Positions 1 to 64,000 of a stretch of DNA of 64,000 nt are shown here, piece by piece. The notes below the pieces were generated by a model. The model had not been told where the DNA came from. It saw only the letters and a program-made list of their open reading frames with translations, and did not search any database. Source of the stretch: Acetobacteraceae bacterium. GTDB taxonomy: Bacteria; Pseudomonadota; Alphaproteobacteria; Acetobacterales; Acetobacteraceae. The stretch spans positions 2,672,302-2,736,301 of the forward strand of contig CBDAQO010000002.1 in NCBI GenBank assembly GCA_965199105.1. The letters run 5' to 3'. How positions within the stretch are numbered: position 1 is the stretch's first letter; every line of letters starts with the position of its first letter. A program made the translations under genes and the position numbers.

Positions 1-300
1 ACCGAGGGCGTGCTGGCGGCGGGCGGCAGCGCCGGCCAGTCGGTTCGGTTCAGCCTCATCCCGCAGCTCCTGCCCGTGGTGTTGAGCCAATTGCTGTACT
101 ATTTCGAAAGCAATACGCGCGAGGCGTCGGTGCTGGGCATCGTCGGCGCCGGCGGGATCGGGCTGCCGCTGTCGGAGATGATCCGCACCGACGAGTGGCA
201 GCAGGTGTCATTCATCGTGCTGCTGCTGCTGGCGGCAGTGGCGGTGATCGACTGGGGCTCGAGCCGTCTGCGTCTGGCGCTGATCGGGCGGCGGCGGTAG
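1..300 (+). CDS. phnE: Phosphonate ABC transporter permease PhnE, C-terminal part (gene runs off the left edge)
   Basis: Frame 1 is open from nt 1. The translation ...LIPQLLPVVLSQLLYYFESNTREASVLGIVGAGGIGLPLSEMIR... matches the conserved C-terminal core of PhnE-type permeases. Stop at 298-300. Confidence 0.7.
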   Translation, partial: TEGVLAAGGSAGQSVRFSLIPQLLPVVLSQLLYYFESNTREASVLGIVGAGGIGLPLSEMIRTDEWQQVSFIVLLLLAAVAVIDWGSSRLRLALIGRRR

Positions 301-310
301 AGCGACACGG

Positions 311-1381
311 ATGCGCATGACCCTTTACTTCGCCGGCCTGCTGGCTGCCGTGGCCGCGTTGCCGGTGCCGGCCGAGGCGGCGAGCTACCCGGCGCCGCAG
401 CAGGCGGATTGGGTCGCCCGCGACTTCCACTTCCATACTGGCGAGCTGATGCCGGTGCTGCGGCTCCACTACACCACCGTCGGTGACCCGGCGGGCGAGC
501 CGGTGCTGATCCTGCACGGCACCGCCGGGTCTGGCAGCGCGATGCTGACGCCGGCCTTTGCCGGCGCGCTGTTCGGCCCTGGGCAGCCGCTGGATGCGGC
601 GAAATACTACATCATCCTGCCGGACGCGATCGGCGCCGGCCAGTCGTCCCGGCCGTCCGAGGGGTTGCGGGCGCATTTCCCGCGCTACGACTACGACGAC
701 ATGGTGCAAGCCGACCACCGGCTGCTGACCGAGGGCCTCGGCATCCACCATCTCCGCCTGGTGCTGGGCCATTCGATGGGCGGGATGCTGACCTGGGACT
801 GGGCCGAGGCCTATCCGGGCTTCATGGACGCGCTGGTGCCGATGGCGTCGCAGCCGACCGCGATGGCCAGCCGCAACTGGATGATGCGCCGCATGCTGAT
901 CGAGTCGATCCGGCAGGACCCGGCGTATCACGGGGGTGACTACACCACGCAGCCGCCATCCTTGCGGCTAGCCAGCGTGATGTTCGGCATCGCCACCAGC
1001 GGCGGCACGCTGGGCTGGCAATCCCAGGCGGCGACGCATGCCGAGGCGGACCATCTGGTGGACGCGATGCTGGGCGCGCCGCCGCCGCCGGACGCCAACG
1101 ATTTTATCTACCAGTGGGACGCGTCACGCGATTACGACGCGGCGCCGGGTCTGTCCCGCATCAGCGCGCCGCTGCTGGCGATCAACGCCGCCGACGACGA
1201 GCGCAACCCGCCGGAGACGGGCGTGATGGCGCAGGCGATGCAGCAGGTCCCGGGTGGTCGGCTCAACCTGATCCCCGCCAGCGCCGAGACCCGCGGTCAC
1301 GCCACCACGGCGATGGCGACGTTCTATGCCGAAGCGCTACGGCAATTCATCGCGGCGGCGCCCCACCGCGACCACCGTTAG
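311..1381 (+). CDS. Exported alpha/beta-fold hydrolase (MetX/homoserine-acetyltransferase-like branch)
   Basis: 356-aa ORF with a signal-like N-terminus (MRMTLYFAGLLAAVAALPVPAEA) and the nucleophile elbow GHSMGG. Overall resemblance to MetX-like hydrolases. Confidence 0.7.
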   Translation: MRMTLYFAGLLAAVAALPVPAEAASYPAPQQADWVARDFHFHTGELMPVLRLHYTTVGDPAGEPVLILHGTAGSGSAMLTPAFAGALFGPGQPLDAAKYYIILPDAIGAGQSSRPSEGLRAHFPRYDYDDMVQADHRLLTEGLGIHHLRLVLGHSMGGMLTWDWAEAYPGFMDALVPMASQPTAMASRNWMMRRMLIESIRQDPAYHGGDYTTQPPSLRLASVMFGIATSGGTLGWQSQAATHAEADHLVDAMLGAPPPPDANDFIYQWDASRDYDAAPGLSRISAPLLAINAADDERNPPETGVMAQAMQQVPGGRLNLIPASAETRGHATTAMATFYAEALRQFIAAAPHRDHR

Positions 1382-1399
1382 GCGATGTTGACCGAGCGG

Positions 1400-1927
1400 C
1401 TAGGCCTTCTTGCGGCTTACCACGCGGCGCTTGCCCGATGCGGGTGCGGCGGCCTTTAGCGTTTGGCAGGACCCCATCTCGGCCGGCACCAGGTCCTTCC
1501 CGGCGGCGTATTGCGGCAGCTCGGTGGGGGCGGGCAGCGCCATCACCTCGTCGAACACCAGCTTGTTGCGCGGGCAGAAATCGCTGCCCTGGTGCTGGCC
1601 CTGTTCGCCCTGCTCGTTGGCCAGCAGGGTGATGTAGCTGTCGTATTCCTTCTGCGCCGCGCGGCCGTATTCACGCTTGAACCAGGCGTTCACCACGCCG
1701 TCCTCGCGCACCAGCTCGCTGCGGTAGCGCACGACGAAGCTGTTGTAGGCGTCTTCGTCGCTGCAGCCGACCGCCAGCACCGACAGCTCGCTCTTGAGCG
1801 CACCCACTTCGAACGCGGACTGGTCGGCGCCCGACGAACAGCGCACCTGGGCTTGTGCCGCATTGGCGGCGACCAGGCCGAAGCAGGCAACGAGGCTGGG
1901 GACGAGACGGCGGGACGTAAGGCTCAT
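1400..1927 (-). CDS. Hypothetical exported protein
   Basis: 175-aa ORF with a hydrophobic N-terminus ending AAQAQ and a basic C-terminal tail. Its start overlaps the stop of the upstream gene (ATGA). No family recognised. Confidence 0.5.
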   Translation of the reverse strand: MSLTSRRLVPSLVACFGLVAANAAQAQVRCSSGADQSAFEVGALKSELSVLAVGCSDEDAYNSFVVRYRSELVREDGVVNAWFKREYGRAAQKEYDSYITLLANEQGEQGQHQGSDFCPRNKLVFDEVMALPAPTELPQYAAGKDLVPAEMGSCQTLKAAAPASGKRRVVSRKKA

Positions 1928-2433
1928 TTCACTACTCCTTTGGTGGCCAGTGGCTTGCTGGTAGTGACGGGTGGCGTGCTGGTAGTGACGGGTGGCGTGC
2001 TGGCCGAGGTGGCGCCGGCGGGCTGGACGGTGACGGCGAGGATGGCGTTGCCCGGGACGAGCTCGACCGTGAAGCTGTCGGCGACCGGGGCAGCGTCGGG
2101 CGTGTAGTCCACCCTGGTGTCGTCGCCCACGGTGTGGATGAACACGCGCCCCTTCTCGGCGCGGCGCTGCACCAGGCCGGCGCCGTAGGGCTTGCCGTCA
2201 TCGGCCACGGTCAGCCCGCACCAGCCAGCGCCGCCGGTGGTGATGGTGGCCGTCACGGTCTTGCCGCCCTCGGGCTGCACCGGGGAGGCGGTGCAGACTG
2301 CCGCCTTGCCTTGCAGGTCGGCCGCGTAGACGCGGGCACGCGATTGCGGAAGGAGCGAGGCGGTCTGCGTGCAACCCCCAGCGAGGCCGGCCAGGAGCGC
2401 CAAGGTCAAGGCGCCCGTTTTGGGGATCATCAC
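1924..2433 (-). CDS. Hypothetical lipoprotein-like exported protein with Thr/Pro-rich tail
   Basis: 169-aa ORF. N-terminus MMIPKTGALTLALLAGLAGGC is lipoprotein-signal-like (not a perfect lipobox). The C-terminus carries a duplicated STPPVTT. Confidence 0.5.
   Translation of the reverse strand: MMIPKTGALTLALLAGLAGGCTQTASLLPQSRARVYAADLQGKAAVCTASPVQPEGGKTVTATITTGGAGWCGLTVADDGKPYGAGLVQRRAEKGRVFIHTVGDDTRVDYTPDAAPVADSFTVELVPGNAILAVTVQPAGATSASTPPVTTSTPPVTTSKPLATKGVVK
1960..2001. repeat. Exact 21-nt tandem duplication (2 copies) inside CDS 1924..2433
   Basis: ggtagtgacgggtggcgtgct occurs twice back to back, in frame, encoding STPPVTT x2 on the minus strand. Confidence 0.9.
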
Positions 2434-2546
2434 TCAGCGGACTCCATGTCAAAAGCGCCCAGATACCCCCGGCGCCCGAGTCGCGCGCGCCGACGCCGGG
2501 GTATTAGCGCAGCCGGCAGCGGCTGCAAACTGCATCTGCAAACTGT

Positions 2547-2574
2547 TTGACTTGTGGCGCGGCGCCGCTATAAC
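2547..2574 (+). promoter_or_regulatory. Candidate sigma70-type promoter for rplU-rpmA
   Basis: TTGACT (2547-2552), a 16-nt spacer, then TATAAC (2569-2574), about 75 nt upstream of the rplU start. A GC hairpin (ccgctcggcagcgg) follows in the leader. Confidence 0.4.
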
Positions 2575-2648
2575 CCGCCGCTCGGCAGCGGGGTATCCTG
2601 GCTGCCTGAACGCGCTTGCGCGGCTCGCATAGGTTAGGATTTGCTTGG

Positions 2649-3062
2649 ATGTTCGCAGTCATCCGCACCGGCGGAAAGCAGTATCGCGTCACACCTGAAC
2701 TGGTGCTGAAGGTGGAGAAGCTGGAGGCCGCGCCCGGCAGCACCATCACGTTCACCGACGTGCTGGCGATCGGCGGGGACGCTGGGTTGGCAATCGGCGC
2801 TCCGGTGGTGGCCGGCGCGTCGGTCACCGCGACCGTCGTCGCGCAGGACCGGCTGGACAAGGTGATCATCTTCAAGAAGCGTCGCCGGCAGAACAGCCGC
2901 CGCAAGAACGGGCACCGCCAGCACGTGACGGTGTTGCGCATCGCCGGCATCGAGGGGGCGGGCATGACCAGCGCCATCACCCACGATGCGGCGGCCGCAC
3001 CGAATGGCGAGGCGACCGGAGCCGAGCCCGAGGCCACCACCGACGACACCAACGCCGCTTGA
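2649..3062 (+). CDS. rplU: 50S ribosomal protein L21, with a C-terminal acidic/Ala-rich extension
   Basis: [14 protein letters not shown]... is the canonical L21 N-terminus. The track ORF (2616) starts 11 codons earlier, so the internal ATG at 2649 is preferred. Confidence 0.9.
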
Positions 3063-3079
3063 GATAGGGGCACCACGAC

Positions 3080-3358
3080 ATGGCACACAAGAAAGCAGGC
3101 GGCTCGTCCCGCAACGGGCGTGACACCGAGGGCAGGCGCCTCGGCGTCAAGAAGTTCGGCGGCGAGGCCGTCATCGCCGGCAACATCATCATCCGCCAGC
3201 GTGGCACCAAGGTGAAGCCCGGGCTGAACGTGGGCGTCGGCAAGGACCATACGCTGTTCGCGCTGACCGACGGGCACGTGGTGTTCACCCGCCGCGCTGA
3301 GGGCCGGGTGCATGTGTCGGTGAGCACGCCGGCCGAAATGCCCGCCGCCGCCGAATAG
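3080..3358 (+). CDS. rpmA: 50S ribosomal protein L27
   Basis: [29 protein letters not shown]... is the canonical L27 sequence, and the gene sits directly after rplU. Confidence 0.95.
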
Positions 3359-4441
<1,083 letters not shown>

Positions 4442-4470
4442 CGCGTTTGCTGCCCCCCGTGGAGCGGGCT

Positions 4471-4566
4471 CCCTCTCCTTCTGGGAGAGGGTCGGGGTGA
4501 GGGGCCATGTTGGGCACATTGGACGGGCGTGATCCCCTCACCCAAGCCTCTCCCAAAGGGAGAGGG
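4471..4566. repeat. REP/MITE-like compound palindromic element between obg and proB
   Basis: Left arm ccctctccttctgggagagggtcggggtgagggg (4471-4504). Right arm cccctcacccaagcctctcccaaagggagaggg (4534-4566) is its imperfect reverse complement. Each arm also contains its own small hairpin (ccctctcc..gggagaggg). Confidence 0.75.
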
Positions 4567-4605
4567 CTTTTAGGGGCTGATCCAGAGGAACGGGGCTTTT
4601 GCGGG

Positions 4606-5745
4606 TTGGCTGGCGCGAAGCTGCTCGTCGTCAAGATTGGCAGCGCGCTGGTGGCGGACGGGGGGGAGCCGCGGGTCGCCTGGCTGGACAGCGTGGCGGC
4701 GGACGTGGCGGCGGCGCGGCAGCGCGGCACGGCGGTGATCCTGGTGTCCTCGGGCGCCATCGCGCTCGCCCGCCACAGCCTCGGGCTGCACCAGCCGCGC
4801 CTGCGCCTGGAGGAGAAACAGGCGGCCGCCGCAGTGGGGCAAATCCGCCTGGCGCAGGCCTGGGCCACGGCGCTCTCGGCGCATGGGCTGACCGCGGCGC
4901 AGCTTCTGCTCACCTTGGACGACACTGAGCATCGCCGCCGCTACCTCAACGCGCGCGCGACGCTCACCACGCTGCTGGCGCTCGGCTGCGTGCCCGTGAT
5001 CAACGAGAACGACACCGTCGCCACCGCCGAAATCCGCTTCGGTGACAACGACCGGCTCGCCGCCCGGGTGGCCGAGATGGTGCAGGCGGACCGGCTGCTG
5101 CTGCTGTCCGACATCGACGGGCTCTACACCGCCGACCCGCGCACCGACCCGGCGGCGCAGCACATCCCGCTGGTGCCGCAGCTCACACCGGCGATCGAGG
5201 CGATGGGCGGGGAGCCGCCGCCGGGCTACTCGTCGGGCGGCATGCGCACCAAGCTGGCGGCCGCGCGCATCGCCACCCAAGCCGGTTGCGCGATGGCGAT
5301 CGCCCGCGGCAACCCGCCGCACCCGATCGCCGCGGTGCTGGCCGGCGCGCGCTGCACCTGGTTCCTGCCGGCGCCCGAGCTTGCCGACGCCGGCGGCCGC
5401 TCCGCCCGCAAGCGCTGGATCGCCGGCAGCTTGGCCGCATTGGGGACGCTTACGGTGGACCCGGGCGCTGCCAGGGCGCTGCTGACGGGGCGCTCGCTGC
5501 TGCCGGCTGGCGTGCGCCAGGTGGCCGGCGCGTTCGACCGGGGTGACCCGGTGGATGTGTGCGACCCGGCGGGCGCGGTGCTGGCGCGGGGACTGTGCGC
5601 CTACTCGGCCGAGGACATGCGGCGCATCGCCGGGCATCGCTCGGAGCAGATCGAGGCCCTGCTCGGCTGGCGCGGCCGCGACGAGGCCATCCACCGCGAC
5701 GACCTGGTCGTGTTCGCGGCAGAGGCGGCTGGCAACCCCGCCTAG
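4606..5745 (+). CDS. proB: Glutamate 5-kinase
   Basis: ...AKLLVVKIGSALV..., the aspartokinase-type body and a C-terminal PUA-like region. Conserved position after obg. The track start (ATG 4507) lies inside the palindromic element, so the in-frame TTG at 4606 gives a typical ProB N-terminus. Confidence 0.8.
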   Translation: MAGAKLLVVKIGSALVADGGEPRVAWLDSVAADVAAARQRGTAVILVSSGAIALARHSLGLHQPRLRLEEKQAAAAVGQIRLAQAWATALSAHGLTAAQLLLTLDDTEHRRRYLNARATLTTLLALGCVPVINENDTVATAEIRFGDNDRLAARVAEMVQADRLLLLSDIDGLYTADPRTDPAAQHIPLVPQLTPAIEAMGGEPPPGYSSGGMRTKLAAARIATQAGCAMAIARGNPPHPIAAVLAGARCTWFLPAPELADAGGRSARKRWIAGSLAALGTLTVDPGAARALLTGRSLLPAGVRQVAGAFDRGDPVDVCDPAGAVLARGLCAYSAEDMRRIAGHRSEQIEALLGWRGRDEAIHRDDLVVFAAEAAGNPA

Positions 5746-6143
5746 AACTGTGCCAGCACGGCACCGACCATCAGCATCTGCACAAAGTTCGCCACCACCG
5801 ACACGCGGTGACCGCGGTCGAAGCGCTGCTTGGCTGCGGCGTCTCCGGCTTGCGCCGCGTCGCTCCAGCGGTTGATGCGCGGCATCAGCCATTGCCGCAG
5901 CCAGAGGGTGAGCGCCGCGACCACGATCAGGGTCAGGCCGGGCCAATGCGGGATCAGCGCGCAGCCGGCGAGCGCGGCGTTGATCAGCACGAACAGGTAG
6001 TAGACCGGGAACACCGCGCGGATGAATGGCCCGGCTTGCGGCCCCGGCAAGCGGGTGAACACCAGCGGCGCCATGATGGCGGCGAAGAACACCATGCCGC
6101 CGAGCAGCACGGCGGTGATGAACAGGGGCAACCAAGTCGTCAT
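5742..6143 (-). CDS. DUF4149 (TMEM205-like) membrane protein
   Basis: Internal start MTTWLPLFITAVLLGGMVFFAAIMAPLVF... Four hydrophobic segments. Family call is from memory. Confidence 0.55.
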   Translation of the reverse strand: MTTWLPLFITAVLLGGMVFFAAIMAPLVFTRLPGPQAGPFIRAVFPVYYLFVLINAALAGCALIPHWPGLTLIVVAALTLWLRQWLMPRINRWSDAAQAGDAAAKQRFDRGHRVSVVANFVQMLMVGAVLAQF

Positions 6144-6212
6144 AGCGTGATGATGGTCCCGCGCGCCCAAGCCGCAAGCGCGGCGTTTGGTCCTGCGCAT
6201 AGTGGAGATGGA

Positions 6213-6692
6213 ATGATGCTGCGAACCGCTTTCCTGCTGGGCCTGGTCGCCGGGTCGCGCACCATGACGCCGTTGGCCGCCGTGTCGATGGCGGCGCAGG
6301 GCGGGCGCTTGCCGCTGCAGGGCACGCCGTTGGGCATCCTGGCGACACCGCAGGCGGCCACCACCCTGGCGATGCTCGCGGCGGGCGAGTTCGCGAGCGA
6401 CAAGCTACCGGGCATGGGCAGCCGGACGACGCCGTTCCAGTTCACCGGCCGGCTCACCAGCGGGGCGGTGTGCGGGGCGGCGGTGGGGTTGCCGCGCAAC
6501 GCGCCCGCGGGAATGGCCGCCGGGGTCGCGGGTGCGGCGCTCGGCACGCTGGTGACGGCCCTGGCCCGCTCCGGCCTGGCCAAGCGGCTGGGCGCGGACC
6601 TGCCCGCCGCGCTGCTGGAGGACGCCGCGGTGGTGGGCAGTGCCGCGCTGCTGTCGCAGGTGGCGCTCAGGTCGCGCCGGCAGTCGGCTTAG
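6213..6692 (+). CDS. DUF4126-like membrane protein
   Basis: MMLRTAFLLGLVAGSRTMTPLAAVSMAA... is a Gly/Ala-rich multi-TM protein. The start is taken at the ATG ATG within the long artefactual ORF 5559..6692. Confidence 0.55.
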   Translation: MMLRTAFLLGLVAGSRTMTPLAAVSMAAQGGRLPLQGTPLGILATPQAATTLAMLAAGEFASDKLPGMGSRTTPFQFTGRLTSGAVCGAAVGLPRNAPAGMAAGVAGAALGTLVTALARSGLAKRLGADLPAALLEDAAVVGSAALLSQVALRSRRQSA

Positions 6693-7923
6693 GCTCGCCC
6701 GACCCAGGCACCGGGCTGCTTGCGGGCAAGGCGCGCCAGGTCCAGGCCAGGCTGCCCAGCAGCATTCCCCCGGTCACCAGGAACACCCAGCGCAGCCCGA
6801 ACGCCGCCGCCACGGCGCCACCGGTGAGTGGGCCGAGCGAGCTGCCGAGGAAGCTGGCGGAGGCGGTCAGCCCCAGCACGGCGCCACGTTGCGCCGGTGG
6901 GGCGCTGCGGGCGATCAGCGCGTTGGCGGTTGGCAGGATGCCGCCCACGAACATCCCGACCCCGAACCGCTCGGCGACGAACACCCAATAGCTATGGGTG
7001 AACGCCTGCGGCAGGCTGAACAGGGCCGCGCCGAACAGGCTGATCAGCAAGACCCGGCGGTAGCCCAGCACGTCGCTGCGCTTGCCCAGGAAGGGCGAGG
7101 ACACGACGTCCGCCAGGCCGGTCACCGAGAAGGCGATGCCGCCCAGGGTGGCCAGGTTGCCCGCGTGGCCCACCAGCGACTGCACGTAGAGCGTCACCAC
7201 CGGCTGCACCGAGCGCACGCCGAGCTGGGCCAGCAGCAGCACGACGAACAGCGGCAGCAACCCGGCGGCGACCAGGGGGCGCAGGCCGGCCAGCCGGGGG
7301 CCGCGCTGGCCCGCCGGGTCCCGCCGGGGCGGGGCTTCGCGCACCAGCAACGCCGCTGCGATGGTCACGCTGGTGGCAATCGCGCTGGTGACGAAGAACG
7401 GCGCGCGGTTGCTGCCGGACCAGTCGGCGACCATGCCGCCCAAAAGCGGCCCCATCAGCCCGCCCACCAGTTGCCCGGTGCTGAGCCAGCCCAGCGCGTA
7501 GCCGAGGCGGTTGTCCGGCGTCTGGCTGCTGACCAGGGTGATGGCGCTGGCGGAGAAGCCGGAGAACGCGCCCATCACCACGCGCAGGGCGAAGAACTGC
7601 CAGACCGTGCGGGAGAGGCCCATCAGCGCGGTGAACAGGCTGATTGCGGCCATCGAGCGCAGCAGCATCGGCTTGCGTCCCTTGCGGTCTCCGAGGCGGC
7701 CCCAGAGCGGCGAGGTAAACGCGGCCATGAACGGCGTGGCGGCGTTGAGCACCCCCGTCCACAGGTCGATTGAGGCGCGGCCATGCACGCCGAGCTGCGG
7801 CAGGAACAGCGGCATGATCGGGCTGAGTACGGTGAAGGACAGGGTCATGAAGAACTGGACCCCGACCATCACCCAGAGCGCGCGGGCCTGGTCGGGCGGG
7901 GCCGTCGCTTCGGTGGGGTCCAT
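6667..7923 (-). CDS. MFS transporter (DHA1 drug/H+ antiporter-like)
   Basis: 418 aa with 12 predicted hydrophobic spans. The MFS loop motif GRLGDRKGRKPMLL lies between TM2 and TM3. Confidence 0.8.
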   Translation of the reverse strand: MDPTEATAPPDQARALWVMVGVQFFMTLSFTVLSPIMPLFLPQLGVHGRASIDLWTGVLNAATPFMAAFTSPLWGRLGDRKGRKPMLLRSMAAISLFTALMGLSRTVWQFFALRVVMGAFSGFSASAITLVSSQTPDNRLGYALGWLSTGQLVGGLMGPLLGGMVADWSGSNRAPFFVTSAIATSVTIAAALLVREAPPRRDPAGQRGPRLAGLRPLVAAGLLPLFVVLLLAQLGVRSVQPVVTLYVQSLVGHAGNLATLGGIAFSVTGLADVVSSPFLGKRSDVLGYRRVLLISLFGAALFSLPQAFTHSYWVFVAERFGVGMFVGGILPTANALIARSAPPAQRGAVLGLTASASFLGSSLGPLTGGAVAAAFGLRWVFLVTGGMLLGSLAWTWRALPASSPVPGSGEPKPTAGAT

Positions 7924-7975
7924 GCAAGCGGTGATACCCGCCAGCGCTGGGTCCGGACAGGGGGTCGGGCTGGCG

Positions 7976-8680
7976 TCAGGCAGCGGTGAGGATGGCGTCC
8001 ACCCAGGCGGGCACGATTTCGGACGCGACGCCGTAATACTGCTCGTCGAAGGCGTGCGCGTTCTCGGACGGCTCGAGGTTGAGCTCGCAGGTGCGGACCC
8101 CGGCGTCGCGCGCCTGCATGACGAGGCCGGCGGCGGGATACACCGAGCCCGAGGTGCCGATGGCGACGAACAGGTCGGCGGTGGGGATGGCGCTGCTGAC
8201 CTCGGTGACGCCGAACGGGATTTCGCCGAACCAGACCACGTGCGGCCGCAGTGCCGGAGCGGCGCGGCAGGCGGTGCAGGCGACCTCGGCGCCGAGGTCC
8301 TCGCGCCAGGGGATGACGGCGTTGCAGTGCAGGCAGCGCGCCTTCAGCAACTCGCCGTGGATGTGCAGCACCGCTGGCGACCCGGCCTGTTCGTGCAGGT
8401 CGTCGACGTTCTGCGTCACCAACTGCAGCTCGCCGCCAGCCGCTTGCAACCCGATGGCGAGCCGCGCCAGGGCGAGGTGGGCGGCGTTGGGCTTGGCCAG
8501 CAGCAGGTCGCGGCGGCGGGCATTGTAGAACGCCTGCACGATGTCCGGATCACGCGCGAACGCCTCGGGGGTGGCGAGCCGGCGCGGGTCGAAACGCTGC
8601 CACAGCCCGTCCTTGTCGCGGAATGTTCCGAGGCCGCTCTCTGCGGAGATGCCCGCGCCGGTCAGCGCAATGATCTTCAA
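7976..8680 (-). CDS. cobB: NAD-dependent protein deacylase (Sir2 family, CobB)
   Basis: (L/M)KIIALTGAGISAESGLGTFRD..., QNVDDLHEQAG, HGEL, and a Zn-ribbon CLHC...CTAC. The upstream part of the 396-aa track ORF is non-homologous, so the in-frame TTG at 8680 is proposed as the start. Confidence 0.85.
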   Translation of the reverse strand: MKIIALTGAGISAESGLGTFRDKDGLWQRFDPRRLATPEAFARDPDIVQAFYNARRRDLLLAKPNAAHLALARLAIGLQAAGGELQLVTQNVDDLHEQAGSPAVLHIHGELLKARCLHCNAVIPWREDLGAEVACTACRAAPALRPHVVWFGEIPFGVTEVSSAIPTADLFVAIGTSGSVYPAAGLVMQARDAGVRTCELNLEPSENAHAFDEQYYGVASEIVPAWVDAILTAA

Positions 8681-8884
8681 GGAGAGATGCTCGCCATGGT
8701 CGGATGCTACACCCAGCGCGCCGCCGCCGCCCAGGGGCGAGGGGGCAAGATTTTCGCCGCGACCGTCTGCCGCCCGGAGGCGATCGTGCCGCGCTGGCCA
8801 CAGTATGTGGAATGTTTCGTGCCCGGCGCTGCCGGCGGTTCTCACGCCAAGGGCCGCCTGGCATCCTGTCGCCTGGAGGATGCG

Positions 8885-11800
8885 ATGCGCCACTGCTGTG
8901 TGCTGGTCTGGCTGCTGGTGATCGCCGGGTCGATGCCGCACACGGCGTTCGCGGCCGGAATTGATTGCAGCCGGGCGCATTCGGCCACCGAAAAGGCGAT
9001 CTGTGCCAGTCCTTCGCTGCTGGCGCTCGACCAGTCGGTCGCTGCGGCCTACGCCAACCACCTGGCGCAGAGCGCCGCGCCAGCCGAGCAGTCCCGCCAG
9101 GAGCTGCTGGCGTGGCTGCGACACCGGGATGCGGCGTGCAACGTGCCGGCCGGGTCGCTGCAGCAATGCCTGACGCGGGAGATGACGGCGCGGTTGGCGG
9201 CACTGGCGCCGCCCATGCCAGCCATCGCGGCGCCGACGCCGACGCCAGCCATCGCGGCGCCGACGCCGACGCCCGCGCTACCAACGCCCGAGCCACTAGC
9301 GCCCGTGCGCGAGGTCGCGGTGCCCTCGGCCGCCAACGCGCCGCAAGCGGCCGCGACGCTGGACGCCAGCAGCCTGCCGGCAAGTGGTGAGCAGGCCACG
9401 CTGCTGCATGTCAGCAGCCCGGGCCGCTTCACCATCCAGGCCCACAGCCAGACGGGTGCGGCGATCCAATTGGTGGATATGCTGACCGGTCCGGGCGAGG
9501 TCCAGGGCAGCGCCGGCGGGCAGGATGGCCGCATCGATGCCCTGCTGGATGTGGGCACGTACAAGGTCCGCGTCAGCTCGCCCCCGCAGCCGGTCGCAGG
9601 GACGAGCGCGGTGACGCTTGCCGTCACCGCCTTCACCGACGCCGCGCCGCCGCAAGCGCTGCCGCCGCCGGGCCAAGTGGTAAGCGCCACCCTGAACGAT
9701 GGGCAGCAGCGCGCTTTTTGGCTGGCAATGCCGCAAGCGGGCGAGTTGCGGATCGAGGCGGCGGGGCGCTCGCTGGCCGACCTGCAGCTCTGGCGCGACG
9801 GCCGCACCCTGGTGAACGCCCGGGTCACCACCGCCGAGGTGACGCCGGTGCGGACCCACGCGCTGACCGACTTGCGGCTGGTGGCGCAGGTGGAGCGCGG
9901 CACCTACCTCGCAGTGGCCTATGGCGGCGCGGCGCGGCGCTGGGCGGACAACGACCCGGCGCAGCCATTCACCCTGCGCGCCGGAACGTCGGACGCGCTG
10001 GCGGAGGGCTGGGCGACCGGCACCATCGGGCCGTTCGGCAGCGAGCTGTTCACGCTTCCCGCCACCACCGAGCGCGTCCGCCTGGAGCTGCCGGCGGCGG
10101 CGGCGGCGGCGGCAAGCCTGCAGGCGGGTGATCGCGTTGCGGCGATCGAGCCCACCAGCAGGGAGCCGTCGACGACCCTGGTCGTGCCTGAGGGCAAGCC
10201 GCACGTGTTGGAGCTGAGCGGCGCGGCCGGGCAGGCGTACCGGCTGCAGGCGTTGGCCATTCCGGCGCAGCAGGCCATTTCGACCCCGGGCACCTATTGG
10301 GTGTCGGCCGTGACGGCGGGCGCCGGCGGGGAGGAGGTGCCGCCGAGCGTGGTGCTGGAACTGTCCGGGCGGGACGTCAAACCGGCGCGGGTGGTGGCGG
10401 CGTTCGAGCCGGTGCTGGCGGCGGGGGCGGGCTGGCGCGGCCGGTTCAACCTGCGTGGCCGGACCGTGATGCTGTTCCAGAACGCGGCCGGCGGCGAGGT
10501 CGCGGTGCGCAACACGGGCGGCCAGCTCCGGTCGGGCAACGGCGACGCCTACGACCTGCCGGCCGGCTACTCCGAGGTCGAGGTCGCGCCGGAAGCGGGC
10601 CGGCAGGTCCCGGTCGACCTGGTGGTGGGGCCGCCGGGGCTTGACCCGCCGCCGACGCCGCCCTTGCCGGCCAACCCGGTGTTGCCGCTCGGAGTGCAGA
10701 CGGTGGCGCCGGGTCAGCTCCTCACGCTGCTGCCGTTCCAGGCGCCCGGCGTCTCGGTCGGGCTGTCGGCGCGGCGCGTGCCGGTGGCGCTGGCGGCCGG
10801 CCCGCTGTCCGCGACCATGGTGGCGGGCAGCAGCCTGGCCGTTCCGGTCGCCGTGGCTCCTGGCGGCACGCTCGTGGTGCGGGAGGGCGGTAGCGAGCCG
10901 GTCGCCTACACCATGCAGGGCAACACGGTGACGATCGCCCCCGCCAACCGGGCGCGGACGGTGGTGCTGGCGTGGCGGCCGAACCCCTTGCCGCCGCCCG
11001 ACATCCCCGCGCCGCCGCCGGTGGCGCAAGGGGCGAGCTTGGCGGCCGGGCAGCCGGTGTTCTTTGACCTTGGCGAGCACGACCAGCGCGGGTTCGCCCT
11101 CACGGTGCCGGAAGGCGGCGTCTGGCGGGTGGAGACGCTGGGGCGCCTGCACACGACGGGGCTGCTGTCGACGGCGTTCATCCCGTCGCTGGGCCAAGCC
11201 GACGGGAATGGCGCCGGGCTGAACATGCTGCTGCAATCCGTGCTGCGGGCTGGGCGCTACCGGGTCACGGTGTCGGCGCTGGACTCGTCCGGCCATCTCG
11301 GGCTGTCGGCCAGCCCGGCGCCCCTGCTCGCCGGCGCGGCGCTGCTGCCCGGCGGGAGCGTGCGCGCCAGCTTGGCCGCGGGTACGGCGGCGACGTTCCC
11401 GATCGACATCCCCAAGGCGGCCGGCAGCGACATGGTGCGCTACCATTTCGACGTCGCCGCGCTGCAGGCACCATGGCTGGGGCGGATCGAGGACGCGGAA
11501 GGCTGGCCGCTCACCCGCACCGGCCCGCTCGACGGCACCGAGCTGGTGCTGGCCGCCGGGCACTACCGCATGGTGGTGGAGCCGGACGCGGTGAGCCGTC
11601 AGGTGGTGGCGCGGTTGCAGCCGATTGTGCCGGCCGTGGCGATCACCTTGCACGGGCCGCATCCGCTCGCCTTCAGCGCCACCGCCAACGCCGTGTGGCG
11701 CGAGCCCTCCGCCGCCGACCAGCCGCGCACGCCGGATCAATGGACGTTCCGCCTCGACGGCCCGGCGACGGTGACGATCGGGCTCGGCGCCGGGATGGTG

Positions 11801-14371
11801 GGCGAGCTCTACCGGGAGGGTGCGGCGGCGGCCGTGACGCGCGTGAGCGACACCGCGACGCTGAAGCTGCCGGCCGGGGCCTACCGGCTGGAAGCGACCA
11901 GCCTGGGGCGCAACGACCGGCTGGCCTACACCGCGTCGCTCAGCAGCGAGGCGCTGCAGCCCGGCGTGGCGCGCTCGGTGACGCTGCCGGCAACGGTGGA
12001 GTTCGCCATCGCCAGTGCGCGGGTGGTGAGCGTGACCAGCTTCGGCCATGTGCCGGTGAAGGCGGTGCTGCGGACCGCGGATGGGGCGGTGATCGGCCGC
12101 TTCGGAGCGAGGGCGGACGACTGGAACATCGCCGTGTCGCAGCCGCTGGCCGCCGGCGCCTACAAGCTGGACCTGGCGCCCGCTGTGCCGCCTGACATCA
12201 CGCCGACCAGCCCGCCGCCGGTGCCAGCGGCGACCGACGCGGACAGCGACAGCAGCGTGTCGAACAACGATGACGCGCTGGCCTCGAGCGATAACGCGCA
12301 GGCCCCAAGCGACAACGCGCAAGCCTCAAGCGACGCCTCGCAGGCCTCGGGCGACGACGCGCAGGCGCCGGAACCACCGCCGCTCACCACCGAGTTGCGG
12401 CTCGCGCTGCCCCCTGCACAGGACGCGGTGCCCGCCCCCACCGGCCTCGCGGCGCTGGAGCAGTCCGGCGTCCACGTGCTCACTTTGCCGCAACCGGGCG
12501 CGGGTAGCCTGGTGGTGGCGCAGGCGCAGTCCAGCGCGGCCGTGGTGCTGACGCTGGAGCGGCAGCGGTCGGATGGCTGGCAGGTGGTGGCCATCGGCCA
12601 GGGGTTGCGCCCGGTCATCGCCAGCCCGGCCGACGCGGACGCGGCTGCCTGGCGGGTGCAGGTGTGGGCGGTGGATGGCGGGCCGGAGCCGATCCAGGCG
12701 GCAGCGTTCGCCACGGAGCTGCCGGTGCAGGCGCCGGGTGCGGTCTCGCTGGCACCGCTCGCGGGCGGGCTGGCGGTGGGGCGGGTGCATCTGCCTGCGC
12801 CTGGCATGGCGGCCGTGGCTGGTGCGCCGGTGGACCTGCTTGCGGGGGGCTGGCCCGGCCATGACCTGGCGCCAGTCGAGGCCGGCCTGATCCTGCCGCT
12901 GGGGCAGGACATTTGGCTGCTCGCCCGCACTCCAGCCAGCGTCCAGGTCACGCCGGACGCGGTGGCGCCCGGGCAGAGCGTGACGGTGTCGCTGCCGGCC
13001 GGGATGGTGGCGACGCTGCCCGCGCTCACTGCCGCGCCGGGAACGGTGGCGTTGTGGCGAGCGGAAAGCGGGCTCGGCCTGCCGGGGCTCGGCGCCGCCA
13101 TGGGGGTCGCCGACGGCAGCGTCCTCACCCTCGCCAACGGCCCGGTGCCGCTGCGCAACGCCGCCGGCCCGGACGCCTTGCGCGTGCGGCTGACCCGGCT
13201 GGAGGCGGCACTGCTGCCGGCGCAGGCGGTGGGTGGCGCGCTGCAGGCGACGGTGCCGCCGGGCAAGGCCCTGCCACTCACCCTGCCGCCCGGCAGCAAG
13301 CAGATCCTGGTGAGCCTGGCGCCCGGCTTGGCGGCCATTCCCAGCCAAGGTGCGGCGGTCTGGACGGCCGGGGCGGCGCTCTCGCGCACCATCACCGGGG
13401 ATTGGACCGGCCTGCTGCTGGTGAACACTGGCAGCGCGCCGGCGCCGGCCGGCGTGGCGCTGCAGCCGGCGCCGGCGGCCGTGACGCTGCGGCCCGGCAT
13501 GGTGGTGAAGCGGTTCTTCGGCGCGGACGGCTCGCTGGAACTGAGCGTCGAGCCGGCGGCCGGGGCCAAGCTGGTCGCAGCGGGCACGGCCAGGCTCACC
13601 GTGATCACCCATGGTGGCCAGGTGACAACCGGCAGCACCATCGCCCTGTCCGAGCCGGCCCGCGTGGTTGTGGACGCCAAGGCGGGTGCGGTCGCGGTGT
13701 GGGAGGTTGCGGACGGCGTGTCGCCCTGGCCCGCCATTCCCGCGCAACCGGCTGCGCTGCCGGCCCGGCTGGCGCTGTCCGGCCCCGCCATGGCGCTTGC
13801 GATCGACCCCGGCGGCCCGGCGCTGCTGCGCGCCCGCACCACCGCCCCCGTGCTGCTGGCGCTGGCGCAAGCGGGGCAGGCGGGCGACCCGGCGTTGTTC
13901 CCCGATGGCGCCGAGGTCAGCCGCATGGTGGCCGGCGCCACCGAGCTGCGGCTCTACTCGCCCGATGACGGCCCGCTGTCCGGCACGCTGGAGCTGAGCG
14001 CGGAGCCGGTGACGCCGGTGGGCGAGGGGCTCGGCGCGCCCGTGACGGTGGCTCCGGGCGGTGCCGCGGTGTTCGGCTTCACCCTGGCCAAGGCCGCCAG
14101 CATCGGCGTGGGGGTGCGCGCGACGCCGGACCAGGTGTCGGTCCGCCTGCTGGACGCCGCGACGGGCCGGCGCTTGGGCGAGGGGGTGGCGCAGTTGCAG
14201 TCGCTGCCCGCCGGCGCCTATGCGCTCGAGGTGCAGGTTCCGCCCGGTGCACCCACCACGGTGGTGCGGCCGGCGGTGGTCGGCATCACGCCACGCGGCG
14301 ACGGGCCGCCGCCCGACGTTGTGCAATCCTACCTCGAACTGGTCGGCATGAAGCCGCAAGGGGCGCCGTGA
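8885..14371 (+). CDS. Giant exported protein: signal peptide, DUF1311/LprI-like four-Cys head, then a Cys-free multi-repeat beta-module body
   Basis: ATG at 8885 inside the 2286-aa track ORF. The upstream part of that ORF is antisense to the MFS gene and cobB. Signal-like MRHCCVLVWLLVIAGSMPHTAFA, DUF1311 pattern (IDCSRA..EKAICASPSLLALDQSV..Y...W..RDAAC), and a recurrent xxGxY(K/R/A)(L/V) motif at least seven times. Confidence 0.8.
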   Translation: MRHCCVLVWLLVIAGSMPHTAFAAGIDCSRAHSATEKAICASPSLLALDQSVAAAYANHLAQSAAPAEQSRQELLAWLRHRDAACNVPAGSLQQCLTREMTARLAALAPPMPAIAAPTPTPAIAAPTPTPALPTPEPLAPVREVAVPSAANAPQAAATLDASSLPASGEQATLLHVSSPGRFTIQAHSQTGAAIQLVDMLTGPGEVQGSAGGQDGRIDALLDVGTYKVRVSSPPQPVAGTSAVTLAVTAFTDAAPPQALPPPGQVVSATLNDGQQRAFWLAMPQAGELRIEAAGRSLADLQLWRDGRTLVNARVTTAEVTPVRTHALTDLRLVAQVERGTYLAVAYGGAARRWADNDPAQPFTLRAGTSDALAEGWATGTIGPFGSELFTLPATTERVRLELPAAAAAAASLQAGDRVAAIEPTSREPSTTLVVPEGKPHVLELSGAAGQAYRLQALAIPAQQAISTPGTYWVSAVTAGAGGEEVPPSVVLELSGRDVKPARVVAAFEPVLAAGAGWRGRFNLRGRTVMLFQNAAGGEVAVRNTGGQLRSGNGDAYDLPAGYSEVEVAPEAGRQVPVDLVVGPPGLDPPPTPPLPANPVLPLGVQTVAPGQLLTLLPFQAPGVSVGLSARRVPVALAAGPLSATMVAGSSLAVPVAVAPGGTLVVREGGSEPVAYTMQGNTVTIAPANRARTVVLAWRPNPLPPPDIPAPPPVAQGASLAAGQPVFFDLGEHDQRGFALTVPEGGVWRVETLGRLHTTGLLSTAFIPSLGQADGNGAGLNMLLQSVLRAGRYRVTVSALDSSGHLGLSASPAPLLAGAALLPGGSVRASLAAGTAATFPIDIPKAAGSDMVRYHFDVAALQAPWLGRIEDAEGWPLTRTGPLDGTELVLAAGHYRMVVEPDAVSRQVVARLQPIVPAVAITLHGPHPLAFSATANAVWREPSAADQPRTPDQWTFRLDGPATVTIGLGAGMVGELYREGAAAAVTRVSDTATLKLPAGAYRLEATSLGRNDRLAYTASLSSEALQPGVARSVTLPATVEFAIASARVVSVTSFGHVPVKAVLRTADGAVIGRFGARADDWNIAVSQPLAAGAYKLDLAPAVPPDITPTSPPPVPAATDADSDSSVSNNDDALASSDNAQAPSDNAQASSDASQASGDDAQAPEPPPLTTELRLALPPAQDAVPAPTGLAALEQSGVHVLTLPQPGAGSLVVAQAQSSAAVVLTLERQRSDGWQVVAIGQGLRPVIASPADADAAAWRVQVWAVDGGPEPIQAAAFATELPVQAPGAVSLAPLAGGLAVGRVHLPAPGMAAVAGAPVDLLAGGWPGHDLAPVEAGLILPLGQDIWLLARTPASVQVTPDAVAPGQSVTVSLPAGMVATLPALTAAPGTVALWRAESGLGLPGLGAAMGVADGSVLTLANGPVPLRNAAGPDALRVRLTRLEAALLPAQAVGGALQATVPPGKALPLTLPPGSKQILVSLAPGLAAIPSQGAAVWTAGAALSRTITGDWTGLLLVNTGSAPAPAGVALQPAPAAVTLRPGMVVKRFFGADGSLELSVEPAAGAKLVAAGTARLTVITHGGQVTTGSTIALSEPARVVVDAKAGAVAVWEVADGVSPWPAIPAQPAALPARLALSGPAMALAIDPGGPALLRARTTAPVLLALAQAGQAGDPALFPDGAEVSRMVAGATELRLYSPDDGPLSGTLELSAEPVTPVGEGLGAPVTVAPGGAAVFGFTLAKAASIGVGVRATPDQVSVRLLDAATGRRLGEGVAQLQSLPAGAYALEVQVPPGAPTTVVRPAVVGITPRGDGPPPDVVQSYLELVGMKPQGAP
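9217..9270. repeat. Exact 27-nt tandem duplication inside the giant gene
   Basis: gccagccatcgcggcgccgacgccgac x2, in frame, encoding AIAAPTPTP x2. Confidence 0.9.
12287..12370. repeat. Degenerate 4 x 21-nt in-frame repeat (SDNAQAP-like acidic linker) inside the giant gene
   Basis: agcgataacgcgcaggcccca / agcgacaacgcgcaagcctca / agcgacgcctcgcaggcctcg / ggcgacgacgcgcaggcgccg. Confidence 0.8.
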
Positions 14372-17300
14372 GCATGGTCAAGGCCTTGAGGGCGGCTGGC
14401 GCCCTGCTGTGCGCGCTGATGGTGATGGCGCAGGCGCCGCTGGACCAGCTCAAGCGGGCGGATGGCGCCCATGTGCTGCCGGACCATTTCCTCCGCCGCT
14501 GGGACCCGGTGACCATCCTGCTCGACGGCGACGCCGGGCCAGCGCAGGGCGGCCCGGAGGACGCGCCCGAGCGCTTCGTGACGCTGGCGCCGGCCAAGCC
14601 CGGGTCCTGGCGCTGGATCGGCCGCCGAACCCTGCAGTTCCGCCCCACCGAGCCATGGGAGCCGTTGCGGCGCGAGGCGGTCACCGCGGCCGGCGCCACC
14701 ACCACGCTGATCCCGCTGCTGCCGGTGCCCACCGCCACCGGCCCTAGCGACGACCCCAACGGCACGGCCAACCTCGACACCATCGCGCTGAGCTTCGACC
14801 AGCCGGTGGACATGGCCGCACTCGCCCGCCTGCTCACCATCACCCTCACCCCGCAACCCGGCGTCACGGGTGTGGGCACGCAGACGCTGACGGCGGCCGA
14901 TTTCACCGTGCGCCCGGTGGAGCGCGCGAAACCCAGCGACCCGCAGACCTACCTCGTCACGCTGCGCACCCCGCTGCCGCAGGGGCGGATCGCCACGCTG
15001 CGCCTGCTACTGTCGGACGAGCCCGGGCTGGACGACCCGATCTTTTCCCTCCCGCTGCACTCGGCGTCGCCGTTCGCGGTGACCGACCGCTACTGCGGCG
15101 GCGGGTTCAACCACAGCCTGGTGGATGGCGTGGTGCAGTGCGACCCGGACCCGGACGAGACGGCGCAGAAGCGCGCCATCGTGTTGCAGTTCTCCGCCCA
15201 GCCCGCGCCCGTCGACATTGTGCAGGGGCGTGACGCGCTGCGTTTCACCCCGCCGGTGGATGGGCTCGAGCTCACCACCGGTGACGACAACAGCTTGACC
15301 ATCACCGCGAGCTTTGCTGCCGACCAGGTCTATCACTTGTCGGTCGCCGCAGGGGCGTTGACGAATATCGGTGGGCGCCCGCTCGCCGTCGCCGTCGAAA
15401 GCGACTTCCGCTTCCAGCCCAGTGCCCCGGCGCTGGCGTGGGACACGCAGGACGGGATGGCGGAAGCGCTGGGGCCGCAGATGGTGCCGTTGCGCGGGCA
15501 TGGCTACGACCATGCCGACTTGCGGATCTACCCGATCGACCCGCTGTCGCGTGATTTCTGGCCGTTTCCGAGCGGGGCTGTCTCGACCAGCGACAGCCAG
15601 TCCCCGCCGCTGCCGGGCCGCGAGCCGCGCCGCTACGTGGAGCTGGCGCCGATCAGCGCGGACGCCGTGATGGCGCGCATCTACGCCCTCGGCTCCCCGG
15701 CGGTGAGCGACCTCTATACGCTGCCGATCCATCGCGGCGGCCTGGACGCGAAGTTCGGGCTCGACCTCGCCCCCAGCCTCGCCCGCATCGCCGGGCCGCG
15801 CATGCCGGGCACCTACCTGCTCGGGTTGCGCACCGTGGACGGGCAGACCCGGCAATGGGCGCGGCTGCAGGTGACGGATTTGGCGCTCTCGACGGTGGAG
15901 GCGCCGGGCCAGGTGCGTTTCGTGGTCACCTCGCTGGCCACGGCGCAACCGGTGGCGGGCGCGGAGGTGCGGCTGGAAGGCGTGCGCGACGGCCAGTTCG
16001 GCACGCTGGCGCAGGGGGTGACGGATGCGGCCGGCGGTTGGACGCTGGCCGGCCAGATCGCCACCGGGCGCGACGGCAAGGCGGCGTTGCGCCGATTGGT
16101 GGTGACAAAGGCGACCGACACGCTCGTGCTGGACCCGGCGCGTGGCCCGCAAGTCTACGCGCAGGGACTATGGAGCCCGCCCGACACGCCCTGGCTCAGC
16201 CGCCTCACGGCCAGCCGGGCCAGCACGCGCGAGCCGGCGCAAACGCTGTGCCACGTGTTCACCGAGCGGCCGATCTACCGCCCGGAGGAGCCGATCCTGA
16301 TCGCCGGGATGATCCGCCGCTACCAGCCCGGCAGCCTGGCCTTCGCCACCGGCAGCGGCGACGTGGTGGTGACCGCGCCGGACGACCAGGAATGGCGCCA
16401 GCCGGTCACCCTGGACGAGGTCGGCGGCTTCCACGTGCGCTTCGACCAGAAGACCACGGCGACCGGCGAGTACAAAATTGCCTACCAGCCGGCGCATGGC
16501 GAACCCTGCGGGGCCTTCACGGTGCAGAAGCAGGCGTACCGGCTGCCGACCTTCGAGGTGGTGCTGACCGCCCCCGCCCACGCCGCCCTGGACGCGCCAT
16601 TCGACGTCGACCTGTTGGCGCGGTTCTTCGCCGGCGGCACGCTCACCGACCGCCCGATCACCTGGCGGGTGACGCAGTTTCCGTTCGCCTGGACGCCGCC
16701 GGGTCGGGACGGCTTTCTGTTCTCGTCGGACAGCCGGTTTTCCGGCGACAGCAGCTTCCGCTCCACCCCCGTGCTCGGGCGGGACGCCACGACGGATGCC
16801 GGCGGTTCGGCGCAACTGACGCTGGACCCGACGATCGAGCCCACTGCGCAGCCGCGGCAATACGTGGTGGAGGCGACCGTGACGGGCGACGACGACCAGC
16901 AGGTGCGCGGCGTGCAGCGCATCACCGCGCTGCCGCCGTTCGTGCTGGGAGTGAAGGTGCCGCGCTACCTGCCGCAGCCTGGCGCCATCGAGCCCGAAAT
17001 CGTGGCGCTGGATGGCGACGGCCATGAGGTGACGGGCCTGGCGATGACCGCGAAGCTGGTGCACCGGCAGTGGAACTCGGTGCTGGAGGCGAGCGACTTC
17101 GCCCAGGGTGCCGCCAAATACCAGACCCAGGTGCTCGACCAGACAGTGGAGGAACGCCACGTCGTCAGCACGGCGGCGGCGCAGACGGTGCATTTCGGCG
17201 CAATGGAGGCCGGCGTCTACCTGGTGGAGCTGAGCGCAACCGACCGCGCCGGGCGCACCCAGACGGTCCGGGTGGACCTGTTCATGGCCGGCACCACGCC

Positions 17301-20094
17301 CGTCACCTGGGTGCAGCCGCCATCGCAGACCGTGACGGTCAGCACCGAGCACGAGAGCTACGACCCGGGGCAGACCGCCACGCTGCTGATCCAGAGCCCG
17401 TTCCAGACCGCGCGCGCCTTGGCCATCGTGGAAGAGCCGGGCCAGCCATTCCAGTATGACTGGGTGGATGTGCGCGACGGGGTCGGGCGCTACGACGTGG
17501 CGATCCGCAAGGAGCAGGGTCCGCGGCTGCCGGTGCATTTCCTGCTGATGCGCGGGCGGCTGCCAGGCCCACCGGTCCTGAACGCGCCGTTCGACCAGGG
17601 CAAGCCGGTGACGCTGGCGGCGACGCATTGGGTCACGGTCACGCCGGTGCAGAACAAGGTGAAAGTGAGCTTTGAGGCGCCGGCCAGCGCGCGGCCGGGC
17701 CAAGCGATCGACCTCGTGCTGCATTTGGCGGACGCGGCGGGGCGGCCGGTGGCGGGCGAGGCGACGGTGTGGCTGGTGGACCAGGCCGTGCTGTCGCTCG
17801 CCCATGAACGGTCGCTCGACGCATTGCCCGCCTTCCTCGTCGAGCGGCCGAGCCGCCTCTCGGCGCGGGACACGCGGAGCATGGTGCTCGGCGTCATCCC
17901 GCTGGCCGAGACACCCGGCGGAGATACGGGCGCCGGCGAACCCCCTGGTGTGCCGAACATCACCGTGCGCAAGAACTTCACTCCGGTGCCGTTCTATGCG
18001 CCGCGGGTGCAGGTGGGGCCGAGCGGGGCGGCCACGCTGCACGTGACGCTGCCCGATTCGCTCACCGTGTTCATGCTGCGGGCGGAGGCGATCAGCGGGC
18101 CGGACCGGTTCGGCTTCGGCACCGGGGAACTCCGCGTTCGCCAGCCGGTGGTGGCGCAGGCGGTGCTGCCCCGCTTCGTGCGGCCCGGCGACGTGTTCAC
18201 CGCCGGGTTGCTCGGCCGCGTGGTGGAGGGCCCGGGCGGCGCGGGCGTGGCGGCGATCTCCACCGACAACCTCACGGTGCAAGGCGCGGCGGAGCAGGCG
18301 GTGCGCTGGGACGGGCCGCAGCCGGTGCGCAGCCTCTACACGGTGAGCGTGCCGGAGCCCAAGGACGGCGCGACGCTCGCGCGGGTCCGCTTCCTGCTGC
18401 AGCGCAGCGCCGACCAGGCCGGCGACGCGGTGCAGATCGACCTGCCGATCCGGCCCGACCGGCCGGTGGTGCATCGGCGTGACCTGCTGGTGGTGGGGGC
18501 GGCCAACGCCCTGCAAATCCCCGCACTGGCCGACCCGGTGCGCCCGCCGAGTTATTCCCGCAGCGTCACCCTCGCCACCGACCCGGTGGTGACCCGGCTG
18601 GTGGCGGGGCTGAACCTGCTGGTGCGGCCGGCGGTCGGCGGCACGGCGCAGCGCATCGACCTCGCCTTGGCGGAGCTGCCGCTGCTGCCGTTCACCTCGA
18701 TCCTGGATGCGGCGGGCTTGCGCGACCGGCTTGCTGGGGACGTGGCGGCGGCGCAGACGGCGATCCGCCAAGGCCTCGACGACGATGGGCTGGTGGCGTT
18801 CTTCCCCAACAGCCGCGGCATGGTCTGGCTCACCGCGAGCGCCTTGCGGGTGATGACCGAGGCCGGCCAGGCTGGTTTGCCGGTGGACAAGGCAGTGGCG
18901 GACCGCCTGGTGCAGGTGCTGCGGAACTCGTTGCGCAGTGACTATCCGCACCTGCTCGACGACGAGGAATGGTTCGAGCGGGTCTCCGCGCTTTACGCCC
19001 TGACTGGCGCCGGGCAGGCCGCGCCGGGATACGCCGATGAGCTGGCCCGCCGCGCGGCGGAGTTGCACACCGGGGCGCTGGCGACGGTCGCCACCGTTCT
19101 GGCGCGGCTGCCGGACGGCAACAAGCGCCTGCTGGGGGAGGTGCTGGACACGCTGTGGCAGCGGGTGAACGTGATCGAGCGCGACGGCAAGCCGGTCTAT
19201 CAGGGCCTGGCCGACCAGGGTGGCGGCGCGCTCATCCTGCCGTCCGAGGCGCGCAGCCTGGCGCAGACGCTCGAGGCGGTCGCCAGCGCCACGCCGGACG
19301 ATCCGCGGCTGAGCGTGCTGCGGGCCGGGTTGCTGGGGCTGTCGACCGGGCAGGGCTGGGGCAGCACCAACGCCACGTCGGCCGCGTTGCAGGCGCTGGC
19401 GGCGTCGTGGCAGCCGCCGGCTGCTCCGGTGGACGCGCTGGTCACGCTGCCCGACCGGCCGGTGGAGGGCGTGTTGGACCATGCCCACCCGCTGCTGCAG
19501 GCCATCACCGCGGCGCCGGGGCCGATCCACGTCCAGGCGGCTTCGGGCATCGCCGTGTTGGCCAGCACGGACTACGTGCCGCTGCAGCCGGGCGCCCTCG
19601 CCACGCCGGACCAGCGCGGACTGATATTGACCCGCACGCTCTACCGGGTGCCGCGGGCGCAAGGCGCGAACCAGCCGCCGATGGCCCGGCTGGACGCTGG
19701 GCCGGACGGCGCGGTGCACCTGGCAGTGGGTGACGTGGTGGAGGAGGTGGACGAGGTGGTGACGCCGGAGGATCGGCCGCAGGTGGCGTTGCGGCTGCCG
19801 GTCGCGGCCGGGCTGGAGCCGCTCAACCCGGCGCTGGCCACCGCCACCGCGGACGCCACGCCCTCCGCCGCGCCGACGCTGGCGCCGTCCTGGTCGTCGA
19901 TCGGCGATGACGAGGTGGTCGCGGTGTGGCTCGAGCTGCCGCGCGGCACGTTCGTGTTGCGCCAACGGCTGCGGGCGACCACGGCGGGCAGCTTCACCCA
20001 GCCGCCGGGCAGCGCCGAGTTGCTGTATCAGCCGGGCGTGAACGGCAGCTCCGCCGGCGTCCGCATCGTCGTCGCGCCGACCGGCGTGCCGTGA
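14368..20094 (+). CDS. Bacterial alpha-2-macroglobulin family protein, thioester-less (no CxEQ)
   Basis: 1908 aa. A2M hallmarks: TERPIYRPEEPI (MG-domain motif), VRKNFTPVPFYAPRVQVGPSGAATLHVTLPDSLTVFMLRAEAIS (A2M domain) and GWGSTNATSAALQAL (TED/complement-like region). GTG start overlaps the upstream stop (GTGA); an ATG at 14374 is the alternative start. Confidence 0.85.
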   Translation: MSMVKALRAAGALLCALMVMAQAPLDQLKRADGAHVLPDHFLRRWDPVTILLDGDAGPAQGGPEDAPERFVTLAPAKPGSWRWIGRRTLQFRPTEPWEPLRREAVTAAGATTTLIPLLPVPTATGPSDDPNGTANLDTIALSFDQPVDMAALARLLTITLTPQPGVTGVGTQTLTAADFTVRPVERAKPSDPQTYLVTLRTPLPQGRIATLRLLLSDEPGLDDPIFSLPLHSASPFAVTDRYCGGGFNHSLVDGVVQCDPDPDETAQKRAIVLQFSAQPAPVDIVQGRDALRFTPPVDGLELTTGDDNSLTITASFAADQVYHLSVAAGALTNIGGRPLAVAVESDFRFQPSAPALAWDTQDGMAEALGPQMVPLRGHGYDHADLRIYPIDPLSRDFWPFPSGAVSTSDSQSPPLPGREPRRYVELAPISADAVMARIYALGSPAVSDLYTLPIHRGGLDAKFGLDLAPSLARIAGPRMPGTYLLGLRTVDGQTRQWARLQVTDLALSTVEAPGQVRFVVTSLATAQPVAGAEVRLEGVRDGQFGTLAQGVTDAAGGWTLAGQIATGRDGKAALRRLVVTKATDTLVLDPARGPQVYAQGLWSPPDTPWLSRLTASRASTREPAQTLCHVFTERPIYRPEEPILIAGMIRRYQPGSLAFATGSGDVVVTAPDDQEWRQPVTLDEVGGFHVRFDQKTTATGEYKIAYQPAHGEPCGAFTVQKQAYRLPTFEVVLTAPAHAALDAPFDVDLLARFFAGGTLTDRPITWRVTQFPFAWTPPGRDGFLFSSDSRFSGDSSFRSTPVLGRDATTDAGGSAQLTLDPTIEPTAQPRQYVVEATVTGDDDQQVRGVQRITALPPFVLGVKVPRYLPQPGAIEPEIVALDGDGHEVTGLAMTAKLVHRQWNSVLEASDFAQGAAKYQTQVLDQTVEERHVVSTAAAQTVHFGAMEAGVYLVELSATDRAGRTQTVRVDLFMAGTTPVTWVQPPSQTVTVSTEHESYDPGQTATLLIQSPFQTARALAIVEEPGQPFQYDWVDVRDGVGRYDVAIRKEQGPRLPVHFLLMRGRLPGPPVLNAPFDQGKPVTLAATHWVTVTPVQNKVKVSFEAPASARPGQAIDLVLHLADAAGRPVAGEATVWLVDQAVLSLAHERSLDALPAFLVERPSRLSARDTRSMVLGVIPLAETPGGDTGAGEPPGVPNITVRKNFTPVPFYAPRVQVGPSGAATLHVTLPDSLTVFMLRAEAISGPDRFGFGTGELRVRQPVVAQAVLPRFVRPGDVFTAGLLGRVVEGPGGAGVAAISTDNLTVQGAAEQAVRWDGPQPVRSLYTVSVPEPKDGATLARVRFLLQRSADQAGDAVQIDLPIRPDRPVVHRRDLLVVGAANALQIPALADPVRPPSYSRSVTLATDPVVTRLVAGLNLLVRPAVGGTAQRIDLALAELPLLPFTSILDAAGLRDRLAGDVAAAQTAIRQGLDDDGLVAFFPNSRGMVWLTASALRVMTEAGQAGLPVDKAVADRLVQVLRNSLRSDYPHLLDDEEWFERVSALYALTGAGQAAPGYADELARRAAELHTGALATVATVLARLPDGNKRLLGEVLDTLWQRVNVIERDGKPVYQGLADQGGGALILPSEARSLAQTLEAVASATPDDPRLSVLRAGLLGLSTGQGWGSTNATSAALQALAASWQPPAAPVDALVTLPDRPVEGVLDHAHPLLQAITAAPGPIHVQAASGIAVLASTDYVPLQPGALATPDQRGLILTRTLYRVPRAQGANQPPMARLDAGPDGAVHLAVGDVVEEVDEVVTPEDRPQVALRLPVAAGLEPLNPALATATADATPSAAPTLAPSWSSIGDDEVVAVWLELPRGTFVLRQRLRATTAGSFTQPPGSAELLYQPGVNGSSAGVRIVVAPTGVP

Positions 20095-22214
20095 GGCGGG
20101 TTGGCCGGCTGGCGCTCGCCGGGTGCGCCGCCGGGCTGGCCTGGTATGGCGCGGCGGTGGTGCAGGACGCCCATTTCGGCGCACCCGCCGCCACCGCGAT
20201 CGTGACGGACGCGCAGGGCCGCTTCATCACCCAAGCCGGCGACGTCAGCCTGCGGCCCGGCGGTGCGCGCCAGGTCGATTACGGCTACTGGCCGGTTGCC
20301 GCGCCGGACCGGGTGGTGCGGGCGACGCTGGCGCTGGAGGACCGGCGGTTTTGGCGCCACCCCGGCGTCGACCCGCTGGCCGTGCTGCGCGCGGGTTGGC
20401 AGCATTTGCGCGGCGGCCGCGGCTCGGGGGCATCGACCTTGGCCATGCAGGTGGCCCGCATGCAGCATCCGCGGCCGCGCACGCTATGGGCCAAGGCGGT
20501 GGAGGCGGGCACGGCGGTGGCGCTGACCGCGCGCTATGGCCGGGCCGCGGTGCTGGCGCACTACCTGCAGCTCGCCCCCTACGGCGAGGGCAGCCACGGC
20601 ATCGCCCACGCGGCGGAGTGGTATTTCGATCGCCCGGCAGCCGATTTGAGCTGGGCGCAGGCGGCGTTGCTGGCGGCCATTCCGCAGGCGCCGGGCGTGA
20701 TGGCGCTGCGCCATGGTGGCCTGCCGCGCGCCGCCCGCCGTGCCGCCGCGGCGCTGCAGGCGATGGGCTTGCCGGCGGACACGCTGGCACAGGCGCTGGG
20801 CGAGCTGGCGCAAATCCGCGTCGACCCGGCGCCGCGCCGCCCGCCCGACCTGCAGGTGGTGCTGCGGCTGGAACGGCTGGCGCGGGCGGCTGGGGGCACG
20901 CATCTGCGCGCCACGCTGGACCTCGGGATGCAGCATTGGGTGAGCCAGCTTGCCGCCGCCCAGCTCGGCACCTGGCGGCCGGAGGATGCGCAGCAGGTGG
21001 CGGTGATGGTGGTGCAGCGCCACAGCCGCGCCGTGTTGGCCGACGTGGCCTCCGCCGGCTACAGCAGCACGCCAGGGGGCGCGATCGATTTCAGCGCTGT
21101 GCTGCGCTCGCCGGGCAGCACGCTCAAGCCGTTCCTCTACGCTCGCGCGCTCGACCGGGAGCTGATCACGCCGCGCACCATGCTGGCCGACGCGCCGGAA
21201 GCCGCGGCGGGCATCGCCAATGCCGACCACGACTTCCTCGGCCCGCTGCTGCCGCGCCAGGCGCTGGCGAACTCGCGCAACGTGCCGGCGGCGGCGCTGC
21301 TGCGGCGCATCGGGCTGGGAGACGGGTTTGGCTTCCTGCGCAGCCTCGGCCTGCACGAGCTCGACCAGGGCGCGGAGCATTACGGCCTGGCGATGGCCAT
21401 CGGCGCGCTGCCGACCAGCCTGGACCGGCTGATGCGCGGCTACGAGACGCTGGCCGAAGACGGCGTGGACGACCGGCTGGCCTGGTTCGCCGAGGCCCCG
21501 CAAGCGCCCCGCCGGCTGGTTTCGGCCGGGTCCGCGCGGCTGATTGCCGACTTCCTGAGCGACCCGCTAGCGCGGCTGCCGAGCTTCCCGCGCTACGGCT
21601 CATCCGAGTTCCCGATGGCGGTGGCGCTCAAGACCGGCACGTCGCAGGGCTACCGCGACGCCTGGACGTTCGCCTGGTCGCAGGATTACCTGGTGGGTGT
21701 GTGGTTCGGCCGGCCGGATGCGGGCCCGATGTCGCAGCTCTCCGGCGCGCGCGCTGCGGCGGGGCTGGCGCAGGCGGTGTTGTTGCGGCTGCATGGCCTG
21801 AACCGGAGCGACCTGGTGGCCGGCCGCTTTGCCGCACCCGCCGGGTTGCAGCGCGCCGAAGTCTGCACCAGCACGGGCTTGGCCGGCAGCGGTTGCGACG
21901 CCCGGCTCACCGAGTGGGGCCGCGGCCCGGCGCCGACCCCGCCAGCGCCGCGCCTGGCGATCGTGACCCCCGAGCCGGACACGCATGTCTGGCGCAACCC
22001 GGACGCGCCGGCGGCGCTCAACCGGCTGGTGCTGCGCGCCGCCGTGGACCCGCCGGTGCCGCAGATCGTGTGGCTGGTGGATGGGCAGCCGGTGGCGCTG
22101 GCCGCTCCGGACGCGCCGCTGTATTGGCCGATGACGCCGGGCCGGCACCGCTTCCAGGTGCGGCTGCCGCTGCAGCCGGATGCGTCCGGCCCGCTGTTCG
22201 TGGTGGTGGAGTGA
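20091..22214 (+). CDS. pbpC: Penicillin-binding protein 1C (bifunctional transglycosylase/transpeptidase)
   Basis: Glycosyltransferase motifs ALEDRRFWRHPGVD and GASTLAMQVAR. Transpeptidase motifs SPGSTLKPF (SxxK), SRN and KTGTS. PBP1C-type C-terminal domain. GTG 20091 overlaps the A2M stop (GTGA). Confidence 0.9.
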   Translation: MRRVGRLALAGCAAGLAWYGAAVVQDAHFGAPAATAIVTDAQGRFITQAGDVSLRPGGARQVDYGYWPVAAPDRVVRATLALEDRRFWRHPGVDPLAVLRAGWQHLRGGRGSGASTLAMQVARMQHPRPRTLWAKAVEAGTAVALTARYGRAAVLAHYLQLAPYGEGSHGIAHAAEWYFDRPAADLSWAQAALLAAIPQAPGVMALRHGGLPRAARRAAAALQAMGLPADTLAQALGELAQIRVDPAPRRPPDLQVVLRLERLARAAGGTHLRATLDLGMQHWVSQLAAAQLGTWRPEDAQQVAVMVVQRHSRAVLADVASAGYSSTPGGAIDFSAVLRSPGSTLKPFLYARALDRELITPRTMLADAPEAAAGIANADHDFLGPLLPRQALANSRNVPAAALLRRIGLGDGFGFLRSLGLHELDQGAEHYGLAMAIGALPTSLDRLMRGYETLAEDGVDDRLAWFAEAPQAPRRLVSAGSARLIADFLSDPLARLPSFPRYGSSEFPMAVALKTGTSQGYRDAWTFAWSQDYLVGVWFGRPDAGPMSQLSGARAAAGLAQAVLLRLHGLNRSDLVAGRFAAPAGLQRAEVCTSTGLAGSGCDARLTEWGRGPAPTPPAPRLAIVTPEPDTHVWRNPDAPAALNRLVLRAAVDPPVPQIVWLVDGQPVALAAPDAPLYWPMTPGRHRFQVRLPLQPDASGPLFVVVE

Positions 22215-22313
22215 CGCCGGCGCGCCGTCTGCCGCGGCGGTAAATGTCTTCGTTCTGCAACAGACGCGAGACGAGGCTGCGGCGTTGACCCGACGGCCAA
22301 CCACGGAGCACGC

Positions 22314-23780
22314 ATGCTCGCCCATTTCGCGCCGTCTTCGACCATCGTCCTGGTGATGCTGGTCGGTTGTTTCATCCTGGTGCTGGCCTTCGAGGCCACC
22401 AACGGGTTCCACGACACCTCCAACGCCGTCGCCACCGTGATCTACACCAACTCGCTTAAGCCGACCTACGCCGTGATCTGGTCCGGGCTGCTGAACTTCA
22501 TCGGCGTCCTGGTCGGCGGGATCGCGGTCGCCTACGCCCTGGTGGAGATCCTGCCGCCGGACGTGCTGACCCCGCCGGACGGCTCGCCCGCGGTGCCGAT
22601 GCTGGTGTCGATCTTCGTCTCCGCGCTGTTCTGGAACGTGCTGACCTGGGCGTTCGGCGTGCCCAATAGCTCGTCGCACTGCATCATCGGCGCCCTGATC
22701 GGCGTGGCGGTGGGGGACGCGCTGCTGCAGTCCCGCAGCCTGCGCCAGGGTGTGGACTGGCACCAGATATTTACCGTGCTGAAGGCGCTGGCGATCTCGC
22801 CGCTGCTGGGCTTCGTGGGCGCCGGGGTGCTGTACGGCCTGATCCGCCTGCTGGTGCCGCGGGACAACCACTTGCTCGAGCCGCCCGAGGGGGACACGCC
22901 GCCGGTGTGGTGGATGCGCGGGCTGCTGATCCTGACCTGCACGTCGGTGAGCTTCTCCCATGGCACCAATGACGGGCAGAAGAGCATCGGGCTCATCATG
23001 CTCACCATCATCGGGCTGATGCCGGCCACGTTCGCGCTGAACCCGAACGCGCAGGACGAGATGCGGCATCTGCAAGAGAACGCCGCCGCCGCGGTGCCGC
23101 TGATCCAGAAATACGGCGACGACCAGAAGCAGCAGGCGCTGCAGGCCGCGCAGGCGCTACAGAACGTCGGCCCTGACGTCGCGCTACAGGATGTCGGTCC
23201 CGACGGGGCGCTACAGGATGTCGGTCCCGACGGGGCGCAGCAGGCCGGCGCCACCGGGGCGGCGCAGCCGGGCGCGCGGCAGACCCGCTCGCAGGTGCGG
23301 GGCGACGTCTACTTCGTGTTGTCCGAGATGCGGCAGGTGTCCGAAGCGAGCGGCGCCAGCGCGGCGGACAAGGCCGAGGCGGAAAAGCTGCGCAAGGCGA
23401 TGGGCCAGCCGGTGCAGTACGCACCGATCTGGGTGCGGATGTTGAGCGCGATCTGCCTCGGCGTCGGCACCATGGTGGGCTACAAGCGCGTGGTGCGCAC
23501 CCTGGGCGAGCGGCTTGGCAAGCAGCACATGACGCCGGGCCAGGGCGGCAGCGCCGAACTCATCGGCTCGGCGCTGATCGCGTCCGCCGGGTTCACCGGG
23601 TTGCCGGTGAGCACCACGCACATCATCACCTCCGGGATCGCCGGCACGATGGTGGCGGGTGGGCAGGGGGTGCAGGGTTCGATGCTGACGCGGATCGTGG
23701 GCGCGTGGCTGTTCACCCTGCCGGTGACCATCGCGCTGGCCGCCGGGCTGTTCTGGCTGCTCGACAACCCGAACCTGTAA
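22314..23780 (+). CDS. pit: Inorganic phosphate transporter, PiT (PHO4) family
   Basis: NGFHDTSNAVATVIYT and GTNDGQKSIGLIM signature pair, with a large central loop. Confidence 0.9.
   Translation: MLAHFAPSSTIVLVMLVGCFILVLAFEATNGFHDTSNAVATVIYTNSLKPTYAVIWSGLLNFIGVLVGGIAVAYALVEILPPDVLTPPDGSPAVPMLVSIFVSALFWNVLTWAFGVPNSSSHCIIGALIGVAVGDALLQSRSLRQGVDWHQIFTVLKALAISPLLGFVGAGVLYGLIRLLVPRDNHLLEPPEGDTPPVWWMRGLLILTCTSVSFSHGTNDGQKSIGLIMLTIIGLMPATFALNPNAQDEMRHLQENAAAAVPLIQKYGDDQKQQALQAAQALQNVGPDVALQDVGPDGALQDVGPDGAQQAGATGAAQPGARQTRSQVRGDVYFVLSEMRQVSEASGASAADKAEAEKLRKAMGQPVQYAPIWVRMLSAICLGVGTMVGYKRVVRTLGERLGKQHMTPGQGGSAELIGSALIASAGFTGLPVSTTHIITSGIAGTMVAGGQGVQGSMLTRIVGAWLFTLPVTIALAAGLFWLLDNPNL
23157..23237. 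repeat. 3 x 27-nt in-frame tandem repeat in the central loop of the PiT gene
   Basis: ctacagaacgtcggccctgacgtcgcg, then ctacaggatgtcggtcccgacggggcg twice. Encodes LQNVGPDVA / LQDVGPDGA / LQDVGPDGA. Confidence 0.9.
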
Positions 23781-23826
23781 GCCGGCGGCGAGACCGTGCT
23801 GGTGAACGCGGCGAGCATGAGCGAGG

Positions 23827-27120
<3,294 letters not shown>

Positions 27121-27144
27121 CGTGCGGAGCCCTTAGGTGCAGCC

Positions 27145-27558
27145 TTATGGAACGGTGCGGAACAGCGGCGCCAACTGTCTCGCGGTGAACGTCTGGATCC
27201 CGAGCGGACGCCCGTTCGCGTCCGTCACGATCACCGAGCGGTTCCACCCGACATAGGTCCGTCCGGGCCAGAAGATGAGCGTGAGGACGGCTTTCTGCTG
27301 CATGGTATCCAGCGAGATCGAAGCGCTTTCGGTAGGCGGCGTGGCGAGATTGTCGTTCCAGCCGGATTGGTGGTGCTTCAACCAGCCCGTCGCCATCGCC
27401 AGTTGCGCGGGGCTGAGTGGTTTCGGCACACCGAACCGAGCGACGGACACGCCCGCGGTGATCTGCGGGATTTCGATCGTCCGTGCCGACGCGACGGTGT
27501 GCACCAGCGCGGCCCCAGCCAGCATGGCTGCGGCGATCATCCAGCGTTTGGCTCTCAT
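27145..27558 (-). CDS. Hypothetical small exported protein
   Basis: 137 aa with signal-like MRAKRWMIAAAMLAGAALVHTVASA. No family recognised. Ends 24 nt before the dnaE2 start. Confidence 0.5.
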   Translation of the reverse strand: MRAKRWMIAAAMLAGAALVHTVASARTIEIPQITAGVSVARFGVPKPLSPAQLAMATGWLKHHQSGWNDNLATPPTESASISLDTMQQKAVLTLIFWPGRTYVGWNRSVIVTDANGRPLGIQTFTARQLAPLFRTVP

Positions 27559-27589
27559 GCGATCACTCCGGGCAACAGGATGCAGGCGC

Positions 27590-27988
27590 CTACCCGCGCA
27601 CCACGAGCAAGCCCAGATGCTGCTCCATGTGGTCGAAATCGCGGTCGTCGTGCAGCAGCTTCAGGCGGCGGGCGAGGCAGAAGGTGCCGATGATCAGGTC
27701 CGCGGTCTTGCGGATGGTGACGCCACGGGAGCGCAGGAGGCGGTAGTTGCGTGCGGCTTGCACGGCCAGATCGGTGTCCAGCATCGGCATTATGACGAAT
27801 GTCCGCATCCGGCGTTCCATTGCAGCGGCGCGAACATCGTTCTTCATGCCTTGCAGGATTTCCAGTAGGACGACGTCGCCGACGATGATCTGTTCTCGGC
27901 TTGAACCGGCCTCACGCAGCAACGCCACTTTCGGCGAGGCATTGTTGCGCAGGAGATCAATCCAAACCGAGGTGTCAACAACGATCAG
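27590..27988 (-). CDS. vapC: PIN-domain toxin VapC
   Basis: The reading frame upstream of the track start (27928) continues as (L)IVVDTSVWIDLLRNNASPKV, which is the canonical PIN N-terminus with the first catalytic Asp. Including it needs a CTG (27988) or ATC start that overlaps the vapB stop (CTGA). Confidence 0.7.
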   Translation of the reverse strand: MIVVDTSVWIDLLRNNASPKVALLREAGSSREQIIVGDVVLLEILQGMKNDVRAAAMERRMRTFVIMPMLDTDLAVQAARNYRLLRSRGVTIRKTADLIIGTFCLARRLKLLHDDRDFDHMEQHLGLLVVRG

Positions 27989-28197
27989 TCCTGGCGACCT
28001 TCGCGCATGGCGTCCAAGTCGCCATCCCAGCCAAAGCCTGCCATTTCATCCATGGCAATCTTCTGCTGGCGTAACAGAACCACCAAGCGCAGGGCGTCCT
28101 CCACCGTCGCTTTCTTGGTGGGTTGGCCGGTCGCAGCCATGGCGTCCGCCAACAAGGTGTCGTCGATATCGATGTTCGTGCGCATGGTGTCCTCCAT
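27985..28197 (-). CDS. vapB: VapB-type antitoxin (MRTNIDID... family)
   Basis: MEDTMRTNIDIDDTLLADAMAATGQPTKKATVEDALRLVV... matches the type II VapB antitoxin family. The start may instead be the second Met (28185). Confidence 0.75.
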   Translation of the reverse strand: MEDTMRTNIDIDDTLLADAMAATGQPTKKATVEDALRLVVLLRQQKIAMDEMAGFGWDGDLDAMREGRQD

Positions 28198-28223
28198 GTG
28201 TATGAAATTGATCTACTATACAC
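28198..28223. promoter_or_regulatory. Possible vapBC operator (inverted repeat in an AT-rich patch)
   Basis: GTGTAT-N14-ATACAC immediately upstream of vapB, within the only AT-rich stretch of this region. Confidence 0.3.
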
Positions 28224-28249
28224 ATCAAGCGATGGAAGGCCAATCACGA

Positions 28250-29809
28250 TCAGAATACGCCGTGCAGGAACCAGCGCAGGTCGCCGGTGGTGGCGTCTTG
28301 GCCGTCGCCGCGGCGGTAGAGCCAGAAGCGACGGCCGGCTTCGTCTTCCACCTGCCAGTAATCCCGCACGGCGGTCCGTTCGCCATCGTTGCGCCACCAT
28401 TCGCCGGTGATGCGCTCGGGGCCGTCGGCGCGGCGCACGTGGTGGCGATGGCGGCGCCAGGTGAAGGCTACGGGGGGCTGGTCGGGCAGGGCGGAAATGG
28501 TTTCCACCGGCTGGGGCGGGTGCAGCAGCCGGGCCGGGCGCGCCCATAGCGGCCAGGCGGCGCCGGTGGTGGGGGCGACGGGCGAGACCCGGCGCACCGA
28601 GCGCTCCGGCACGTCGCTTGCCACGGGGGCGGCGCGCCAGACCCGGTGAGCGCCCAGGCGGTTGGCCAGGCGGTCCACCAGCACGGACACGTCCACCTCG
28701 ACCTGCGCGATGAGGGCCGCCACCTGGTGGTAGGCCAATGGCTCCGCCAACGGCACCAGCAGGCGCATCGCTTCCACGCCCAAGCCGGGGTCGACGCTCT
28801 CCACCCGCTCGTCGAGCAGGCGGGCGAGGTGTCCGGCGTCCCGCGAGGGGCGGGCGGTGCCGACGCGGACGGCTTGCACCGTGCCGTCGACGCGTTCGAA
28901 CAGGAGGTCGAGTTGGCGGGCGCCGGTGCCGGAGCGCTCGAGGATGGCGCAGACCCGGCGCACCAGGCGGGCGATGGCGGCGACGAGGCTTTCGGCGGTG
29001 AGCAGCGGCTCGGGAAAGGCTAGCCGGGCTTGCGGGAGGTTGGGCGGGGTGATGGGGGTGATGGGTTCGGGTGTGCGGCCGAGTGCCTGGTCCACGCGGT
29101 TGAGCACGGCGTCCCCGAAGCGCCGGGCCAAGGGGGCGCGGGGGATGGCGGCGAGGGCGGCCACGGTTTCCACGCCGAGGCGGCGCAGGGCGGCGATGGC
29201 GTCGGTGTGGAGGCGCAAGGCTTCGACTGGGAGGGCGGCGATGGCGGCGGCGGTGGCGCCTGGGGGGGCGATGATGCAGGTGGGCTGGCTGCTGGTGCCG
29301 TAGCGGGCGAGGGCGTGGGCGGCGCCGGGGGTGTCGGCGATGGCGGCGCGGGCGGCCAGCCCGTCGGTGGCCAGGCGGGAGACCAGGGCCTGCAGCATCG
29401 CGCTTTCGCCGCCATGCAGGTGGCTGCTGCCGGTGGCGTCGATCCACACTCCATCGCTGTCCGGTGCGGTGAGCGGCGCCAGGCATAGGCACCAGGCGGC
29501 CAGCCCGGCCAGGAAGGTGGCGTCGCCCGCCGGGTCGGCATCCATCACGGCGAGGCTGGGCACTATGGCTTGGGCTTGCGCCAGCGGCTGCCCGGGGCGC
29601 AGGCCGAGCGCCTGGGCGGCTGCGTCGGCGGCTGCGATCACGGTGCGGTGGCCGTCATGCTGGCGGGTGACGAGCGGGGTGTCAGCCGGTGGCGCGCTCC
29701 CAGCAAGATCCCCTGGCACGCTCTTCGCCCGATCCCCCGGCACGCTCTTCGCGTGACGTAACCGGTCGGTCGCAAAGGTCGGTAGCCAAAGTGAGATGAC
29801 CCTGCGCAT
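28250..29809 (-). CDS. imuB: ImuB, Y-family polymerase-like protein of the mutagenesis cassette
   Basis: Internal start MRRVISLWLPTFATDRLRH... is the canonical ImuB N-terminus. The upstream 69 codons of the track ORF are Arg/Pro-rich junk that overlaps imuA. Confidence 0.9.
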   Translation of the reverse strand: MRRVISLWLPTFATDRLRHAKSVPGDRAKSVPGDLAGSAPPADTPLVTRQHDGHRTVIAAADAAAQALGLRPGQPLAQAQAIVPSLAVMDADPAGDATFLAGLAAWCLCLAPLTAPDSDGVWIDATGSSHLHGGESAMLQALVSRLATDGLAARAAIADTPGAAHALARYGTSSQPTCIIAPPGATAAAIAALPVEALRLHTDAIAALRRLGVETVAALAAIPRAPLARRFGDAVLNRVDQALGRTPEPITPITPPNLPQARLAFPEPLLTAESLVAAIARLVRRVCAILERSGTGARQLDLLFERVDGTVQAVRVGTARPSRDAGHLARLLDERVESVDPGLGVEAMRLLVPLAEPLAYHQVAALIAQVEVDVSVLVDRLANRLGAHRVWRAAPVASDVPERSVRRVSPVAPTTGAAWPLWARPARLLHPPQPVETISALPDQPPVAFTWRRHRHHVRRADGPERITGEWWRNDGERTAVRDYWQVEDEAGRRFWLYRRGDGQDATTGDLRWFLHGVF

Positions 29810-30530
29810 CGGGAGCCTCCACGGTCCAGGTTGCGGGAGCGCCGCCGCGGCAGCGCAGCAGATCGAGCCGCCAGTGGGCGCGAGCGAGGCCCGGCACGTG
29901 CGGCGCGTGCGGCAGCGGCGGCGGCGAGGGCAGGGGCGCGACCCGCCAGCGCGTGACCGCCGCGTTGGGCTCGGCCAACGCCGGGTCGGCGGCCAGGCGC
30001 ACCCGGCGCAGGGCAAAGGCGATTACGCCCGAGCTTTCTGCCGCCAGTTGCAGCCGCCGTGACGTGGTGAGGCCGAGCTTGCCCACTTCGCCCACCACCG
30101 CGGCCAAGCCGGGATGGCGCAGCGCCTCCTCCATCACCAGGGGGACTTCGCGCCCGGCCTCGGCGAAGACCACGCGGTCGGGGTGCAGGCCGGCGGCGGC
30201 GAGGCCGGGAGCGAACAGGTCGGGGCGTGCGACCGCCCAGAGGATGGGGCCGCCGCGCTGCTGGCCCAGCAGCCCGGCCAGCAGCAGCGCGGCGGTGGCG
30301 GCATGCTCGGTGTCGGGCCCTTCGCCGGCGACTTCGTGCAAGGCGCCCCGCAGCAGGCCGCCGCCGGGCAGGTGCGCGTCGATGGCGGGCACGCCGAAGC
30401 GCATCACGCCTGCGCGCAGGGCGGAGGGGCGCTGCTCGATGCGGGCGACGCGGGCGCGCAGGGCGTCGAGCCCATGCGGAGCGTCAAGCCTGGGGGCGTT
30501 CAGCCCGGAGGGGAGGGTTTGCTGCATCAT
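29682..30530 (-). CDS. imuA: ImuA (RecA/SulA-like) of the mutagenesis cassette
   Basis: ...GVPAIDAHLPGGGLLRGALHEV... and ...HWRLDLLRCRGG... are typical of ImuA. The start is placed at ATG ATG (30530) just downstream of the SOS box; the track start at 30581 would put the box inside the CDS. Confidence 0.8.
   Translation of the reverse strand: MMQQTLPSGLNAPRLDAPHGLDALRARVARIEQRPSALRAGVMRFGVPAIDAHLPGGGLLRGALHEVAGEGPDTEHAATAALLLAGLLGQQRGGPILWAVARPDLFAPGLAAAGLHPDRVVFAEAGREVPLVMEEALRHPGLAAVVGEVGKLGLTTSRRLQLAAESSGVIAFALRRVRLAADPALAEPNAAVTRWRVAPLPSPPPLPHAPHVPGLARAHWRLDLLRCRGGAPATWTVEAPDAQGHLTLATDLCDRPVTSREERAGGSGEERARGSCWERATG
29707..29754. repeat. Near-exact 24-nt tandem duplication inside the imuA/imuB overlap
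   Basis: gatcccctggcacgctcttcgccc followed by gatcccccggcacgctcttcgcgt. Read as AKSVPGD x2 in imuB and as EERAxGS x2 in imuA. Confidence 0.85.
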
Positions 30531-30539
30531 CGTCGCAGC

Positions 30540-30554
30540 GAACATATACAGAAC
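30540..30554 (-). promoter_or_regulatory. Alphaproteobacterial LexA (SOS) box, GTTC-N7-GTTC
   Basis: The plus strand reads GAACATATACAGAAC, which is GTTCTGTATATGTTC on the coding strand. It ends 9 nt upstream of the proposed imuA start. Confidence 0.75.
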
Positions 30555-30727
30555 GAAGTTGGATTGGGAAGGCAATCCCATTCCACCAGCGTTACAGCGG
30601 ACAGAAAGCGTCGTTAACTCAGCGCGATGGATTGTTTTCCTGCCGTGCCGGGTGCGACTCGCAGGTTAACCCGGCGCTAAGCATGATGCGCTAGAGTCTG
30701 GCCGGATGATCCAGGCCTCCGGTGACC

Positions 30728-32083
30728 TCACCTAGGGTCATTACGCCCTAACGCCGCCTCGGCCGCTGCCGCGAGCGCGAACAAGCGGGCGTCGGCGCCG
30801 GTTTCGCCCACCAACATCAGCCCGGCGGGGGGCTCGCCAGGGCGGTGGCAGGGCAGGCTGATGGCGCAACGATCGAGGAAATTGCCTAGCGACGTGTTGC
30901 GCAGCATCAGCGCGTTCACCCGGGAGAACACGGCGTCGCTCGCCTCGAGCTCGGCGATGGGTGGCGGAACGATGGGCACGGTGGGCATGACCAGGGCGTC
31001 GAACGGCGCGGTGAGGCGGTCCATCTCGGCGATGATCGCGCGCCGCCCGGCCAATACGTCCAGGTAGTCGGCGGCACTCGCTCCGGCGCCGCCCTCGATG
31101 CGGACGCGAACCCGCGGGTCATACTGGGCGCCACCGCGAGCGAGCAGCGCCCGGTGCCAGGCGAAGGCCTCGCAGGCGGCGAAGCTGGTTCGCGCCGTGG
31201 TGGCGCCGATGCGATGAAGCGAGGGGAAATGCACCCGCACGATGCTGGCGCCCGCGGCGGCGAGGGTGGCCAGGGCGCGCTCGAAGGCGGCTTCGGTGGG
31301 CGCATCCATGTCGTCGGTGACGATGTGCTCCGGCAGGGCGAACCGTGCGCCGGCCAGGCTGCTCCTGGCGGGGGGCTGCGGTGGTTCGCCGGCCAGGACC
31401 GCGTCGACGATGGCGCAACACGCGACGCTGTTGGCCAGCGGCCCCACGGAATCGAGGCTGAAGGCGAGCGGCAGCACCCCTTCCAGCGGCACCCGTCGCG
31501 CGGTCGGTTTGTAGCCGACGACGCCGCAGAGCGCCGCGGGGATGCGGCAGGAGCCGCCGGTGTCGGTGCCGAGGGCGGCGTAGGCCATGCCGTCTGCCAC
31601 CGAGACGCCGGCGCCGGAGGAGCTGCCGCCGGGGATGCGCCGGGTCGCGCGGTCCCACGGGCTGGCGGGGGTGCCGTAATGCGGGTTGAGGCCGACGCCG
31701 GAGAAGGCGAACTCGGTCATGTTGGTGCGGCCGACCGGGATGAAGCCGGCGGCCAGCATGCGGGCCACCACGGGGGCGTGCGCTGGGGCGGGTGGGGCAG
31801 TGGCGAGCACGACGGAGCCGGCGGTGGTGACCTGGCCGGCGACGTCCAGCAGGTCCTTCAGGCTGACCGGGATGCCGGCGTAGGGCCCGGCGGCGCGGCC
31901 GTGCTTGCGCATCGCGTCGGTGGCGTCGGCCTGGGCGCGGGCGGCGTCGGCGGTGACGGTGATGAAGCTGCGGGCACCCTCACCGGCCGGGTCGGCGATG
32001 CGGGCGAGGCACTCCTCGACGAGCTGGCGGCTGGTGGTGGTGCCGGCGGCGAGCGCTTGGGCTAGGGTGATGAGGGTTGGCAT
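30728..32083 (-). CDS. Amidase-signature (AS) family amidase
   Basis: 451 aa with the Gly/Ser-rich AS motif ...GGSSSGAGVSVA... Last gene of the upp/DUF1688 operon. Confidence 0.85.
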   Translation of the reverse strand: MPTLITLAQALAAGTTTSRQLVEECLARIADPAGEGARSFITVTADAARAQADATDAMRKHGRAAGPYAGIPVSLKDLLDVAGQVTTAGSVVLATAPPAPAHAPVVARMLAAGFIPVGRTNMTEFAFSGVGLNPHYGTPASPWDRATRRIPGGSSSGAGVSVADGMAYAALGTDTGGSCRIPAALCGVVGYKPTARRVPLEGVLPLAFSLDSVGPLANSVACCAIVDAVLAGEPPQPPARSSLAGARFALPEHIVTDDMDAPTEAAFERALATLAAAGASIVRVHFPSLHRIGATTARTSFAACEAFAWHRALLARGGAQYDPRVRVRIEGGAGASAADYLDVLAGRRAIIAEMDRLTAPFDALVMPTVPIVPPPIAELEASDAVFSRVNALMLRNTSLGNFLDRCAISLPCHRPGEPPAGLMLVGETGADARLFALAAAAEAALGRNDPR

Positions 32084-32137
32084 ACCGGGCAGCCTGACGC
32101 TGCGGCATCAGGCGCACAACCCCACCTTCAGCGGTCG

Positions 32138-32770
32138 TTACTTGGTGCCGTATAGCCTGTCCCCCGCATCGCCCAAGCCGGGGCGGATGTAGCCGTGTTC
32201 GTCCAGTTCGCGGTCGATGGCGGCGGTGAACACGGGGACGTCCGGGTGCTCGCTTGCCAGCACGGCCAGGCCTTCGGGCGCGGCGAGCAGGCAGACGAAA
32301 CGGAGCTGCACGGCGCCGGCCTCGCGCAAGCGCTTCAAGGCGGCGGCGGCGGAGTGGCCGGTGGCGAGCATGGGGTCGATCAGGATGACCAGGCGCTCGG
32401 GCAGGTCCTCCGGAAGCTTGAGGTAGTATTCGACCGGGACCAGCGTCGCCGGGTCGCGGTAGAGGCCGATATGGCCGACGCGGGCGGAGGGGATCAGGTC
32501 CAGCATGCCGTCCAGGATGCCGTTGCCGGCGCGCAGGATGGGGACGAAGCACAGCTTCTTGCCGGTGAGCTGGGGCGCTTCCATCGGCTCCAGCGGGGTT
32601 TCAATGGCGACGGTCTCGAGCGGCAGGTCCCGCGTGACTTCGTAGGCGATCAGCAGGCTGATTTCGCGCGCGATGCGGCGGAAGTCGGCGACCGAAGTGG
32701 CCTTGTGGCGCATCAAGGTCAGTTTGTGCTGGACCAGCGGATGCGCGATCAGGGTGACCTGCTGGGTCAA
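32138..32770 (-). CDS. upp: Uracil phosphoribosyltransferase
   Basis: (M)[20 protein letters not shown]..., PILRAGNG and a PRPP-binding loop [13 protein letters not shown]. The TTG start at 32770 overlaps the stop of the upstream gene (TTGA). Confidence 0.9.
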
Positions 32771-33955
32771 AACACGGTCCCGTCGCTCACCACCTGCAGC
32801 GGGGGGCCGCCACCGGGCCGGCGCTCGGCGGCGATGGCGCGGCCGGCTGCCCAGGTGCCGCCTTCGAGGATGCGGGACAGCGGGAGGCTGTTCGCGTCCC
32901 GGCCGAGGCGCTGGCGGATCAGCGGGGCCAAGCGGTCGAGCAAGGCCACGGTGAGCGCGCGCCACTCGACGATGGCGGGGTGGCCCGGCGGCAATGGCGC
33001 CTGGTGCAGCGCGTCGTCGCGCAGTGCGAGCGCGCCCAAGTCGATGAACAGGCCGCCGTTGCGGTATTCGGCCAGGCCGGTCAGCCCGTCGATGCCGTGC
33101 ACGGCGATGCCGGCCTCCTCGAAGACCTCCAGCAGGGAGTAGGTGAGCCATTGGGAAAGCTTGTGAAACGGCACCAGGCCGTCGGCGGGCATGGCCGGAT
33201 GTGGCCACACGTCCCCGAGCGGGCGGCCGGCGAGGGCGAGCTGCCGGGGCCAGATAGGCCCCAGCCCGTCCAGCAGGGCGGCGAGCAGCGCGGGGGCTTC
33301 GAGCGCAGCGGCGCCGGCGAAGCGGTCATACAGGCCGCCGATGCGACCGCCTGGAAACAGATCCGGCCGTTCGAGCAGCGCGCCGCCGAGGTTGCGCAGC
33401 AGGGCGGCGCGGCCTTCGAGCCCGGCCAGGGGGTTTTCCGGGCCGACTTGGAAGGCCGCTCCTAAGGCCTGCGCGGTGAGCTGTCGCAACCCTGCCGCGT
33501 CCGCACGGGGCGCGCCGGTGGCGGAGAACAAGCCGGCGCGGAAGGCGTGCAGGCTGGCGACGCCCAAGCCTTCGGAGCGGGTCACGCGTTGGCCAGTGCC
33601 GGGTTCCAGGTAGTGCCAGCCAGGGCCGGACCCGGCGTCCAGCAAGACGCTGACGACGCAGAGGTCGATGCGGATGCGCGCCAACTCTGCGGTGTCGACC
33701 GGCTGCAGTGCGTGGTGGAGCGACGCCCAGCGGTCGATGCCGCCGGTGGCGAAATGGCGCCAGCGGGCGTGGTGGGGGATGGCGAGGCTGGGGTAGGCGG
33801 CGCGGATGACGGCGGCGGTGTAGTCGGCCAGCGCGTCGAGGCGGCCGAGGTCGACGGTGAAATGGGGCAGTTTGCCGGCTTCGGCCAGGCCGAGCATGAC
33901 GGTGCAACGGTCCCGCACGGCGGCGGCGGTGCATAGCCAGGCTGCGGTCTGGGCT

Positions 33956-33963
<8 letters not shown>
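32767..33963 (-). CDS. DUF1688 (URC4/Urg3 family) protein
   Basis: 398 aa. ...[23 protein letters not shown]... matches the DUF1688 family pattern as I recall it. Flanked by a GCH-II-like gene and upp, as in the fungal URC/urg genes. Confidence 0.7.
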
Positions 33964-35263
<1,300 letters not shown>

Positions 35264-35296
35264 GCTAGAGAGGGCAGGGCGTTGCGGTCAATGATC

Positions 35297-36568
35297 CTAT
35301 GATGGAGTGAAGGCCGGGTTAACCAGGGCGGCGAATTGATGTCGGGCCGGGCGCAGGGCGAGGAGGGCGAGGAGGGCGGTGATCACGTCTGCCGCGATGG
35401 CAACCACGAACACGGGGGTCCAGGACTGGGTGCTCTGGTGCAGCAGGGACGCCATCGGGCCGCCGAAGATGGCGCCGATGCCCTGCGCAATGTAGAGGCA
35501 GCCATAGTTGGTGGTGGCGTGCTTGGTGCCGAAGCTGTCGGTGAGGGTGGAGGGGAAGAGCGAGAAGATTTCGCCCCAGCCGAAGAACACCACGCCGGAG
35601 AGCAGCACGAACAGCAGCGGATCGTGCCGGGTGACAAGCCAGAGTGTCATGGCGAGCGCTTCGAGGCCGAACGCCAGCGCCATGGTGGGTTCACGGCCCA
35701 GCCGGTCCGACACCCAGCCGAAGAACGGGCGGGTGAGGCCATTGCAGAAGCGGTCGATGGTGAGCGCGAGCGGGACGGCGGCGAGGCCGAGCACCATGGT
35801 GCCGCTGACGCCGAAATCGGCGGCGAAGGTGGCGAGCTGCGAGGTGACCATGAGCCCGGTGGTGGCCATGAGCGTCATCATGACGAACATGAGCCAGAAC
35901 AGCTTGGTCTTGAGCATGGCCTTGGTGGCGACGTCCGGGCTGGCGGGCGAGCCAGTCGGGGTGGCTTGCATGGGCGGGCGGCGCAGGCCCAGGGCAGCCA
36001 GGACGCCGACGGCGCCGAGCGCGAGGCCGAAGTCGAACAGGGTGGTTTGCAGTCCGGCGCTGGCGAGGCTGCCGGAGATGGGGAAGGTGGTGACGATGGC
36101 GCCCATGCCGTAGCCGGCGGCAACCACCCCGGCGGCAAACCCGCGGTTGGTGGGGAACCAGCCGACCATGAGGCCGACCACGCCGACATAGACGATGCCG
36201 GTGCCCAAGCCGCCGAGCAGCCCATAGGTGAGATAGAGCCCGGCGAGGCTGGTGGTGCTGGAGGCGAGCACCCACGATAGCCCGGTGAGCAGGGCGCCGA
36301 GCGACACCAGGAGGCGCGGTCCGAAGCGCTCGATCAACCAGCCTTGGAACGGGCTGAAGAAGGTCTGCAGCACGACGAGGATGGAGAACGTGGTTTGTAT
36401 GGCGGCGGCGGAGGCTCCAAGCGAGCTGCCGAGCGGCTTGGTGAAGAGGGTCCAGACGTATTGCGGGCTGCTGATCGCCATCATGCACAGCAGGCCGAGC
36501 AAGAGCTGGACCCAGCGCGTGCTGGTTTGGGGGACGGTGTCGGAGGGGAGTGTGGCCGTGCTGCTCAT
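35297..36568 (-). CDS. MFS transporter (oxalate/formate antiporter-like subfamily)
   Basis: 423 aa with 12 hydrophobic spans. First gene of the same-strand cluster 30728-36568. Confidence 0.75.
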   Translation of the reverse strand: MSSTATLPSDTVPQTSTRWVQLLLGLLCMMAISSPQYVWTLFTKPLGSSLGASAAAIQTTFSILVVLQTFFSPFQGWLIERFGPRLLVSLGALLTGLSWVLASSTTSLAGLYLTYGLLGGLGTGIVYVGVVGLMVGWFPTNRGFAAGVVAAGYGMGAIVTTFPISGSLASAGLQTTLFDFGLALGAVGVLAALGLRRPPMQATPTGSPASPDVATKAMLKTKLFWLMFVMMTLMATTGLMVTSQLATFAADFGVSGTMVLGLAAVPLALTIDRFCNGLTRPFFGWVSDRLGREPTMALAFGLEALAMTLWLVTRHDPLLFVLLSGVVFFGWGEIFSLFPSTLTDSFGTKHATTNYGCLYIAQGIGAIFGGPMASLLHQSTQSWTPVFVVAIAADVITALLALLALRPARHQFAALVNPAFTPS

Positions 36569-36790
36569 GGAGCCGTGAAGGCAAGAATTATGCCGCTACC
36601 ATCCTGAAATGGCGGGTAGAATGGCTGTCGCGATGAAGGGGTTGAGCGGTGTGGTTGGCGTTTGCCTGCGTCGGATCATTGCATGTGGGCCAAACATAGC
36701 GTTTTATGGTGTGACCCCATTTGCGGCTAAGGGTGGTGTTGACCTGGGATAGTGCCTAGGTTGGGTATGATTGCAATGAGGATGGGCGTG

Positions 36791-36994
36791 ATGGCGACCG
36801 GTACAGTGAAGTGGTTTAATGCGACGAAGGGCTTCGGCTTTATTCAGCCCGAGAGTGGCGGCAAGGATGTGTTCGTGCACATCACGGCCGTTCAGGCGGC
36901 TGGGCTGCGCGGGCTCGATGAGAACCAGAAGGTCACCTACGATGTGGTGTCCGAGCGTGGCAAAGAGGCGGCGAGTAATCTGAAGATCGCGTAA
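36791..36994 (+). CDS. cspA: Cold-shock protein (CspA family)
   Basis: [34 protein letters not shown]... carries the canonical RNP1/RNP2 motifs. The start is taken at the internal ATG of the track ORF. Confidence 0.95.
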
Positions 36995-37004
36995 CACGGG
37001 TCAG

Positions 37005-37033
37005 CCCGGTCATGCGGTAGCGTGATGACCGGG
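37005..37033 (+). terminator. Hairpin after cspA (terminator-like, no clear U-tract)
   Basis: cccggtcat ... atgaccggg forms a perfect 9-bp stem 10 nt after the cspA stop. Confidence 0.4.
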
Positions 37034-37071
37034 ATGGAGCAGTCTAAAGGCTCGCTTGTTCTCCAAGTGGG

Positions 37072-38442
37072 TTGTTGGCGAAGCACCGGCCCGGTCATTA
37101 CCGCGACTCCACCGCACGGGTGTGGCATGGCGCGAGCTTGTCAGTTGGTCGATCGCTTGCCGTGAGGCTGCGATTGGCGGGTCTTGGAAGCCTCGTTGCA
37201 GCCATGGTTGCGGCGGGGCTAGTCGTGTGGCGGCCTGCGCTGCCAAGGGTGGCGCCGGGTGCCCAGTTCGACCCGGCATTGGTGGTGCAAGGCGCGCACC
37301 TCGCCTCGATCGGGGATTGCGCCGTGTGCCACGCGGGGCGGGATGGCCAGCCTTATGCGGGCGGCAACCCGGTGCAGACGCCGTTCGGTAAGGTTTACGC
37401 CAGCAACATCACGCCCGACCCGGACACCGGGATTGGCACCTGGTCGGAAGCGGCGTTTCGGCGCTCGATGCTGGCGGGCGTGGATCGGGCCGGGCAGTTC
37501 CTCTATCCGGCCTATCCTTATAACCACTACACGCATGTGACGGACGCCGACATTGCGGCTCTGTATGCGTTCTTGATGACGCGGCAGCCGGTGCGGGCGC
37601 AGGCGCCGCCGACGCGCTTGCCGTTTCCGCTCGACATTCGCCCGCTGATGGCGGGCTGGAACCTGCTGTTCCTCGACCGCGGGCCGATCCAGGCCGATTC
37701 GGCGAAGGACGCGGCGTGGAACCGCGGGCGCTACCTGGTGGAAGGTCTCGGGCACTGCCAAGCCTGCCACTCACCACACAATGCGCTTGGGGCGGAAGAA
37801 ACCGGGCGGGCGTTCAGCGGCGGTCTGGCGGACGGCTGGGACGGGCCCGGACTAACGGCTGCCAGCTCGCCGGCCGCCATCGCATGGAGCGCCGATGCGC
37901 TCTACGACTTCTTGCGCCATGGGATCGACTCGCGGCATGCGGCGGCGGCCGGTCCGATGGGGCCGGTGTCGCACGATCTTTTTGCTGTGCCAGACGACGA
38001 TGTGCGCGCCATGGCGGTCTACATCGCCAGCATGACGGGTGCGCCCGACCCGGCGCGTGAACGGCAGGTGGCGGCGCGGGTGGCGGCGGCGCAGGCCCCG
38101 CCCGCGCTGCTGGCCGACAGCGAAGGGGCGCGGATCTTTGCCGGGGCCTGCGCTGGCTGCCACGGGGCGGGGGCGCCGATGATGCTGGGCGGGCGGCCGT
38201 CGCTGGCGCTGGGCAGCTCGGTGACCAGCCCGACGCCGCGCAATGCGACGCAGGTGGTGCTGTATGGCCTGCAGCCGACCGCGGGCGAGCAGGGGCCGTG
38301 GATGCCTGGGTTCGCCGGGTCACTGACCGACGACCAGGTGGCGGCCGTGCTTGGCTATGTGCGAGACCGGTTTACCGATCGGCCGGGCTGGACCGGGCTG
38401 GCGCAGGAGGTTCGCCGCATTCGAGGGGACAAGGGGTCGTGA
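37072..38442 (+). CDS. Tri-haem cytochrome c subunit of membrane-bound aldehyde dehydrogenase
   Basis: Three CxxCH motifs (CAVCH, CQACH, CAGCH) and an N-terminal membrane anchor. Precedes the 2Fe-2S and Moco subunits. The start is uncertain. Confidence 0.8.
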   Translation: MLAKHRPGHYRDSTARVWHGASLSVGRSLAVRLRLAGLGSLVAAMVAAGLVVWRPALPRVAPGAQFDPALVVQGAHLASIGDCAVCHAGRDGQPYAGGNPVQTPFGKVYASNITPDPDTGIGTWSEAAFRRSMLAGVDRAGQFLYPAYPYNHYTHVTDADIAALYAFLMTRQPVRAQAPPTRLPFPLDIRPLMAGWNLLFLDRGPIQADSAKDAAWNRGRYLVEGLGHCQACHSPHNALGAEETGRAFSGGLADGWDGPGLTAASSPAAIAWSADALYDFLRHGIDSRHAAAAGPMGPVSHDLFAVPDDDVRAMAVYIASMTGAPDPARERQVAARVAAAQAPPALLADSEGARIFAGACAGCHGAGAPMMLGGRPSLALGSSVTSPTPRNATQVVLYGLQPTAGEQGPWMPGFAGSLTDDQVAAVLGYVRDRFTDRPGWTGLAQEVRRIRGDKGS

Positions 38443-38933
38443 TCAGTCTGACGGTCAATGGCGGGCGGCATGACGTGGAGGTCGATCCGGCCACGCCGCT
38501 GCTGTATGTGCTGCGCGACACGCTGGGGCTGAACGGGGCCAAGTATGGCTGCGGGCTGGGGCAATGCGGGGCCTGCACCGTGATGCTGGACGGCATTGCG
38601 GTGTTTTCCTGCCTGACGCCGGTGGCGGTGCTGGAGGGGCGGCAGATCAAGACGGTGGAGGGGCTCGGCACGGTGGCGCATCCCGGGCCGCTGCAGCAGG
38701 CCTTTATCGACGAGCAGGCGGCGCAGTGTGGCTACTGCATCGCCGGGATGATCATGCGGGCACAGGCGTTGCTGGAGAAGAACGCGGCGCCGACGGAGCA
38801 GCAAATCCGCGCCCAGATGCAGCCCAATCTATGCCGCTGCGGCACCCATATGCGCATCCTGGCGGCGATCCGGCGGGCGGCGGCGGTGATGCGCTCGGCC
38901 CAGCTTGCGCCGCTGCCGGATGCGGCCGGATGA
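38439..38933 (+). CDS. (2Fe-2S)-binding small subunit of the molybdopterin aldehyde oxidoreductase
   Basis: (V)ISLTVNGGRHDVEVDPATPLLYVLRD..GCGLGQCGACTV...QCGYCIAG...CRCG. GTG 38439 overlaps the upstream stop (GTGA). Confidence 0.9.
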   Translation: MISLTVNGGRHDVEVDPATPLLYVLRDTLGLNGAKYGCGLGQCGACTVMLDGIAVFSCLTPVAVLEGRQIKTVEGLGTVAHPGPLQQAFIDEQAAQCGYCIAGMIMRAQALLEKNAAPTEQQIRAQMQPNLCRCGTHMRILAAIRRAAAVMRSAQLAPLPDAAG

Positions 38934-41149
38934 GCGCGATGGTGTCGCGGCGATGGCTGCTGGCGGGCAGTGGCGCGCTGGTGGTGGCGATGGACGCGCG
39001 GGCACAGGGGGTGGCGCCCGGGTCGTCGGGCGCGGCGCCGAAGCTGCCCGGCAGCCTGAAGGGCGAGCCGCGCTTGGCCGCCTGGGTGCAGGTGGCGCCG
39101 GACGGGGCGGTGACGGTGTTCACCGGCAAGGCCGAGCTGGGGCAGGGGATCCGCACGGCGCTGATCCAGGTGGCGGCCGAGCAGCTCTATCTGGCGCCGG
39201 GCAGCATCACGCTGGTGACGGCCGACACCGGGCGTACGCCGGACGAGGGCTACACCGCGGGCAGCCACTCGATGCAGGACAGCGGCACCGCGATCATGAC
39301 CGCGGCGGCCGAGGTGCGCGGCATCCTGGTGGACGCGGCGGCGACGCGGTTGGGGGTCGCGGCGGACGGCCTCACGCTGGGGGGCGGCCGGATTGCGGCG
39401 GCGGACGGGCGCAGCGTGGGCTATGGCGAGCTGATTGGCAGCTTGACGCCGGAGCGGCTGGCGCAACCCGGCGCGCCATTGAAAGACCCGGCGCATTACA
39501 CGGTGGTCGGAACCGCCGTCCCGCGAGTCGACATCCCGGCGAAGGTGACGGGCGGGGTGGCCTATGTGCAGGATTTGCGGCTGCCGGGCATGTTGCATGC
39601 GCGCACGGTGCAGCCGCCGCGCTACGGGGCCGTGCTGGCCCGGCTGGATGAGGCGCCGGTTGCCGCCATGCCGGGCGTGGTGAAGGTGGTGCGCGACGGC
39701 AGCTACCTTGGCGTGATCGCGCGCGGCGAGTGGCAGGCGATCACGGCGATGCGGGCGCTGGCCGCCGCGGCGGAATGGGAGGGCGGCGCGACCCTGCCCG
39801 ACCCGGCGACCATCTTCGACACCATCCAGGCGCTGCCGGCGCGCGACACGGTGATCCTGGATCGCCGGGCTGGGGCGGGGGCGGCAGTGCGCACGCTCCA
39901 GGCGCGCTACCTGCGGCCGTATGGGATGCATGGCGCGATCGGGCCGTCCTGCGCGGTGGCGTTGCTGCAGGATGGGACGATGACGGTCTGGACGCACACC
40001 CAGGGTGTGTTCCCCGACCGTGCGGCGTTGGCGGAACTGCTGCAGATGCCGCTCGACCAGGTGCGCTGCATCCATGCCGAGGGGGCGGGCTGCTACGGGC
40101 ACAATGGCGCGGACGATGCGGCGGCGGATGCGGCGTTGCTGGCGCGGACGGTGCCGGGGAGCCCGGTTCGGGTGCAGTGGATGCGCGAGCAGGAGAACAC
40201 GTGGGAGCCGTTCACCCCGGCGATGATCACCGAGGTGGAAGCGTCGCTGGATGCGGGCGGGCGGATCGTGGATTGGCAGTACGGGGTGTGGAGCAATACG
40301 CACAACATGCGGCCGGGCAATGCGGGGCGGTTTGCCTCGAGCTGGTCGCTGGCCACGCCGTTGCAGCCATTGCCGCCGATGCCGATCCCGCAACCCGAGG
40401 GCGGCGGCGACCGCAACGGCATCCCGCTGTATGACCTGCCGCAGGCGCGGGTGGTGTCGCACTTCATCCCCGCGATGCCGCTGCGGGTGTCGGCGATGCG
40501 GGGCTTGGGCGCCTACGCCAACGTGTTCAGCATCGAGAGCTTCATGGACGAGCTGGCGCTGGCGGCGGGCGCCGACCCGGTGGCGTTCCGCCTGGCGCAC
40601 CTGACGGACGCGCGGGCGTGCGACGTGGTGGGCACGGCAGCGCGGGAGTTTGGCTGGGAGGCGGCCAAGACGCTGCCGCCGGGTCACGGGCGGGGGTTCG
40701 CGTTCGCGCGGTATAAGAACCTGGGCGCCTATGCCGCGGTGGCGCTCGAGGTTGCGGTAGAGCATGAGACGGGGCGCGTGCGGGTGGTGCGGGCGCATTG
40801 CGCGGTGGATGCCGGGCAGGCGGTGAGCCCGGACGGCATCCGCAACCAGATTGCGGGCGGTCTGCTGCAATCGAGCAGTTGGACGATCTACGAGGCGGTG
40901 GGGTTCGAGCCGGCGGGCATCACCAGCCGGGACTGGAGCGGCTACCCGATCCTACGCTTCCCCGCCGTCCCCGACAGCGTGGTGGTGCATGTGATCGACC
41001 GTCCGGACATGCCGTTCCTCGGCACGGGGGAGGCGGCGCAGGGGCCGACGGCGGCGGCGATTGCGAATGGGCTGGCTGATGCGGCTGGGGTGAGGGTGCG
41101 GGAGTTGCCGTTGAGCATGGCGCGGGTGAAGGAGGCGATTGGGGTTTAG
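38930..41149 (+). CDS. Molybdopterin-binding large subunit (IorB/aldehyde oxidoreductase type), Tat-exported
   Basis: MSAMVSRRWLLAGSGALVVAMDARAQG is a twin-arginine signal. The body is a xanthine-dehydrogenase-family Moco domain. The ATG overlaps the upstream stop (ATGA). Confidence 0.85.
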   Translation: MSAMVSRRWLLAGSGALVVAMDARAQGVAPGSSGAAPKLPGSLKGEPRLAAWVQVAPDGAVTVFTGKAELGQGIRTALIQVAAEQLYLAPGSITLVTADTGRTPDEGYTAGSHSMQDSGTAIMTAAAEVRGILVDAAATRLGVAADGLTLGGGRIAAADGRSVGYGELIGSLTPERLAQPGAPLKDPAHYTVVGTAVPRVDIPAKVTGGVAYVQDLRLPGMLHARTVQPPRYGAVLARLDEAPVAAMPGVVKVVRDGSYLGVIARGEWQAITAMRALAAAAEWEGGATLPDPATIFDTIQALPARDTVILDRRAGAGAAVRTLQARYLRPYGMHGAIGPSCAVALLQDGTMTVWTHTQGVFPDRAALAELLQMPLDQVRCIHAEGAGCYGHNGADDAAADAALLARTVPGSPVRVQWMREQENTWEPFTPAMITEVEASLDAGGRIVDWQYGVWSNTHNMRPGNAGRFASSWSLATPLQPLPPMPIPQPEGGGDRNGIPLYDLPQARVVSHFIPAMPLRVSAMRGLGAYANVFSIESFMDELALAAGADPVAFRLAHLTDARACDVVGTAAREFGWEAAKTLPPGHGRGFAFARYKNLGAYAAVALEVAVEHETGRVRVVRAHCAVDAGQAVSPDGIRNQIAGGLLQSSSWTIYEAVGFEPAGITSRDWSGYPILRFPAVPDSVVVHVIDRPDMPFLGTGEAAQGPTAAAIANGLADAAGVRVRELPLSMARVKEAIGV

Positions 41150-41377
41150 GGTGGGGGCTGAGCGGGGGTGGCCGTGGCGGTGTTGGATCGTCCGGAAGCT
41201 ACGGTGCAAACTCGACTGATCTGGCCGGGTCTGGTGGGAAGCGGACTCTTCCACGGCTAGCGTCACTGCCGGGGATCTCCCCGCTGACAACCTATCCATG
41301 GTGCAACCGACATGATCTATGCAGTGACTACAGCTAAGAACCGGGCCAGGGTGATACGAGGATTGTGGCCGTGGTGC

Positions 41378-41788
41378 TCACATCCCTTCTGATCTGGCGC
41401 CGAGGGAGGTTGGGTATTTGGGTAAAACGTCCTCGATGTGGTTCCAGCCCACCTTCTCGCTGACCCAGACGTGGCACGACGGGACTACCGATCCCGGGTC
41501 ATCGAGACTGCAAATCATGACATCAATCCGGTTCGGAGCGTCTTCCGAACTATAGGTCAGGGGCGAGCCGCACGTATCGCAGAATGTCCGCGTCACGTGG
41601 GGCGAGGAGGCATACTCGCGCGGCTGTCCTTTGCTGAAGCCGAACTGGCCGACTGGGAACACGGCATAGGGCAAGCTCAGCGCGGACGCAGCCCGGCGGC
41701 AAGTTTCGCAATGGCAGATGCCGCTCCTATCCGGTTCGCCGTCGACCCGGTAACGCACGGCCCCGCACAGACACCCGCCCTCACGCAT
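41378..41788 (-). CDS. GFA (glutathione-dependent formaldehyde-activating / CENP-V) family protein
   Basis: MREGGCLCGAVRYRV...GICHCETCRR... shows the Zn-Cys pattern of the GFA domain. Confidence 0.85.
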   Translation of the reverse strand: MREGGCLCGAVRYRVDGEPDRSGICHCETCRRAASALSLPYAVFPVGQFGFSKGQPREYASSPHVTRTFCDTCGSPLTYSSEDAPNRIDVMICSLDDPGSVVPSCHVWVSEKVGWNHIEDVLPKYPTSLGARSEGM

Positions 41789-41965
41789 CGTCGCCGTCCC
41801 CAGGCACAGTGTCGAACCGCTTCACGAAGAAGACCCGGTCGTGGCCGGGTGGATAGCCGGTGATACGGCCGCATTCCGTGAAGCCGAGCTTGAGGTAGAA
41901 GCCGAGCGCCTGTTGGTTTCCAGGGCCACTGACCATTGGCTGCCCGTCATGTCCTTCCGCTTCCT
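41781..41965 (-). pseudogene. C-terminal remnant of a GNAT acetyltransferase
   Basis: The tail of track ORF 41781..42419 reads ...GPGNQQALGFYLKLGFTECGRI...VFFVKRF (GNAT motif B and C-terminus). Further upstream this frame runs through the lysE CDS and has no GNAT N-terminal half. Confidence 0.4.
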
Positions 41966-42574
41966 TCAGCCGGCGACCATGGGCAGCAACGATAGCACCA
42001 GCAACAGCGCCATGACGCTGTTGAAGGCGCGCACCCGGCCTGGCTGCGACAGCCAGGGCCGCAGCGCCGTGCCGAAACCGGCCCACACGCAGATGCTCGG
42101 CACGTTCACCAGGCCGAGCAGCAGCGCGAGTACAACCACGCCGCGGCCGAAATCCTCGCGGGGCGCATAGGTGCTGGCCGCACCCACGACCATGATCCAG
42201 GCCTTCGGGTTGACCCACTGGAATGCTGCTGCTTGCCAGAAGGTCAACGGTCGTCCGCAGGCCTCGGCATGGTGCTTGATCGTTCCGGCCGTCGCGATCT
42301 TCCACGCCAACCACAGCAGGTAGGCGGCTCCGGCCCAGCGTAGCACACCGTAAAGCCAGGGAACTGCAGCGAAGGCCTGCCCCAGCCCGACCCCGACCAG
42401 GAGCAGCATGAACATGCAACCCAAGCTGATGCCGGCGATATGCGGCACCGTGCGCCGGAAGCCGTAGTTGACACCAGACGCCAGCAGCATCGTGTTGTTC
42501 GGCCCTGGCGTGATCGAGCTGACGAACGCGAACCCCGCGAACGCCAGCAGCGGCGTGGGCGTCAAACGAGCCAC
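41966..42574 (-). CDS. LysE/RhtB family amino-acid exporter
   Basis: MARLTPTPLLAFAGFAFVSSITPGPNNTMLLASGVNYGFRRTVPHIAGISLG... is the canonical LysE-type N-terminus. 202 aa. Confidence 0.9.
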   Translation of the reverse strand: MARLTPTPLLAFAGFAFVSSITPGPNNTMLLASGVNYGFRRTVPHIAGISLGCMFMLLLVGVGLGQAFAAVPWLYGVLRWAGAAYLLWLAWKIATAGTIKHHAEACGRPLTFWQAAAFQWVNPKAWIMVVGAASTYAPREDFGRGVVVLALLLGLVNVPSICVWAGFGTALRPWLSQPGRVRAFNSVMALLLVLSLLPMVAG

Positions 42575-42628
42575 TCGCGAAGCAGTTGCGTTACACGGAA
42601 CGGAGCAGTAGCGTTATCGTATGTTCTC

Positions 42629-44052
42629 ATGAAAACAGATAACAGCACTGTCCGTGTTTCACAACACCTGCGACGCCTTGCGGACGCGCAGGCACCAGGC
42701 TCGCGCCTGCCGTCCGTGCGGACACTGATGGCGGAGCTGCGGGTCAGCCCCGTTACCGTGCAGCGCGTGCTGGACGCGCTCACCCGCGACGGTGTGTTGG
42801 ACGCGCGCCCCGGCCAGGGCACTTTCGTCGCTACCCGGCATGCTGAGGATGGCGACCAGGGACGCCCGTCCGACCTCGCCTGGCAAAGCTTGGCGCTCGG
42901 ACCGCCCCGGGCGACGGCAGGCGGACTGGACAGCCTATGCCTGGTTCCCTCCGACCAGGCCCGTCCCTTGAACGTCGGCTATCTGCCGGCGGCGTCACAG
43001 CCCACGACGTTACTCACTGCGGCCTCGGCGCGCGCGATGCGGCGGCCGGGTGTTTGGGGTCGGATGCCGCCCGAGGGCCTGCCAGCGCTGCGGGCCTGGT
43101 TCGCCGCCGCGGTGCCGGGCGCCTACGGGCCGCATGAGGTGACAATCTGTCCCGGCACCCAGGCTGCCATTGCTGCGGCCTCCCGGGCGCTGGCCGCCCC
43201 AGGCGACCCCGTGCTGGTGGAAAGTCCGACCTATGTCGGCGCCTTGGCGGCCGCGCAGGCTGCGGGGTGCGTGTTGTCCCAGTGCCGACGGACGAGGACG
43301 GCGTCCGGCCGGAGGCACTGGCCGAGGCGTTCACACGCACGGGGGCCAAGCTGTTCTACTGCCAGCCCACCTACGCTAACCCGACCGGAGCGGTGCTGGC
43401 TGCTGATCGCCGGACCGCCGTGCTGGCCGCGACCGCAAGAGCTGGTGCCTTTTTGATTGAAGACGATTGGGCGCGAGATTTCGCCTTGGATGGTGAGGCT
43501 CCGCCACCGCTAGCGCCCGAGGACCCGGACGGGCACGTGGTCTATGTGCGCTCGCTCACCAAGTGCGCGGCACCGGGCCTACGCGTTGGTGCCATCTGCG
43601 CCCGAGGTGCAGCGCTGCAGCGGCTGCGGGCGGCGCGGTTGGTGGACGACTTCTTTGTGCCGGGCCTGCTGCAAGAGACGGCGCTGCAACTCATCACTGC
43701 CTCAAGCTGGTCGCGGCACCTGAGAGTGTTGCGAGCAGCATTGCGGGAGCGGCGCAATACTCTGGCGGCTGCGCTGCAACGGCACCTCGGCCCCGCTTGC
43801 CTGTCCCGCCTGCCGGCGGGCGGGCTGCACCTATGGGTAGCGTTGCCGGCGGGCGTGCGGGATTACGAGGTCGAGGGCCGGGCGGCGGCGCGTGGCATAT
43901 TGGTCAGTGCCGGGCACCACTGGCACCCGGCCGAGCCTGCTGCGCCATACTTACGCCTCAGCTTTGCGGGCGTGCAATCGGAGTGGGTCGACGGCTGCAT
44001 CGCCGAGCTGGCCGAAATCGTAGGAGAGGTGGTGCTGGCACAGGCGAAATAA
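42629..44052 (+). pseudogene. MocR-like GntR/aminotransferase-fold regulator, interrupted by a frameshift near 43264-43267
   Basis: wHTH ...LPSVRTLMAELRVSPVTVQRVLDALTRDGVL... with the first half of the aminotransferase fold in frame 2 (to 43456). The rest (...VPVPTDEDG..., PLP-Lys motif YVRSLTKCAAPG) continues in frame 1 from 43267. The junction is at a GGGG run. Confidence 0.7.
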
Positions 44053-44083
44053 CGAAATGCCCCTTGCGGCACCGCAGCCTGCG

Positions 44084-44479
44084 TCAGTCGTGGACGACTG
44101 CCGTTACCTCGATTTCGACCCATGCAGTGTTCGGCGTCAATGCGACAACTTGGACCAGCGTGCTTGCTGGACCAATACTGCCGACCGCTTCTCCATGCGC
44201 CTTTGTGACTGAATCCTGAAACGACAAATCAGTCACGTAGACGACTGTTCGTACTACATGGCGCATCTCCGCGCCGGCTTCCGCCAAAACCGCTTCTATC
44301 AAGCCGAGAATTGCACACGCTTGGACGTACGCATCCCCCTGAAGGGCTTCGCCCCGGGCAGTCGTACCTGAAACGTAGACGTGATCCCCAACCCGGACGG
44401 CCCGCGAGTAACCATAGATTTTCTCGAGTGCGTAGCCCGACCCGAAGTTGTGACGTGTCATCGTTGCCTCCACGGGCAA
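44084..44479 (-). CDS. RidA/YjgF family protein
   Basis: ...YSRAVRVGDHVYVSGTTA...VVRTVVYVTD... shows the YjgF/RidA fold pattern. 131 aa. Confidence 0.8.
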   Translation of the reverse strand: MPVEATMTRHNFGSGYALEKIYGYSRAVRVGDHVYVSGTTARGEALQGDAYVQACAILGLIEAVLAEAGAEMRHVVRTVVYVTDLSFQDSVTKAHGEAVGSIGPASTLVQVVALTPNTAWVEIEVTAVVHD

Positions 44480-44810
44480 TTGATCACACAGCGCCCAGAC
44501 CGCTTTGTGTCGAAAGAGGACCTAATCAACTTCGCCCCCAGCTTCGTCTAGTATCAACAATTCACGGCTCGAATGCCCTACCAGCACCATCGCGGGCTAC
44601 TGAACAGATTTGCTACTAATTTGCGGCGGGAGTTCGCCCGGATGCTCGAGCAGACTCTGGACCTGGGCGGGGCTGAGTGGTTTGCAGCCGTTGCGGCAAG
44701 TGGGGGTTGGGCCGCTGTGGGAGTTGCCTCGGGTCGAGGCTGGATACGGCGGCAGGAGCGGCAGGGCGGCGATGGCCATGTGGAGCCATCGCGCTGGCCG
44801 GCGTGCGGCG

Positions 44811-46187
44811 CTACTCGGCGGCTTGGGCAACGCCAGCTTCCCGGGTGCGGGTGCGTAGGGTGACCCATTCTTCGGCGCCGGTGGGGTGGATGCCGATGGT
44901 GCGGTCGAAATCGGCCTTGGTGGCGCCCGCGGTCACGGCGATGGCGATGCCCTGCATCATCTCGGGGGCGTCGTCGCCGAGCATGTGGGCGCCGACGACG
45001 CGCTGGGTGGACTGCTCCACCACCAGCTTCATGGTGGTCTGCGCGTGGCGGCCGGTCATGGTGTGGCGCATGGGGGTGAAGCGGGCGACGTAGATGTCGA
45101 CCGGGTAGCGGGTGGCGGCGACCTCCTCGCTCAGGCCGACCGTGGCGATGGGGGGGTGGCTGAACACGGCGGTGGCGACGGTGTCGAAGTTCCAATTGCG
45201 CGGCTGCTGCGACCCGAACAGGCGGTCGGCCAGCATGTGGCCCTCAGCGATGGCGACTGGGGTGAGGTTCATTTTGTTCGAGACGTCGCCCAGGGCGTAG
45301 ATATGCGGCTGGTTGGTCTGGCCGTGGGCGTCCACGATCACGGCGCCGTTGGCGGCGGTGGTGACGCCCGCTTCGGCCAGGCCGAGCGACCGGGTGTTGG
45401 GGCCGCGGCCCACGGCCCAGAACAGCAGGTCGGTGCGGCGGATGGTGCCGTCCTTCAGGTGGACGCGGTAGCCGTCGCCGTCCCGCTCCACCCGGACCGG
45501 CTCGGTGCCGCAATGCAGGCGCACGCCCTGGGCGGACAGGGCTTCGGCGAGGGCGGCACGCAGGTCGCCGTCGAAGCCGCGCAGGGGCAGGGGGGGGCGG
45601 CAGACCAGCTCGACCTCGGCGCCGAGCCCGGCAAAGACGCCGGCGAACTCGACCGCGATGTAGCCGGCGCCGACCAGCATCACGTGCTTGGGCAGGGCGG
45701 GCAGGTGGAACGCCTGGTCCGAGACGATGCCGAGGTCGCCGCCCGGGATGTCCGGCCGCAGCGGGTGGCCGCCGACCGCGACCACGATGCGCTCGGCGGT
45801 GATGCGCTGGCCGCCCACGTCCAGCGTGTGCGGGTCGACGAAGCGGGCGTGGGCGTCGAACAGGGTGCAGCCGGCGCTGGTGAGCAGGCGGACGTAGATG
45901 GCGTTCAGCCGGCTTATTTCGGCGTCCTTCTTGGCGATGAAGGCGGCCCAGTCGTGGATGCCGGGTTGCGTGTCCCAGCCGAAGCCGCGGCTGTCGGCCA
46001 CGGCGATGCCGTAGTCGGCGGCCATCACCATCAGCTTCTTGGGCACGCAGCCGACATTGACGCAGGTGCCGCCCCAGTGGGTGCTTTCGGCGACCCCGAC
46101 GCGGGCGCCATGGGTGGCGGCGATGCGGGCGCAGCGCACGCCGCCGGAGCCGCCGCCGATGACGAACAGGTCGAAATCATATGCCAT
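44811..46187 (-). CDS. gor: Glutathione-disulfide reductase
   Basis: MAYDFDLFVIGGGSGGVRCARIAA...GGTCVNVGCVPKKLM (redox-active disulfide). C-terminal dimerisation domain with HPTGAEE. Confidence 0.9.
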   Translation of the reverse strand: MAYDFDLFVIGGGSGGVRCARIAATHGARVGVAESTHWGGTCVNVGCVPKKLMVMAADYGIAVADSRGFGWDTQPGIHDWAAFIAKKDAEISRLNAIYVRLLTSAGCTLFDAHARFVDPHTLDVGGQRITAERIVVAVGGHPLRPDIPGGDLGIVSDQAFHLPALPKHVMLVGAGYIAVEFAGVFAGLGAEVELVCRPPLPLRGFDGDLRAALAEALSAQGVRLHCGTEPVRVERDGDGYRVHLKDGTIRRTDLLFWAVGRGPNTRSLGLAEAGVTTAANGAVIVDAHGQTNQPHIYALGDVSNKMNLTPVAIAEGHMLADRLFGSQQPRNWNFDTVATAVFSHPPIATVGLSEEVAATRYPVDIYVARFTPMRHTMTGRHAQTTMKLVVEQSTQRVVGAHMLGDDAPEMMQGIAIAVTAGATKADFDRTIGIHPTGAEEWVTLRTRTREAGVAQAAE

Positions 46188-46268
46188 GGAAGCGCCCCTT
46201 TGCTGCCCGCCTGCAGATGGGCCGGAGGATGCCAGATGTTAGCCGGGCAATGCCAATGGCCGGGGGTT

Positions 46269-47018
46269 TCAGCCGAGCAGGCTCCAGGCCGGGGGTGGGC
46301 CGGCGGCGGCCATTGCGTCCCAGCCGAACTGAAGCAGGGGCAGGACGGCCTCGGTGGCGTCGAGGATGCGGCCGACCAGGGCGGCGCTGGCCACGTCGCG
46401 CTTCAGCAGGGGGCGGCTGAACACCAAATGGCGGGTCTTGATGGCGGCGGTCAACGCCGGGTCGGTGACGTCCTCGAAGCCGCGGGGCATGCGGGTGAGG
46501 CTGTCTCTGGTGTCGAGCGCGAGGCTGGCGGCGGCGGCGGCGGCGACTGCCTCGAGGTAGGCGTCGGGTTGGTCGCGGATAGCGGCACGGATGGCGTCCA
46601 ATTGGGGCCGTTCGACCTCCCAGAACCCGGCGCCGAGGAAGCAGCCGCCGTCTGCGATGTGCAGGTAGATGACGCCGCCGCTTTCCTTCTTGAAGCCGGG
46701 GCGCATCCAGATGCAGGCGGTGTAGGTCTTGTAGGGCGTCTTGTCCTTGCTGAAGCGGACGTCGCGGTGGATGCGGAAGGTCGAGCGCTTCGCGCTGCCA
46801 GTGAGGGGCAGTTCGCGGCGGGAGAGCTCGGCGGCGACGTCTTCCGCCAGGGCCATGCAGGGGCCCAGCACCTCGCGCTCGTAGACGGGGCGGTTGGCCT
46901 CGAACCAGGGCTTGGACTGGTTGGCGGCGAGGTCGCGGAAGAAGGCGAAGGTGGCGGGGCGGAAGCCGTCGAAGGCGGGTGGGACGGCACGCTTGGTCGC
47001 GGCCGCGCTGCGTCCCAC
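46269..47018 (-). CDS. DUF2461 (TIGR02453) family protein
   Basis: ...FFRDLAANQSKPWFEANRPVYEREV... and ...FRIHRDVRFSKDKTPYKT... match the family pattern. Confidence 0.75.
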   Translation of the reverse strand: MGRSAAATKRAVPPAFDGFRPATFAFFRDLAANQSKPWFEANRPVYEREVLGPCMALAEDVAAELSRRELPLTGSAKRSTFRIHRDVRFSKDKTPYKTYTACIWMRPGFKKESGGVIYLHIADGGCFLGAGFWEVERPQLDAIRAAIRDQPDAYLEAVAAAAAASLALDTRDSLTRMPRGFEDVTDPALTAAIKTRHLVFSRPLLKRDVASAALVGRILDATEAVLPLLQFGWDAMAAAGPPPAWSLLG

Positions 47019-47033
47019 CCGATCGGCCTGGGG

Positions 47034-47375
47034 TTATGCAGCGGCCTGGTGCGGGACGCCCTTCTCGGTGAGCAGCGCCTCGAGTTCGCCGGACTGGAAC
47101 ATCTCGGTCACGATGTCGCAGCCGCCGACGAACTCGCCGTCGACGTAGAGCTGCGGGATGGTGGGCCATTGCGAAAAGGCCTTGATGCCGTCGCGCAGGG
47201 CGGCGTCTTCCAGCACGTTGGCGGTTTGGAACGGCACGGCCATGTGGCTGAGGATCTGCACCACGCGGGCGGAGAAGCCGCATTGCGGGAACATCGCGGT
47301 ACCCTTCATGAAGAGCATGACGCGGTTGGTGGTGATGTCGGCCTTGATGCGGTCGGCTGCGGCGGTGTCGCTCAT
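47034..47375 (-). CDS. grxD: Monothiol glutaredoxin (Grx4 family)
   Basis: ...VMLFMKGTAMFPQCGFSARVVQIL... (CGFS active site) and ...WPTIPQLYVDGEFVGGCDI... Confidence 0.95.
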   Translation of the reverse strand: MSDTAAADRIKADITTNRVMLFMKGTAMFPQCGFSARVVQILSHMAVPFQTANVLEDAALRDGIKAFSQWPTIPQLYVDGEFVGGCDIVTEMFQSGELEALLTEKGVPHQAAA

Positions 47376-47390
47376 CGGCGTGGGCTCCGG

Positions 47391-47621
47391 TTACGGGGGA
47401 GAGGTTTGCAGGGCCAGGGCGTGCAGCTCGCCGCCCATACGTCCCTGCAGGGCGGCATAGACGAGCTGGTGCTGCTTGACCCGGGACAGGCCACGGAACG
47501 CCTCGCTGGTAACGGTGGCCGCGTAATGGTCGCCGTCGCCGGCCAGGTCCTCGACCGTGACCGTGGCATCGGGCAGCGCTGCGCGGATCATGGTCTCGAT
47601 GTCACTGGCGGCCATACCCAT
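47391..47621 (-). CDS. bolA: BolA family protein
   Basis: MGMAASDIETMIRAALPDATVTVEDLAGDGDHYAATVTSEAFRGLSRVKQHQLVY... Start taken at the internal Met of the track ORF. Adjacent to grxD, the known partner. Confidence 0.85.
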   Translation of the reverse strand: MGMAASDIETMIRAALPDATVTVEDLAGDGDHYAATVTSEAFRGLSRVKQHQLVYAALQGRMGGELHALALQTSPP

Positions 47622-47796
47622 GGCGTCAAAACTCTCGTGGTTGGACAAGGATATGGTCAGGGCGCGGTGCAGTGTCAAACCTGGCGGCGCGGCGCGGTGT
47701 TTGGCCGGCCCGGCCGGCGATGGGTGGTCGCAAGAAAGTGGTGGAACGCGGCAGGGTTCCGGGCGAGGATGGGTTGACTGCTTAGGCCCCGTGACC

Positions 47797-48357
47797 ATGC
47801 GAAAGCTGATCGTCCTGCCGATTTGTCTCGCGGCCTACCTCGCTTGGCCCTGCGTGACGCTCTACCGCCTGAACACGGCGCTCCAGCACCGGGATTTGGC
47901 TGCGCTTGCGGCCGGCGTCGACTGGGATTCGGTGCGCGAGGGGCTGAAGGAGGACATCGCCGACGGGATCATGGGGGACGATGCGGGCGCGATGCAGCAG
48001 GCCACCGACGCGTTGCCGCCGTTTGGCGCCGGCTTCGTCCGGGGCATGGCGGGCAATGCGGTGGACCGGATGGTCACGCCCGAGCGCTTGGTGGCCGGGG
48101 TGCATCAGTCGGGGCAGATGGCGGGGGTGTGGTCGATGCGGGCGTGGTTCGACAGCCCGACGCGGTTCGAGGTGAGCATGCCGCCGCCCGGGTCGAGCGC
48201 AGATGCCGGCGCGATGCAGCTGCAGATGGACCTGGTTCGCAACGGGTGGGGCTTCGCCTGGCAGGTGACCCGGGCCTACGTTCCGCCAGCGATGTTCACC
48301 CGGCTGCAGGGCGGCGACACGGCGGCGTCGGGGCAGAAGGTGTTTGCCGGGCCGTAG
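47797..48357 (+). CDS. DUF2939-like membrane-anchored protein
   Basis: MRKLIVLPICLAAYLAWPCVTLYRLNTALQHRDLAALAAGVDWDSVREGLKEDI... Family call is from memory. Confidence 0.55.
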   Translation: MRKLIVLPICLAAYLAWPCVTLYRLNTALQHRDLAALAAGVDWDSVREGLKEDIADGIMGDDAGAMQQATDALPPFGAGFVRGMAGNAVDRMVTPERLVAGVHQSGQMAGVWSMRAWFDSPTRFEVSMPPPGSSADAGAMQLQMDLVRNGWGFAWQVTRAYVPPAMFTRLQGGDTAASGQKVFAGP

Positions 48358-48427
48358 CCTGCTACCCGCACAGGCCTGCGTGGGCGAGGGCTTCCAGGAC
48401 GACACCGTGCCGGCTGCGACAGGGCGG

Positions 48428-49423
48428 ATGGAGCGCATGGGGCTGACATCGGTGGGTGATTTGGTCAGCACGGGATCATTGATCATCTTCGCGAGTGTGG
48501 CCTTGGGCTCGCTGGGGGTGCCGGTGCCTGCGCTTGCGGCGGTGATATTCGTCGGGAGCATGCTCGCCTCGGAGCACGCGACGGTGGCGGCCGGGATCGC
48601 CATCTTCGTAGCCGGGATGGTGGGCGCCGTCCTTGGGGACACGGTCTGGTTCCTGGCGGGGCGGCGCTACGGCATGCGCGTGCTAAGCCTGGTCTGCCGT
48701 ATGTCGCTGTCGCGCAACACCTGCGTGCGGCGCACGTCGGAGGTGTTCCGGCGGCACGGGATGAAGCTGCTGCTGTTCGCGCGCTTCGTGCCCGGCCTGT
48801 CGGTGGTGACGGCGCCGCTGGCTGGGTTGTCGGCGGTGAGCCTGGCGCGGTTCTGGGGCTTTGCCGAGGTGGGTGCCGCGGTCTGGCTCGCGTCGGGCAT
48901 GCTGCTCGGCTGGGGCTTTGCCGCTCAGGTGCAACGCATGCTGGCTGGCCTTCGGCATTACGGTTTGGACGTTGGCGGGTGCGCCGTGTGCCTCGTGGTG
49001 CTCTATGCCGGCGTTTCGCGCTATCGGCAGTGGCGGTTCTTGCGGCAGCTCAGGATGGCGCGGATTGCCCCGGAGGAGCTGGCCGGGTTGGCTGCTGCGG
49101 ACGCCTCGCTGGTGATCCTGGACGCGCGGGCGGATTTCCAGCGGGCAGCGGACCCGTTCATCATTCCAGGCGCCGTGTTCTCGGAGCTGGCGGCGCCGTC
49201 GGTGCCGGGTCGCGGGCCGGTGGTGGTGTATTGCTCGTGCCCGAACGAGGTGAGTGCGGCGGTGGTGGCGAGGCGCTTGCAGAAGCGGGGCGTGGCCAGG
49301 GTGCGGCCGTTGCTGGGCGGGATCGATGGCTGGCGCGAGGCGGGCTACCAGGTGCATCCGTTGACGCAGACCGTGCCGGCGGGAACGGCGCGCTTGAAGG
49401 CACCGAGCGAGGCATCTGCCTGA
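48428..49423 (+). CDS. DedA-family membrane protein fused to a C-terminal rhodanese domain
   Basis: DedA motifs (...GAVLGDTVWFLAGRRYG..., ...FARFVPGLSVVTAPLAG...) followed by the rhodanese-like ...VILDARADFQ...VVVYCSCPNEVSAAVVARRLQKRG...LLGGIDGW. The start is uncertain (48344 or 48428). Confidence 0.75.
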   Translation: MERMGLTSVGDLVSTGSLIIFASVALGSLGVPVPALAAVIFVGSMLASEHATVAAGIAIFVAGMVGAVLGDTVWFLAGRRYGMRVLSLVCRMSLSRNTCVRRTSEVFRRHGMKLLLFARFVPGLSVVTAPLAGLSAVSLARFWGFAEVGAAVWLASGMLLGWGFAAQVQRMLAGLRHYGLDVGGCAVCLVVLYAGVSRYRQWRFLRQLRMARIAPEELAGLAAADASLVILDARADFQRAADPFIIPGAVFSELAAPSVPGRGPVVVYCSCPNEVSAAVVARRLQKRGVARVRPLLGGIDGWREAGYQVHPLTQTVPAGTARLKAPSEASA

Positions 49424-49522
49424 ACAGCTTTTCGGCTCGAGCGGGGCAGCGCGGGTTGATGGCGACGAAACGCATGATGCAGCGTTAGGCTCGTGTAACA
49501 ACGGGCGCTGTATGAGGGGGCG

Positions 49523-52171
49523 ATGGCCACCAAGAAGCTGCAAGCCTACCAGGCAAAGCGGGACTTTTCCCAGACCAAGGAGCCGAGCGGCGACGCTGCG
49601 GCCGGACCCGGCGAAGCGGGCGCCAAGCTGCGCTTCGTGGTGCAGAAGCACGATGCGACCCGGCTGCACTACGACCTTCGGCTTGAGCTGGATGGCGTGT
49701 TCAAGTCCTGGGCGGTGACGAAGGGGCCTTCGATCGACCCCAAGGACCGGCGATTGGCCGTGGAGGTCGAGGACCATCCGCTGGACTACGGCGACTTCGA
49801 AGGCACCATCCCCAAGGGCCAGTACGGCGGCGGGACGGTCCAGCTTTGGGACCGTGGCTACTGGTCGCCGGAGGGGATGACGGCTGAGGAAGGCCTCGCA
49901 AAGGGAGATTTGAAGTTCACCCTGGCGGGAAAGCATCTGCACGGAAGCTGGGTGCTGGTGCGGATCAAGAACTGGAGCGGCGGCAAGCGGGTCAACTGGC
50001 TGCTGATCAAGCACCGTGACGAGTTTGCCCAGGAGGGTGGTGCCGAGCAGTTGCTGGCCGAAGACCAATCGGTGGCGTCGGGGCGGGGGATGGAGGAGAT
50101 TGCGGCCGGGCAGGGGCGGTCCCCCGAGCCGTTCATGCAGGCTGGCGCGGCGGTGGCGAAGGATGCGGTTTGGGACTCCAACAAGGGCCTGGCGCCGGCC
50201 CTGCGCGCCTCTGGCGAGACGCACGTGAAGGTGCGCAAGCCGCCCGCCACCAAGCGGACGACCGCTGACCCGGCGAGCGCGATGCCCGAGTTCATCGAGC
50301 CGCAGCTTTGCCAGACTGTCGAGCGGCCGCCGGCGGAGGCGGGTTGGGTGCACGAGATCAAGCTCGACGGCTATCGCGTGCAGGCGCGGACGGGCGGCGG
50401 CAAGACGGTGTTGCGCACGCGCAGGGGGCTGGATTGGACCGCGAAGTTCTCCGCCATCGCGACCGCCTGCCAGGTGCTGCCGGACTGCATCGTCGACGGG
50501 GAGATCGTGGCGCTCGACGACAAAGGCGTGCCGGATTTCGCCGCGTTGCAGGCGGCGCTGTCGGAGGGGGATAGCGGCAACCTGGTGTTTTTCGTCTTCG
50601 ACGTGTTGTTCGTCGGGGCTGAGGATTTGCGCGAGCGGCCGCTGCACGAGCGCAAGTCGCGGTTGCAGGCGCTGCTCGCCGGGTTGGGGGAGCGATCCAA
50701 ACCGCGGCTGCGCTATGTCGACCATTTCGGCTCGGGTGGCGACGCGGTGTTGAAGTCGGCGTGCAAGCTATCGCTCGAGGGCATCGTCTCGAAGCGGTTG
50801 GACGCTGCCTATCAATCGGGGCGCAGCGTGAGTTGGAGCAAGGCGAAGTGTCGTGGCGGGCATGAGGTCGTGATCGGGGCGTGGACCGATACCGGGGGGC
50901 GGTTCCGCTCGTTGATGGTCGGGGTTCATCGTGGCAAGCACTTCGTGCATGTCGGCCGGGTTGGCACCGGCTTTGGCGGCAGCAAGGTTGCGGCGCTGGT
51001 GGAACAATTGAAAACGGTGGCGGCGGAGAAGAGCCCGTTCACAGGAGCGGGGGCACCACGGGCGGCGGCCAACATCCACTGGGTGCGGCCGGAGTTGGTG
51101 GCGGAGATCGAGTTTGCTGGCTGGACTGGGGCCGGCCTGGTGCGCCAAGCCGCGTTCAAGGGCCTGCGGGAGGATAAGCCGGCGGCCGAGGTGATCGCCG
51201 AGACGCCCGCCCCGGCGGAAACCAGCATGCCGCGCACGGTGGTGCCGCAGCGTAAGGCGCAAGGCGCGACCGGTGACGTGATGGGGGTGTCGATCTCGCG
51301 GCCGGACAAGGTGATGTGGCCCGACGGGGGCGACGGTGCTGCCGTGACCAAGCTTGATCTTGCGCGCTACTACGAAGCCGTTGGACCGTGGCTAATGCGG
51401 CATTTGAAGGGGCGGCCGTGCTCGATCATCCGGGCACCCGACGGGTTCGCGGGGGAGACGTTTTTCCAGCGCCATGCGATGGCCGGGTCGTCCAACCTGC
51501 TGGCGTTGGTGACGCCGCTGGGGGACCGCAAACCCTACATCGAAATCGACCGGGTCGAGGGGTTGGCGGCGGTGGCGCAAGTCGCCGCCTTGGAGCTGCA
51601 CCCGTGGAACTGTGACCCGTTCCATTACGATGTTCCGGGCCGGCTGGTGTTCGACCTTGATCCCGGGCCCGAGCTTGCGTTCACCCGCGTTATTGAGGCG
51701 GCCACGCAGCTCAAAGGACTGCTGACGGAGCTTGGCCTGGTGAGCTTTTGCAAGACGACGGGCGGTAAGGGCCTGCACGTCGTCACGCCATTGGCGCGGG
51801 CCAAGGGGAGCAATCCGAGTTGGGCCGAGGCCAAGGCGTTCGCGCGCGCCGTTTGCCAACGGCTGGCGGACGACGCGAAGGATCGTTTCGTGATGACGAT
51901 GGCGAAAAACCAGCGAACGGGGCGGATTTTCCTCGACTACCTGCGCAACGACCGGATGGCGACGGCGGTGGCGCCGTTGTCGCCGCGTGCGCGGGTGGGC
52001 GCGACCGTCTCCATGCCGCTGACGTGGTCGCAGGTCAAACCAGGGCTCGACCCTGGACACTATACCGTTCGCACCGTGCCGAAGCTGCTCAGCAAGACCA
52101 AGGCCTGGGCCGACTATTGCGAAGCGGAACGACCCCTGGCGGACGCGATGAAGCAATTAGGGCTTAGGTGA
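49523..52171 (+). CDS. ligD: Multidomain ATP-dependent DNA ligase LigD (phosphoesterase-ligase-polymerase order)
   Basis: PE domain ([10 protein letters not shown]..., [18 protein letters not shown]), ligase motif I EIKLDGYR, and a C-terminal primase-polymerase domain (...HPWNC..., ...FDLDPG..., [10 protein letters not shown]). Confidence 0.9.
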
Positions 52172-53208
52172 TGCCTTTCTTGCTGCCGATTGACACGGCA
52201 CCGATGGAAGCCAAGCTGGTCGACAAGCTGCCAACCAATGGAGGCTGGCAGTTCGAGCCGAAATGGGACGGGTTTCGCTGCCTGGTGTTCAAGGCTGGCG
52301 ATGAGGTGGATTTGCGCGCGAAATCGGGCAAGTCGTTATCGCGCTACTTTCCGGAGATGGTCGCGGCGATCCGCGGCGCGACGGCCGATGAGTTTGTGTT
52401 GGATGGCGAGCTGACCGTGCCGCTGGGAACCTCGCTCTCGTTTGCGGCGCTGCAGGATCGGGTGCACCCTGCGGAAAGCCGGATACGCAAACTGGCCGCT
52501 GAGACGCCGGCTCTCTTGTTCCTGTTTGACTGTCTGGCGACGGCGAAGACGGGGAGCTTAATCGGCGCCGAACTGGCGCAGCGCCGGGCTCATTTGGAGC
52601 GTGTCGCTGCGTCGATGGGGCAGGCGGATCGGATGCAGCTTTCACCCATTACGCTTCACGCGGCGGATGCCGAGGCTTGGCTTGATGAGCGAGGGGGCGC
52701 CCTGGATGGTGTCGTGGCCAAGCAGTCCAGCGCTCGCTACCAGCCCGGCGAGCGCGCGATGCTGAAAGTGAAGCGGCAGCGCAGCGCAGATTGCGTCGTT
52801 GGCGGCTACCGGTATGCCAAGGGCAGCCGAGAGGTTGGCTCATTGCTGTTGGGGTTGTTCAATGATCAGGGAACGCTGGATCATGTCGGCTTCACGTCTG
52901 CGATTGCACATGCCGAGCGTGCGGCGCTGACCAGAAGGCTGGAGCAGATAACGGAGCCGCCTGGCTTCACCGGGGATGCGCCTGGCGGACCGAGCCGCTG
53001 GAGCACTGATCGGTCAGCAGATTGGCAGCCGCTACGGACGGAGCTGGTGGTCGAAGTCAGCTACGACCAGGTGACAGACGGGCGGTTTCGGCATGGCACG
53101 ATGCTGCGGCGCTGGCGGCCGGACAAGGTGCCACGGCAGTGCACGCGGGAGCAACTCCATGCGGCCTCGGACAGCTTTGCTCGATTGAATGATCTTGTGG
53201 TCAAGTGA
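52168..53208 (+). CDS. Stand-alone ATP-dependent DNA ligase (LigC-like)
   Basis: Motif [10 protein letters not shown], plus ...ELDGELT..., ...LFLFDCL..., ...DGVVAK..., ...MLKVKR... The ATG overlaps the ligD stop (ATGA). Confidence 0.85.
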
Positions 53209-53229
53209 CGCTCTTGGGAGATTTGGCAG

Positions 53230-53817
53230 ATGAAGCGTCGTAGAATAGATCAGTCACCGGCTTCGCGACGCTGGATTGGCTGCCTGGTCGGTGCGCTGAC
53301 CCTCGTGGCAGCGAGCGGCGTTTCGTCTCAGGCAGCGCTCAAAGAGGGGTCGCCGGCACCGGAGTTCAGCGCGCAGGCAACCCTTGGCGGCAAAGAGTTC
53401 ATGTTCTCACTCGCCAATGCGCTGCAGCGTGGGCCTGTCGTGCTCTACTTCTATCCGGCGGCGTTCACCAAGGGCTGCACGGTCGAGGCGCATGATTTCG
53501 CGGAGGCGACGCCGGAATATGAAGCTCTTGGCGCGACCGTCATCGGCGTGTCCGGCGACGACATCGCGACGTTGGACAAGTTTTCGGTGAGCGAGTGCCA
53601 AAGCAAGTTCGCAGTCGTGGCTGATCCTGAGCGCACGGTGATGAAGGCCTACGACTCGGTATTAGTTCCGTTTCTCGCCTACGCGAACCGGACTTCCTAC
53701 GTTATCACGCCGGACGATCGCGTGATCTATCGCTACAATGCGTTGGATCCAAGCAGGCATGTCGAGAACACCCTGGCGGCATTGTCAGCGTGGCGTAAGG
53801 CGCATCCGCAGAACTAA
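53230..53817 (+). CDS. Exported peroxiredoxin (AhpC/TSA-BCP-like)
   Basis: Signal-like N-terminus. Active-site motif FYPAAFTKGC (PxxxTxxC). Confidence 0.8.
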   Translation: MKRRRIDQSPASRRWIGCLVGALTLVAASGVSSQAALKEGSPAPEFSAQATLGGKEFMFSLANALQRGPVVLYFYPAAFTKGCTVEAHDFAEATPEYEALGATVIGVSGDDIATLDKFSVSECQSKFAVVADPERTVMKAYDSVLVPFLAYANRTSYVITPDDRVIYRYNALDPSRHVENTLAALSAWRKAHPQN

Positions 53818-53818
53818 C

Positions 53819-55066
53819 TTAGAGGCGAGGCGGGGTGCCGGTGTTGAGGGCTGCTTTGCGGGACGGAATGAACTCAGTCAGGTAACAGCCGAACGCTATA
53901 AGCGGGAGGGCCAGTCCGGTGGCGGCCGTCAACGACCAGCCTCCTGCCGCGTAAGTCCACCCGCCTAGCGCTGACCCGGCGGCTCCACCGCAGAAGAAGA
54001 AGGCCATGAATAGGCCGTTCAGGCGGCTGCGATATTCGGCGTCCAGGGAGAATATCGCCCGCTGGCTCAGCACAAGATGAGCTGTGACGCCGAAGTCGAG
54101 CATGATGGCCGCCACGACAAGGAGGGCCAGCCCGATCGGTGTTCCGGTTTCACCCAATCGGCACACCAGGAACGCGATGGCGACAATCCCCATGGACGCT
54201 GCCGTCGCGGGCCGGGTCCAGCCGGCATCAGCAGCACGACCTGCGAACGGCGCCGATATCGCGCCCGCAACGCCGGCCAAGGCAAACAAGGCGATACCAT
54301 TTTGGGACAGGTGGAAACGGCCGACGAGCAGCAGCGGAACGGCGGTCCAGAATAGGCTGAAGCTACCAAAGAGGAACGCGTGATAGAACCCCCGGCGGCG
54401 CAGCACGCTCGTTCGGCTCACAAGGTGCGCCATCGATAGGAGGAGACGGGAATAGCTGAGGCCCGGGACCGGGCGTCTGGTTGGCATCGCGACACCCAAC
54501 ATCGCCATCACGACGACCATGACGCAGGCAGAGGTGAAGAATACGAAGTGCCAGGATGACGCGTTGGCGATGACGCTCGCAATAGGCCGGGCCAGCATGA
54601 TGCCAAGCATCAAACCGCTCATGACGTTGCCCACGACACGCCCGCGCGATGCCTCCGGAGCCAAGTTGGCGGCATAGGGAACCAGCACTTGCACCGCCAC
54701 TGAGCCGAGACCGATCAGCAGGGCGGAGGCGAGGAATGGAACAGCGTGGGTGGCGAGGCCGGCGCTGATGACCGCCAAGGTGCCGAAGCCGATAATGGTG
54801 AGAACCAGCGCACGGTTTTCGACCAAGTCGCCCAGCGGAACCACGACAAGCAGCCCCAAGCCATAGCCAATCTGGGTCATGGTGACGATGACACCAGCCG
54901 CCCCTGGGGGTAAACCCAGCGAGGCACTGATTGGGCCTACGAGCGGCTGCGCGTAATACAGGTTTGCCACTATAAGGCCGCATGCCGCGGCCAGCATGAG
55001 GGTGAGCCAGGCGGGAAGCCCCGCCTCTTTAGTGAAGCCCGGTTTCTGATTAGACCGGCTTTCCAC
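53819..55066 (-). CDS. MFS transporter
   Basis: Twelve hydrophobic spans. The first ~57 codons of the track ORF are non-membrane Arg/Cys-rich, so the GTG at 55066 is proposed as the start. Confidence 0.7.
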   Translation of the reverse strand: MESRSNQKPGFTKEAGLPAWLTLMLAAACGLIVANLYYAQPLVGPISASLGLPPGAAGVIVTMTQIGYGLGLLVVVPLGDLVENRALVLTIIGFGTLAVISAGLATHAVPFLASALLIGLGSVAVQVLVPYAANLAPEASRGRVVGNVMSGLMLGIMLARPIASVIANASSWHFVFFTSACVMVVVMAMLGVAMPTRRPVPGLSYSRLLLSMAHLVSRTSVLRRRGFYHAFLFGSFSLFWTAVPLLLVGRFHLSQNGIALFALAGVAGAISAPFAGRAADAGWTRPATAASMGIVAIAFLVCRLGETGTPIGLALLVVAAIMLDFGVTAHLVLSQRAIFSLDAEYRSRLNGLFMAFFFCGGAAGSALGGWTYAAGGWSLTAATGLALPLIAFGCYLTEFIPSRKAALNTGTPPRL

Positions 55067-55185
55067 CTTGGCTTCAGCCGCACTTGCTTTGTTCGTCAAA
55101 CCAGGTCCACGCCCATCGGTAACCACTCCACTGCTGGCCCGACATGGTGTCGCGTCAGGTGGACAACAACCAACGCGCGGCGTAT

Positions 55186-55704
55186 CTACCCCGAAGTGGA
55201 GTCTTGCGGACCAGGTGGCAGTGCATCGTCCGGCCACATCATTGGCGGCATGTGCAATTGGTTGCGGAGTAGATTGATGTTGCTTCGCGCGCTGCGGAGT
55301 TCATGGCGCAGAGCGCGCGCGCGTCGCCACCAAAGCACGGAGTTGCCGTCGCGCGGGGACGCGAACGGCACCAGCGCCACCGTCAACAAAGCAACCACCG
55401 ACGTCGCGTTCTTGACGGTCGCATCCAGCCAGTAAGCTGGCCAAAATAGCGTCCAAATCGTCAGGTCGTGGCTGAAGCCGCAAAGAAGAATGAAGGAGCC
55501 GAACAGCATCAAAACCCAAGCCGGCATGGTCAGTCGGCGACGGCGCGCCTCTACCAGAATAATGATCGGCAGCAGTTTGAACGCGATGGAAATGCCGGCA
55601 TCGCCGAGCACTGTCCAGGTTATCAAATCTGGGTCCCAGTGGAGGCACAGACCTCGTGGTGCCAAGTCGGTGCCGAACAAGAAGTGAGTTGCAGAGCTTA
55701 TCAT
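55186..55704 (-). CDS. Stand-alone ETR1-type (ethylene-binding-domain-like) three-helix membrane module with a short C-terminal coiled coil and no output domain
   Basis: CLHWDPDLITWTVLGDAGISIAFKLLPIIILV...WVLMLFGSFILLCGFSHDLTIWTLF...VKNATSVVALLTVALVP aligns helix by helix with the plant ETR1 N-terminus (SDFFIAIAYFSIP / [24 protein letters not shown] / AKVLTAVVSCATALMLV). This includes the Asp of helix 1 and the Cys-x3-His of helix 2. Confidence 0.65.
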   Translation of the reverse strand: MISSATHFLFGTDLAPRGLCLHWDPDLITWTVLGDAGISIAFKLLPIIILVEARRRRLTMPAWVLMLFGSFILLCGFSHDLTIWTLFWPAYWLDATVKNATSVVALLTVALVPFASPRDGNSVLWWRRARALRHELRSARSNINLLRNQLHMPPMMWPDDALPPGPQDSTSG

Positions 55705-56222
55705 GGGTCTACCACGAGACTGACTGGCCGGCGGAGATCATAGTCGTGGATGGTCGCGCCCTCGGCATCTTGGACCTGAACGTGGCGCTCGAGGTGGCAC
55801 TGGCCCGTAACGTCGCTCGGGATGTGGACCGCAAGACTGGCCCAACCTGCCTTCAGTTTGTCTGACGTGAGCTGTGCGTCCTCAAACTGCACCTCACGGT
55901 CTTGGCACCATAGTTCGGTTTCGACCATCATCGTTGTGCCGGGGCGAATGTCCGGGTGCATTTGCCACACGACGGTCTCACCGTTGGTAAAGTGGGAGCG
56001 GGGCTCGTCCGCCACCCAACAATCGCCGACCAGTTTGCCCAGAAAAGGTCCGCGGCTGCCAAACGATGCTTGCTCGGGGGATTTTTGCGGCGTCAGACGA
56101 TTGTGAATGCCATTGAAGGCAGCGGCATACCCAATCGCGAGGGCCCCGGCGACGAAGAGCATGCGCCTTTGAAGTTTAGTGAACACCTTATCTCTTAATT
56201 GCGGTAACGAAGTAGGCCGCAC
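55701..56222 (-). CDS. Hypothetical membrane-anchored protein
   Basis: 173 aa with one N-terminal TM (MLFVAGALAIGYAAAF) and a four-Cys soluble domain. Its stop overlaps the start of the downstream gene (ATGA). No family recognised. Confidence 0.5.
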   Translation of the reverse strand: MRPTSLPQLRDKVFTKLQRRMLFVAGALAIGYAAAFNGIHNRLTPQKSPEQASFGSRGPFLGKLVGDCWVADEPRSHFTNGETVVWQMHPDIRPGTTMMVETELWCQDREVQFEDAQLTSDKLKAGWASLAVHIPSDVTGQCHLERHVQVQDAEGATIHDYDLRRPVSLVVDP

Positions 56223-56643
56223 TTGCCATCGCCGCGCCGATTATCGTCGTCAGCAGCCATTTACCAACCTCGACAAAGGCGGTCTTGAACACCAGTGCCT
56301 TCAAGGCTTCGAGGGCAGCTTTGGACTGCTCGTCTAGCGCGCGTTTAAATTCATCGGCCTGAACCTTGCGGGCCGACGCCTCAGCCTCCAACGCGACGTT
56401 GAATGACGCCTGCTGTGATTTCATCATCTCTGCGAGCGACTCGGTCTGCTTGCGCTGCTCAGAAGCCAGCCGTGACAAGGACATCTCCATGTCACCATCT
56501 TTCTCTCGCAGGCTTCGGACCGAGGCAGTCAGTTCCTCGAGATTATGGAGAATGAGATGGTTCGACGTCTCCAAGCTCTCCAGCCTTCGGGCACTCGCGC
56601 TGCTCGCTCGCAGGTCGGCCGGCTGCACAGCAGTCGCCATCAA
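56188..56643 (-). CDS. Hypothetical coiled-coil protein with a C-terminal TM anchor
   Basis: 151 aa. Heptad-rich Glu/Lys/Ala/Leu centre and a C-terminal hydrophobic helix (WLLTTIIGAAMASAAYFVTAI). Overlaps the next gene by 35 nt. Confidence 0.5.
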   Translation of the reverse strand: MMATAVQPADLRASSASARRLESLETSNHLILHNLEELTASVRSLREKDGDMEMSLSRLASEQRKQTESLAEMMKSQQASFNVALEAEASARKVQADEFKRALDEQSKAALEALKALVFKTAFVEVGKWLLTTIIGAAMASAAYFVTAIKR

Positions 56644-56677
56644 AAGTTCTCTCCGATAATGCGCCGCCGGCCACGTC

Positions 56678-57163
56678 TTAGGGGACGTTGGTCACCGTCG
56701 TGTTGACTTGGCTCACTGTCGGCGCCGTGATGGTGGCAGTACTGGTGGGGTCGGACGGTGACTGAGCGGCCAGTGCCACCACTGGAAGCAGCACAGACCT
56801 TGCGATCGCACGCCCAGCCTCAGTCCCGATGTTGAGGACGATGGTGTAAATCGTGCCGGGTTGTCCGCTCGATAACCATAGGATCGCCCGCGCGCCATCA
56901 GCCGTCATGGAGTTCAGAGTGAGGTCACCCGGGTTAGCCGGATTGATCGTGACATCGAGCGTGGCAATCGCGTCTCCGTCATTGCCGATCAGCGCCGGGG
57001 CGATGTCGAACTGGTAATCGAGAACATCGCCAGGGTCTTTTATGGGCCACGACAAAGGCGGAGGAATGATTGCCGCGGCGCCGCGCGGGACCGGGACAAA
57101 GGCGTCCAAGACGACGACGCGCGCGGCACTCGGCCGCCAGACGTGGGAGGCAGTGCTTGCCAT
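56678..57163 (-). CDS. Phage tail-fibre-associated beta-sandwich protein (KDPxDxLDY family, annotated in databases as fibre-tail adaptor/accessory)
   Basis: ...WPIKDPGDVLDYQFDI...GDAIATLDVTI...GQPGTIYTIVLNIGTEAGRAIARSVLLPV matches the family pattern as I recall it. Located just downstream of the tail fibre. Confidence 0.45.
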   Translation of the reverse strand: MASTASHVWRPSAARVVVLDAFVPVPRGAAAIIPPPLSWPIKDPGDVLDYQFDIAPALIGNDGDAIATLDVTINPANPGDLTLNSMTADGARAILWLSSGQPGTIYTIVLNIGTEAGRAIARSVLLPVVALAAQSPSDPTSTATITAPTVSQVNTTVTNVP

Positions 57164-57233
57164 GGATTTGTCCTGCTACAGCGTGTTGCGCATGAGGTCG
57201 GAGGAGCGCAGGAAGTCGGTCAGTTTGGAATAT

Positions 57234-58478
57234 CTAGAACTCGAGTATGAGGAAGCCTTGGGCACCGGGCCCACCGTTACCCTGAACGCCATAGCACCCG
57301 CCGCCGCCGGAGCCCGGAGCTTCCGCAATCTGCTGGATTGCACTGCTGGCTGCCGCTGCCCGTCCGCCACCACCAAAGAACGAGGCGCCCCCATTGCCCG
57401 CAAAGGTAAAGGTGCCACCATTGCCATCGGAGCCGTAGCCACCGTAAATATTGATAAGACCGCCAGTACCAACGCCAGGAGAGCCGCCAAATGCGAAGGT
57501 GGCCCCACTCGCACCGCCCGAGCCGCCCGATGCACTCATCGCGGTGCCGAAGCTGGTTGTGCCACCAGCCCCAGCCACGGCACCACCGGCGATGGCGGCC
57601 GTCCCTCCTTGCCCGATGATAATAGGAACAATCTGACCCGGCGTGACAGCCACGTTGCCCTCACTGTAGCCGCCTGCGCCGCCGCCGCCACCGCCAAACG
57701 TGGACGTTCCAGAGCCACCGCCACCGCCGCCACCGCATAGGCGTACCCGAAGTAGCGAGACACCGTTTGGAACCTGAAAGTTCGTCGAGCTGATGAACGT
57801 CTCCAGCCGAGAAAACCCTGGCGTCAAGCTGTTCAGCTTGAAGTTGATGAACGGCGCTCCTGGTAGCGTCACGATGCTTTGCGGGCCGATCTGCGACTGG
57901 CCGTAATTGACGGTGATGACGTAGAGGCCCACCCAGCCACTATCGATCGGAGGCGTCACCTGCGTGCCTGCGTTGCTCGGCGCAGATGGTTTGAGCTGGA
58001 ACTGGACCCGTTGCGTCCGTTGCGTATTCTGGCCGACCCCGTCATTCGCCGGCCCATAGAATGGCTGCGATGGGTTGGCGGCATTGTAGTAGGGCAGAAC
58101 GATGGGGTTGCTATCGCTTTCCGCCAAAGTCGCTTGAATGAGGTAGTTGATCGACTGGCCAGACGTCGTCGGCGGGGTCAGTGTGAAACTCGTGGCGCTG
58201 GTATTGATACCCATTTTGACCAGCGGATCGGTCGTATCCTGACCCAATGATCCGTAGGCCATCGCGTCAACCACCGTCAGGTTCGTTATGCTTCCGGGGC
58301 CAATTGAGACGGTGAGGCTCGCTGGCGCTGTGGGCAGACAGGCGAGGCCATCAACCAACGTTGACGAACCCAGCGCTGCCTGGGCAAGATAGCCAATCGC
58401 GATCATAGCGTCGCGTTGAGCAGAGAGAAGGTCCGTGTCGAGCGGGATACTACCCGGATAAACAATCTGGCGATCCAC
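57234..58478 (-). CDS. Phage tail fibre protein with a glycine-rich C-terminal domain
   Basis: The N-terminus MDRQIVYPGSIPLDTDLLSAQRDAMIAIGYLAQAALG is a conserved prophage tail-fibre head. The C-terminal ~170 aa are Gly-rich (CGGGGGGGSG...GGGGGAGGY...GGSGG...). Confidence 0.8.
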   Translation of the reverse strand: MDRQIVYPGSIPLDTDLLSAQRDAMIAIGYLAQAALGSSTLVDGLACLPTAPASLTVSIGPGSITNLTVVDAMAYGSLGQDTTDPLVKMGINTSATSFTLTPPTTSGQSINYLIQATLAESDSNPIVLPYYNAANPSQPFYGPANDGVGQNTQRTQRVQFQLKPSAPSNAGTQVTPPIDSGWVGLYVITVNYGQSQIGPQSIVTLPGAPFINFKLNSLTPGFSRLETFISSTNFQVPNGVSLLRVRLCGGGGGGGSGTSTFGGGGGGAGGYSEGNVAVTPGQIVPIIIGQGGTAAIAGGAVAGAGGTTSFGTAMSASGGSGGASGATFAFGGSPGVGTGGLINIYGGYGSDGNGGTFTFAGNGGASFFGGGGRAAAASSAIQQIAEAPGSGGGGCYGVQGNGGPGAQGFLILEF

Positions 58479-58490
58479 GTCGGGTCATCC

Positions 58491-59132
58491 TTAGTTCGTG
58501 ATGTTGATCCAGGCGATTGAAGCCGTCGGCATGACGCTTGCCACGGTGCTGGCTATGTCCTGGTCGGTCAGTTGCCCAGGGATAAGCGACAGATTGGCCC
58601 GCACCATCGGACCGCCCGTGTTGTATCCGGCAACCACCGAAATACCTGCGCTCAATGGGCGTCGTGCTTGGATGAATACCTGGTAGGGCAAATTTAGGTT
58701 GCCCCAGGCCCCCGCCACTCCATAGCCGAGCACCGGGGAGCCATACGCGCCAGTATCGGCCACTCGCGCCGGCTCAAAAATCAATGGCATGAACCCGGTG
58801 ACAGTTTCAAGCGCGGCGGCAATCGCTGGCCTGGTCGCATGATCTCGAACCAATGCGTTCTGCAGGCGCGCGCGATAGGCAGCGTCGGGTTCAAGCGTCA
58901 ACCGTGGTAGGCGGTTGCCGAAGAAATCACCACTGGCGCCATCGAGGAAGTCTCCTGTAACCGTCGAAATTCGGGTCTGCTGCCCAACACTTAGGAGCAA
59001 CTCATGAAGGCTCGACCAAGCACTTCCCAGGCCTGTAAGCAACGCATCCAGCACCGGCGTATCATCGGGAAACCAACGTGTCGGAAGCGTGGACTTAAGC
59101 CTGGAGAGGATGTCGTCGATACTACCAATCAT
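58491..59132 (-). CDS. Baseplate/tail-fibre attachment protein (position of Mu gp48 / P2 gpI)
   Basis: 213 aa, immediately downstream of the Baseplate_J gene and upstream of the fibre. Weak resemblance to the gp48/gpI family. Confidence 0.5.
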   Translation of the reverse strand: MIGSIDDILSRLKSTLPTRWFPDDTPVLDALLTGLGSAWSSLHELLLSVGQQTRISTVTGDFLDGASGDFFGNRLPRLTLEPDAAYRARLQNALVRDHATRPAIAAALETVTGFMPLIFEPARVADTGAYGSPVLGYGVAGAWGNLNLPYQVFIQARRPLSAGISVVAGYNTGGPMVRANLSLIPGQLTDQDIASTVASVMPTASIAWINITN

Positions 59133-59133
59133 G

Positions 59134-60252
59134 TTAGCTCACCGTGACCGTGCCGGGCCGAATGATCCCATTGGCCGGTATCATGAGGTCACCATTCCCG
59201 TTGATGGTGACCGCAGTGACATTGGTGATCGCAGGCGAAGCAGCGTAACTGATCGCGCTCACTCGCGAGACAGGAAGCGGCAGTCCAATCGTTAGGCTCG
59301 CTACGTAAGCCTGCACAGCGGCAGTAACCGCTGTTTGCACAGTGGCCAGATCCGAGCCAGTAAACACCAGTGATATGGTGATGGTTGCGACGATGAGCTG
59401 CGGCGGCTGAACCGCAAATTGCGTCCCAACAGGTCTCACGCTCTCCAGGGCATTCGCGACCGCGGTGATCAGGCTGCCCGGCGGCGCTCCCGACCCGTCA
59501 TCAACGATAATCGTCGAAAATCCAGGCCGAAACGCACCGGATGAATCCTGATTTTCCGCCAACGTGTAGTCCAGGCCTTGCTGTAAGGACTGGACGGTAT
59601 AAGCGACCGCCGCGGGGGTCGCCCTTGACCGGCTATCGATGAAGTTGGTGAAGCGGGCCCGCAGCGCTCCGTCCGGCTCAGCATCCATACCGCCAGCAGC
59701 GGCAACTGGGTTTGTTACCGCATCCACCCCGGGCATTGCTGTCGCGAGCAGGCTGACCGCTCCGGCCTGCACGTTGCCTGCTGAGCCGGCCACGGTGTTC
59801 GAAGCGGAAACTGAAATCGAGCTCACAGCCGCAGCGAGAGTATAGCTTGCGGTCGATGGAGAGAATGCCGGGTTGGTCGGATCTGCCACGACTGCGAAGG
59901 TTTGGGTGCCGTCCGCTGTCTTGGCTTGCGAGCCTACCGGGATGGAAGCAGTGAGTCCGACTGTGAGACGCGAAAAGGTGACAGTCGTGCTTGCCGCCTG
60001 CGCAGGCAGCCGTGTCATACCAAAGTCGGCAACCCAACTATCAAGGTCCGACCCGGTTGACGTGGACGCCCTCGTTTGGGCGAGTACTTGGACAATGAGC
60101 CATTGCACCCAGAGCGCTAGGGACGCGTTTGCTTCCAGTATGGCTCGAAGAACGCTGCCAACAGTGAGGTCGATAAAGGCGTTTGCGCTCCCTTGAACGC
60201 TGGCTGCCATGTTCTGCATGAGCGTGCTGAAGTTCTGAAGTGGAAGCTGCAT
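59134..60252 (-). CDS. Baseplate J-like protein (Mu gp47 / P2 gpJ)
   Basis: 372 aa. N-terminus MQLPLQNFSTLMQNMAASVQG...LTVGSVLRAILEANASLALWVQ... is typical of the Baseplate_J family. Confidence 0.8.
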   Translation of the reverse strand: MQLPLQNFSTLMQNMAASVQGSANAFIDLTVGSVLRAILEANASLALWVQWLIVQVLAQTRASTSTGSDLDSWVADFGMTRLPAQAASTTVTFSRLTVGLTASIPVGSQAKTADGTQTFAVVADPTNPAFSPSTASYTLAAAVSSISVSASNTVAGSAGNVQAGAVSLLATAMPGVDAVTNPVAAAGGMDAEPDGALRARFTNFIDSRSRATPAAVAYTVQSLQQGLDYTLAENQDSSGAFRPGFSTIIVDDGSGAPPGSLITAVANALESVRPVGTQFAVQPPQLIVATITISLVFTGSDLATVQTAVTAAVQAYVASLTIGLPLPVSRVSAISYAASPAITNVTAVTINGNGDLMIPANGIIRPGTVTVS

Positions 60253-60276
60253 GAACCCTCAACGTCGGCAATGGAG

Positions 60277-60639
60277 TTAAGCAAAAAAGGCGATTGTCTG
60301 GGACGTCCCGAGTGTGGCGTCCGCGTAGGTAACTTGGATGTAGAGGTCGCCGGCTTGGTCCGGTATAAGGTCGATGACAGGGGCCGGAGTTGAAGCGACG
60401 TTGGCCTCTTGCAGAACCTGTGTCCTAATCGCCGAGACAATCGCACTTGCCGCACCCGGTTGTCCTACAAAGCTCGCCAACCCCGCGCCATACTTGAGTG
60501 ACCACAAGTAATCGCCTGGCACCGTCAATAACCGGCGGAGCACCCGTTGTTGTGTCTCCGACGGACTATCTACGACGGCAACATCGCCAGTCGGTGACCA
60601 GGCGAGATCGCTTCCCCAAAAGTGAGCCAAGTCCCCCAT
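60277..60639 (-). CDS. Small baseplate protein (Mu gp46 / gpW-like)
   Basis: MGDLAHFWGSDLAWSPTGDVAVVDSPSETQQRVLRRLLTVPGDYLWSLKYGAG... Start taken at the internal Met. Position between the gpV-like and gpJ-like genes. Confidence 0.55.
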   Translation of the reverse strand: MGDLAHFWGSDLAWSPTGDVAVVDSPSETQQRVLRRLLTVPGDYLWSLKYGAGLASFVGQPGAASAIVSAIRTQVLQEANVASTPAPVIDLIPDQAGDLYIQVTYADATLGTSQTIAFFA

Positions 60640-60722
60640 ACCAACCGCCTTTAAATTGAAGAATTCTGACGCGAACCAGGAGCAGGGCGCAGGCGACCGA
60701 ACGAACGGCTTCAAGCGCACTA

Positions 60723-61226
60723 TCAATCGGGCTCGTTCGTGATGCCGGTCTGTGGCGGGTGGGAATGTGCATTGTAATGAACCCGCAGCGAGCTAAGCGA
60801 TCCGTGACTGTCATAGACGTTACCAACGACATGCAGATCGCCATTGATGCGAATGGTCCCGTCATTTTGCAGCTTGAGAGAGCTGCCACTTTGGTGAACT
60901 AACCAAAGCTCTCCGACCGGAGTCGCAGGCGCAATCGCTTGGGTGGACCAAGTCCCACCGACTATGATGCCCTGTTCAGCATCGCCCTCATGAGGCAAGA
61001 CAAGCACCTGAGTGCCGATAACCGGTGGACAAACCAAGCCCCAGCCATTGCCAACCCAAGGTGTCAACAGCGGCAGCCAGCCGGTGAGGACGCCCTCTGG
61101 TTGAAGGGTCACCCGAGCCGTCGCCGTGCTTGGGTCGACTGAGGTGACAACTCCGAAACGCGCTGCCCCACTTGCCTGGTCTTGGTTGGCCGAGTGTGCC
61201 TTAACAGCATTCAAGAAACCGTCCAT
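60723..61226 (-). CDS. Baseplate assembly protein V / spike (Mu gp45-like)
   Basis: ...ARFGVVTSVDPSTATARVTLQPEGVLTGWLPLLTPWVGNGWG... and ...HYNAHSHP... match the Phage_base_V pattern. Confidence 0.8.
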   Translation of the reverse strand: MDGFLNAVKAHSANQDQASGAARFGVVTSVDPSTATARVTLQPEGVLTGWLPLLTPWVGNGWGLVCPPVIGTQVLVLPHEGDAEQGIIVGGTWSTQAIAPATPVGELWLVHQSGSSLKLQNDGTIRINGDLHVVGNVYDSHGSLSSLRVHYNAHSHPPQTGITNEPD

Positions 61227-61238
61227 GATCGCCCCCAG

Positions 61239-62309
61239 TCAAGAGGTTGGAACACCAGCCACAGCGGCAGCTTGGTTGGCTGCAGCGACGTTTTTGAGCC
61301 GAATGGTCTGAACGAAGCCTTGGTCGAGACCGAAATGGCGGCTGAGTTCCGACACATAGTAAACCTGGTCGAAGTCAGTCCCCGTGCCGCTGAGGGTAAC
61401 TTGGGAGCGCGGCGATAACGCAAGCTCTCCCGGCAATTCCGCCGACACAATCCTCTCATGGCTTGACAGGTCCGCCAGTATCCGCTGCGCCAATTGCAAC
61501 GCGTCGTTTGGCGCTAGATTTGGGCGAACGACCACAATCTTGCGCGGCACCGAGCCCGATTGCCGGGCGGCTGAACTCGTCGCGGTCTGCGTAAATGCCT
61601 TCTGCTGCCTTGTGTTCCATGATTTGACCGTAACCTGGATGTCACGGGCAAGCGTTAGCGCATGGTCCAAACTAAGCGAGATGCATTGCTCCGGTGTAAG
61701 GCTGAAGGCCTGTGTATTTGCCGGCAATGGGCCGAAGTTCAGTGTAGTCCCACTTACAAACACCTCGAAGCCCTCCCGAGCTGCGAGGAAGGTCAGAAGG
61801 TCCCACTCCGTCGTCGCACGGGCGAATTGCCCGAGCGTGATGCGATCATGCTCGTTTGCATAATAGCGGCCTGCTAGCGCTGTGGTGGCGGTCACGTTGG
61901 CAGTTAGCTCGTGCCGAGCTGCCAGTGTCTCAGCGATCTCACTTGCGGTCTGGTTGCTAAAAGTTTCCTGGGTCTTCGCGTCTAGCAGCCGGCCTGCTAA
62001 ATCGCGGCCCTCTAGGCTGGTTGTGCCATTGATCACGTCCATGGCAAGACTATCAACCTCGCCTTGGATCAAGCTTATCGGTGGTCCGTTCACGCCAACC
62101 TGTATATCGAGCACGAGGCCCGGTTGAATTAGCTGCGATGCCGTGACGCTATCCATCGCCAGACGAAGCCGGAACCGCGCCGCTCCGAAATGAGCATTGC
62201 TCGTTATCTCCGCGTCCATAATCCCGGGAAGGGGTGAGCCGCCCAACAAGACAGCAATCGTTGGGTTACGTTGATTGCTGTACGACAATCCCTCCTCCTG
62301 CGTTGGCAT
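61239..62309 (-). CDS. Tail/baseplate hub protein (late control D / Mu gp44-like)
   Basis: 356 aa. Called from its position between the gpX-like and gpV-like genes and weak family resemblance. The start may lie downstream of 62309, because the track ORF overlaps the LysM gene by 44 nt. Confidence 0.55.
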   Translation of the reverse strand: MPTQEEGLSYSNQRNPTIAVLLGGSPLPGIMDAEITSNAHFGAARFRLRLAMDSVTASQLIQPGLVLDIQVGVNGPPISLIQGEVDSLAMDVINGTTSLEGRDLAGRLLDAKTQETFSNQTASEIAETLAARHELTANVTATTALAGRYYANEHDRITLGQFARATTEWDLLTFLAAREGFEVFVSGTTLNFGPLPANTQAFSLTPEQCISLSLDHALTLARDIQVTVKSWNTRQQKAFTQTATSSAARQSGSVPRKIVVVRPNLAPNDALQLAQRILADLSSHERIVSAELPGELALSPRSQVTLSGTGTDFDQVYYVSELSRHFGLDQGFVQTIRLKNVAAANQAAAVAGVPTS

Positions 62310-62466
62310 TTACCTCTGGCAATTGAAGCGTGACCAGGCCAACCACCAAGAAATCACTTACCCCGTTAAGCTGTGCGATACGTATCCACTGCGTTGCATC
62401 GCCCAACTGCTCGGCTGCGATCCGAAATAGATTTCCACCGACAACTGTAACGCTCCGCATGGTCAA
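62266..62466 (-). CDS. LysM-domain tail protein X-like
   Basis: 66 aa. ...GGNLFRIAAEQLGDATQWIRIAQLNGV... is a LysM fold pattern. Confidence 0.7.
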   Translation of the reverse strand: MTMRSVTVVGGNLFRIAAEQLGDATQWIRIAQLNGVSDFLVVGLVTLQLPEVNANAGGGIVVQQST

Positions 62467-63143
62467 GTCGTCGCGTCCGCAAGATTCCGGCCAGCTCTGC
62501 CAACGTAAGCGCGTGCGTTGGCAAGCTGTGCGAGCAGGCCTGTAGCGGCGACCGCAGCGGCCACGTTGCCCGTCTGGAGCGTCTCTCCAGTCGTGGTGAT
62601 CTGGGACGTAAGGCCGCTGAACGTTGTGGCTACTGCGGTCTGCGCTGCACCATAGGCGGCCGTCCCGACGACCGTTGCACTGGAGGCAGCCACCGCCGTC
62701 GCCGCGGGGGTCGCGAAAGACCCGGCTGAAGCGAGGTCGGCCTCCACGCTGGAAGCTAGGTCAAGCGCCACTGTGGCGATGATTGCAGCCTCATCTTGGA
62801 CCACAGTGCAGGAGATCCGGTATGGGATCCACCACGGGCTACGATAGTCGGCCTCAAACCGTTCGAGGATCACCAAGTACAAAAACGCGTCCCAGGCCAG
62901 CGGCAGAGCCATCCCAGCAATGCGGATCGTGTCGAGCAAGCGGGCGCGGTCGGCGGCATCTGGGCCGCTGAATATACCCGAGAATGCGATGTCGGCCGGG
63001 TCCGGCCCGAGCGCATCAATCACGCGAACGCCACCTGGCAAGCGATGGATGGCCAGCCGCTGGCTACCGCCCAGGGTGATGGAGCTGGGAAGCTCAAACC
63101 CTGCAAAGGCGACCGGGCCGAGAGTCAAGCTGAACTCGGACAT
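62463..63143 (-). CDS. Tail protein (P2 gpU / Mu gp43 DNA-circulation N-terminal-like)
   Basis: MSEFSLTLGPVAFAGFELPSSITLGGSQRLAIHRLPGGVRVIDALGPDPADIAFSGIFSG... follows the gpU-type pattern (LG.F.F ... lG.d...i.fsG). Confidence 0.6.
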   Translation of the reverse strand: MSEFSLTLGPVAFAGFELPSSITLGGSQRLAIHRLPGGVRVIDALGPDPADIAFSGIFSGPDAADRARLLDTIRIAGMALPLAWDAFLYLVILERFEADYRSPWWIPYRISCTVVQDEAAIIATVALDLASSVEADLASAGSFATPAATAVAASSATVVGTAAYGAAQTAVATTFSGLTSQITTTGETLQTGNVAAAVAATGLLAQLANARAYVGRAGRNLADATT

Positions 63144-63145
63144 AT

Positions 63146-63934
63146 TTAGAACCCCTGAGCTTGCCCAGACCAAAGCGGAGTCTGGCGCGGATCCGGGCCA
63201 ACTGGGCCCGACGGCGGACGGCTTGCTTGCCGTGCGAGACTGCTGGTCATCCAGCGTCCAAGTTTGTTGCCATCGATGATAATGTCCCCTTGCATTGTCA
63301 TACCTGAAGAGGACGAAGCTGAAGGCGCCGCAGAACCTGGCCGCGAGCCCGGGTCTTCGCTCCGACTACTTGCTGCACTCGGAGCATGGGATGGGCGGTC
63401 CAGTTGATCGGACCAACCATTTGACCGGCCACTATAGGGAGGATCAGGTGCAGTTGATTGTGACTCATCTTGTGACGATGATCGGCTACTGGCCGGAGCT
63501 GCCGTTTGAGGCCGTGCCTGCGGAGCCATGGTTTTGACGACCGTCGGACTAGCGGCCACGGTCGGCCCGGGCGCCACAGCTCGGCCGTTGCTTTGGTCTG
63601 ATGGCTGGTCCGCAGCTAGGACTGGAGCAGCCGATCTCGGCGCGACCGCGGCTGGCCTCTGCGGCGGAGCGTTGCGAGGCTGCACAGATTCGCTTGCGAC
63701 ATCCTCAGCTGGTCTTGGGACAGTTGCGCGCGGTGCGACAGGCCCGACCCGGCGTGGTGGCGGTGAAACCGCCAGCGATTGCGCCACGTCAGGGTTGGGA
63801 GGTAAGGCAGACGGCGTCGTGGGGACCTGTGGCAGCGCGCCGGGTCGGGGCGCCGCCGGCTGGATGAGCTGGTCATCGACAAGCGGGGCGACAGAACTAC
63901 TCTGACGAGGAGCCAGCGAGGCGGCGCTTGGCAC
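63146..63934 (-). CDS. Pro/Ala/Ser-rich low-complexity protein in the tape-measure position, with a conserved-looking C-terminal ~50 aa
   Basis: 262-aa ORF that is almost entirely low complexity, ending ...MQGDIIIDGNKLGRWMTSSLARQ... It sits directly upstream of the gpU-like gene, where a tape measure would end. There is a stop upstream at about 63935. Confidence 0.3.
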   Translation of the reverse strand: MPSAASLAPRQSSSVAPLVDDQLIQPAAPRPGALPQVPTTPSALPPNPDVAQSLAVSPPPRRVGPVAPRATVPRPAEDVASESVQPRNAPPQRPAAVAPRSAAPVLAADQPSDQSNGRAVAPGPTVAASPTVVKTMAPQARPQTAAPASSRSSSQDESQSTAPDPPYSGRSNGWSDQLDRPSHAPSAASSRSEDPGSRPGSAAPSASSSSGMTMQGDIIIDGNKLGRWMTSSLARQASRPPSGPVGPDPRQTPLWSGQAQGF

Positions 63935-64000
63935 ACGCCTATCGTCACTCCGCCCTCCGGCACCGTCGTCCGCCGTCCCTCCGCCTCGGCCTGAGCGCGG

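Follow-up and report, generated by a model that had tools for sequence, protein, structure and literature searches.

A giant beta-sandwich protein encoded with a long-form alpha-2-macroglobulin and usually PBP1C: a probable variant of the A2M-PBP1C system

Organization of the gene unit

The window, i.e. the whole stretch of 64,000 nucleotides analysed here, from an Acetobacteraceae bacterium, carries three ORFs on the same strand (8885-14371, 14368-20094 and 20091-22214). They encode, in this order, a Sec-exported protein of 1828 aa (hereafter the giant), an alpha-2-macroglobulin (A2M) of 1908 aa and PBP1C. The features of the locus are the following.

8681..8884, no strand: intergenic region that separates the divergent cobB (minus strand) and giant genes (sequence read), Shine-Dalgarno sequence GGAGGA at 8875-8880
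8885..14371, plus strand: giant partner gene, 1828 aa, body without Pfam or NCBIfam model
8885..8956, plus strand: Sec signal peptide of the giant, residues 1-24, ..HTAFA/AG, no lipobox (translation, homologue alignment)
8957..9205, plus strand: accessory DUF1311/LprI-like four-helix head, residues 25-107, with conserved cysteines C28, C40, C85 and C95
9206..9376, plus strand: Pro/Ala-rich linker, residues 108-164 (translation; pLDDT dip at model residues about 90-120)
9377..12190, plus strand: predicted N-terminal beta-body, residues 165-1102, about 8 CUB/PPC-like jelly-roll sandwiches (AF2, Foldseek, family profile search)
12191..12400, plus strand: acidic Ser/Asp/Ala/Gln low-complexity inter-half linker, residues 1103-1172
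12401..14299, plus strand: predicted C-terminal beta-body, residues 1173-1805, about 6 beta-sandwich domains (AF2, Foldseek)
14300..14368, plus strand: conserved C-terminal helix motif GPPPDVVQSYLELVGMKP, residues 1806-1828 (AF2 helix, model residues 646-655)
14368..20094, plus strand: long-form A2M, 1908 aa, non-lipoprotein, SPase-I signal peptide
15871..16488, plus strand: A2M bMG3 (residues 502-591) and MG2 (residues 629-707) domains (Pfam)
17335..18201, plus strand: A2M bait-region domain (residues 990-1144) and A2M domain (residues 1216-1278) (Pfam)
18637..18651, plus strand: degenerate thioester site GGTAQ at the ancestral GCTEQ position (alignment column, tree)
19618..20034, plus strand: A2M bMG10 domain, residues 1751-1889 (Pfam)
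20091..22214, plus strand: PBP1C, 707 aa, TM anchor
20301-20765, 21105-21656 and 21945-22160, plus strand: PBP1C transglycosylase, transpeptidase and BiPBP_C domains, respectively

Both junctions read ccGTGAg, the GTG start of each downstream gene overlapping the TGA stop of the preceding one by 4 nt, as an earlier note on this DNA had described; this supports a single tightly packed gene unit. An alternative A2M start, ATG 14374, would turn the giant/A2M overlap into a 2-nt gap. The same note had read an export or anchor segment at the head of each gene, and these are indeed a Sec signal in the giant, an SPase-I-type signal in A2M and an N-terminal TM segment in PBP1C. Upstream, cobB (Sir2) lies on the minus strand (7976-8680), and the divergent gap that separates it from the giant gene, given earlier as about 200 nt, measures 204 nt. 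No sigma-70-like promoter was found in 8681..8884 and no conserved promoter dyad across 73 related upstream regions, promoter and terminator scans being weak tests in DNA of 72-76% G+C.

The giant most probably starts at ATG 8885, which has GGAGGA (8875-8880) just upstream and is the first codon of the Sec signal peptide (..AFA/AG). The public gene call P0001 (1891 aa) starts 63 codons further upstream; since the Shine-Dalgarno sequence, the Sec signal and the homologue alignments all point to ATG 8885, this call is probably too long.

Architecture and predicted fold of the giant

The AF2 models of the N-terminal half (pLDDT 90.8, pTM 0.84) and of the C-terminal half (pLDDT 94.4, pTM 0.88) show the giant as two predicted rigid CUB/PPC-like beta-sandwich arrays joined by a variable linker. 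Individual domains superpose on the jelly-roll sandwiches of ColG s3a-s3b, of the PCPE-1 CUB domains and of neuropilin a1a2b1b2 (Foldseek probability 1.0), and some homologues match Pfam PPC. In contrast with known CUB/PPC (pre-peptidase C-terminal, ColG collagen-binding) arrays, the giant carries no protease or other catalytic domain, and Foldseek found no global structural match to it (TMq at most 0.21); a sequence profile search of the PDB found no match either. The term 'repeat protein', used in the earlier note, holds at the level of the fold but not of the sequence, where repeats are barely detectable (best pair 787-902 versus 995-1101, E 1.5e-4).

The conserved part of the giant is a body of ~1650 residues. 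Invariant motifs of its N-terminal half, read from homologue columns, include GGLYRVETLGR, RLEDAEGWP, GHGPH, WREP and SLGRNDR. The helix motif GPPPDVVQSYLELVGMKP runs up to the A2M start codon and is kept in giants from Alphaproteobacteria, Gammaproteobacteria and Desulfobacteraceae. The inter-half linker differs by lineage: Endothiovibrio lacks it, and in Dongia an OmpA-type peptidoglycan-binding domain is inserted there.

The Pfam DUF1311/LprI match to the head of the window's giant is below threshold (19.4 bits versus a cut-off of 22), and the assignment is backed by above-threshold homologues, the four conserved cysteines and the predicted four-helix fold (AF2 helices H10-83 of the model). 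The head that the earlier note had recognized is therefore present, but it does not define the system, since most of the family lacks it and nevertheless keeps the module. Indeed, it occurs in 104 of 119 close relatives of the window's giant and in 22 of 117 family representative clusters, and the giants of Methylocystis, Inquilinus, Endothiovibrio and Desulfobacteraceae are headless. Judging from these sequences, some lineages carry it as an accessory, and most of the family can do without it. Like the LprI/DUF1311 proteins (Mycobacterium tuberculosis LprI, Salmonella ScwA, Escherichia coli YecT), it is a small, all-helical, four-Cys exported domain; unlike them, it is only an N-terminal appendage on the large body.

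These data make it very improbable that the unit works as first proposed, with the head as an inhibitor of lysozyme or other glycosidases, A2M as a protease trap and PBP1C mending the wall. This proposal agrees with the presence of the head in the window's giant and its close relatives, and its A2M-PBP1C part is the accepted view of defence (PMC5764988). However, lysozyme inhibition by LprI is put down to its MliC domain, no such activity having been shown for the LprI/DUF1311 domain alone, and ScwA, which has DUF1311 only, conferred no protection from lysozyme (PMC7933661). MliC is absent from the giant, and a 'glycosidase-inhibitor-like' head as a defining part is not supported. The proposal over-reads the head and is silent on the conserved body, leaving 90% of the giant unexplained. 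The earlier observation is confirmed and its interpretation partly supported.

The OmpA-family insert and the disulfide-bonded head indicate a periplasmic location. As CUB/PPC-like arrays are typical of secreted binding proteins, an extracellular location is possible in lineages devoid of the OmpA insert. The giant could then be a secreted or surface-exposed adhesin-like binding protein, with A2M shielding it, or the cell, from proteases during its export or use. The very large size and Sec export of the giant, the Pfam PPC matches and the resemblance to extracellular CUB, ColG, neuropilin and HA70 modules would fit such a role. We nevertheless hold it to be quite unlikely: neither the window's locus nor related ones carry any beta-barrel, T1SS, T2SS or T5SS gene or signal, the accessory domains point to the periplasm, and the high pTM of the models implies compact bodies rather than an extended fibre.

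The alpha-2-macroglobulin

The A2M had been called 'Cys-free'. This cannot be retained, nor is the protein a thioester-less one of the MagD/YfaS type out of its usual context. It contains five cysteines (residues 15, 243, 258, 628 and 714), the last four of which are invariant in the family; what it lacks is the CxEQ thioester motif, replaced by GGTAQ (residues 1424-1428). The family profile scores 76 bits against YfhM (E 9e-21) and 33 bits against YfaS, and hhalign aligns the protein with YfhM/ECAM with a probability of 99.3% over residues 481-1906, leaving ~480 N-terminal residues without alignment. The mature N-terminus (..VLPDHFLRRWDPVT...) is conserved. Many relatives retain GCTEQ, while the thioester Cys has been lost repeatedly, with at least 5 changes at its position on a neighbour-joining tree. 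By sequence, this A2M is therefore assigned to the YfhM-like (Type I) lineage, ancestrally CTEQ-bearing, and its GGTAQ to a secondary loss of the thioester.

Conservation of the module

In giant-centred genome loci, A2M lies directly downstream of the giant in 78 of 80 cases, the two others being truncated contigs; it is thus adjacent in 78/78 readable loci. The same order is found in 6/6 more distant contexts (Endothiovibrio, Dongia, Desulfobacteraceae, Rhodocyclaceae and two metagenome contigs), Gamma- and Betaproteobacteria being among them. The synteny with A2M-pbpC, a check set beforehand, is therefore borne out, pbpC being mostly next, and the pairing extends beyond the Alphaproteobacteria, for which the check had been framed. 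Among the 78 genome pairs, the genes overlap by 4 nt in 52 and by 1 nt in 3, and lie at most 30 nt apart in 21; the recurrence of the same 4-nt overlap in 52/78 related pairs indicates that this coupling is not due to chance. Giant and A2M thus display near-constant adjacency, a fixed order, the same strand and mostly start/stop overlaps, and are inherited jointly (correlation of pairwise distances, r = 0.977).

Reciprocally, 66 of 72 A2M-centred metagenome loci have the giant upstream of A2M, and pbpC follows in 52 of the 53 with enough downstream sequence. The six loci without an adjacent upstream giant, together with a 3-kb insert that parts both genes in one locus, show that A2M can exist without an adjacent giant.

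Flanking genes vary between loci and the Rhizobium copies are plasmid-borne, which would fit the horizontal spread of a block. That the adjacency reflects mere co-transfer of neighbours, with no functional link, is nonetheless hardly credible: order, strand and overlap are kept from one Pseudomonadota class to another and in Desulfobacterota, among proteins 35-45% identical, and neutral linkage would leave far less than this.

The link with pbpC is looser. PBP1C, whose motifs EDRRF83, STLKP343, SRN395 and KTGT514 are intact in the window, is encoded by the third gene in most loci. No activator of this enzyme is known, and under laboratory conditions it plays no role (PMC7554673). The giant might therefore be a peptidoglycan-associated scaffold or activator of PBP1C, as LpoA/LpoB are for PBP1A/PBP1B, A2M being a co-transcribed protease guard; the peptidoglycan-binding insert of the Dongia giants and the modulation of peptidoglycan enzymes by ScwA, a DUF1311/LprI-domain protein (PMC7933661), would agree with this. 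However, the giant is tightly coupled to A2M, not to pbpC: the A2M-pbpC junction ranges from -4 to about +700 nt, 11 genome loci that carry giant and A2M lack pbpC over at least 4 kb downstream, and some loci (L150) carry A2M and pbpC without the giant. We therefore regard a PBP1C activator as unlikely.

Relationships with known systems

Like the Type I A2M-PBP1C systems (E. coli YfhM/ECAM-PbpC, Salmonella Sa-A2M), the module displays an A2M with MG, bait-region, TED-region and MG10 architecture, pbpC directly downstream of A2M and, in most relatives, the thioester GCTEQ. It differs from them by an obligate-looking partner gene of 1700-2000 aa upstream of A2M, where E. coli has sseA. Furthermore, A2Ms of the window's type are about 250-350 aa longer than ECAM and, unlike the lipoproteins ECAM and Sa-A2M, have an SPase-I signal peptide and no lipobox; the window's A2M has also lost the thioester Cys and Glu.

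As in Type II systems (Pseudomonas aeruginosa MagABCDEF, E. coli yfaPQSTA), the window's A2M is a non-lipoprotein devoid of thioester and encoded with a partner. In Pseudomonas, the partners bind and stabilise the A2M, and proteases are trapped non-covalently (PMC5764988), so that the Mag complex may offer the best functional analogy for the giant. However, homologues of MagA, B, C, E and F are all missing, the A2M is nearer to YfhM than to YfaS, and there is one giant partner instead of five small ones, along with pbpC. As noted earlier, none of the Mag/Yfa partners is similar to the giant. NCBIfam matches neither the giant nor the A2M, PADLOC has no match at the arrangement and RefSeq gives generic domain names only; none of these curated libraries thus names it, and no description was found in the papers and libraries searched.

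Proposed role of the giant

The genes thus form a conserved two-to-three-gene module, a variant of the A2M-PBP1C system. As several bacterial classes share the giant-A2M pairing, a third component, so far undescribed, seems to belong to a well-known operon of periplasmic defence. By sequence, both proteins are predicted to carry a cleavable Sec signal peptide and to lack any lipid or membrane anchor, and the accessory modules of some lineages (DUF1311 head, OmpA-type insert) are of kinds typically found in the periplasm and cell wall. With moderate confidence, we propose that the giant is the periplasmic structural partner of the non-lipidated long-form A2M.

Giant and A2M would be made in fixed proportion and may form a periplasmic hetero-complex. 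The giant would stand in for the lipid anchor of ECAM, or for MagA/B/F beside MagD, the thioester-less protein that traps proteases non-covalently and needs its operon partners for stability (PMC5764988). It would thereby position and stabilise the A2M trap near the peptidoglycan, and may form part of an enclosure holding the bait-cleaving protease. Such a partner could explain why covalent capture by the thioester is dispensable in lineages like that of the window; a statistical link between giant and thioester loss is not supported, CTEQ being present in 4/4 readable giant-less A2Ms versus about 84% of all loci in the same set. PBP1C, where present, would mend glycan strands after envelope damage, according to the classical model.

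A third arrangement of bacterial alpha-2-macroglobulins

The literature searched distinguishes two types of bacterial alpha-2-macroglobulins (A2Ms): Type I, a lipoprotein with a thioester (CxEQ) that is found with PBP1C, and Type II, which is thioester-less and belongs to the six-gene mag operon. The locus described here belongs to a third arrangement, a large one that is not mentioned in the papers searched. Judging from sequence comparisons, this arrangement is one in which an A2M of Type I ancestry that bears an N-terminal extension and is not lipidated is almost always translationally coupled 3' of a ~180-kDa all-beta partner (hereafter the giant), whose body lies outside every Pfam, NCBIfam and PDB sequence model. 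In the window, it comprises three genes read as ORFs:

8885-14371, + strand, giant gene (1828-aa exported protein)
14368-20094, + strand, A2M gene (1908-aa long-form A2M)
20091-22214, + strand, PBP1C gene (pbpC)

Neither the partner family nor the arrangement is described in the literature searched. A paper on A2M-PBP1c in Gallionellaceae does not mention the partner, although the giant family includes a member from Gallionellaceae. The earlier note could match the trio to no described system and, indeed, the trio carries no curated name: the giant matches no NCBIfam or PADLOC model and the RefSeq labels are generic ('lysozyme inhibitor LprI family protein', 'MG2 domain-containing protein' and 'transglycosylase domain-containing protein'). 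A known anti-phage defence component was also considered as an identity for the giant and was discarded for want of a PADLOC match.

Organization of the unit

The giant/A2M and A2M/PBP1C junctions both read ccGTGAg, the GTG start codon overlapping the preceding TGA stop codon by 4 nt. The giant gene starts with an ATG preceded by GGAGGA and its product begins with a Sec signal peptide (..AFA|AG); the alignments of homologues start at the same Met. The public gene call for this protein (P0001, 1891 aa) places the start 63 codons further 5'. As the additional N-terminal stretch (8696-8884 in the window) has no counterpart in homologues and crosses the divergent cobB promoter region, this call is probably too long, owing to a misannotated start codon.

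The earlier note had left room for an internal promoter or terminator that would uncouple the genes. A consensus scan of the unit, which is a weak test at the G+C content of this region (69–77%), detected no sigma-70 promoter, and terminator-like sites only at the level expected by chance. Upstream of the giant gene, no conserved ECF/EcfG-type or other dyad promoter was found in 73 loci, only G+C-rich noise.

The third protein harbours transglycosylase (PF00912), transpeptidase (PF00905) and BiPBP_C (PF06832) domains, with the EDRRF, STLKP, SRN and KTGT motifs all intact. Its best NCBIfam model is by far TIGR02073 (E 5.6e-127), with a score of 425.3 bits that does not reach the equivalog cut-off of 494.2.

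Linkage of the giant and A2M genes

A protein search retrieved 275 relatives of the giant, all ~1700–1900 aa long, and a species-level genome scan retrieved 197. Synteny was analysed on the best 80 of these 197 loci, which belong to Acetobacteraceae, Rhizobium, Methylocystis, Methylobacteriaceae, Labrys, Xanthobacteraceae, Stellaceae and Inquilinus. According to tblastn, an A2M gene lies directly 3' of the giant gene on the same strand in 78 of these best 80 loci, the other two being truncated contigs. The two genes overlap by 4 nt in 52 of the 78 loci and by 1 nt in 3, and are separated by a gap of at most 30 nt in 21 and of ~100 nt in 2. A search of 1.84 billion representatives with a profile of the N-terminal body of the giant extended the family to 1303 clusters (50% identity) at E ≤1e-3, 697 of them at E ≤1e-30. 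Its named members include Gammaproteobacteria (Endothiovibrio, Thiodiazotropha, Kaarinaea), Betaproteobacteria (Rhodocyclaceae, Gallionellaceae), Desulfobacteraceae and Dongia. In such distant contexts, the giant gene is followed by an A2M gene in 6/6 cases, with a 4-nt overlap in 3/6, and pbpC comes next in 4 of the 5 with enough room. The expectation of the earlier note that giant homologues would be syntenic with A2M is therefore borne out, both in the best 80 of the 197 genome loci and in the distant ones.

The reciprocal test relied on N-terminally complete A2Ms from metagenome contigs with at least 600 nt upstream (72 loci). A giant-like ORF was found 5' of the A2M gene in 66 of them and was missing in six (L105, L133, L143, L146, L150 and L170). 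The giant and A2M genes are thus almost always paired in this A2M lineage, though not without exception. The six giant-less loci, including L143 (1-10000) and L150 (1-6643, with pbpC), encode long-form A2Ms of the same lineage, and the genes upstream are aminotransferase-like and FAD-oxidoreductase-like ORFs. One of the 66 metagenome loci, L135, displays a natural uncoupling: a ~3-kb insert (6890-10000) carrying two unrelated ORFs (7035-7889, minus strand; 8173-9159, plus strand) parts a giant gene of 2051 codons from the A2M gene.

The association extends to pbpC, which is located 3' of the A2M gene in 57 of the best 80 of 197 genome loci and in 52/53 metagenome loci with enough room, but is absent from 11 genome loci, mostly in one Acetobacteraceae clade, although 4 kb or more of 3' sequence is available. 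The pairwise distances of the giant, A2M and PBP1C correlate strongly (r = 0.977 for giant versus A2M), with the giant as the fastest-evolving of the three (mean pairwise identity of 45%, versus 60% for A2M and 58% for PBP1C). An alternative reading, in which the giant is an Lpo-like regulator of PBP1C, is regarded as unlikely.

The genes flanking the module differ in every lineage. Altogether, the module is shown to be self-contained; its invariant core comprises the giant and a long-form A2M devoid of lipidation, and PBP1C usually accompanies them. The giant of the window displays the features that define the family, i.e. a signal peptide, two beta-rich halves with invariant motifs, a C-terminal helix and a long-form A2M gene next 3'.

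An A2M of Type I ancestry with a degenerate thioester site

The A2M of the window harbours bMG3, MG2, A2M_BRD (bait region), A2M and bMG10 Pfam domains. It is divergent and, as a lone sequence, has no match in PDB. A profile built from 24 orthologues matches E. coli YfhM/ECAM (9e-21) and Salmonella A2M (8e-19). The family HMM gives 76.2 bits for YfhM versus 32.7 bits for E. coli YfaS (Type II). An hhalign comparison pairs residues 481–1906 with residues 259–1652 of YfhM (probability 99.3%); as this match begins at residue 481, the first ~480 residues are specific to the lineage.

Like Type I (YfhM/ECAM), this A2M therefore combines homology to YfhM with an architecture including MG, bait-region, TED-region and MG10 domains, and its gene adjoins pbpC, the start of which overlaps the A2M stop codon. 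Unlike Type I, it is devoid of the CxEQ thioester motif, the aligned site being GGTAQ (residues 1424–1428), and unlike the lipoprotein ECAM, it carries an SPase-I-type signal peptide instead of a lipobox. Signal peptides of the SPase-I/AxA type were found in this A2M and in all 65 orthologues examined, and only 1/66 of the relatives has a lipobox match, which looks chance-like. The lack of a thioester motif is shared with Type II (MagD/YfaS), but no homologues of MagA/B/C/E/F (YfaP/Q/T/A) are encoded beside it and its sequence is nearer YfhM than YfaS. The mature N-terminus (..VPDxFLRRWDPVT..) is kept across classes. The description of this A2M as 'Cys-free' in the earlier note has to be abandoned, since its mature part has four Cys that never vary within the family.

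At the thioester position, 66 genome orthologues carry Cys (23), Gly (32) or Ser (11), and parsimony on a neighbour-joining tree of A2M requires at least five changes at this position. The G-C-x-E-Q motif is present in 23/66 genome and 66/79 metagenome relatives. As GCTEQ is retained in distant members and in most metagenome copies, the alignments indicate that the ancestral A2M is thioester-bearing (Type I) and the GGTAQ of the window a derived loss. The giant-less A2Ms that are readable at this site all carry CTEQ (4/4), a number too small to associate the motif with the absence of the giant.

The Acetobacteraceae clade that lost pbpC from the locus (L003, L005, L006, L008, L017, L019, L022, L042 and L065) keeps the giant/A2M overlap. 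Its readable members display the most degenerate thioester site seen, D-G-[TAP]-[AVI]-Q, both Cys and Glu being gone except in L065 (DGTEQ). In the A2M tree, two loci from metagenome-assembled genomes labelled Janthinobacterium lividum (L011) and Burkholderiaceae (L026) form tight groups with loci from Acetobacteraceae (L007/L046 and the pbpC-less clade); these contigs are probably mis-binned and are not evidence for betaproteobacterial hosts.

Structure and variability of the giant

AlphaFold2, run with 96-sequence alignments, models residues 25–1105 with a pLDDT of 90.8 and a pTM of 0.84, and residues 1165–1828 with a pLDDT of 94.4 and a pTM of 0.88. From N- to C-terminus, the predicted protein consists of a four-helix head, a Pro/Ala-rich linker, about eight beta-sandwiches, an acidic low-complexity linker, about six more beta-sandwiches and a short helix. 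The high pTM values indicate a giant folded into two compact bodies, not a beads-on-a-string arrangement. No clear tandem sequence repeats were found in it, only weak internal similarity. The motif of the C-terminal helix, GPPxDV(V/I)xxYLxLAG(L/M)K, is kept across classes.

The family profile has no relative of solved structure among PDB sequences (best E 0.077). Foldseek searches against PDB with the giant gave domain-level matches only (TMq ≤0.21), to jelly-roll binding modules: neuropilin a1a2b1b2, ColG collagen-binding s3a-s3b, the CUB domains of PCPE-1 and MASP, and HA70; some homologues also match Pfam PPC. These folds bring to mind a secreted binding protein of which the A2M would be the guard, which is an unlikely reading. 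Two candidate identities were rejected: a diverged A2M paralogue (hhalign probability of 0.7% against the A2M profile) and a relative of the Mag/Yfa partners (negative bits throughout against the E. coli yfa genes).

The only Pfam match of the giant is LprI/DUF1311 (PF07007), at residues 28–105, with 19.4 bits for a cut-off of 22. The threshold is exceeded in many orthologues, and four conserved Cys together with four predicted helices support the assignment of the head. The earlier note read this head as glycosidase-inhibitor-like, from a family that includes a lysozyme inhibitor. This reading is not supported: lysozyme inhibition has been shown for the MliC part, no such inhibition has been demonstrated for an LprI domain that lacks it (PMC7933661), Pfam detects no MliC domain in the giant, and most of the family does without the head. 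Indeed, the head is present in 104/119 close relatives but in only 22/117 representative clusters and in 15/111 relatives of the gammaproteobacterial member; in headless giants, the signal peptide leads directly into the body.

The linker between the two halves also varies. It is absent in Endothiovibrio and is acidic and of low complexity in the window; in Dongia, it harbours a peptidoglycan-binding domain of the OmpA family (PF00691, above threshold). In the window, the acidic linker (12191-12400) encodes imperfect heptad-like repeats (SDNAQAP SDNAQAS SDASQAS GDDAQAP), and its length and composition vary strongly among close relatives. Giant orthologues of 2008–2012 aa (L088, 10001-16027, from Dongia sp.; P0307, P0379) combine the OmpA-family insert with a DUF1311 head; in L088, an M48 peptidase gene lies 3' of pbpC.

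A putative role in periplasmic protease capture

The OmpA insert and the DUF1311 head, each a module associated with the envelope or peptidoglycan, speak in favour of the giant being located in the periplasm, near the cell wall. On the reading favoured here, the giant and the A2M, two large exported proteins, would form a periplasmic complex in which the giant would position and stabilize the A2M trap. It would replace the lipid anchor of ECAM or act as the Mag partners do for MagD (by analogy with PMC5764988), and may help to enclose the protease. In its most developed form, which is put forward tentatively and is itself doubtful, this proposal is that the two proteins would form a ~385-kDa heteromeric, peptidoglycan-proximal cage around the bait-cleaving protease. 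Bacteria would then have, built from two proteins, an equivalent of the tetrameric A2M cage of metazoans. With enclosure provided by the partner, covalent capture by the thioester would no longer be needed, and this would account for the thioester having been lost repeatedly in the clade. Such proteins would constitute a third bacterial macroglobulin class, distributed in Alpha-, Beta- and Gammaproteobacteria and in Desulfobacterota.

If the partner does belong to the trap, the view of periplasmic protease capture changes and an explanation is offered for the working of thioester-less A2Ms. Furthermore, this would give a handle on the role of PBP1C and would turn a large family of 'hypothetical proteins' (>1300 clusters at 50% identity) into a testable one.

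Genes surrounding the module in the window

The neighbours of the module include an MFS transporter gene. On the 5' side, cobB (Sir2) lies on the minus strand and its end at ~8680 leaves a 204-nt divergent gap before the giant gene. The 3' side carries unrelated genes, encoding a PHO4 phosphate transporter and DnaE2. The latter, an error-prone DNA polymerase (NF004225, 1375 bits, above cut-off), belongs to what looks like an imuA-imuB-dnaE2 mutagenesis cassette (23827-27120, 27975-29492 and 29682-30581, all on the minus strand). Indeed, two ORFs lie 5' of dnaE2 on the same strand, one with a weak ImuA match (52 bits, below cut-off) and one of 505 aa that has no family match and could be ImuB.

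Follow-up and report, generated by a model that had tools for sequence, protein, structure and literature searches.

The locus analysed here raises the question of what an ethylene-receptor-type membrane domain does when it is encoded, as a protein of its own, at the end of a phage tail operon. In plants, cyanobacteria and proteobacteria, the ETR1_N domain is known for forming the sensory end of large signalling proteins. In the 64-kb stretch of DNA that was analysed (the window), a sequence-only reading had described a membrane module resembling the ETR1 N-terminus that lacked an output domain, and had proposed that the gene was either a truncated sensor-kinase gene or a genuine mini-protein, serving perhaps as a decoy, a copper/ethylene-binding partner or a membrane modulator.

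An ETR1_N domain protein encoded with phage tail genes

The gene is the third of a trio and has the following features, the codons being placed by residue mapping.

55186..55704, minus strand: gene for the ETR1_N-family membrane protein, third of the trio (172 aa, ATG start, Pfam ETR1_N 70.5 bits)
55363..55626, minus strand: ETR1_N domain proper, residues 27-114, with three TM helices (Pfam limits, hydropathy)
55600-55602, minus strand: codon for D35
55579-55581, minus strand: codon for F42 (equivalent to ETR1 Tyr32)
55480-55482, minus strand: codon for C75
55468-55470, minus strand: codon for H79
55189..55353, minus strand: cytoplasmic C-terminal tail, residues 118-172 (conserved columns in the alignment of relatives)
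55701..55704, minus strand: ATGA overlap of the middle-gene stop with the ETR1_N-gene start (the plus strand reads 'tcat')

The window protein matched Pfam PF25487 (ETR1_N, 'Ethylene receptor 1-like, N-terminal domain') with an E-value of 1.4e-19 and a score of 70.5 bits, the family gathering cut-off being 27 bits. The match covered residues 27-114 of the protein and positions 2-89 of the 97 in the profile. Relatives scored 44-83 bits against the same profile, and the score of the window protein is level with that of sensor-type members. BLASTP against the N-terminus of ETR1 gave E=5e-11. These scores indicate that the resemblance to ETR1 is far above chance and place the window protein within the ETR1_N domain family; the profile comparison, which the sequence-only reading had named as a check, showed the match to be real rather than spurious. 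Hydropathy analysis identified three hydrophobic segments, at approximately residues 31-54, 57-83 and 97-115, consistent with the three-helix module that had been claimed. The BLASTP equivalences between the window protein and ETR1 are D35=Asp25, F42=Tyr32, L45=Ile35, P46=Pro36, I72=Ile62, C75=Cys65 and H79=His69, and residue mapping assigns K98 to Lys91. Among these are the helix 1 Asp and Pro and the Cys-x3-His pair, all four of which had been recognized correctly; the Phe at the Tyr32 equivalent and the Leu at the Ile35 equivalent had been overlooked. A conserved N-terminal periplasmic Cys is also present.

Beyond TM3 the protein has a hydrophilic tail of 55 residues and then a stop, as had been described, and no further Pfam domain was found in it. 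The tail consists of a basic, heptad-like helix (WWRRARALRHELRSARSNINLLRNQL) followed by a Pro-rich motif (MPPMMWPDDALPPGP), and the charged hydrophilic C-terminus contains RRARALRHELRSAR. Neither NCBIfam nor PHROG gave a match for the window ETR1_N protein, and a sequence search of the PDB with the clade profile gave none. An AlphaFold2 model built from a 7-sequence alignment had a pLDDT of 53 and was set aside.

The trio ends a phage tail operon for which the gene assignments, all on the minus strand, rest on Pfam and PHROG matches.

56678..62309, minus strand: upstream phage tail operon, ended by the trio
56678-57163, minus strand: Gp77-domain protein
57234-58478, minus strand: Gly-rich tail fibre (Gly_rich_2)
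58491-59132, minus strand: UCP028438-type baseplate protein
59134-60252, minus strand: Baseplate_J
60277-60726, minus strand: wedge-like protein
60723-61226, minus strand: Phage_base_V
61239-62309, minus strand: GPD-like hub

The Phage_base_V, Baseplate_J, Gly_rich_2 fibre and Gp77-domain genes bear out the earlier description of the ETR1_N gene as phage-tail cargo, carried and predicted to be co-transcribed with phage genes. Downstream of it lie host genes (MFS transporter, AhpC, LigD), and the phage element runs on past the end of the window. By Baseplate_J, the nearest sequenced phages are Ralstonia phages of the Raharianne group (45% identity; 45.5% for Raharianne itself) and Komagataeibacter phages phiKX1 and phiKX2 (42%); an exact look-up of three of the window tail proteins found none on record. 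The hosts are uncultured Acetobacteraceae; closed MAG chromosomes in which the element is found are OZ240665.1 (around 2,452,564-2,473,079) and OZ255629.1 (around 3,509,364-3,529,855). Look-ups of sequencing runs gave coded runs, mostly of DNA type, with no usable RNA evidence.

Conservation of the short form

A word-indexed search of 5.8 billion proteins yielded seven close relatives only, all of 145-172 aa. Searched exhaustively with HMMER, 1.84 billion representatives yielded 5684 ETR1_N proteins; only three of these reached E<=1e-30, and these three match the window protein over its full length, including the tail. Nearly all of the others are sensors of 350-1700 aa that match residues ~1-115 only; members shorter than 200 aa include P0038, which lies on a 40-kb contig, P0140 and P0089. 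Among the best 150 matches, 146 are representatives from outside the clade, and 114 of them are at least 350 aa long and match only residues ~1-115, in agreement with the earlier statement that homologues are normally N-terminal sensor modules. The short architecture (126-185 aa) is common to about 10-12 protein clusters, and is also found in the tail-less forms of L017 and L020.

Across the relatives, pN was 0.08-0.19 compared to a pS of 0.7-0.8. For relatives at 82-87% protein identity, pS was 0.70-0.79 and thus saturated, pN was 0.08-0.11, and dN/dS was at most 0.06. The stop position and the tail of the protein are conserved as well. These data point to strong purifying selection on the ETR1_N gene, and of the two possibilities raised at the outset it is the genuine mini-protein that is sustained. 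A second ETR1_N domain was found nowhere in the 64-kb window, and searches with the post-domain parts of the 114 sensor-type relatives found no kinase, GGDEF or other output fragment there.

A three-gene membrane module

The two genes preceding the ETR1_N gene encode predicted membrane or periplasmic proteins.

55701..56186, minus strand: middle gene, 161 aa from the ATG at 56186, with an alternative GTG at 56222 (alignments, AlphaFold2)
56188..56640, minus strand: first gene of the trio, 150 aa from the ATG at 56640 (hydropathy, alignments, Shine-Dalgarno)

The tail-anchored coiled-coil protein comes first, the periplasmic Ig-like protein second and the ETR1_N protein last. The ATGA overlap between the ETR1_N start and the stop of the upstream ORF, which had been noted before, is present and indicates translational coupling of the middle gene to the ETR1_N gene. 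Start/stop overlap or abutment at this position is kept in L001, L002, L004, L008, L014, L017 and L020.

The product of the first gene is predicted to begin with a long region that is charged and coiled-coil-like and to have one TM helix only, at its C-terminus; it is 85-91% identical in relatives. A conserved GGAG Shine-Dalgarno precedes its ATG and the spacer 5' of the gene varies from 34 to ~370 nt, which marks a module boundary upstream of the first gene. The tail-anchored topology of the first-gene product is found in all contexts, although pairwise comparison detected no sequence similarity between first-gene products of different contexts; that of L020 has a weak, sub-threshold match to GTA_holin_3TM (E=0.015).

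The middle protein consists of an Ala/Gly-rich N-terminal hydrophobic helix, either a signal or an anchor, and a beta-rich domain with two invariant Cys. It is 47-57% identical in relatives and so evolves faster than the first-gene product. AlphaFold2 predicts an N-terminal helix followed by an Ig-like beta-sandwich (mean pLDDT 78.5, with 85-95 in the domain), for which fold comparison returned generic beta-sandwiches only (RhoGDI, CBM; TM<0.5). The model indicates a binding domain with no recognisable enzyme. A SAR-type muralytic enzyme had been considered for this protein and was dropped on the same fold matches. The middle-protein family comprises six clusters in the whole database, all of them beside ETR1_N genes.

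Every relative has these three genes, identically ordered, at the end of the tail cluster. The trio is kept where a beta-helix tailspike replaces the fibre and where the chromosomal neighbour differs, L001 lying beside recJ and L002 and L004 beside AhpC-LigD. In L008, at 37% identity, a middle-gene homologue (E=5e-10) and a 93-aa tail-anchored protein precede the ETR1_N gene, and in L017-L019 a trio with a tail-less 132-aa ETR1_N form directly follows the terminase large subunit. The trio thus follows a fibre in some contexts and a beta-helix tailspike or a terminase large subunit in others, and this distribution indicates a conserved unit that moves between phage contexts. The trio families have no counterpart in PHROGs, INPHARED or IMG/VR: no match was obtained by tblastn of INPHARED with the window ETR1_N protein, the first trio protein and the ETR1_N and middle proteins of L020, by IMG/VR scans with two clade alignments, or by two JGI metagenome scans. 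Both the conserved three-gene membrane module and the endolysin genes that lie directly downstream of it in other phages had been overlooked in the sequence-only reading.

Linkage to endolysin genes and a proposed role in lysis

Three relatives link the ETR1_N gene to an endolysin gene. In L007, which shares the tail lineage of the window (fibre 70% identical), the stop of a gene for a 185-aa ETR1_N protein overlaps by 4 nt the start of a gene for a Phage_lysozyme (PF00959, 63.8 bits; PHROG endolysin). In L014, the ETR1_N gene is separated by 3 nt from a GH108 gene (PF05838, 80.7 bits); a middle-gene fragment lies upstream, and the GTG start of the ETR1_N gene at 269 overlaps its stop. L020, a phage contig of 73 kb, also encodes RecT, YqaJ and MT-A70; here the genes for large tail proteins are followed by the complete trio, which in turn is joined by a TAATG overlap to the gene for a GH108+PG_binding_3 endolysin of 407 aa. 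The GC contents of the three backgrounds span 55-71%. Because two unrelated muralytic families are involved in three backgrounds, chance adjacency is unlikely. The L007 and L014 endolysins have no N-terminal hydrophobic segment in their sequence and would thus be expected to depend on a holin; the only membrane proteins encoded next to them are those of the trio. Taken together, the endolysin adjacency in relatives makes host lysis, and not signalling, the most likely role.

The architecture of the window protein is consistent with such a role. Three TM helices, with an Arg-rich loop between TM1 and TM2 and a basic, hydrophilic C-terminal tail, give it a layout like that of a class I holin; from the Arg-rich loop, the positive-inside rule predicts an N-out/C-in orientation. 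It is phage-encoded and small, contains at least one TM helix and ends in a charged hydrophilic C-terminus, as is expected of a holin, and its gene is last in a late tail operon. We favour, with moderate confidence, the explanation that the ETR1_N protein is a holin-like or holin-controlling, multi-span component of a lysis-associated trio. The argument is one of guilt by association; we infer a part in forming the hole or in regulating it, the identity of the holin within the trio, and the partner of the tail.

According to this lysis model, phages would have captured the ETR1_N fold with loss of the output domain, the window lineage keeping a short cytoplasmic coiled-coil tail that ends in the proline-rich motif. 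The protein would be expressed late, translationally coupled to the tail operon, and would insert N-out/C-in into the membrane by its three TM helices, in dimeric or oligomeric form; a dimer is probable because ETR1_N domains form dimers and the N-terminal Cys is conserved. Together with the coiled-coil protein on the cytoplasmic face and the Ig-like protein on the periplasmic face, it would control permeabilisation of the inner membrane, and cytoplasmic endolysin would thereby gain access to the cell wall. The likely contact of the cytoplasmic tail is the conserved tail-anchored protein.

Several observations weigh against the lysis model. The module in the window ends at host genes, and tblastn and Pfam lists revealed no endolysin within 10 kb on either side of the ETR1_N gene in the window or in its closest relatives. 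At 172 aa the protein is large for a holin, and it matched no holin family in Pfam at E<=1 or in PHROG. The L020 endolysin has its own N-terminal membrane region, and in L017 the gene downstream of the ETR1_N gene is not an endolysin.

Part of this evidence would also suit a superinfection-exclusion or lysogenic-conversion 'moron', in which the trio forms a prophage-expressed inner-membrane/periplasmic complex that blocks DNA entry by related phages or alters the envelope, to the advantage of the lysogen. As expected for such a complex, the trio is the last gene block of the element, beside host DNA and downstream of host-recognition genes; its upstream boundary is variable, as seen in the length of the spacer, and in L017 a clear hairpin plus T-run comes after it. 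The window lineage has no adjacent endolysin, and the periplasmic Ig-like binding domain evolves fast when compared with the first-gene product. We nonetheless consider this explanation unlikely, since an exclusion gene would not be expected to overlap endolysin genes, as is seen in three contexts and with two unrelated enzyme families. The genes are also tightly packed, with no excess of promoter-like sites (3 found compared to 1.2±1.2 by chance), and PADLOC defence models gave noise-level matches only.

Whichever role applies, ETR1_N occurs here as an autonomous, selected, phage-carried protein in a conserved three-gene module tied to endolysin genes; full-text literature searches found no paper tying ETR1-type or ethylene-binding domains to phages or holins. 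Confirmation of the lysis role would add a new holin or holin-regulator family along with two uncharacterised partner families, and would provide a clear case of a sensory membrane domain exapted for membrane permeabilisation.

Conservation of the ligand site and of the tail

We also examined the residues of the ligand site. The residues needed for ethylene binding, which we take to be Asp25, Tyr32, Ile35, Pro36, Ile62, Cys65 and His69, are attributed to Wang et al. 2006. That seven residues are required has been reported (PMC6682694). Five of the seven are identical in the window protein, the exceptions being Tyr32→Phe and Ile35→Leu, and the Cu(I) ligand equivalents C75 and H79 are present together with D35 and its partner K98. 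In the 146 non-clade representatives the site is close to invariant: Tyr32 is Tyr and His69 is His in all 146, Cys65 is Cys in 145, Ile35 is Ile in 141, and Asp25 is Asp in 137 and Asn in the other 9. Within the ten clade clusters, Tyr32 is replaced by Phe in six, including that of the window protein, and by Cys in one; His69 is lost in three clusters and Cys65 in two, and Asp25 is His in one. Even P0002 and P0003, which are 83-85% identical to the window protein, have H→Y at the His69 equivalent, and P0009 has C→V and H→K at the Cu-site positions, while P0012 has D→H and C→S at the Asp25 and Cys65 equivalents. The ligand site is relaxed in this group only, in comparison with its sensor-type relatives.

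The tail is the best-conserved part of the protein within the close clade. Columns W125-L146 and M152-P166 are invariant among seven relatives, and W125, W126, L132, H134, I143, L146, P154, W157 and L162 do not vary even in relatives at 36% identity. Because the tail is invariant and the site residues vary, selection in this lineage appears to preserve the scaffold and cytoplasmic tail, not the Cu/ethylene site; and since group members have lost Cu-site residues, the conserved function of the group cannot depend on that site. The metal site may still matter, as most clade members, the window protein included, keep the Cys and His, and this counts against the lysis model. Of the roles that had been suggested for a mini-protein, a stand-alone module under selection stands, but a copper/ethylene role is doubtful, as neither the Cu ligands nor the Tyr are conserved in the phage-borne group.

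This bears on the possibility that the window protein is a working mini-receptor for Cu(I)/ethylene or for another small ligand, signalling through its cytoplasmic tail to a partner, which corresponds to the decoy or binding partner of the sequence-only reading. Such a receptor would be compatible with a function in lysis timing, and the equivalents of Asp25, Pro36, Ile62, Cys65, His69 and Lys91, the N-terminal Cys, and a Pfam score as high as that of sensor-type members are what one would expect of it. An ETR1_N domain alone, SynEtr1[1-130], binds ethylene when expressed in yeast (PMC6682694). We nevertheless regard a mini-receptor as decidedly improbable, given that the Tyr found in every sensor-type representative is Phe in the window protein, that close relatives have exchanged the His for Tyr, and that more distant members of the module lack the Cys and/or His, or the Asp. 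Candidates for the partner would be the tail-anchored coiled-coil protein or else a kinase or regulator of the host. A tail motif, LRHELRSARSNIN, weakly resembles the HisKA H-box (hhalign local P=0.02), but the likeness falls short of significance (probability 2%). That the tail might be what is left of a HisKA H-box helix, an idea based on the pairing of LRHELRSARSNIN with mSHElRTPLn~Il at these same values, was accordingly kept as a hint only.

A combination of the two functions, in which a lysis protein is gated by the ETR1_N ligand site such that Cu(I)-dependent binding of ethylene or of another small unsaturated or gaseous ligand would time lysis, we judge to be very unlikely; the setting envisaged, with as little probability, is a prophage of plant- or fruit-associated acetic-acid bacteria. 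If true, it would be the first case of a ligand-gated holin, and the first of an ethylene-receptor homologue that is encoded by a virus and has a physiological output. An active metal or ligand site would in any case make this the smallest natural ethylene-binding-domain protein for biochemistry and structural work, with a possible plant-hormone link to prophage behaviour.

The other alternative of the sequence-only reading, a recently truncated sensor-kinase gene left by chance as a pseudogene beside a prophage, gains from the fact that family members are overwhelmingly the N-termini of large sensors, but is virtually ruled out by the short architecture shared by all ~10 clade clusters and the tail-less L017 and L020 proteins, by a dN/dS of at most 0.06 at saturated synonymous sites, by the conserved stop and tail, by constant membership of the same trio, and by the lack of any output-domain fragment within the window.

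Comparison with known systems

Arabidopsis ETR1, Synechocystis SynEtr1/slr1212 and Azospirillum AzoEtr1 are ethylene receptors with an ETR1_N domain (PF25487), and the three-helix membrane domain of the window protein is homologous to theirs (70.5 bits). The likeness extends to the six shared residue equivalents (Asp25, Pro36, Ile62, Cys65, His69, Lys91), to the N-terminal periplasmic Cys, and to a helix that runs on from TM3 into the cytoplasm. The receptors carry a GAF, kinase, GGDEF or MCP output where the window protein has its 55-aa tail, and they are encoded at signalling loci, whereas the window gene lies in a phage late operon within a three-gene module. The window protein also differs from the receptors at the Tyr32 and Ile35 positions, and the metal-site residues are unconserved in its phage-borne relatives. 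With no output domain, five of seven binding residues and a site that is not conserved in the clade, the window protein would fall outside the definition of an ethylene receptor.

On present evidence, the window protein appears to be most like a class I holin in its working, and belongs to no described holin family. It shares with holins of the lambda S105 type a small size, three TM helices with predicted N-out/C-in topology and a basic hydrophilic C-tail, and in three relatives the ETR1_N gene likewise adjoins or overlaps that of an endolysin. It differs in being longer (126-185 aa in the clade), in having no dual-start motif and no adjacent endolysin in the window, in its constant company of two further membrane or periplasmic proteins, and in showing no sequence similarity to the holin families of Pfam and PHROG.

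Two multi-component lysis systems are reminiscent of the trio in logic and topology only. T4 T/RI/RIII pairs a membrane lysis protein with a periplasmic, N-anchored partner (RI-like) and one that faces the cytoplasm; in PBSX XhlA/XhlB of Bacillus, XhlA has the coiled coil and C-terminal TM helix of the first trio gene product, with a sequence match of E=0.99. The match of the L020 first trio gene to GTA_holin_3TM (PF11351) lies under Pfam's cut-off. Komagataeibacter phage phiKX1 has, after its fibre, genes for a 149-aa tail-anchored coil protein, a 163-aa protein and a 112-aa TM protein. Comparison by hhalign of the three trio families with these post-fibre proteins found no homology (probability <1%), and the likeness is positional and topological only. 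A positional analogue is found in Ralstonia phage Raharianne, in which the gene for the 3-TM protein gp53 overlaps the endolysin gene gp54 and lies shortly downstream of tail-fibre genes, the ETR1_N gene likewise coming after fibre genes.

The C-terminal tail of the ETR1_N protein and further stand-alone proteins

The C-terminal tail of the 172-aa stand-alone ETR1_N membrane protein carries an invariant motif:

55273-55311: invariant tail motif LRHELRSARSNIN, residues 132-144 of the ETR1_N protein

This motif is similar to the HisKA H-box (SHELRTPLNxI), and the similarity extends to the invariant His134. An hhalign comparison pairs exactly LRHELRSARSNIN with the H-box, but at P=0.02 and with a probability of only 2%. 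The motif may be what is left of an ancestral kinase's first DHp helix, or the likeness may be due to chance. The exhaustive HMMER search for relatives also yielded additional ETR1_N proteins of 120-159 aa that lack an output domain, such as P0038 (encoded on a 40-kb contig), P0089 and P0140; two of them have Asn in place of Asp25.

Genes at the prophage/host junction

Two sets of genes lie at or near the junction of the element with the host sequence:

53819-55237, (-) strand: MFS transporter gene, flanked by the ETR1_N gene and AhpC
49523-53208, (+) strand: 882-aa multidomain ORF and 346-aa ATP-dependent DNA ligase

The MFS transporter gene is shared by the window and one related locus, L009 (74% identity). 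It is absent from the related loci L002, L004 and L012, in which AhpC starts approximately 20 nt after the ETR1_N gene, and its presence or absence is an indel exactly at the element/host junction. As called, the transporter ORF encodes 472 aa and overlaps the 3' end of the ETR1_N gene; because similarity to L009 begins only at residue 74, translation probably starts around 55000-55060. The 882-aa ORF, a putative LigD gene, occupies the position at which L004 and L005 have a called LigD gene. It is directly followed by a separate gene for the 346-aa ligase (DNA_ligase_A_M and DNA_ligase_A_C domains), the two forming a tandem ATP-dependent ligase gene pair, its first member putative, that adjoins the prophage junction.

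Endolysin and post-fibre genes of related phages

Two gene sets were found in other phages:

L020 (73-kb phage contig), 10381-11604: GH108+PG_binding_3 endolysin, 407 aa
Komagataeibacter phage phiKX1, 15378-16656: genes after the tail fibre

The L020 endolysin has an N-terminal extension of approximately 230 aa with hydrophobic segments, which matches phrog_1544 (function unknown; E=1e-16). Such a protein would represent either an endolysin associated with the membrane or an endolysin fused to a membrane protein. The phiKX1 genes encode a 149-aa coiled-coil protein with a C-terminal TM segment, a GLWQMEP-containing protein of 163 aa (phrog_3108, function unknown), and a 112-aa membrane protein. 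Their layout is identical to that of the window trio, of which the ETR1_N gene is part, and homology between the two sets is not detectable. The phiKX1 genes are possibly an unannotated lysis cassette.

Tailspikes

Relatives that share the baseplate have beta-helix (pectate-lyase-like) tailspikes of approximately 810-970 aa, either instead of the Gly-rich fibre or in addition to it:

L001, 6487-8928: beta-helix tailspike
L007, 6485-8923: beta-helix tailspike
L007, 12397-15315: second beta-helix tailspike

These fibre/tailspike differences look like receptor-binding module swapping within the lineage of the window's prophage.
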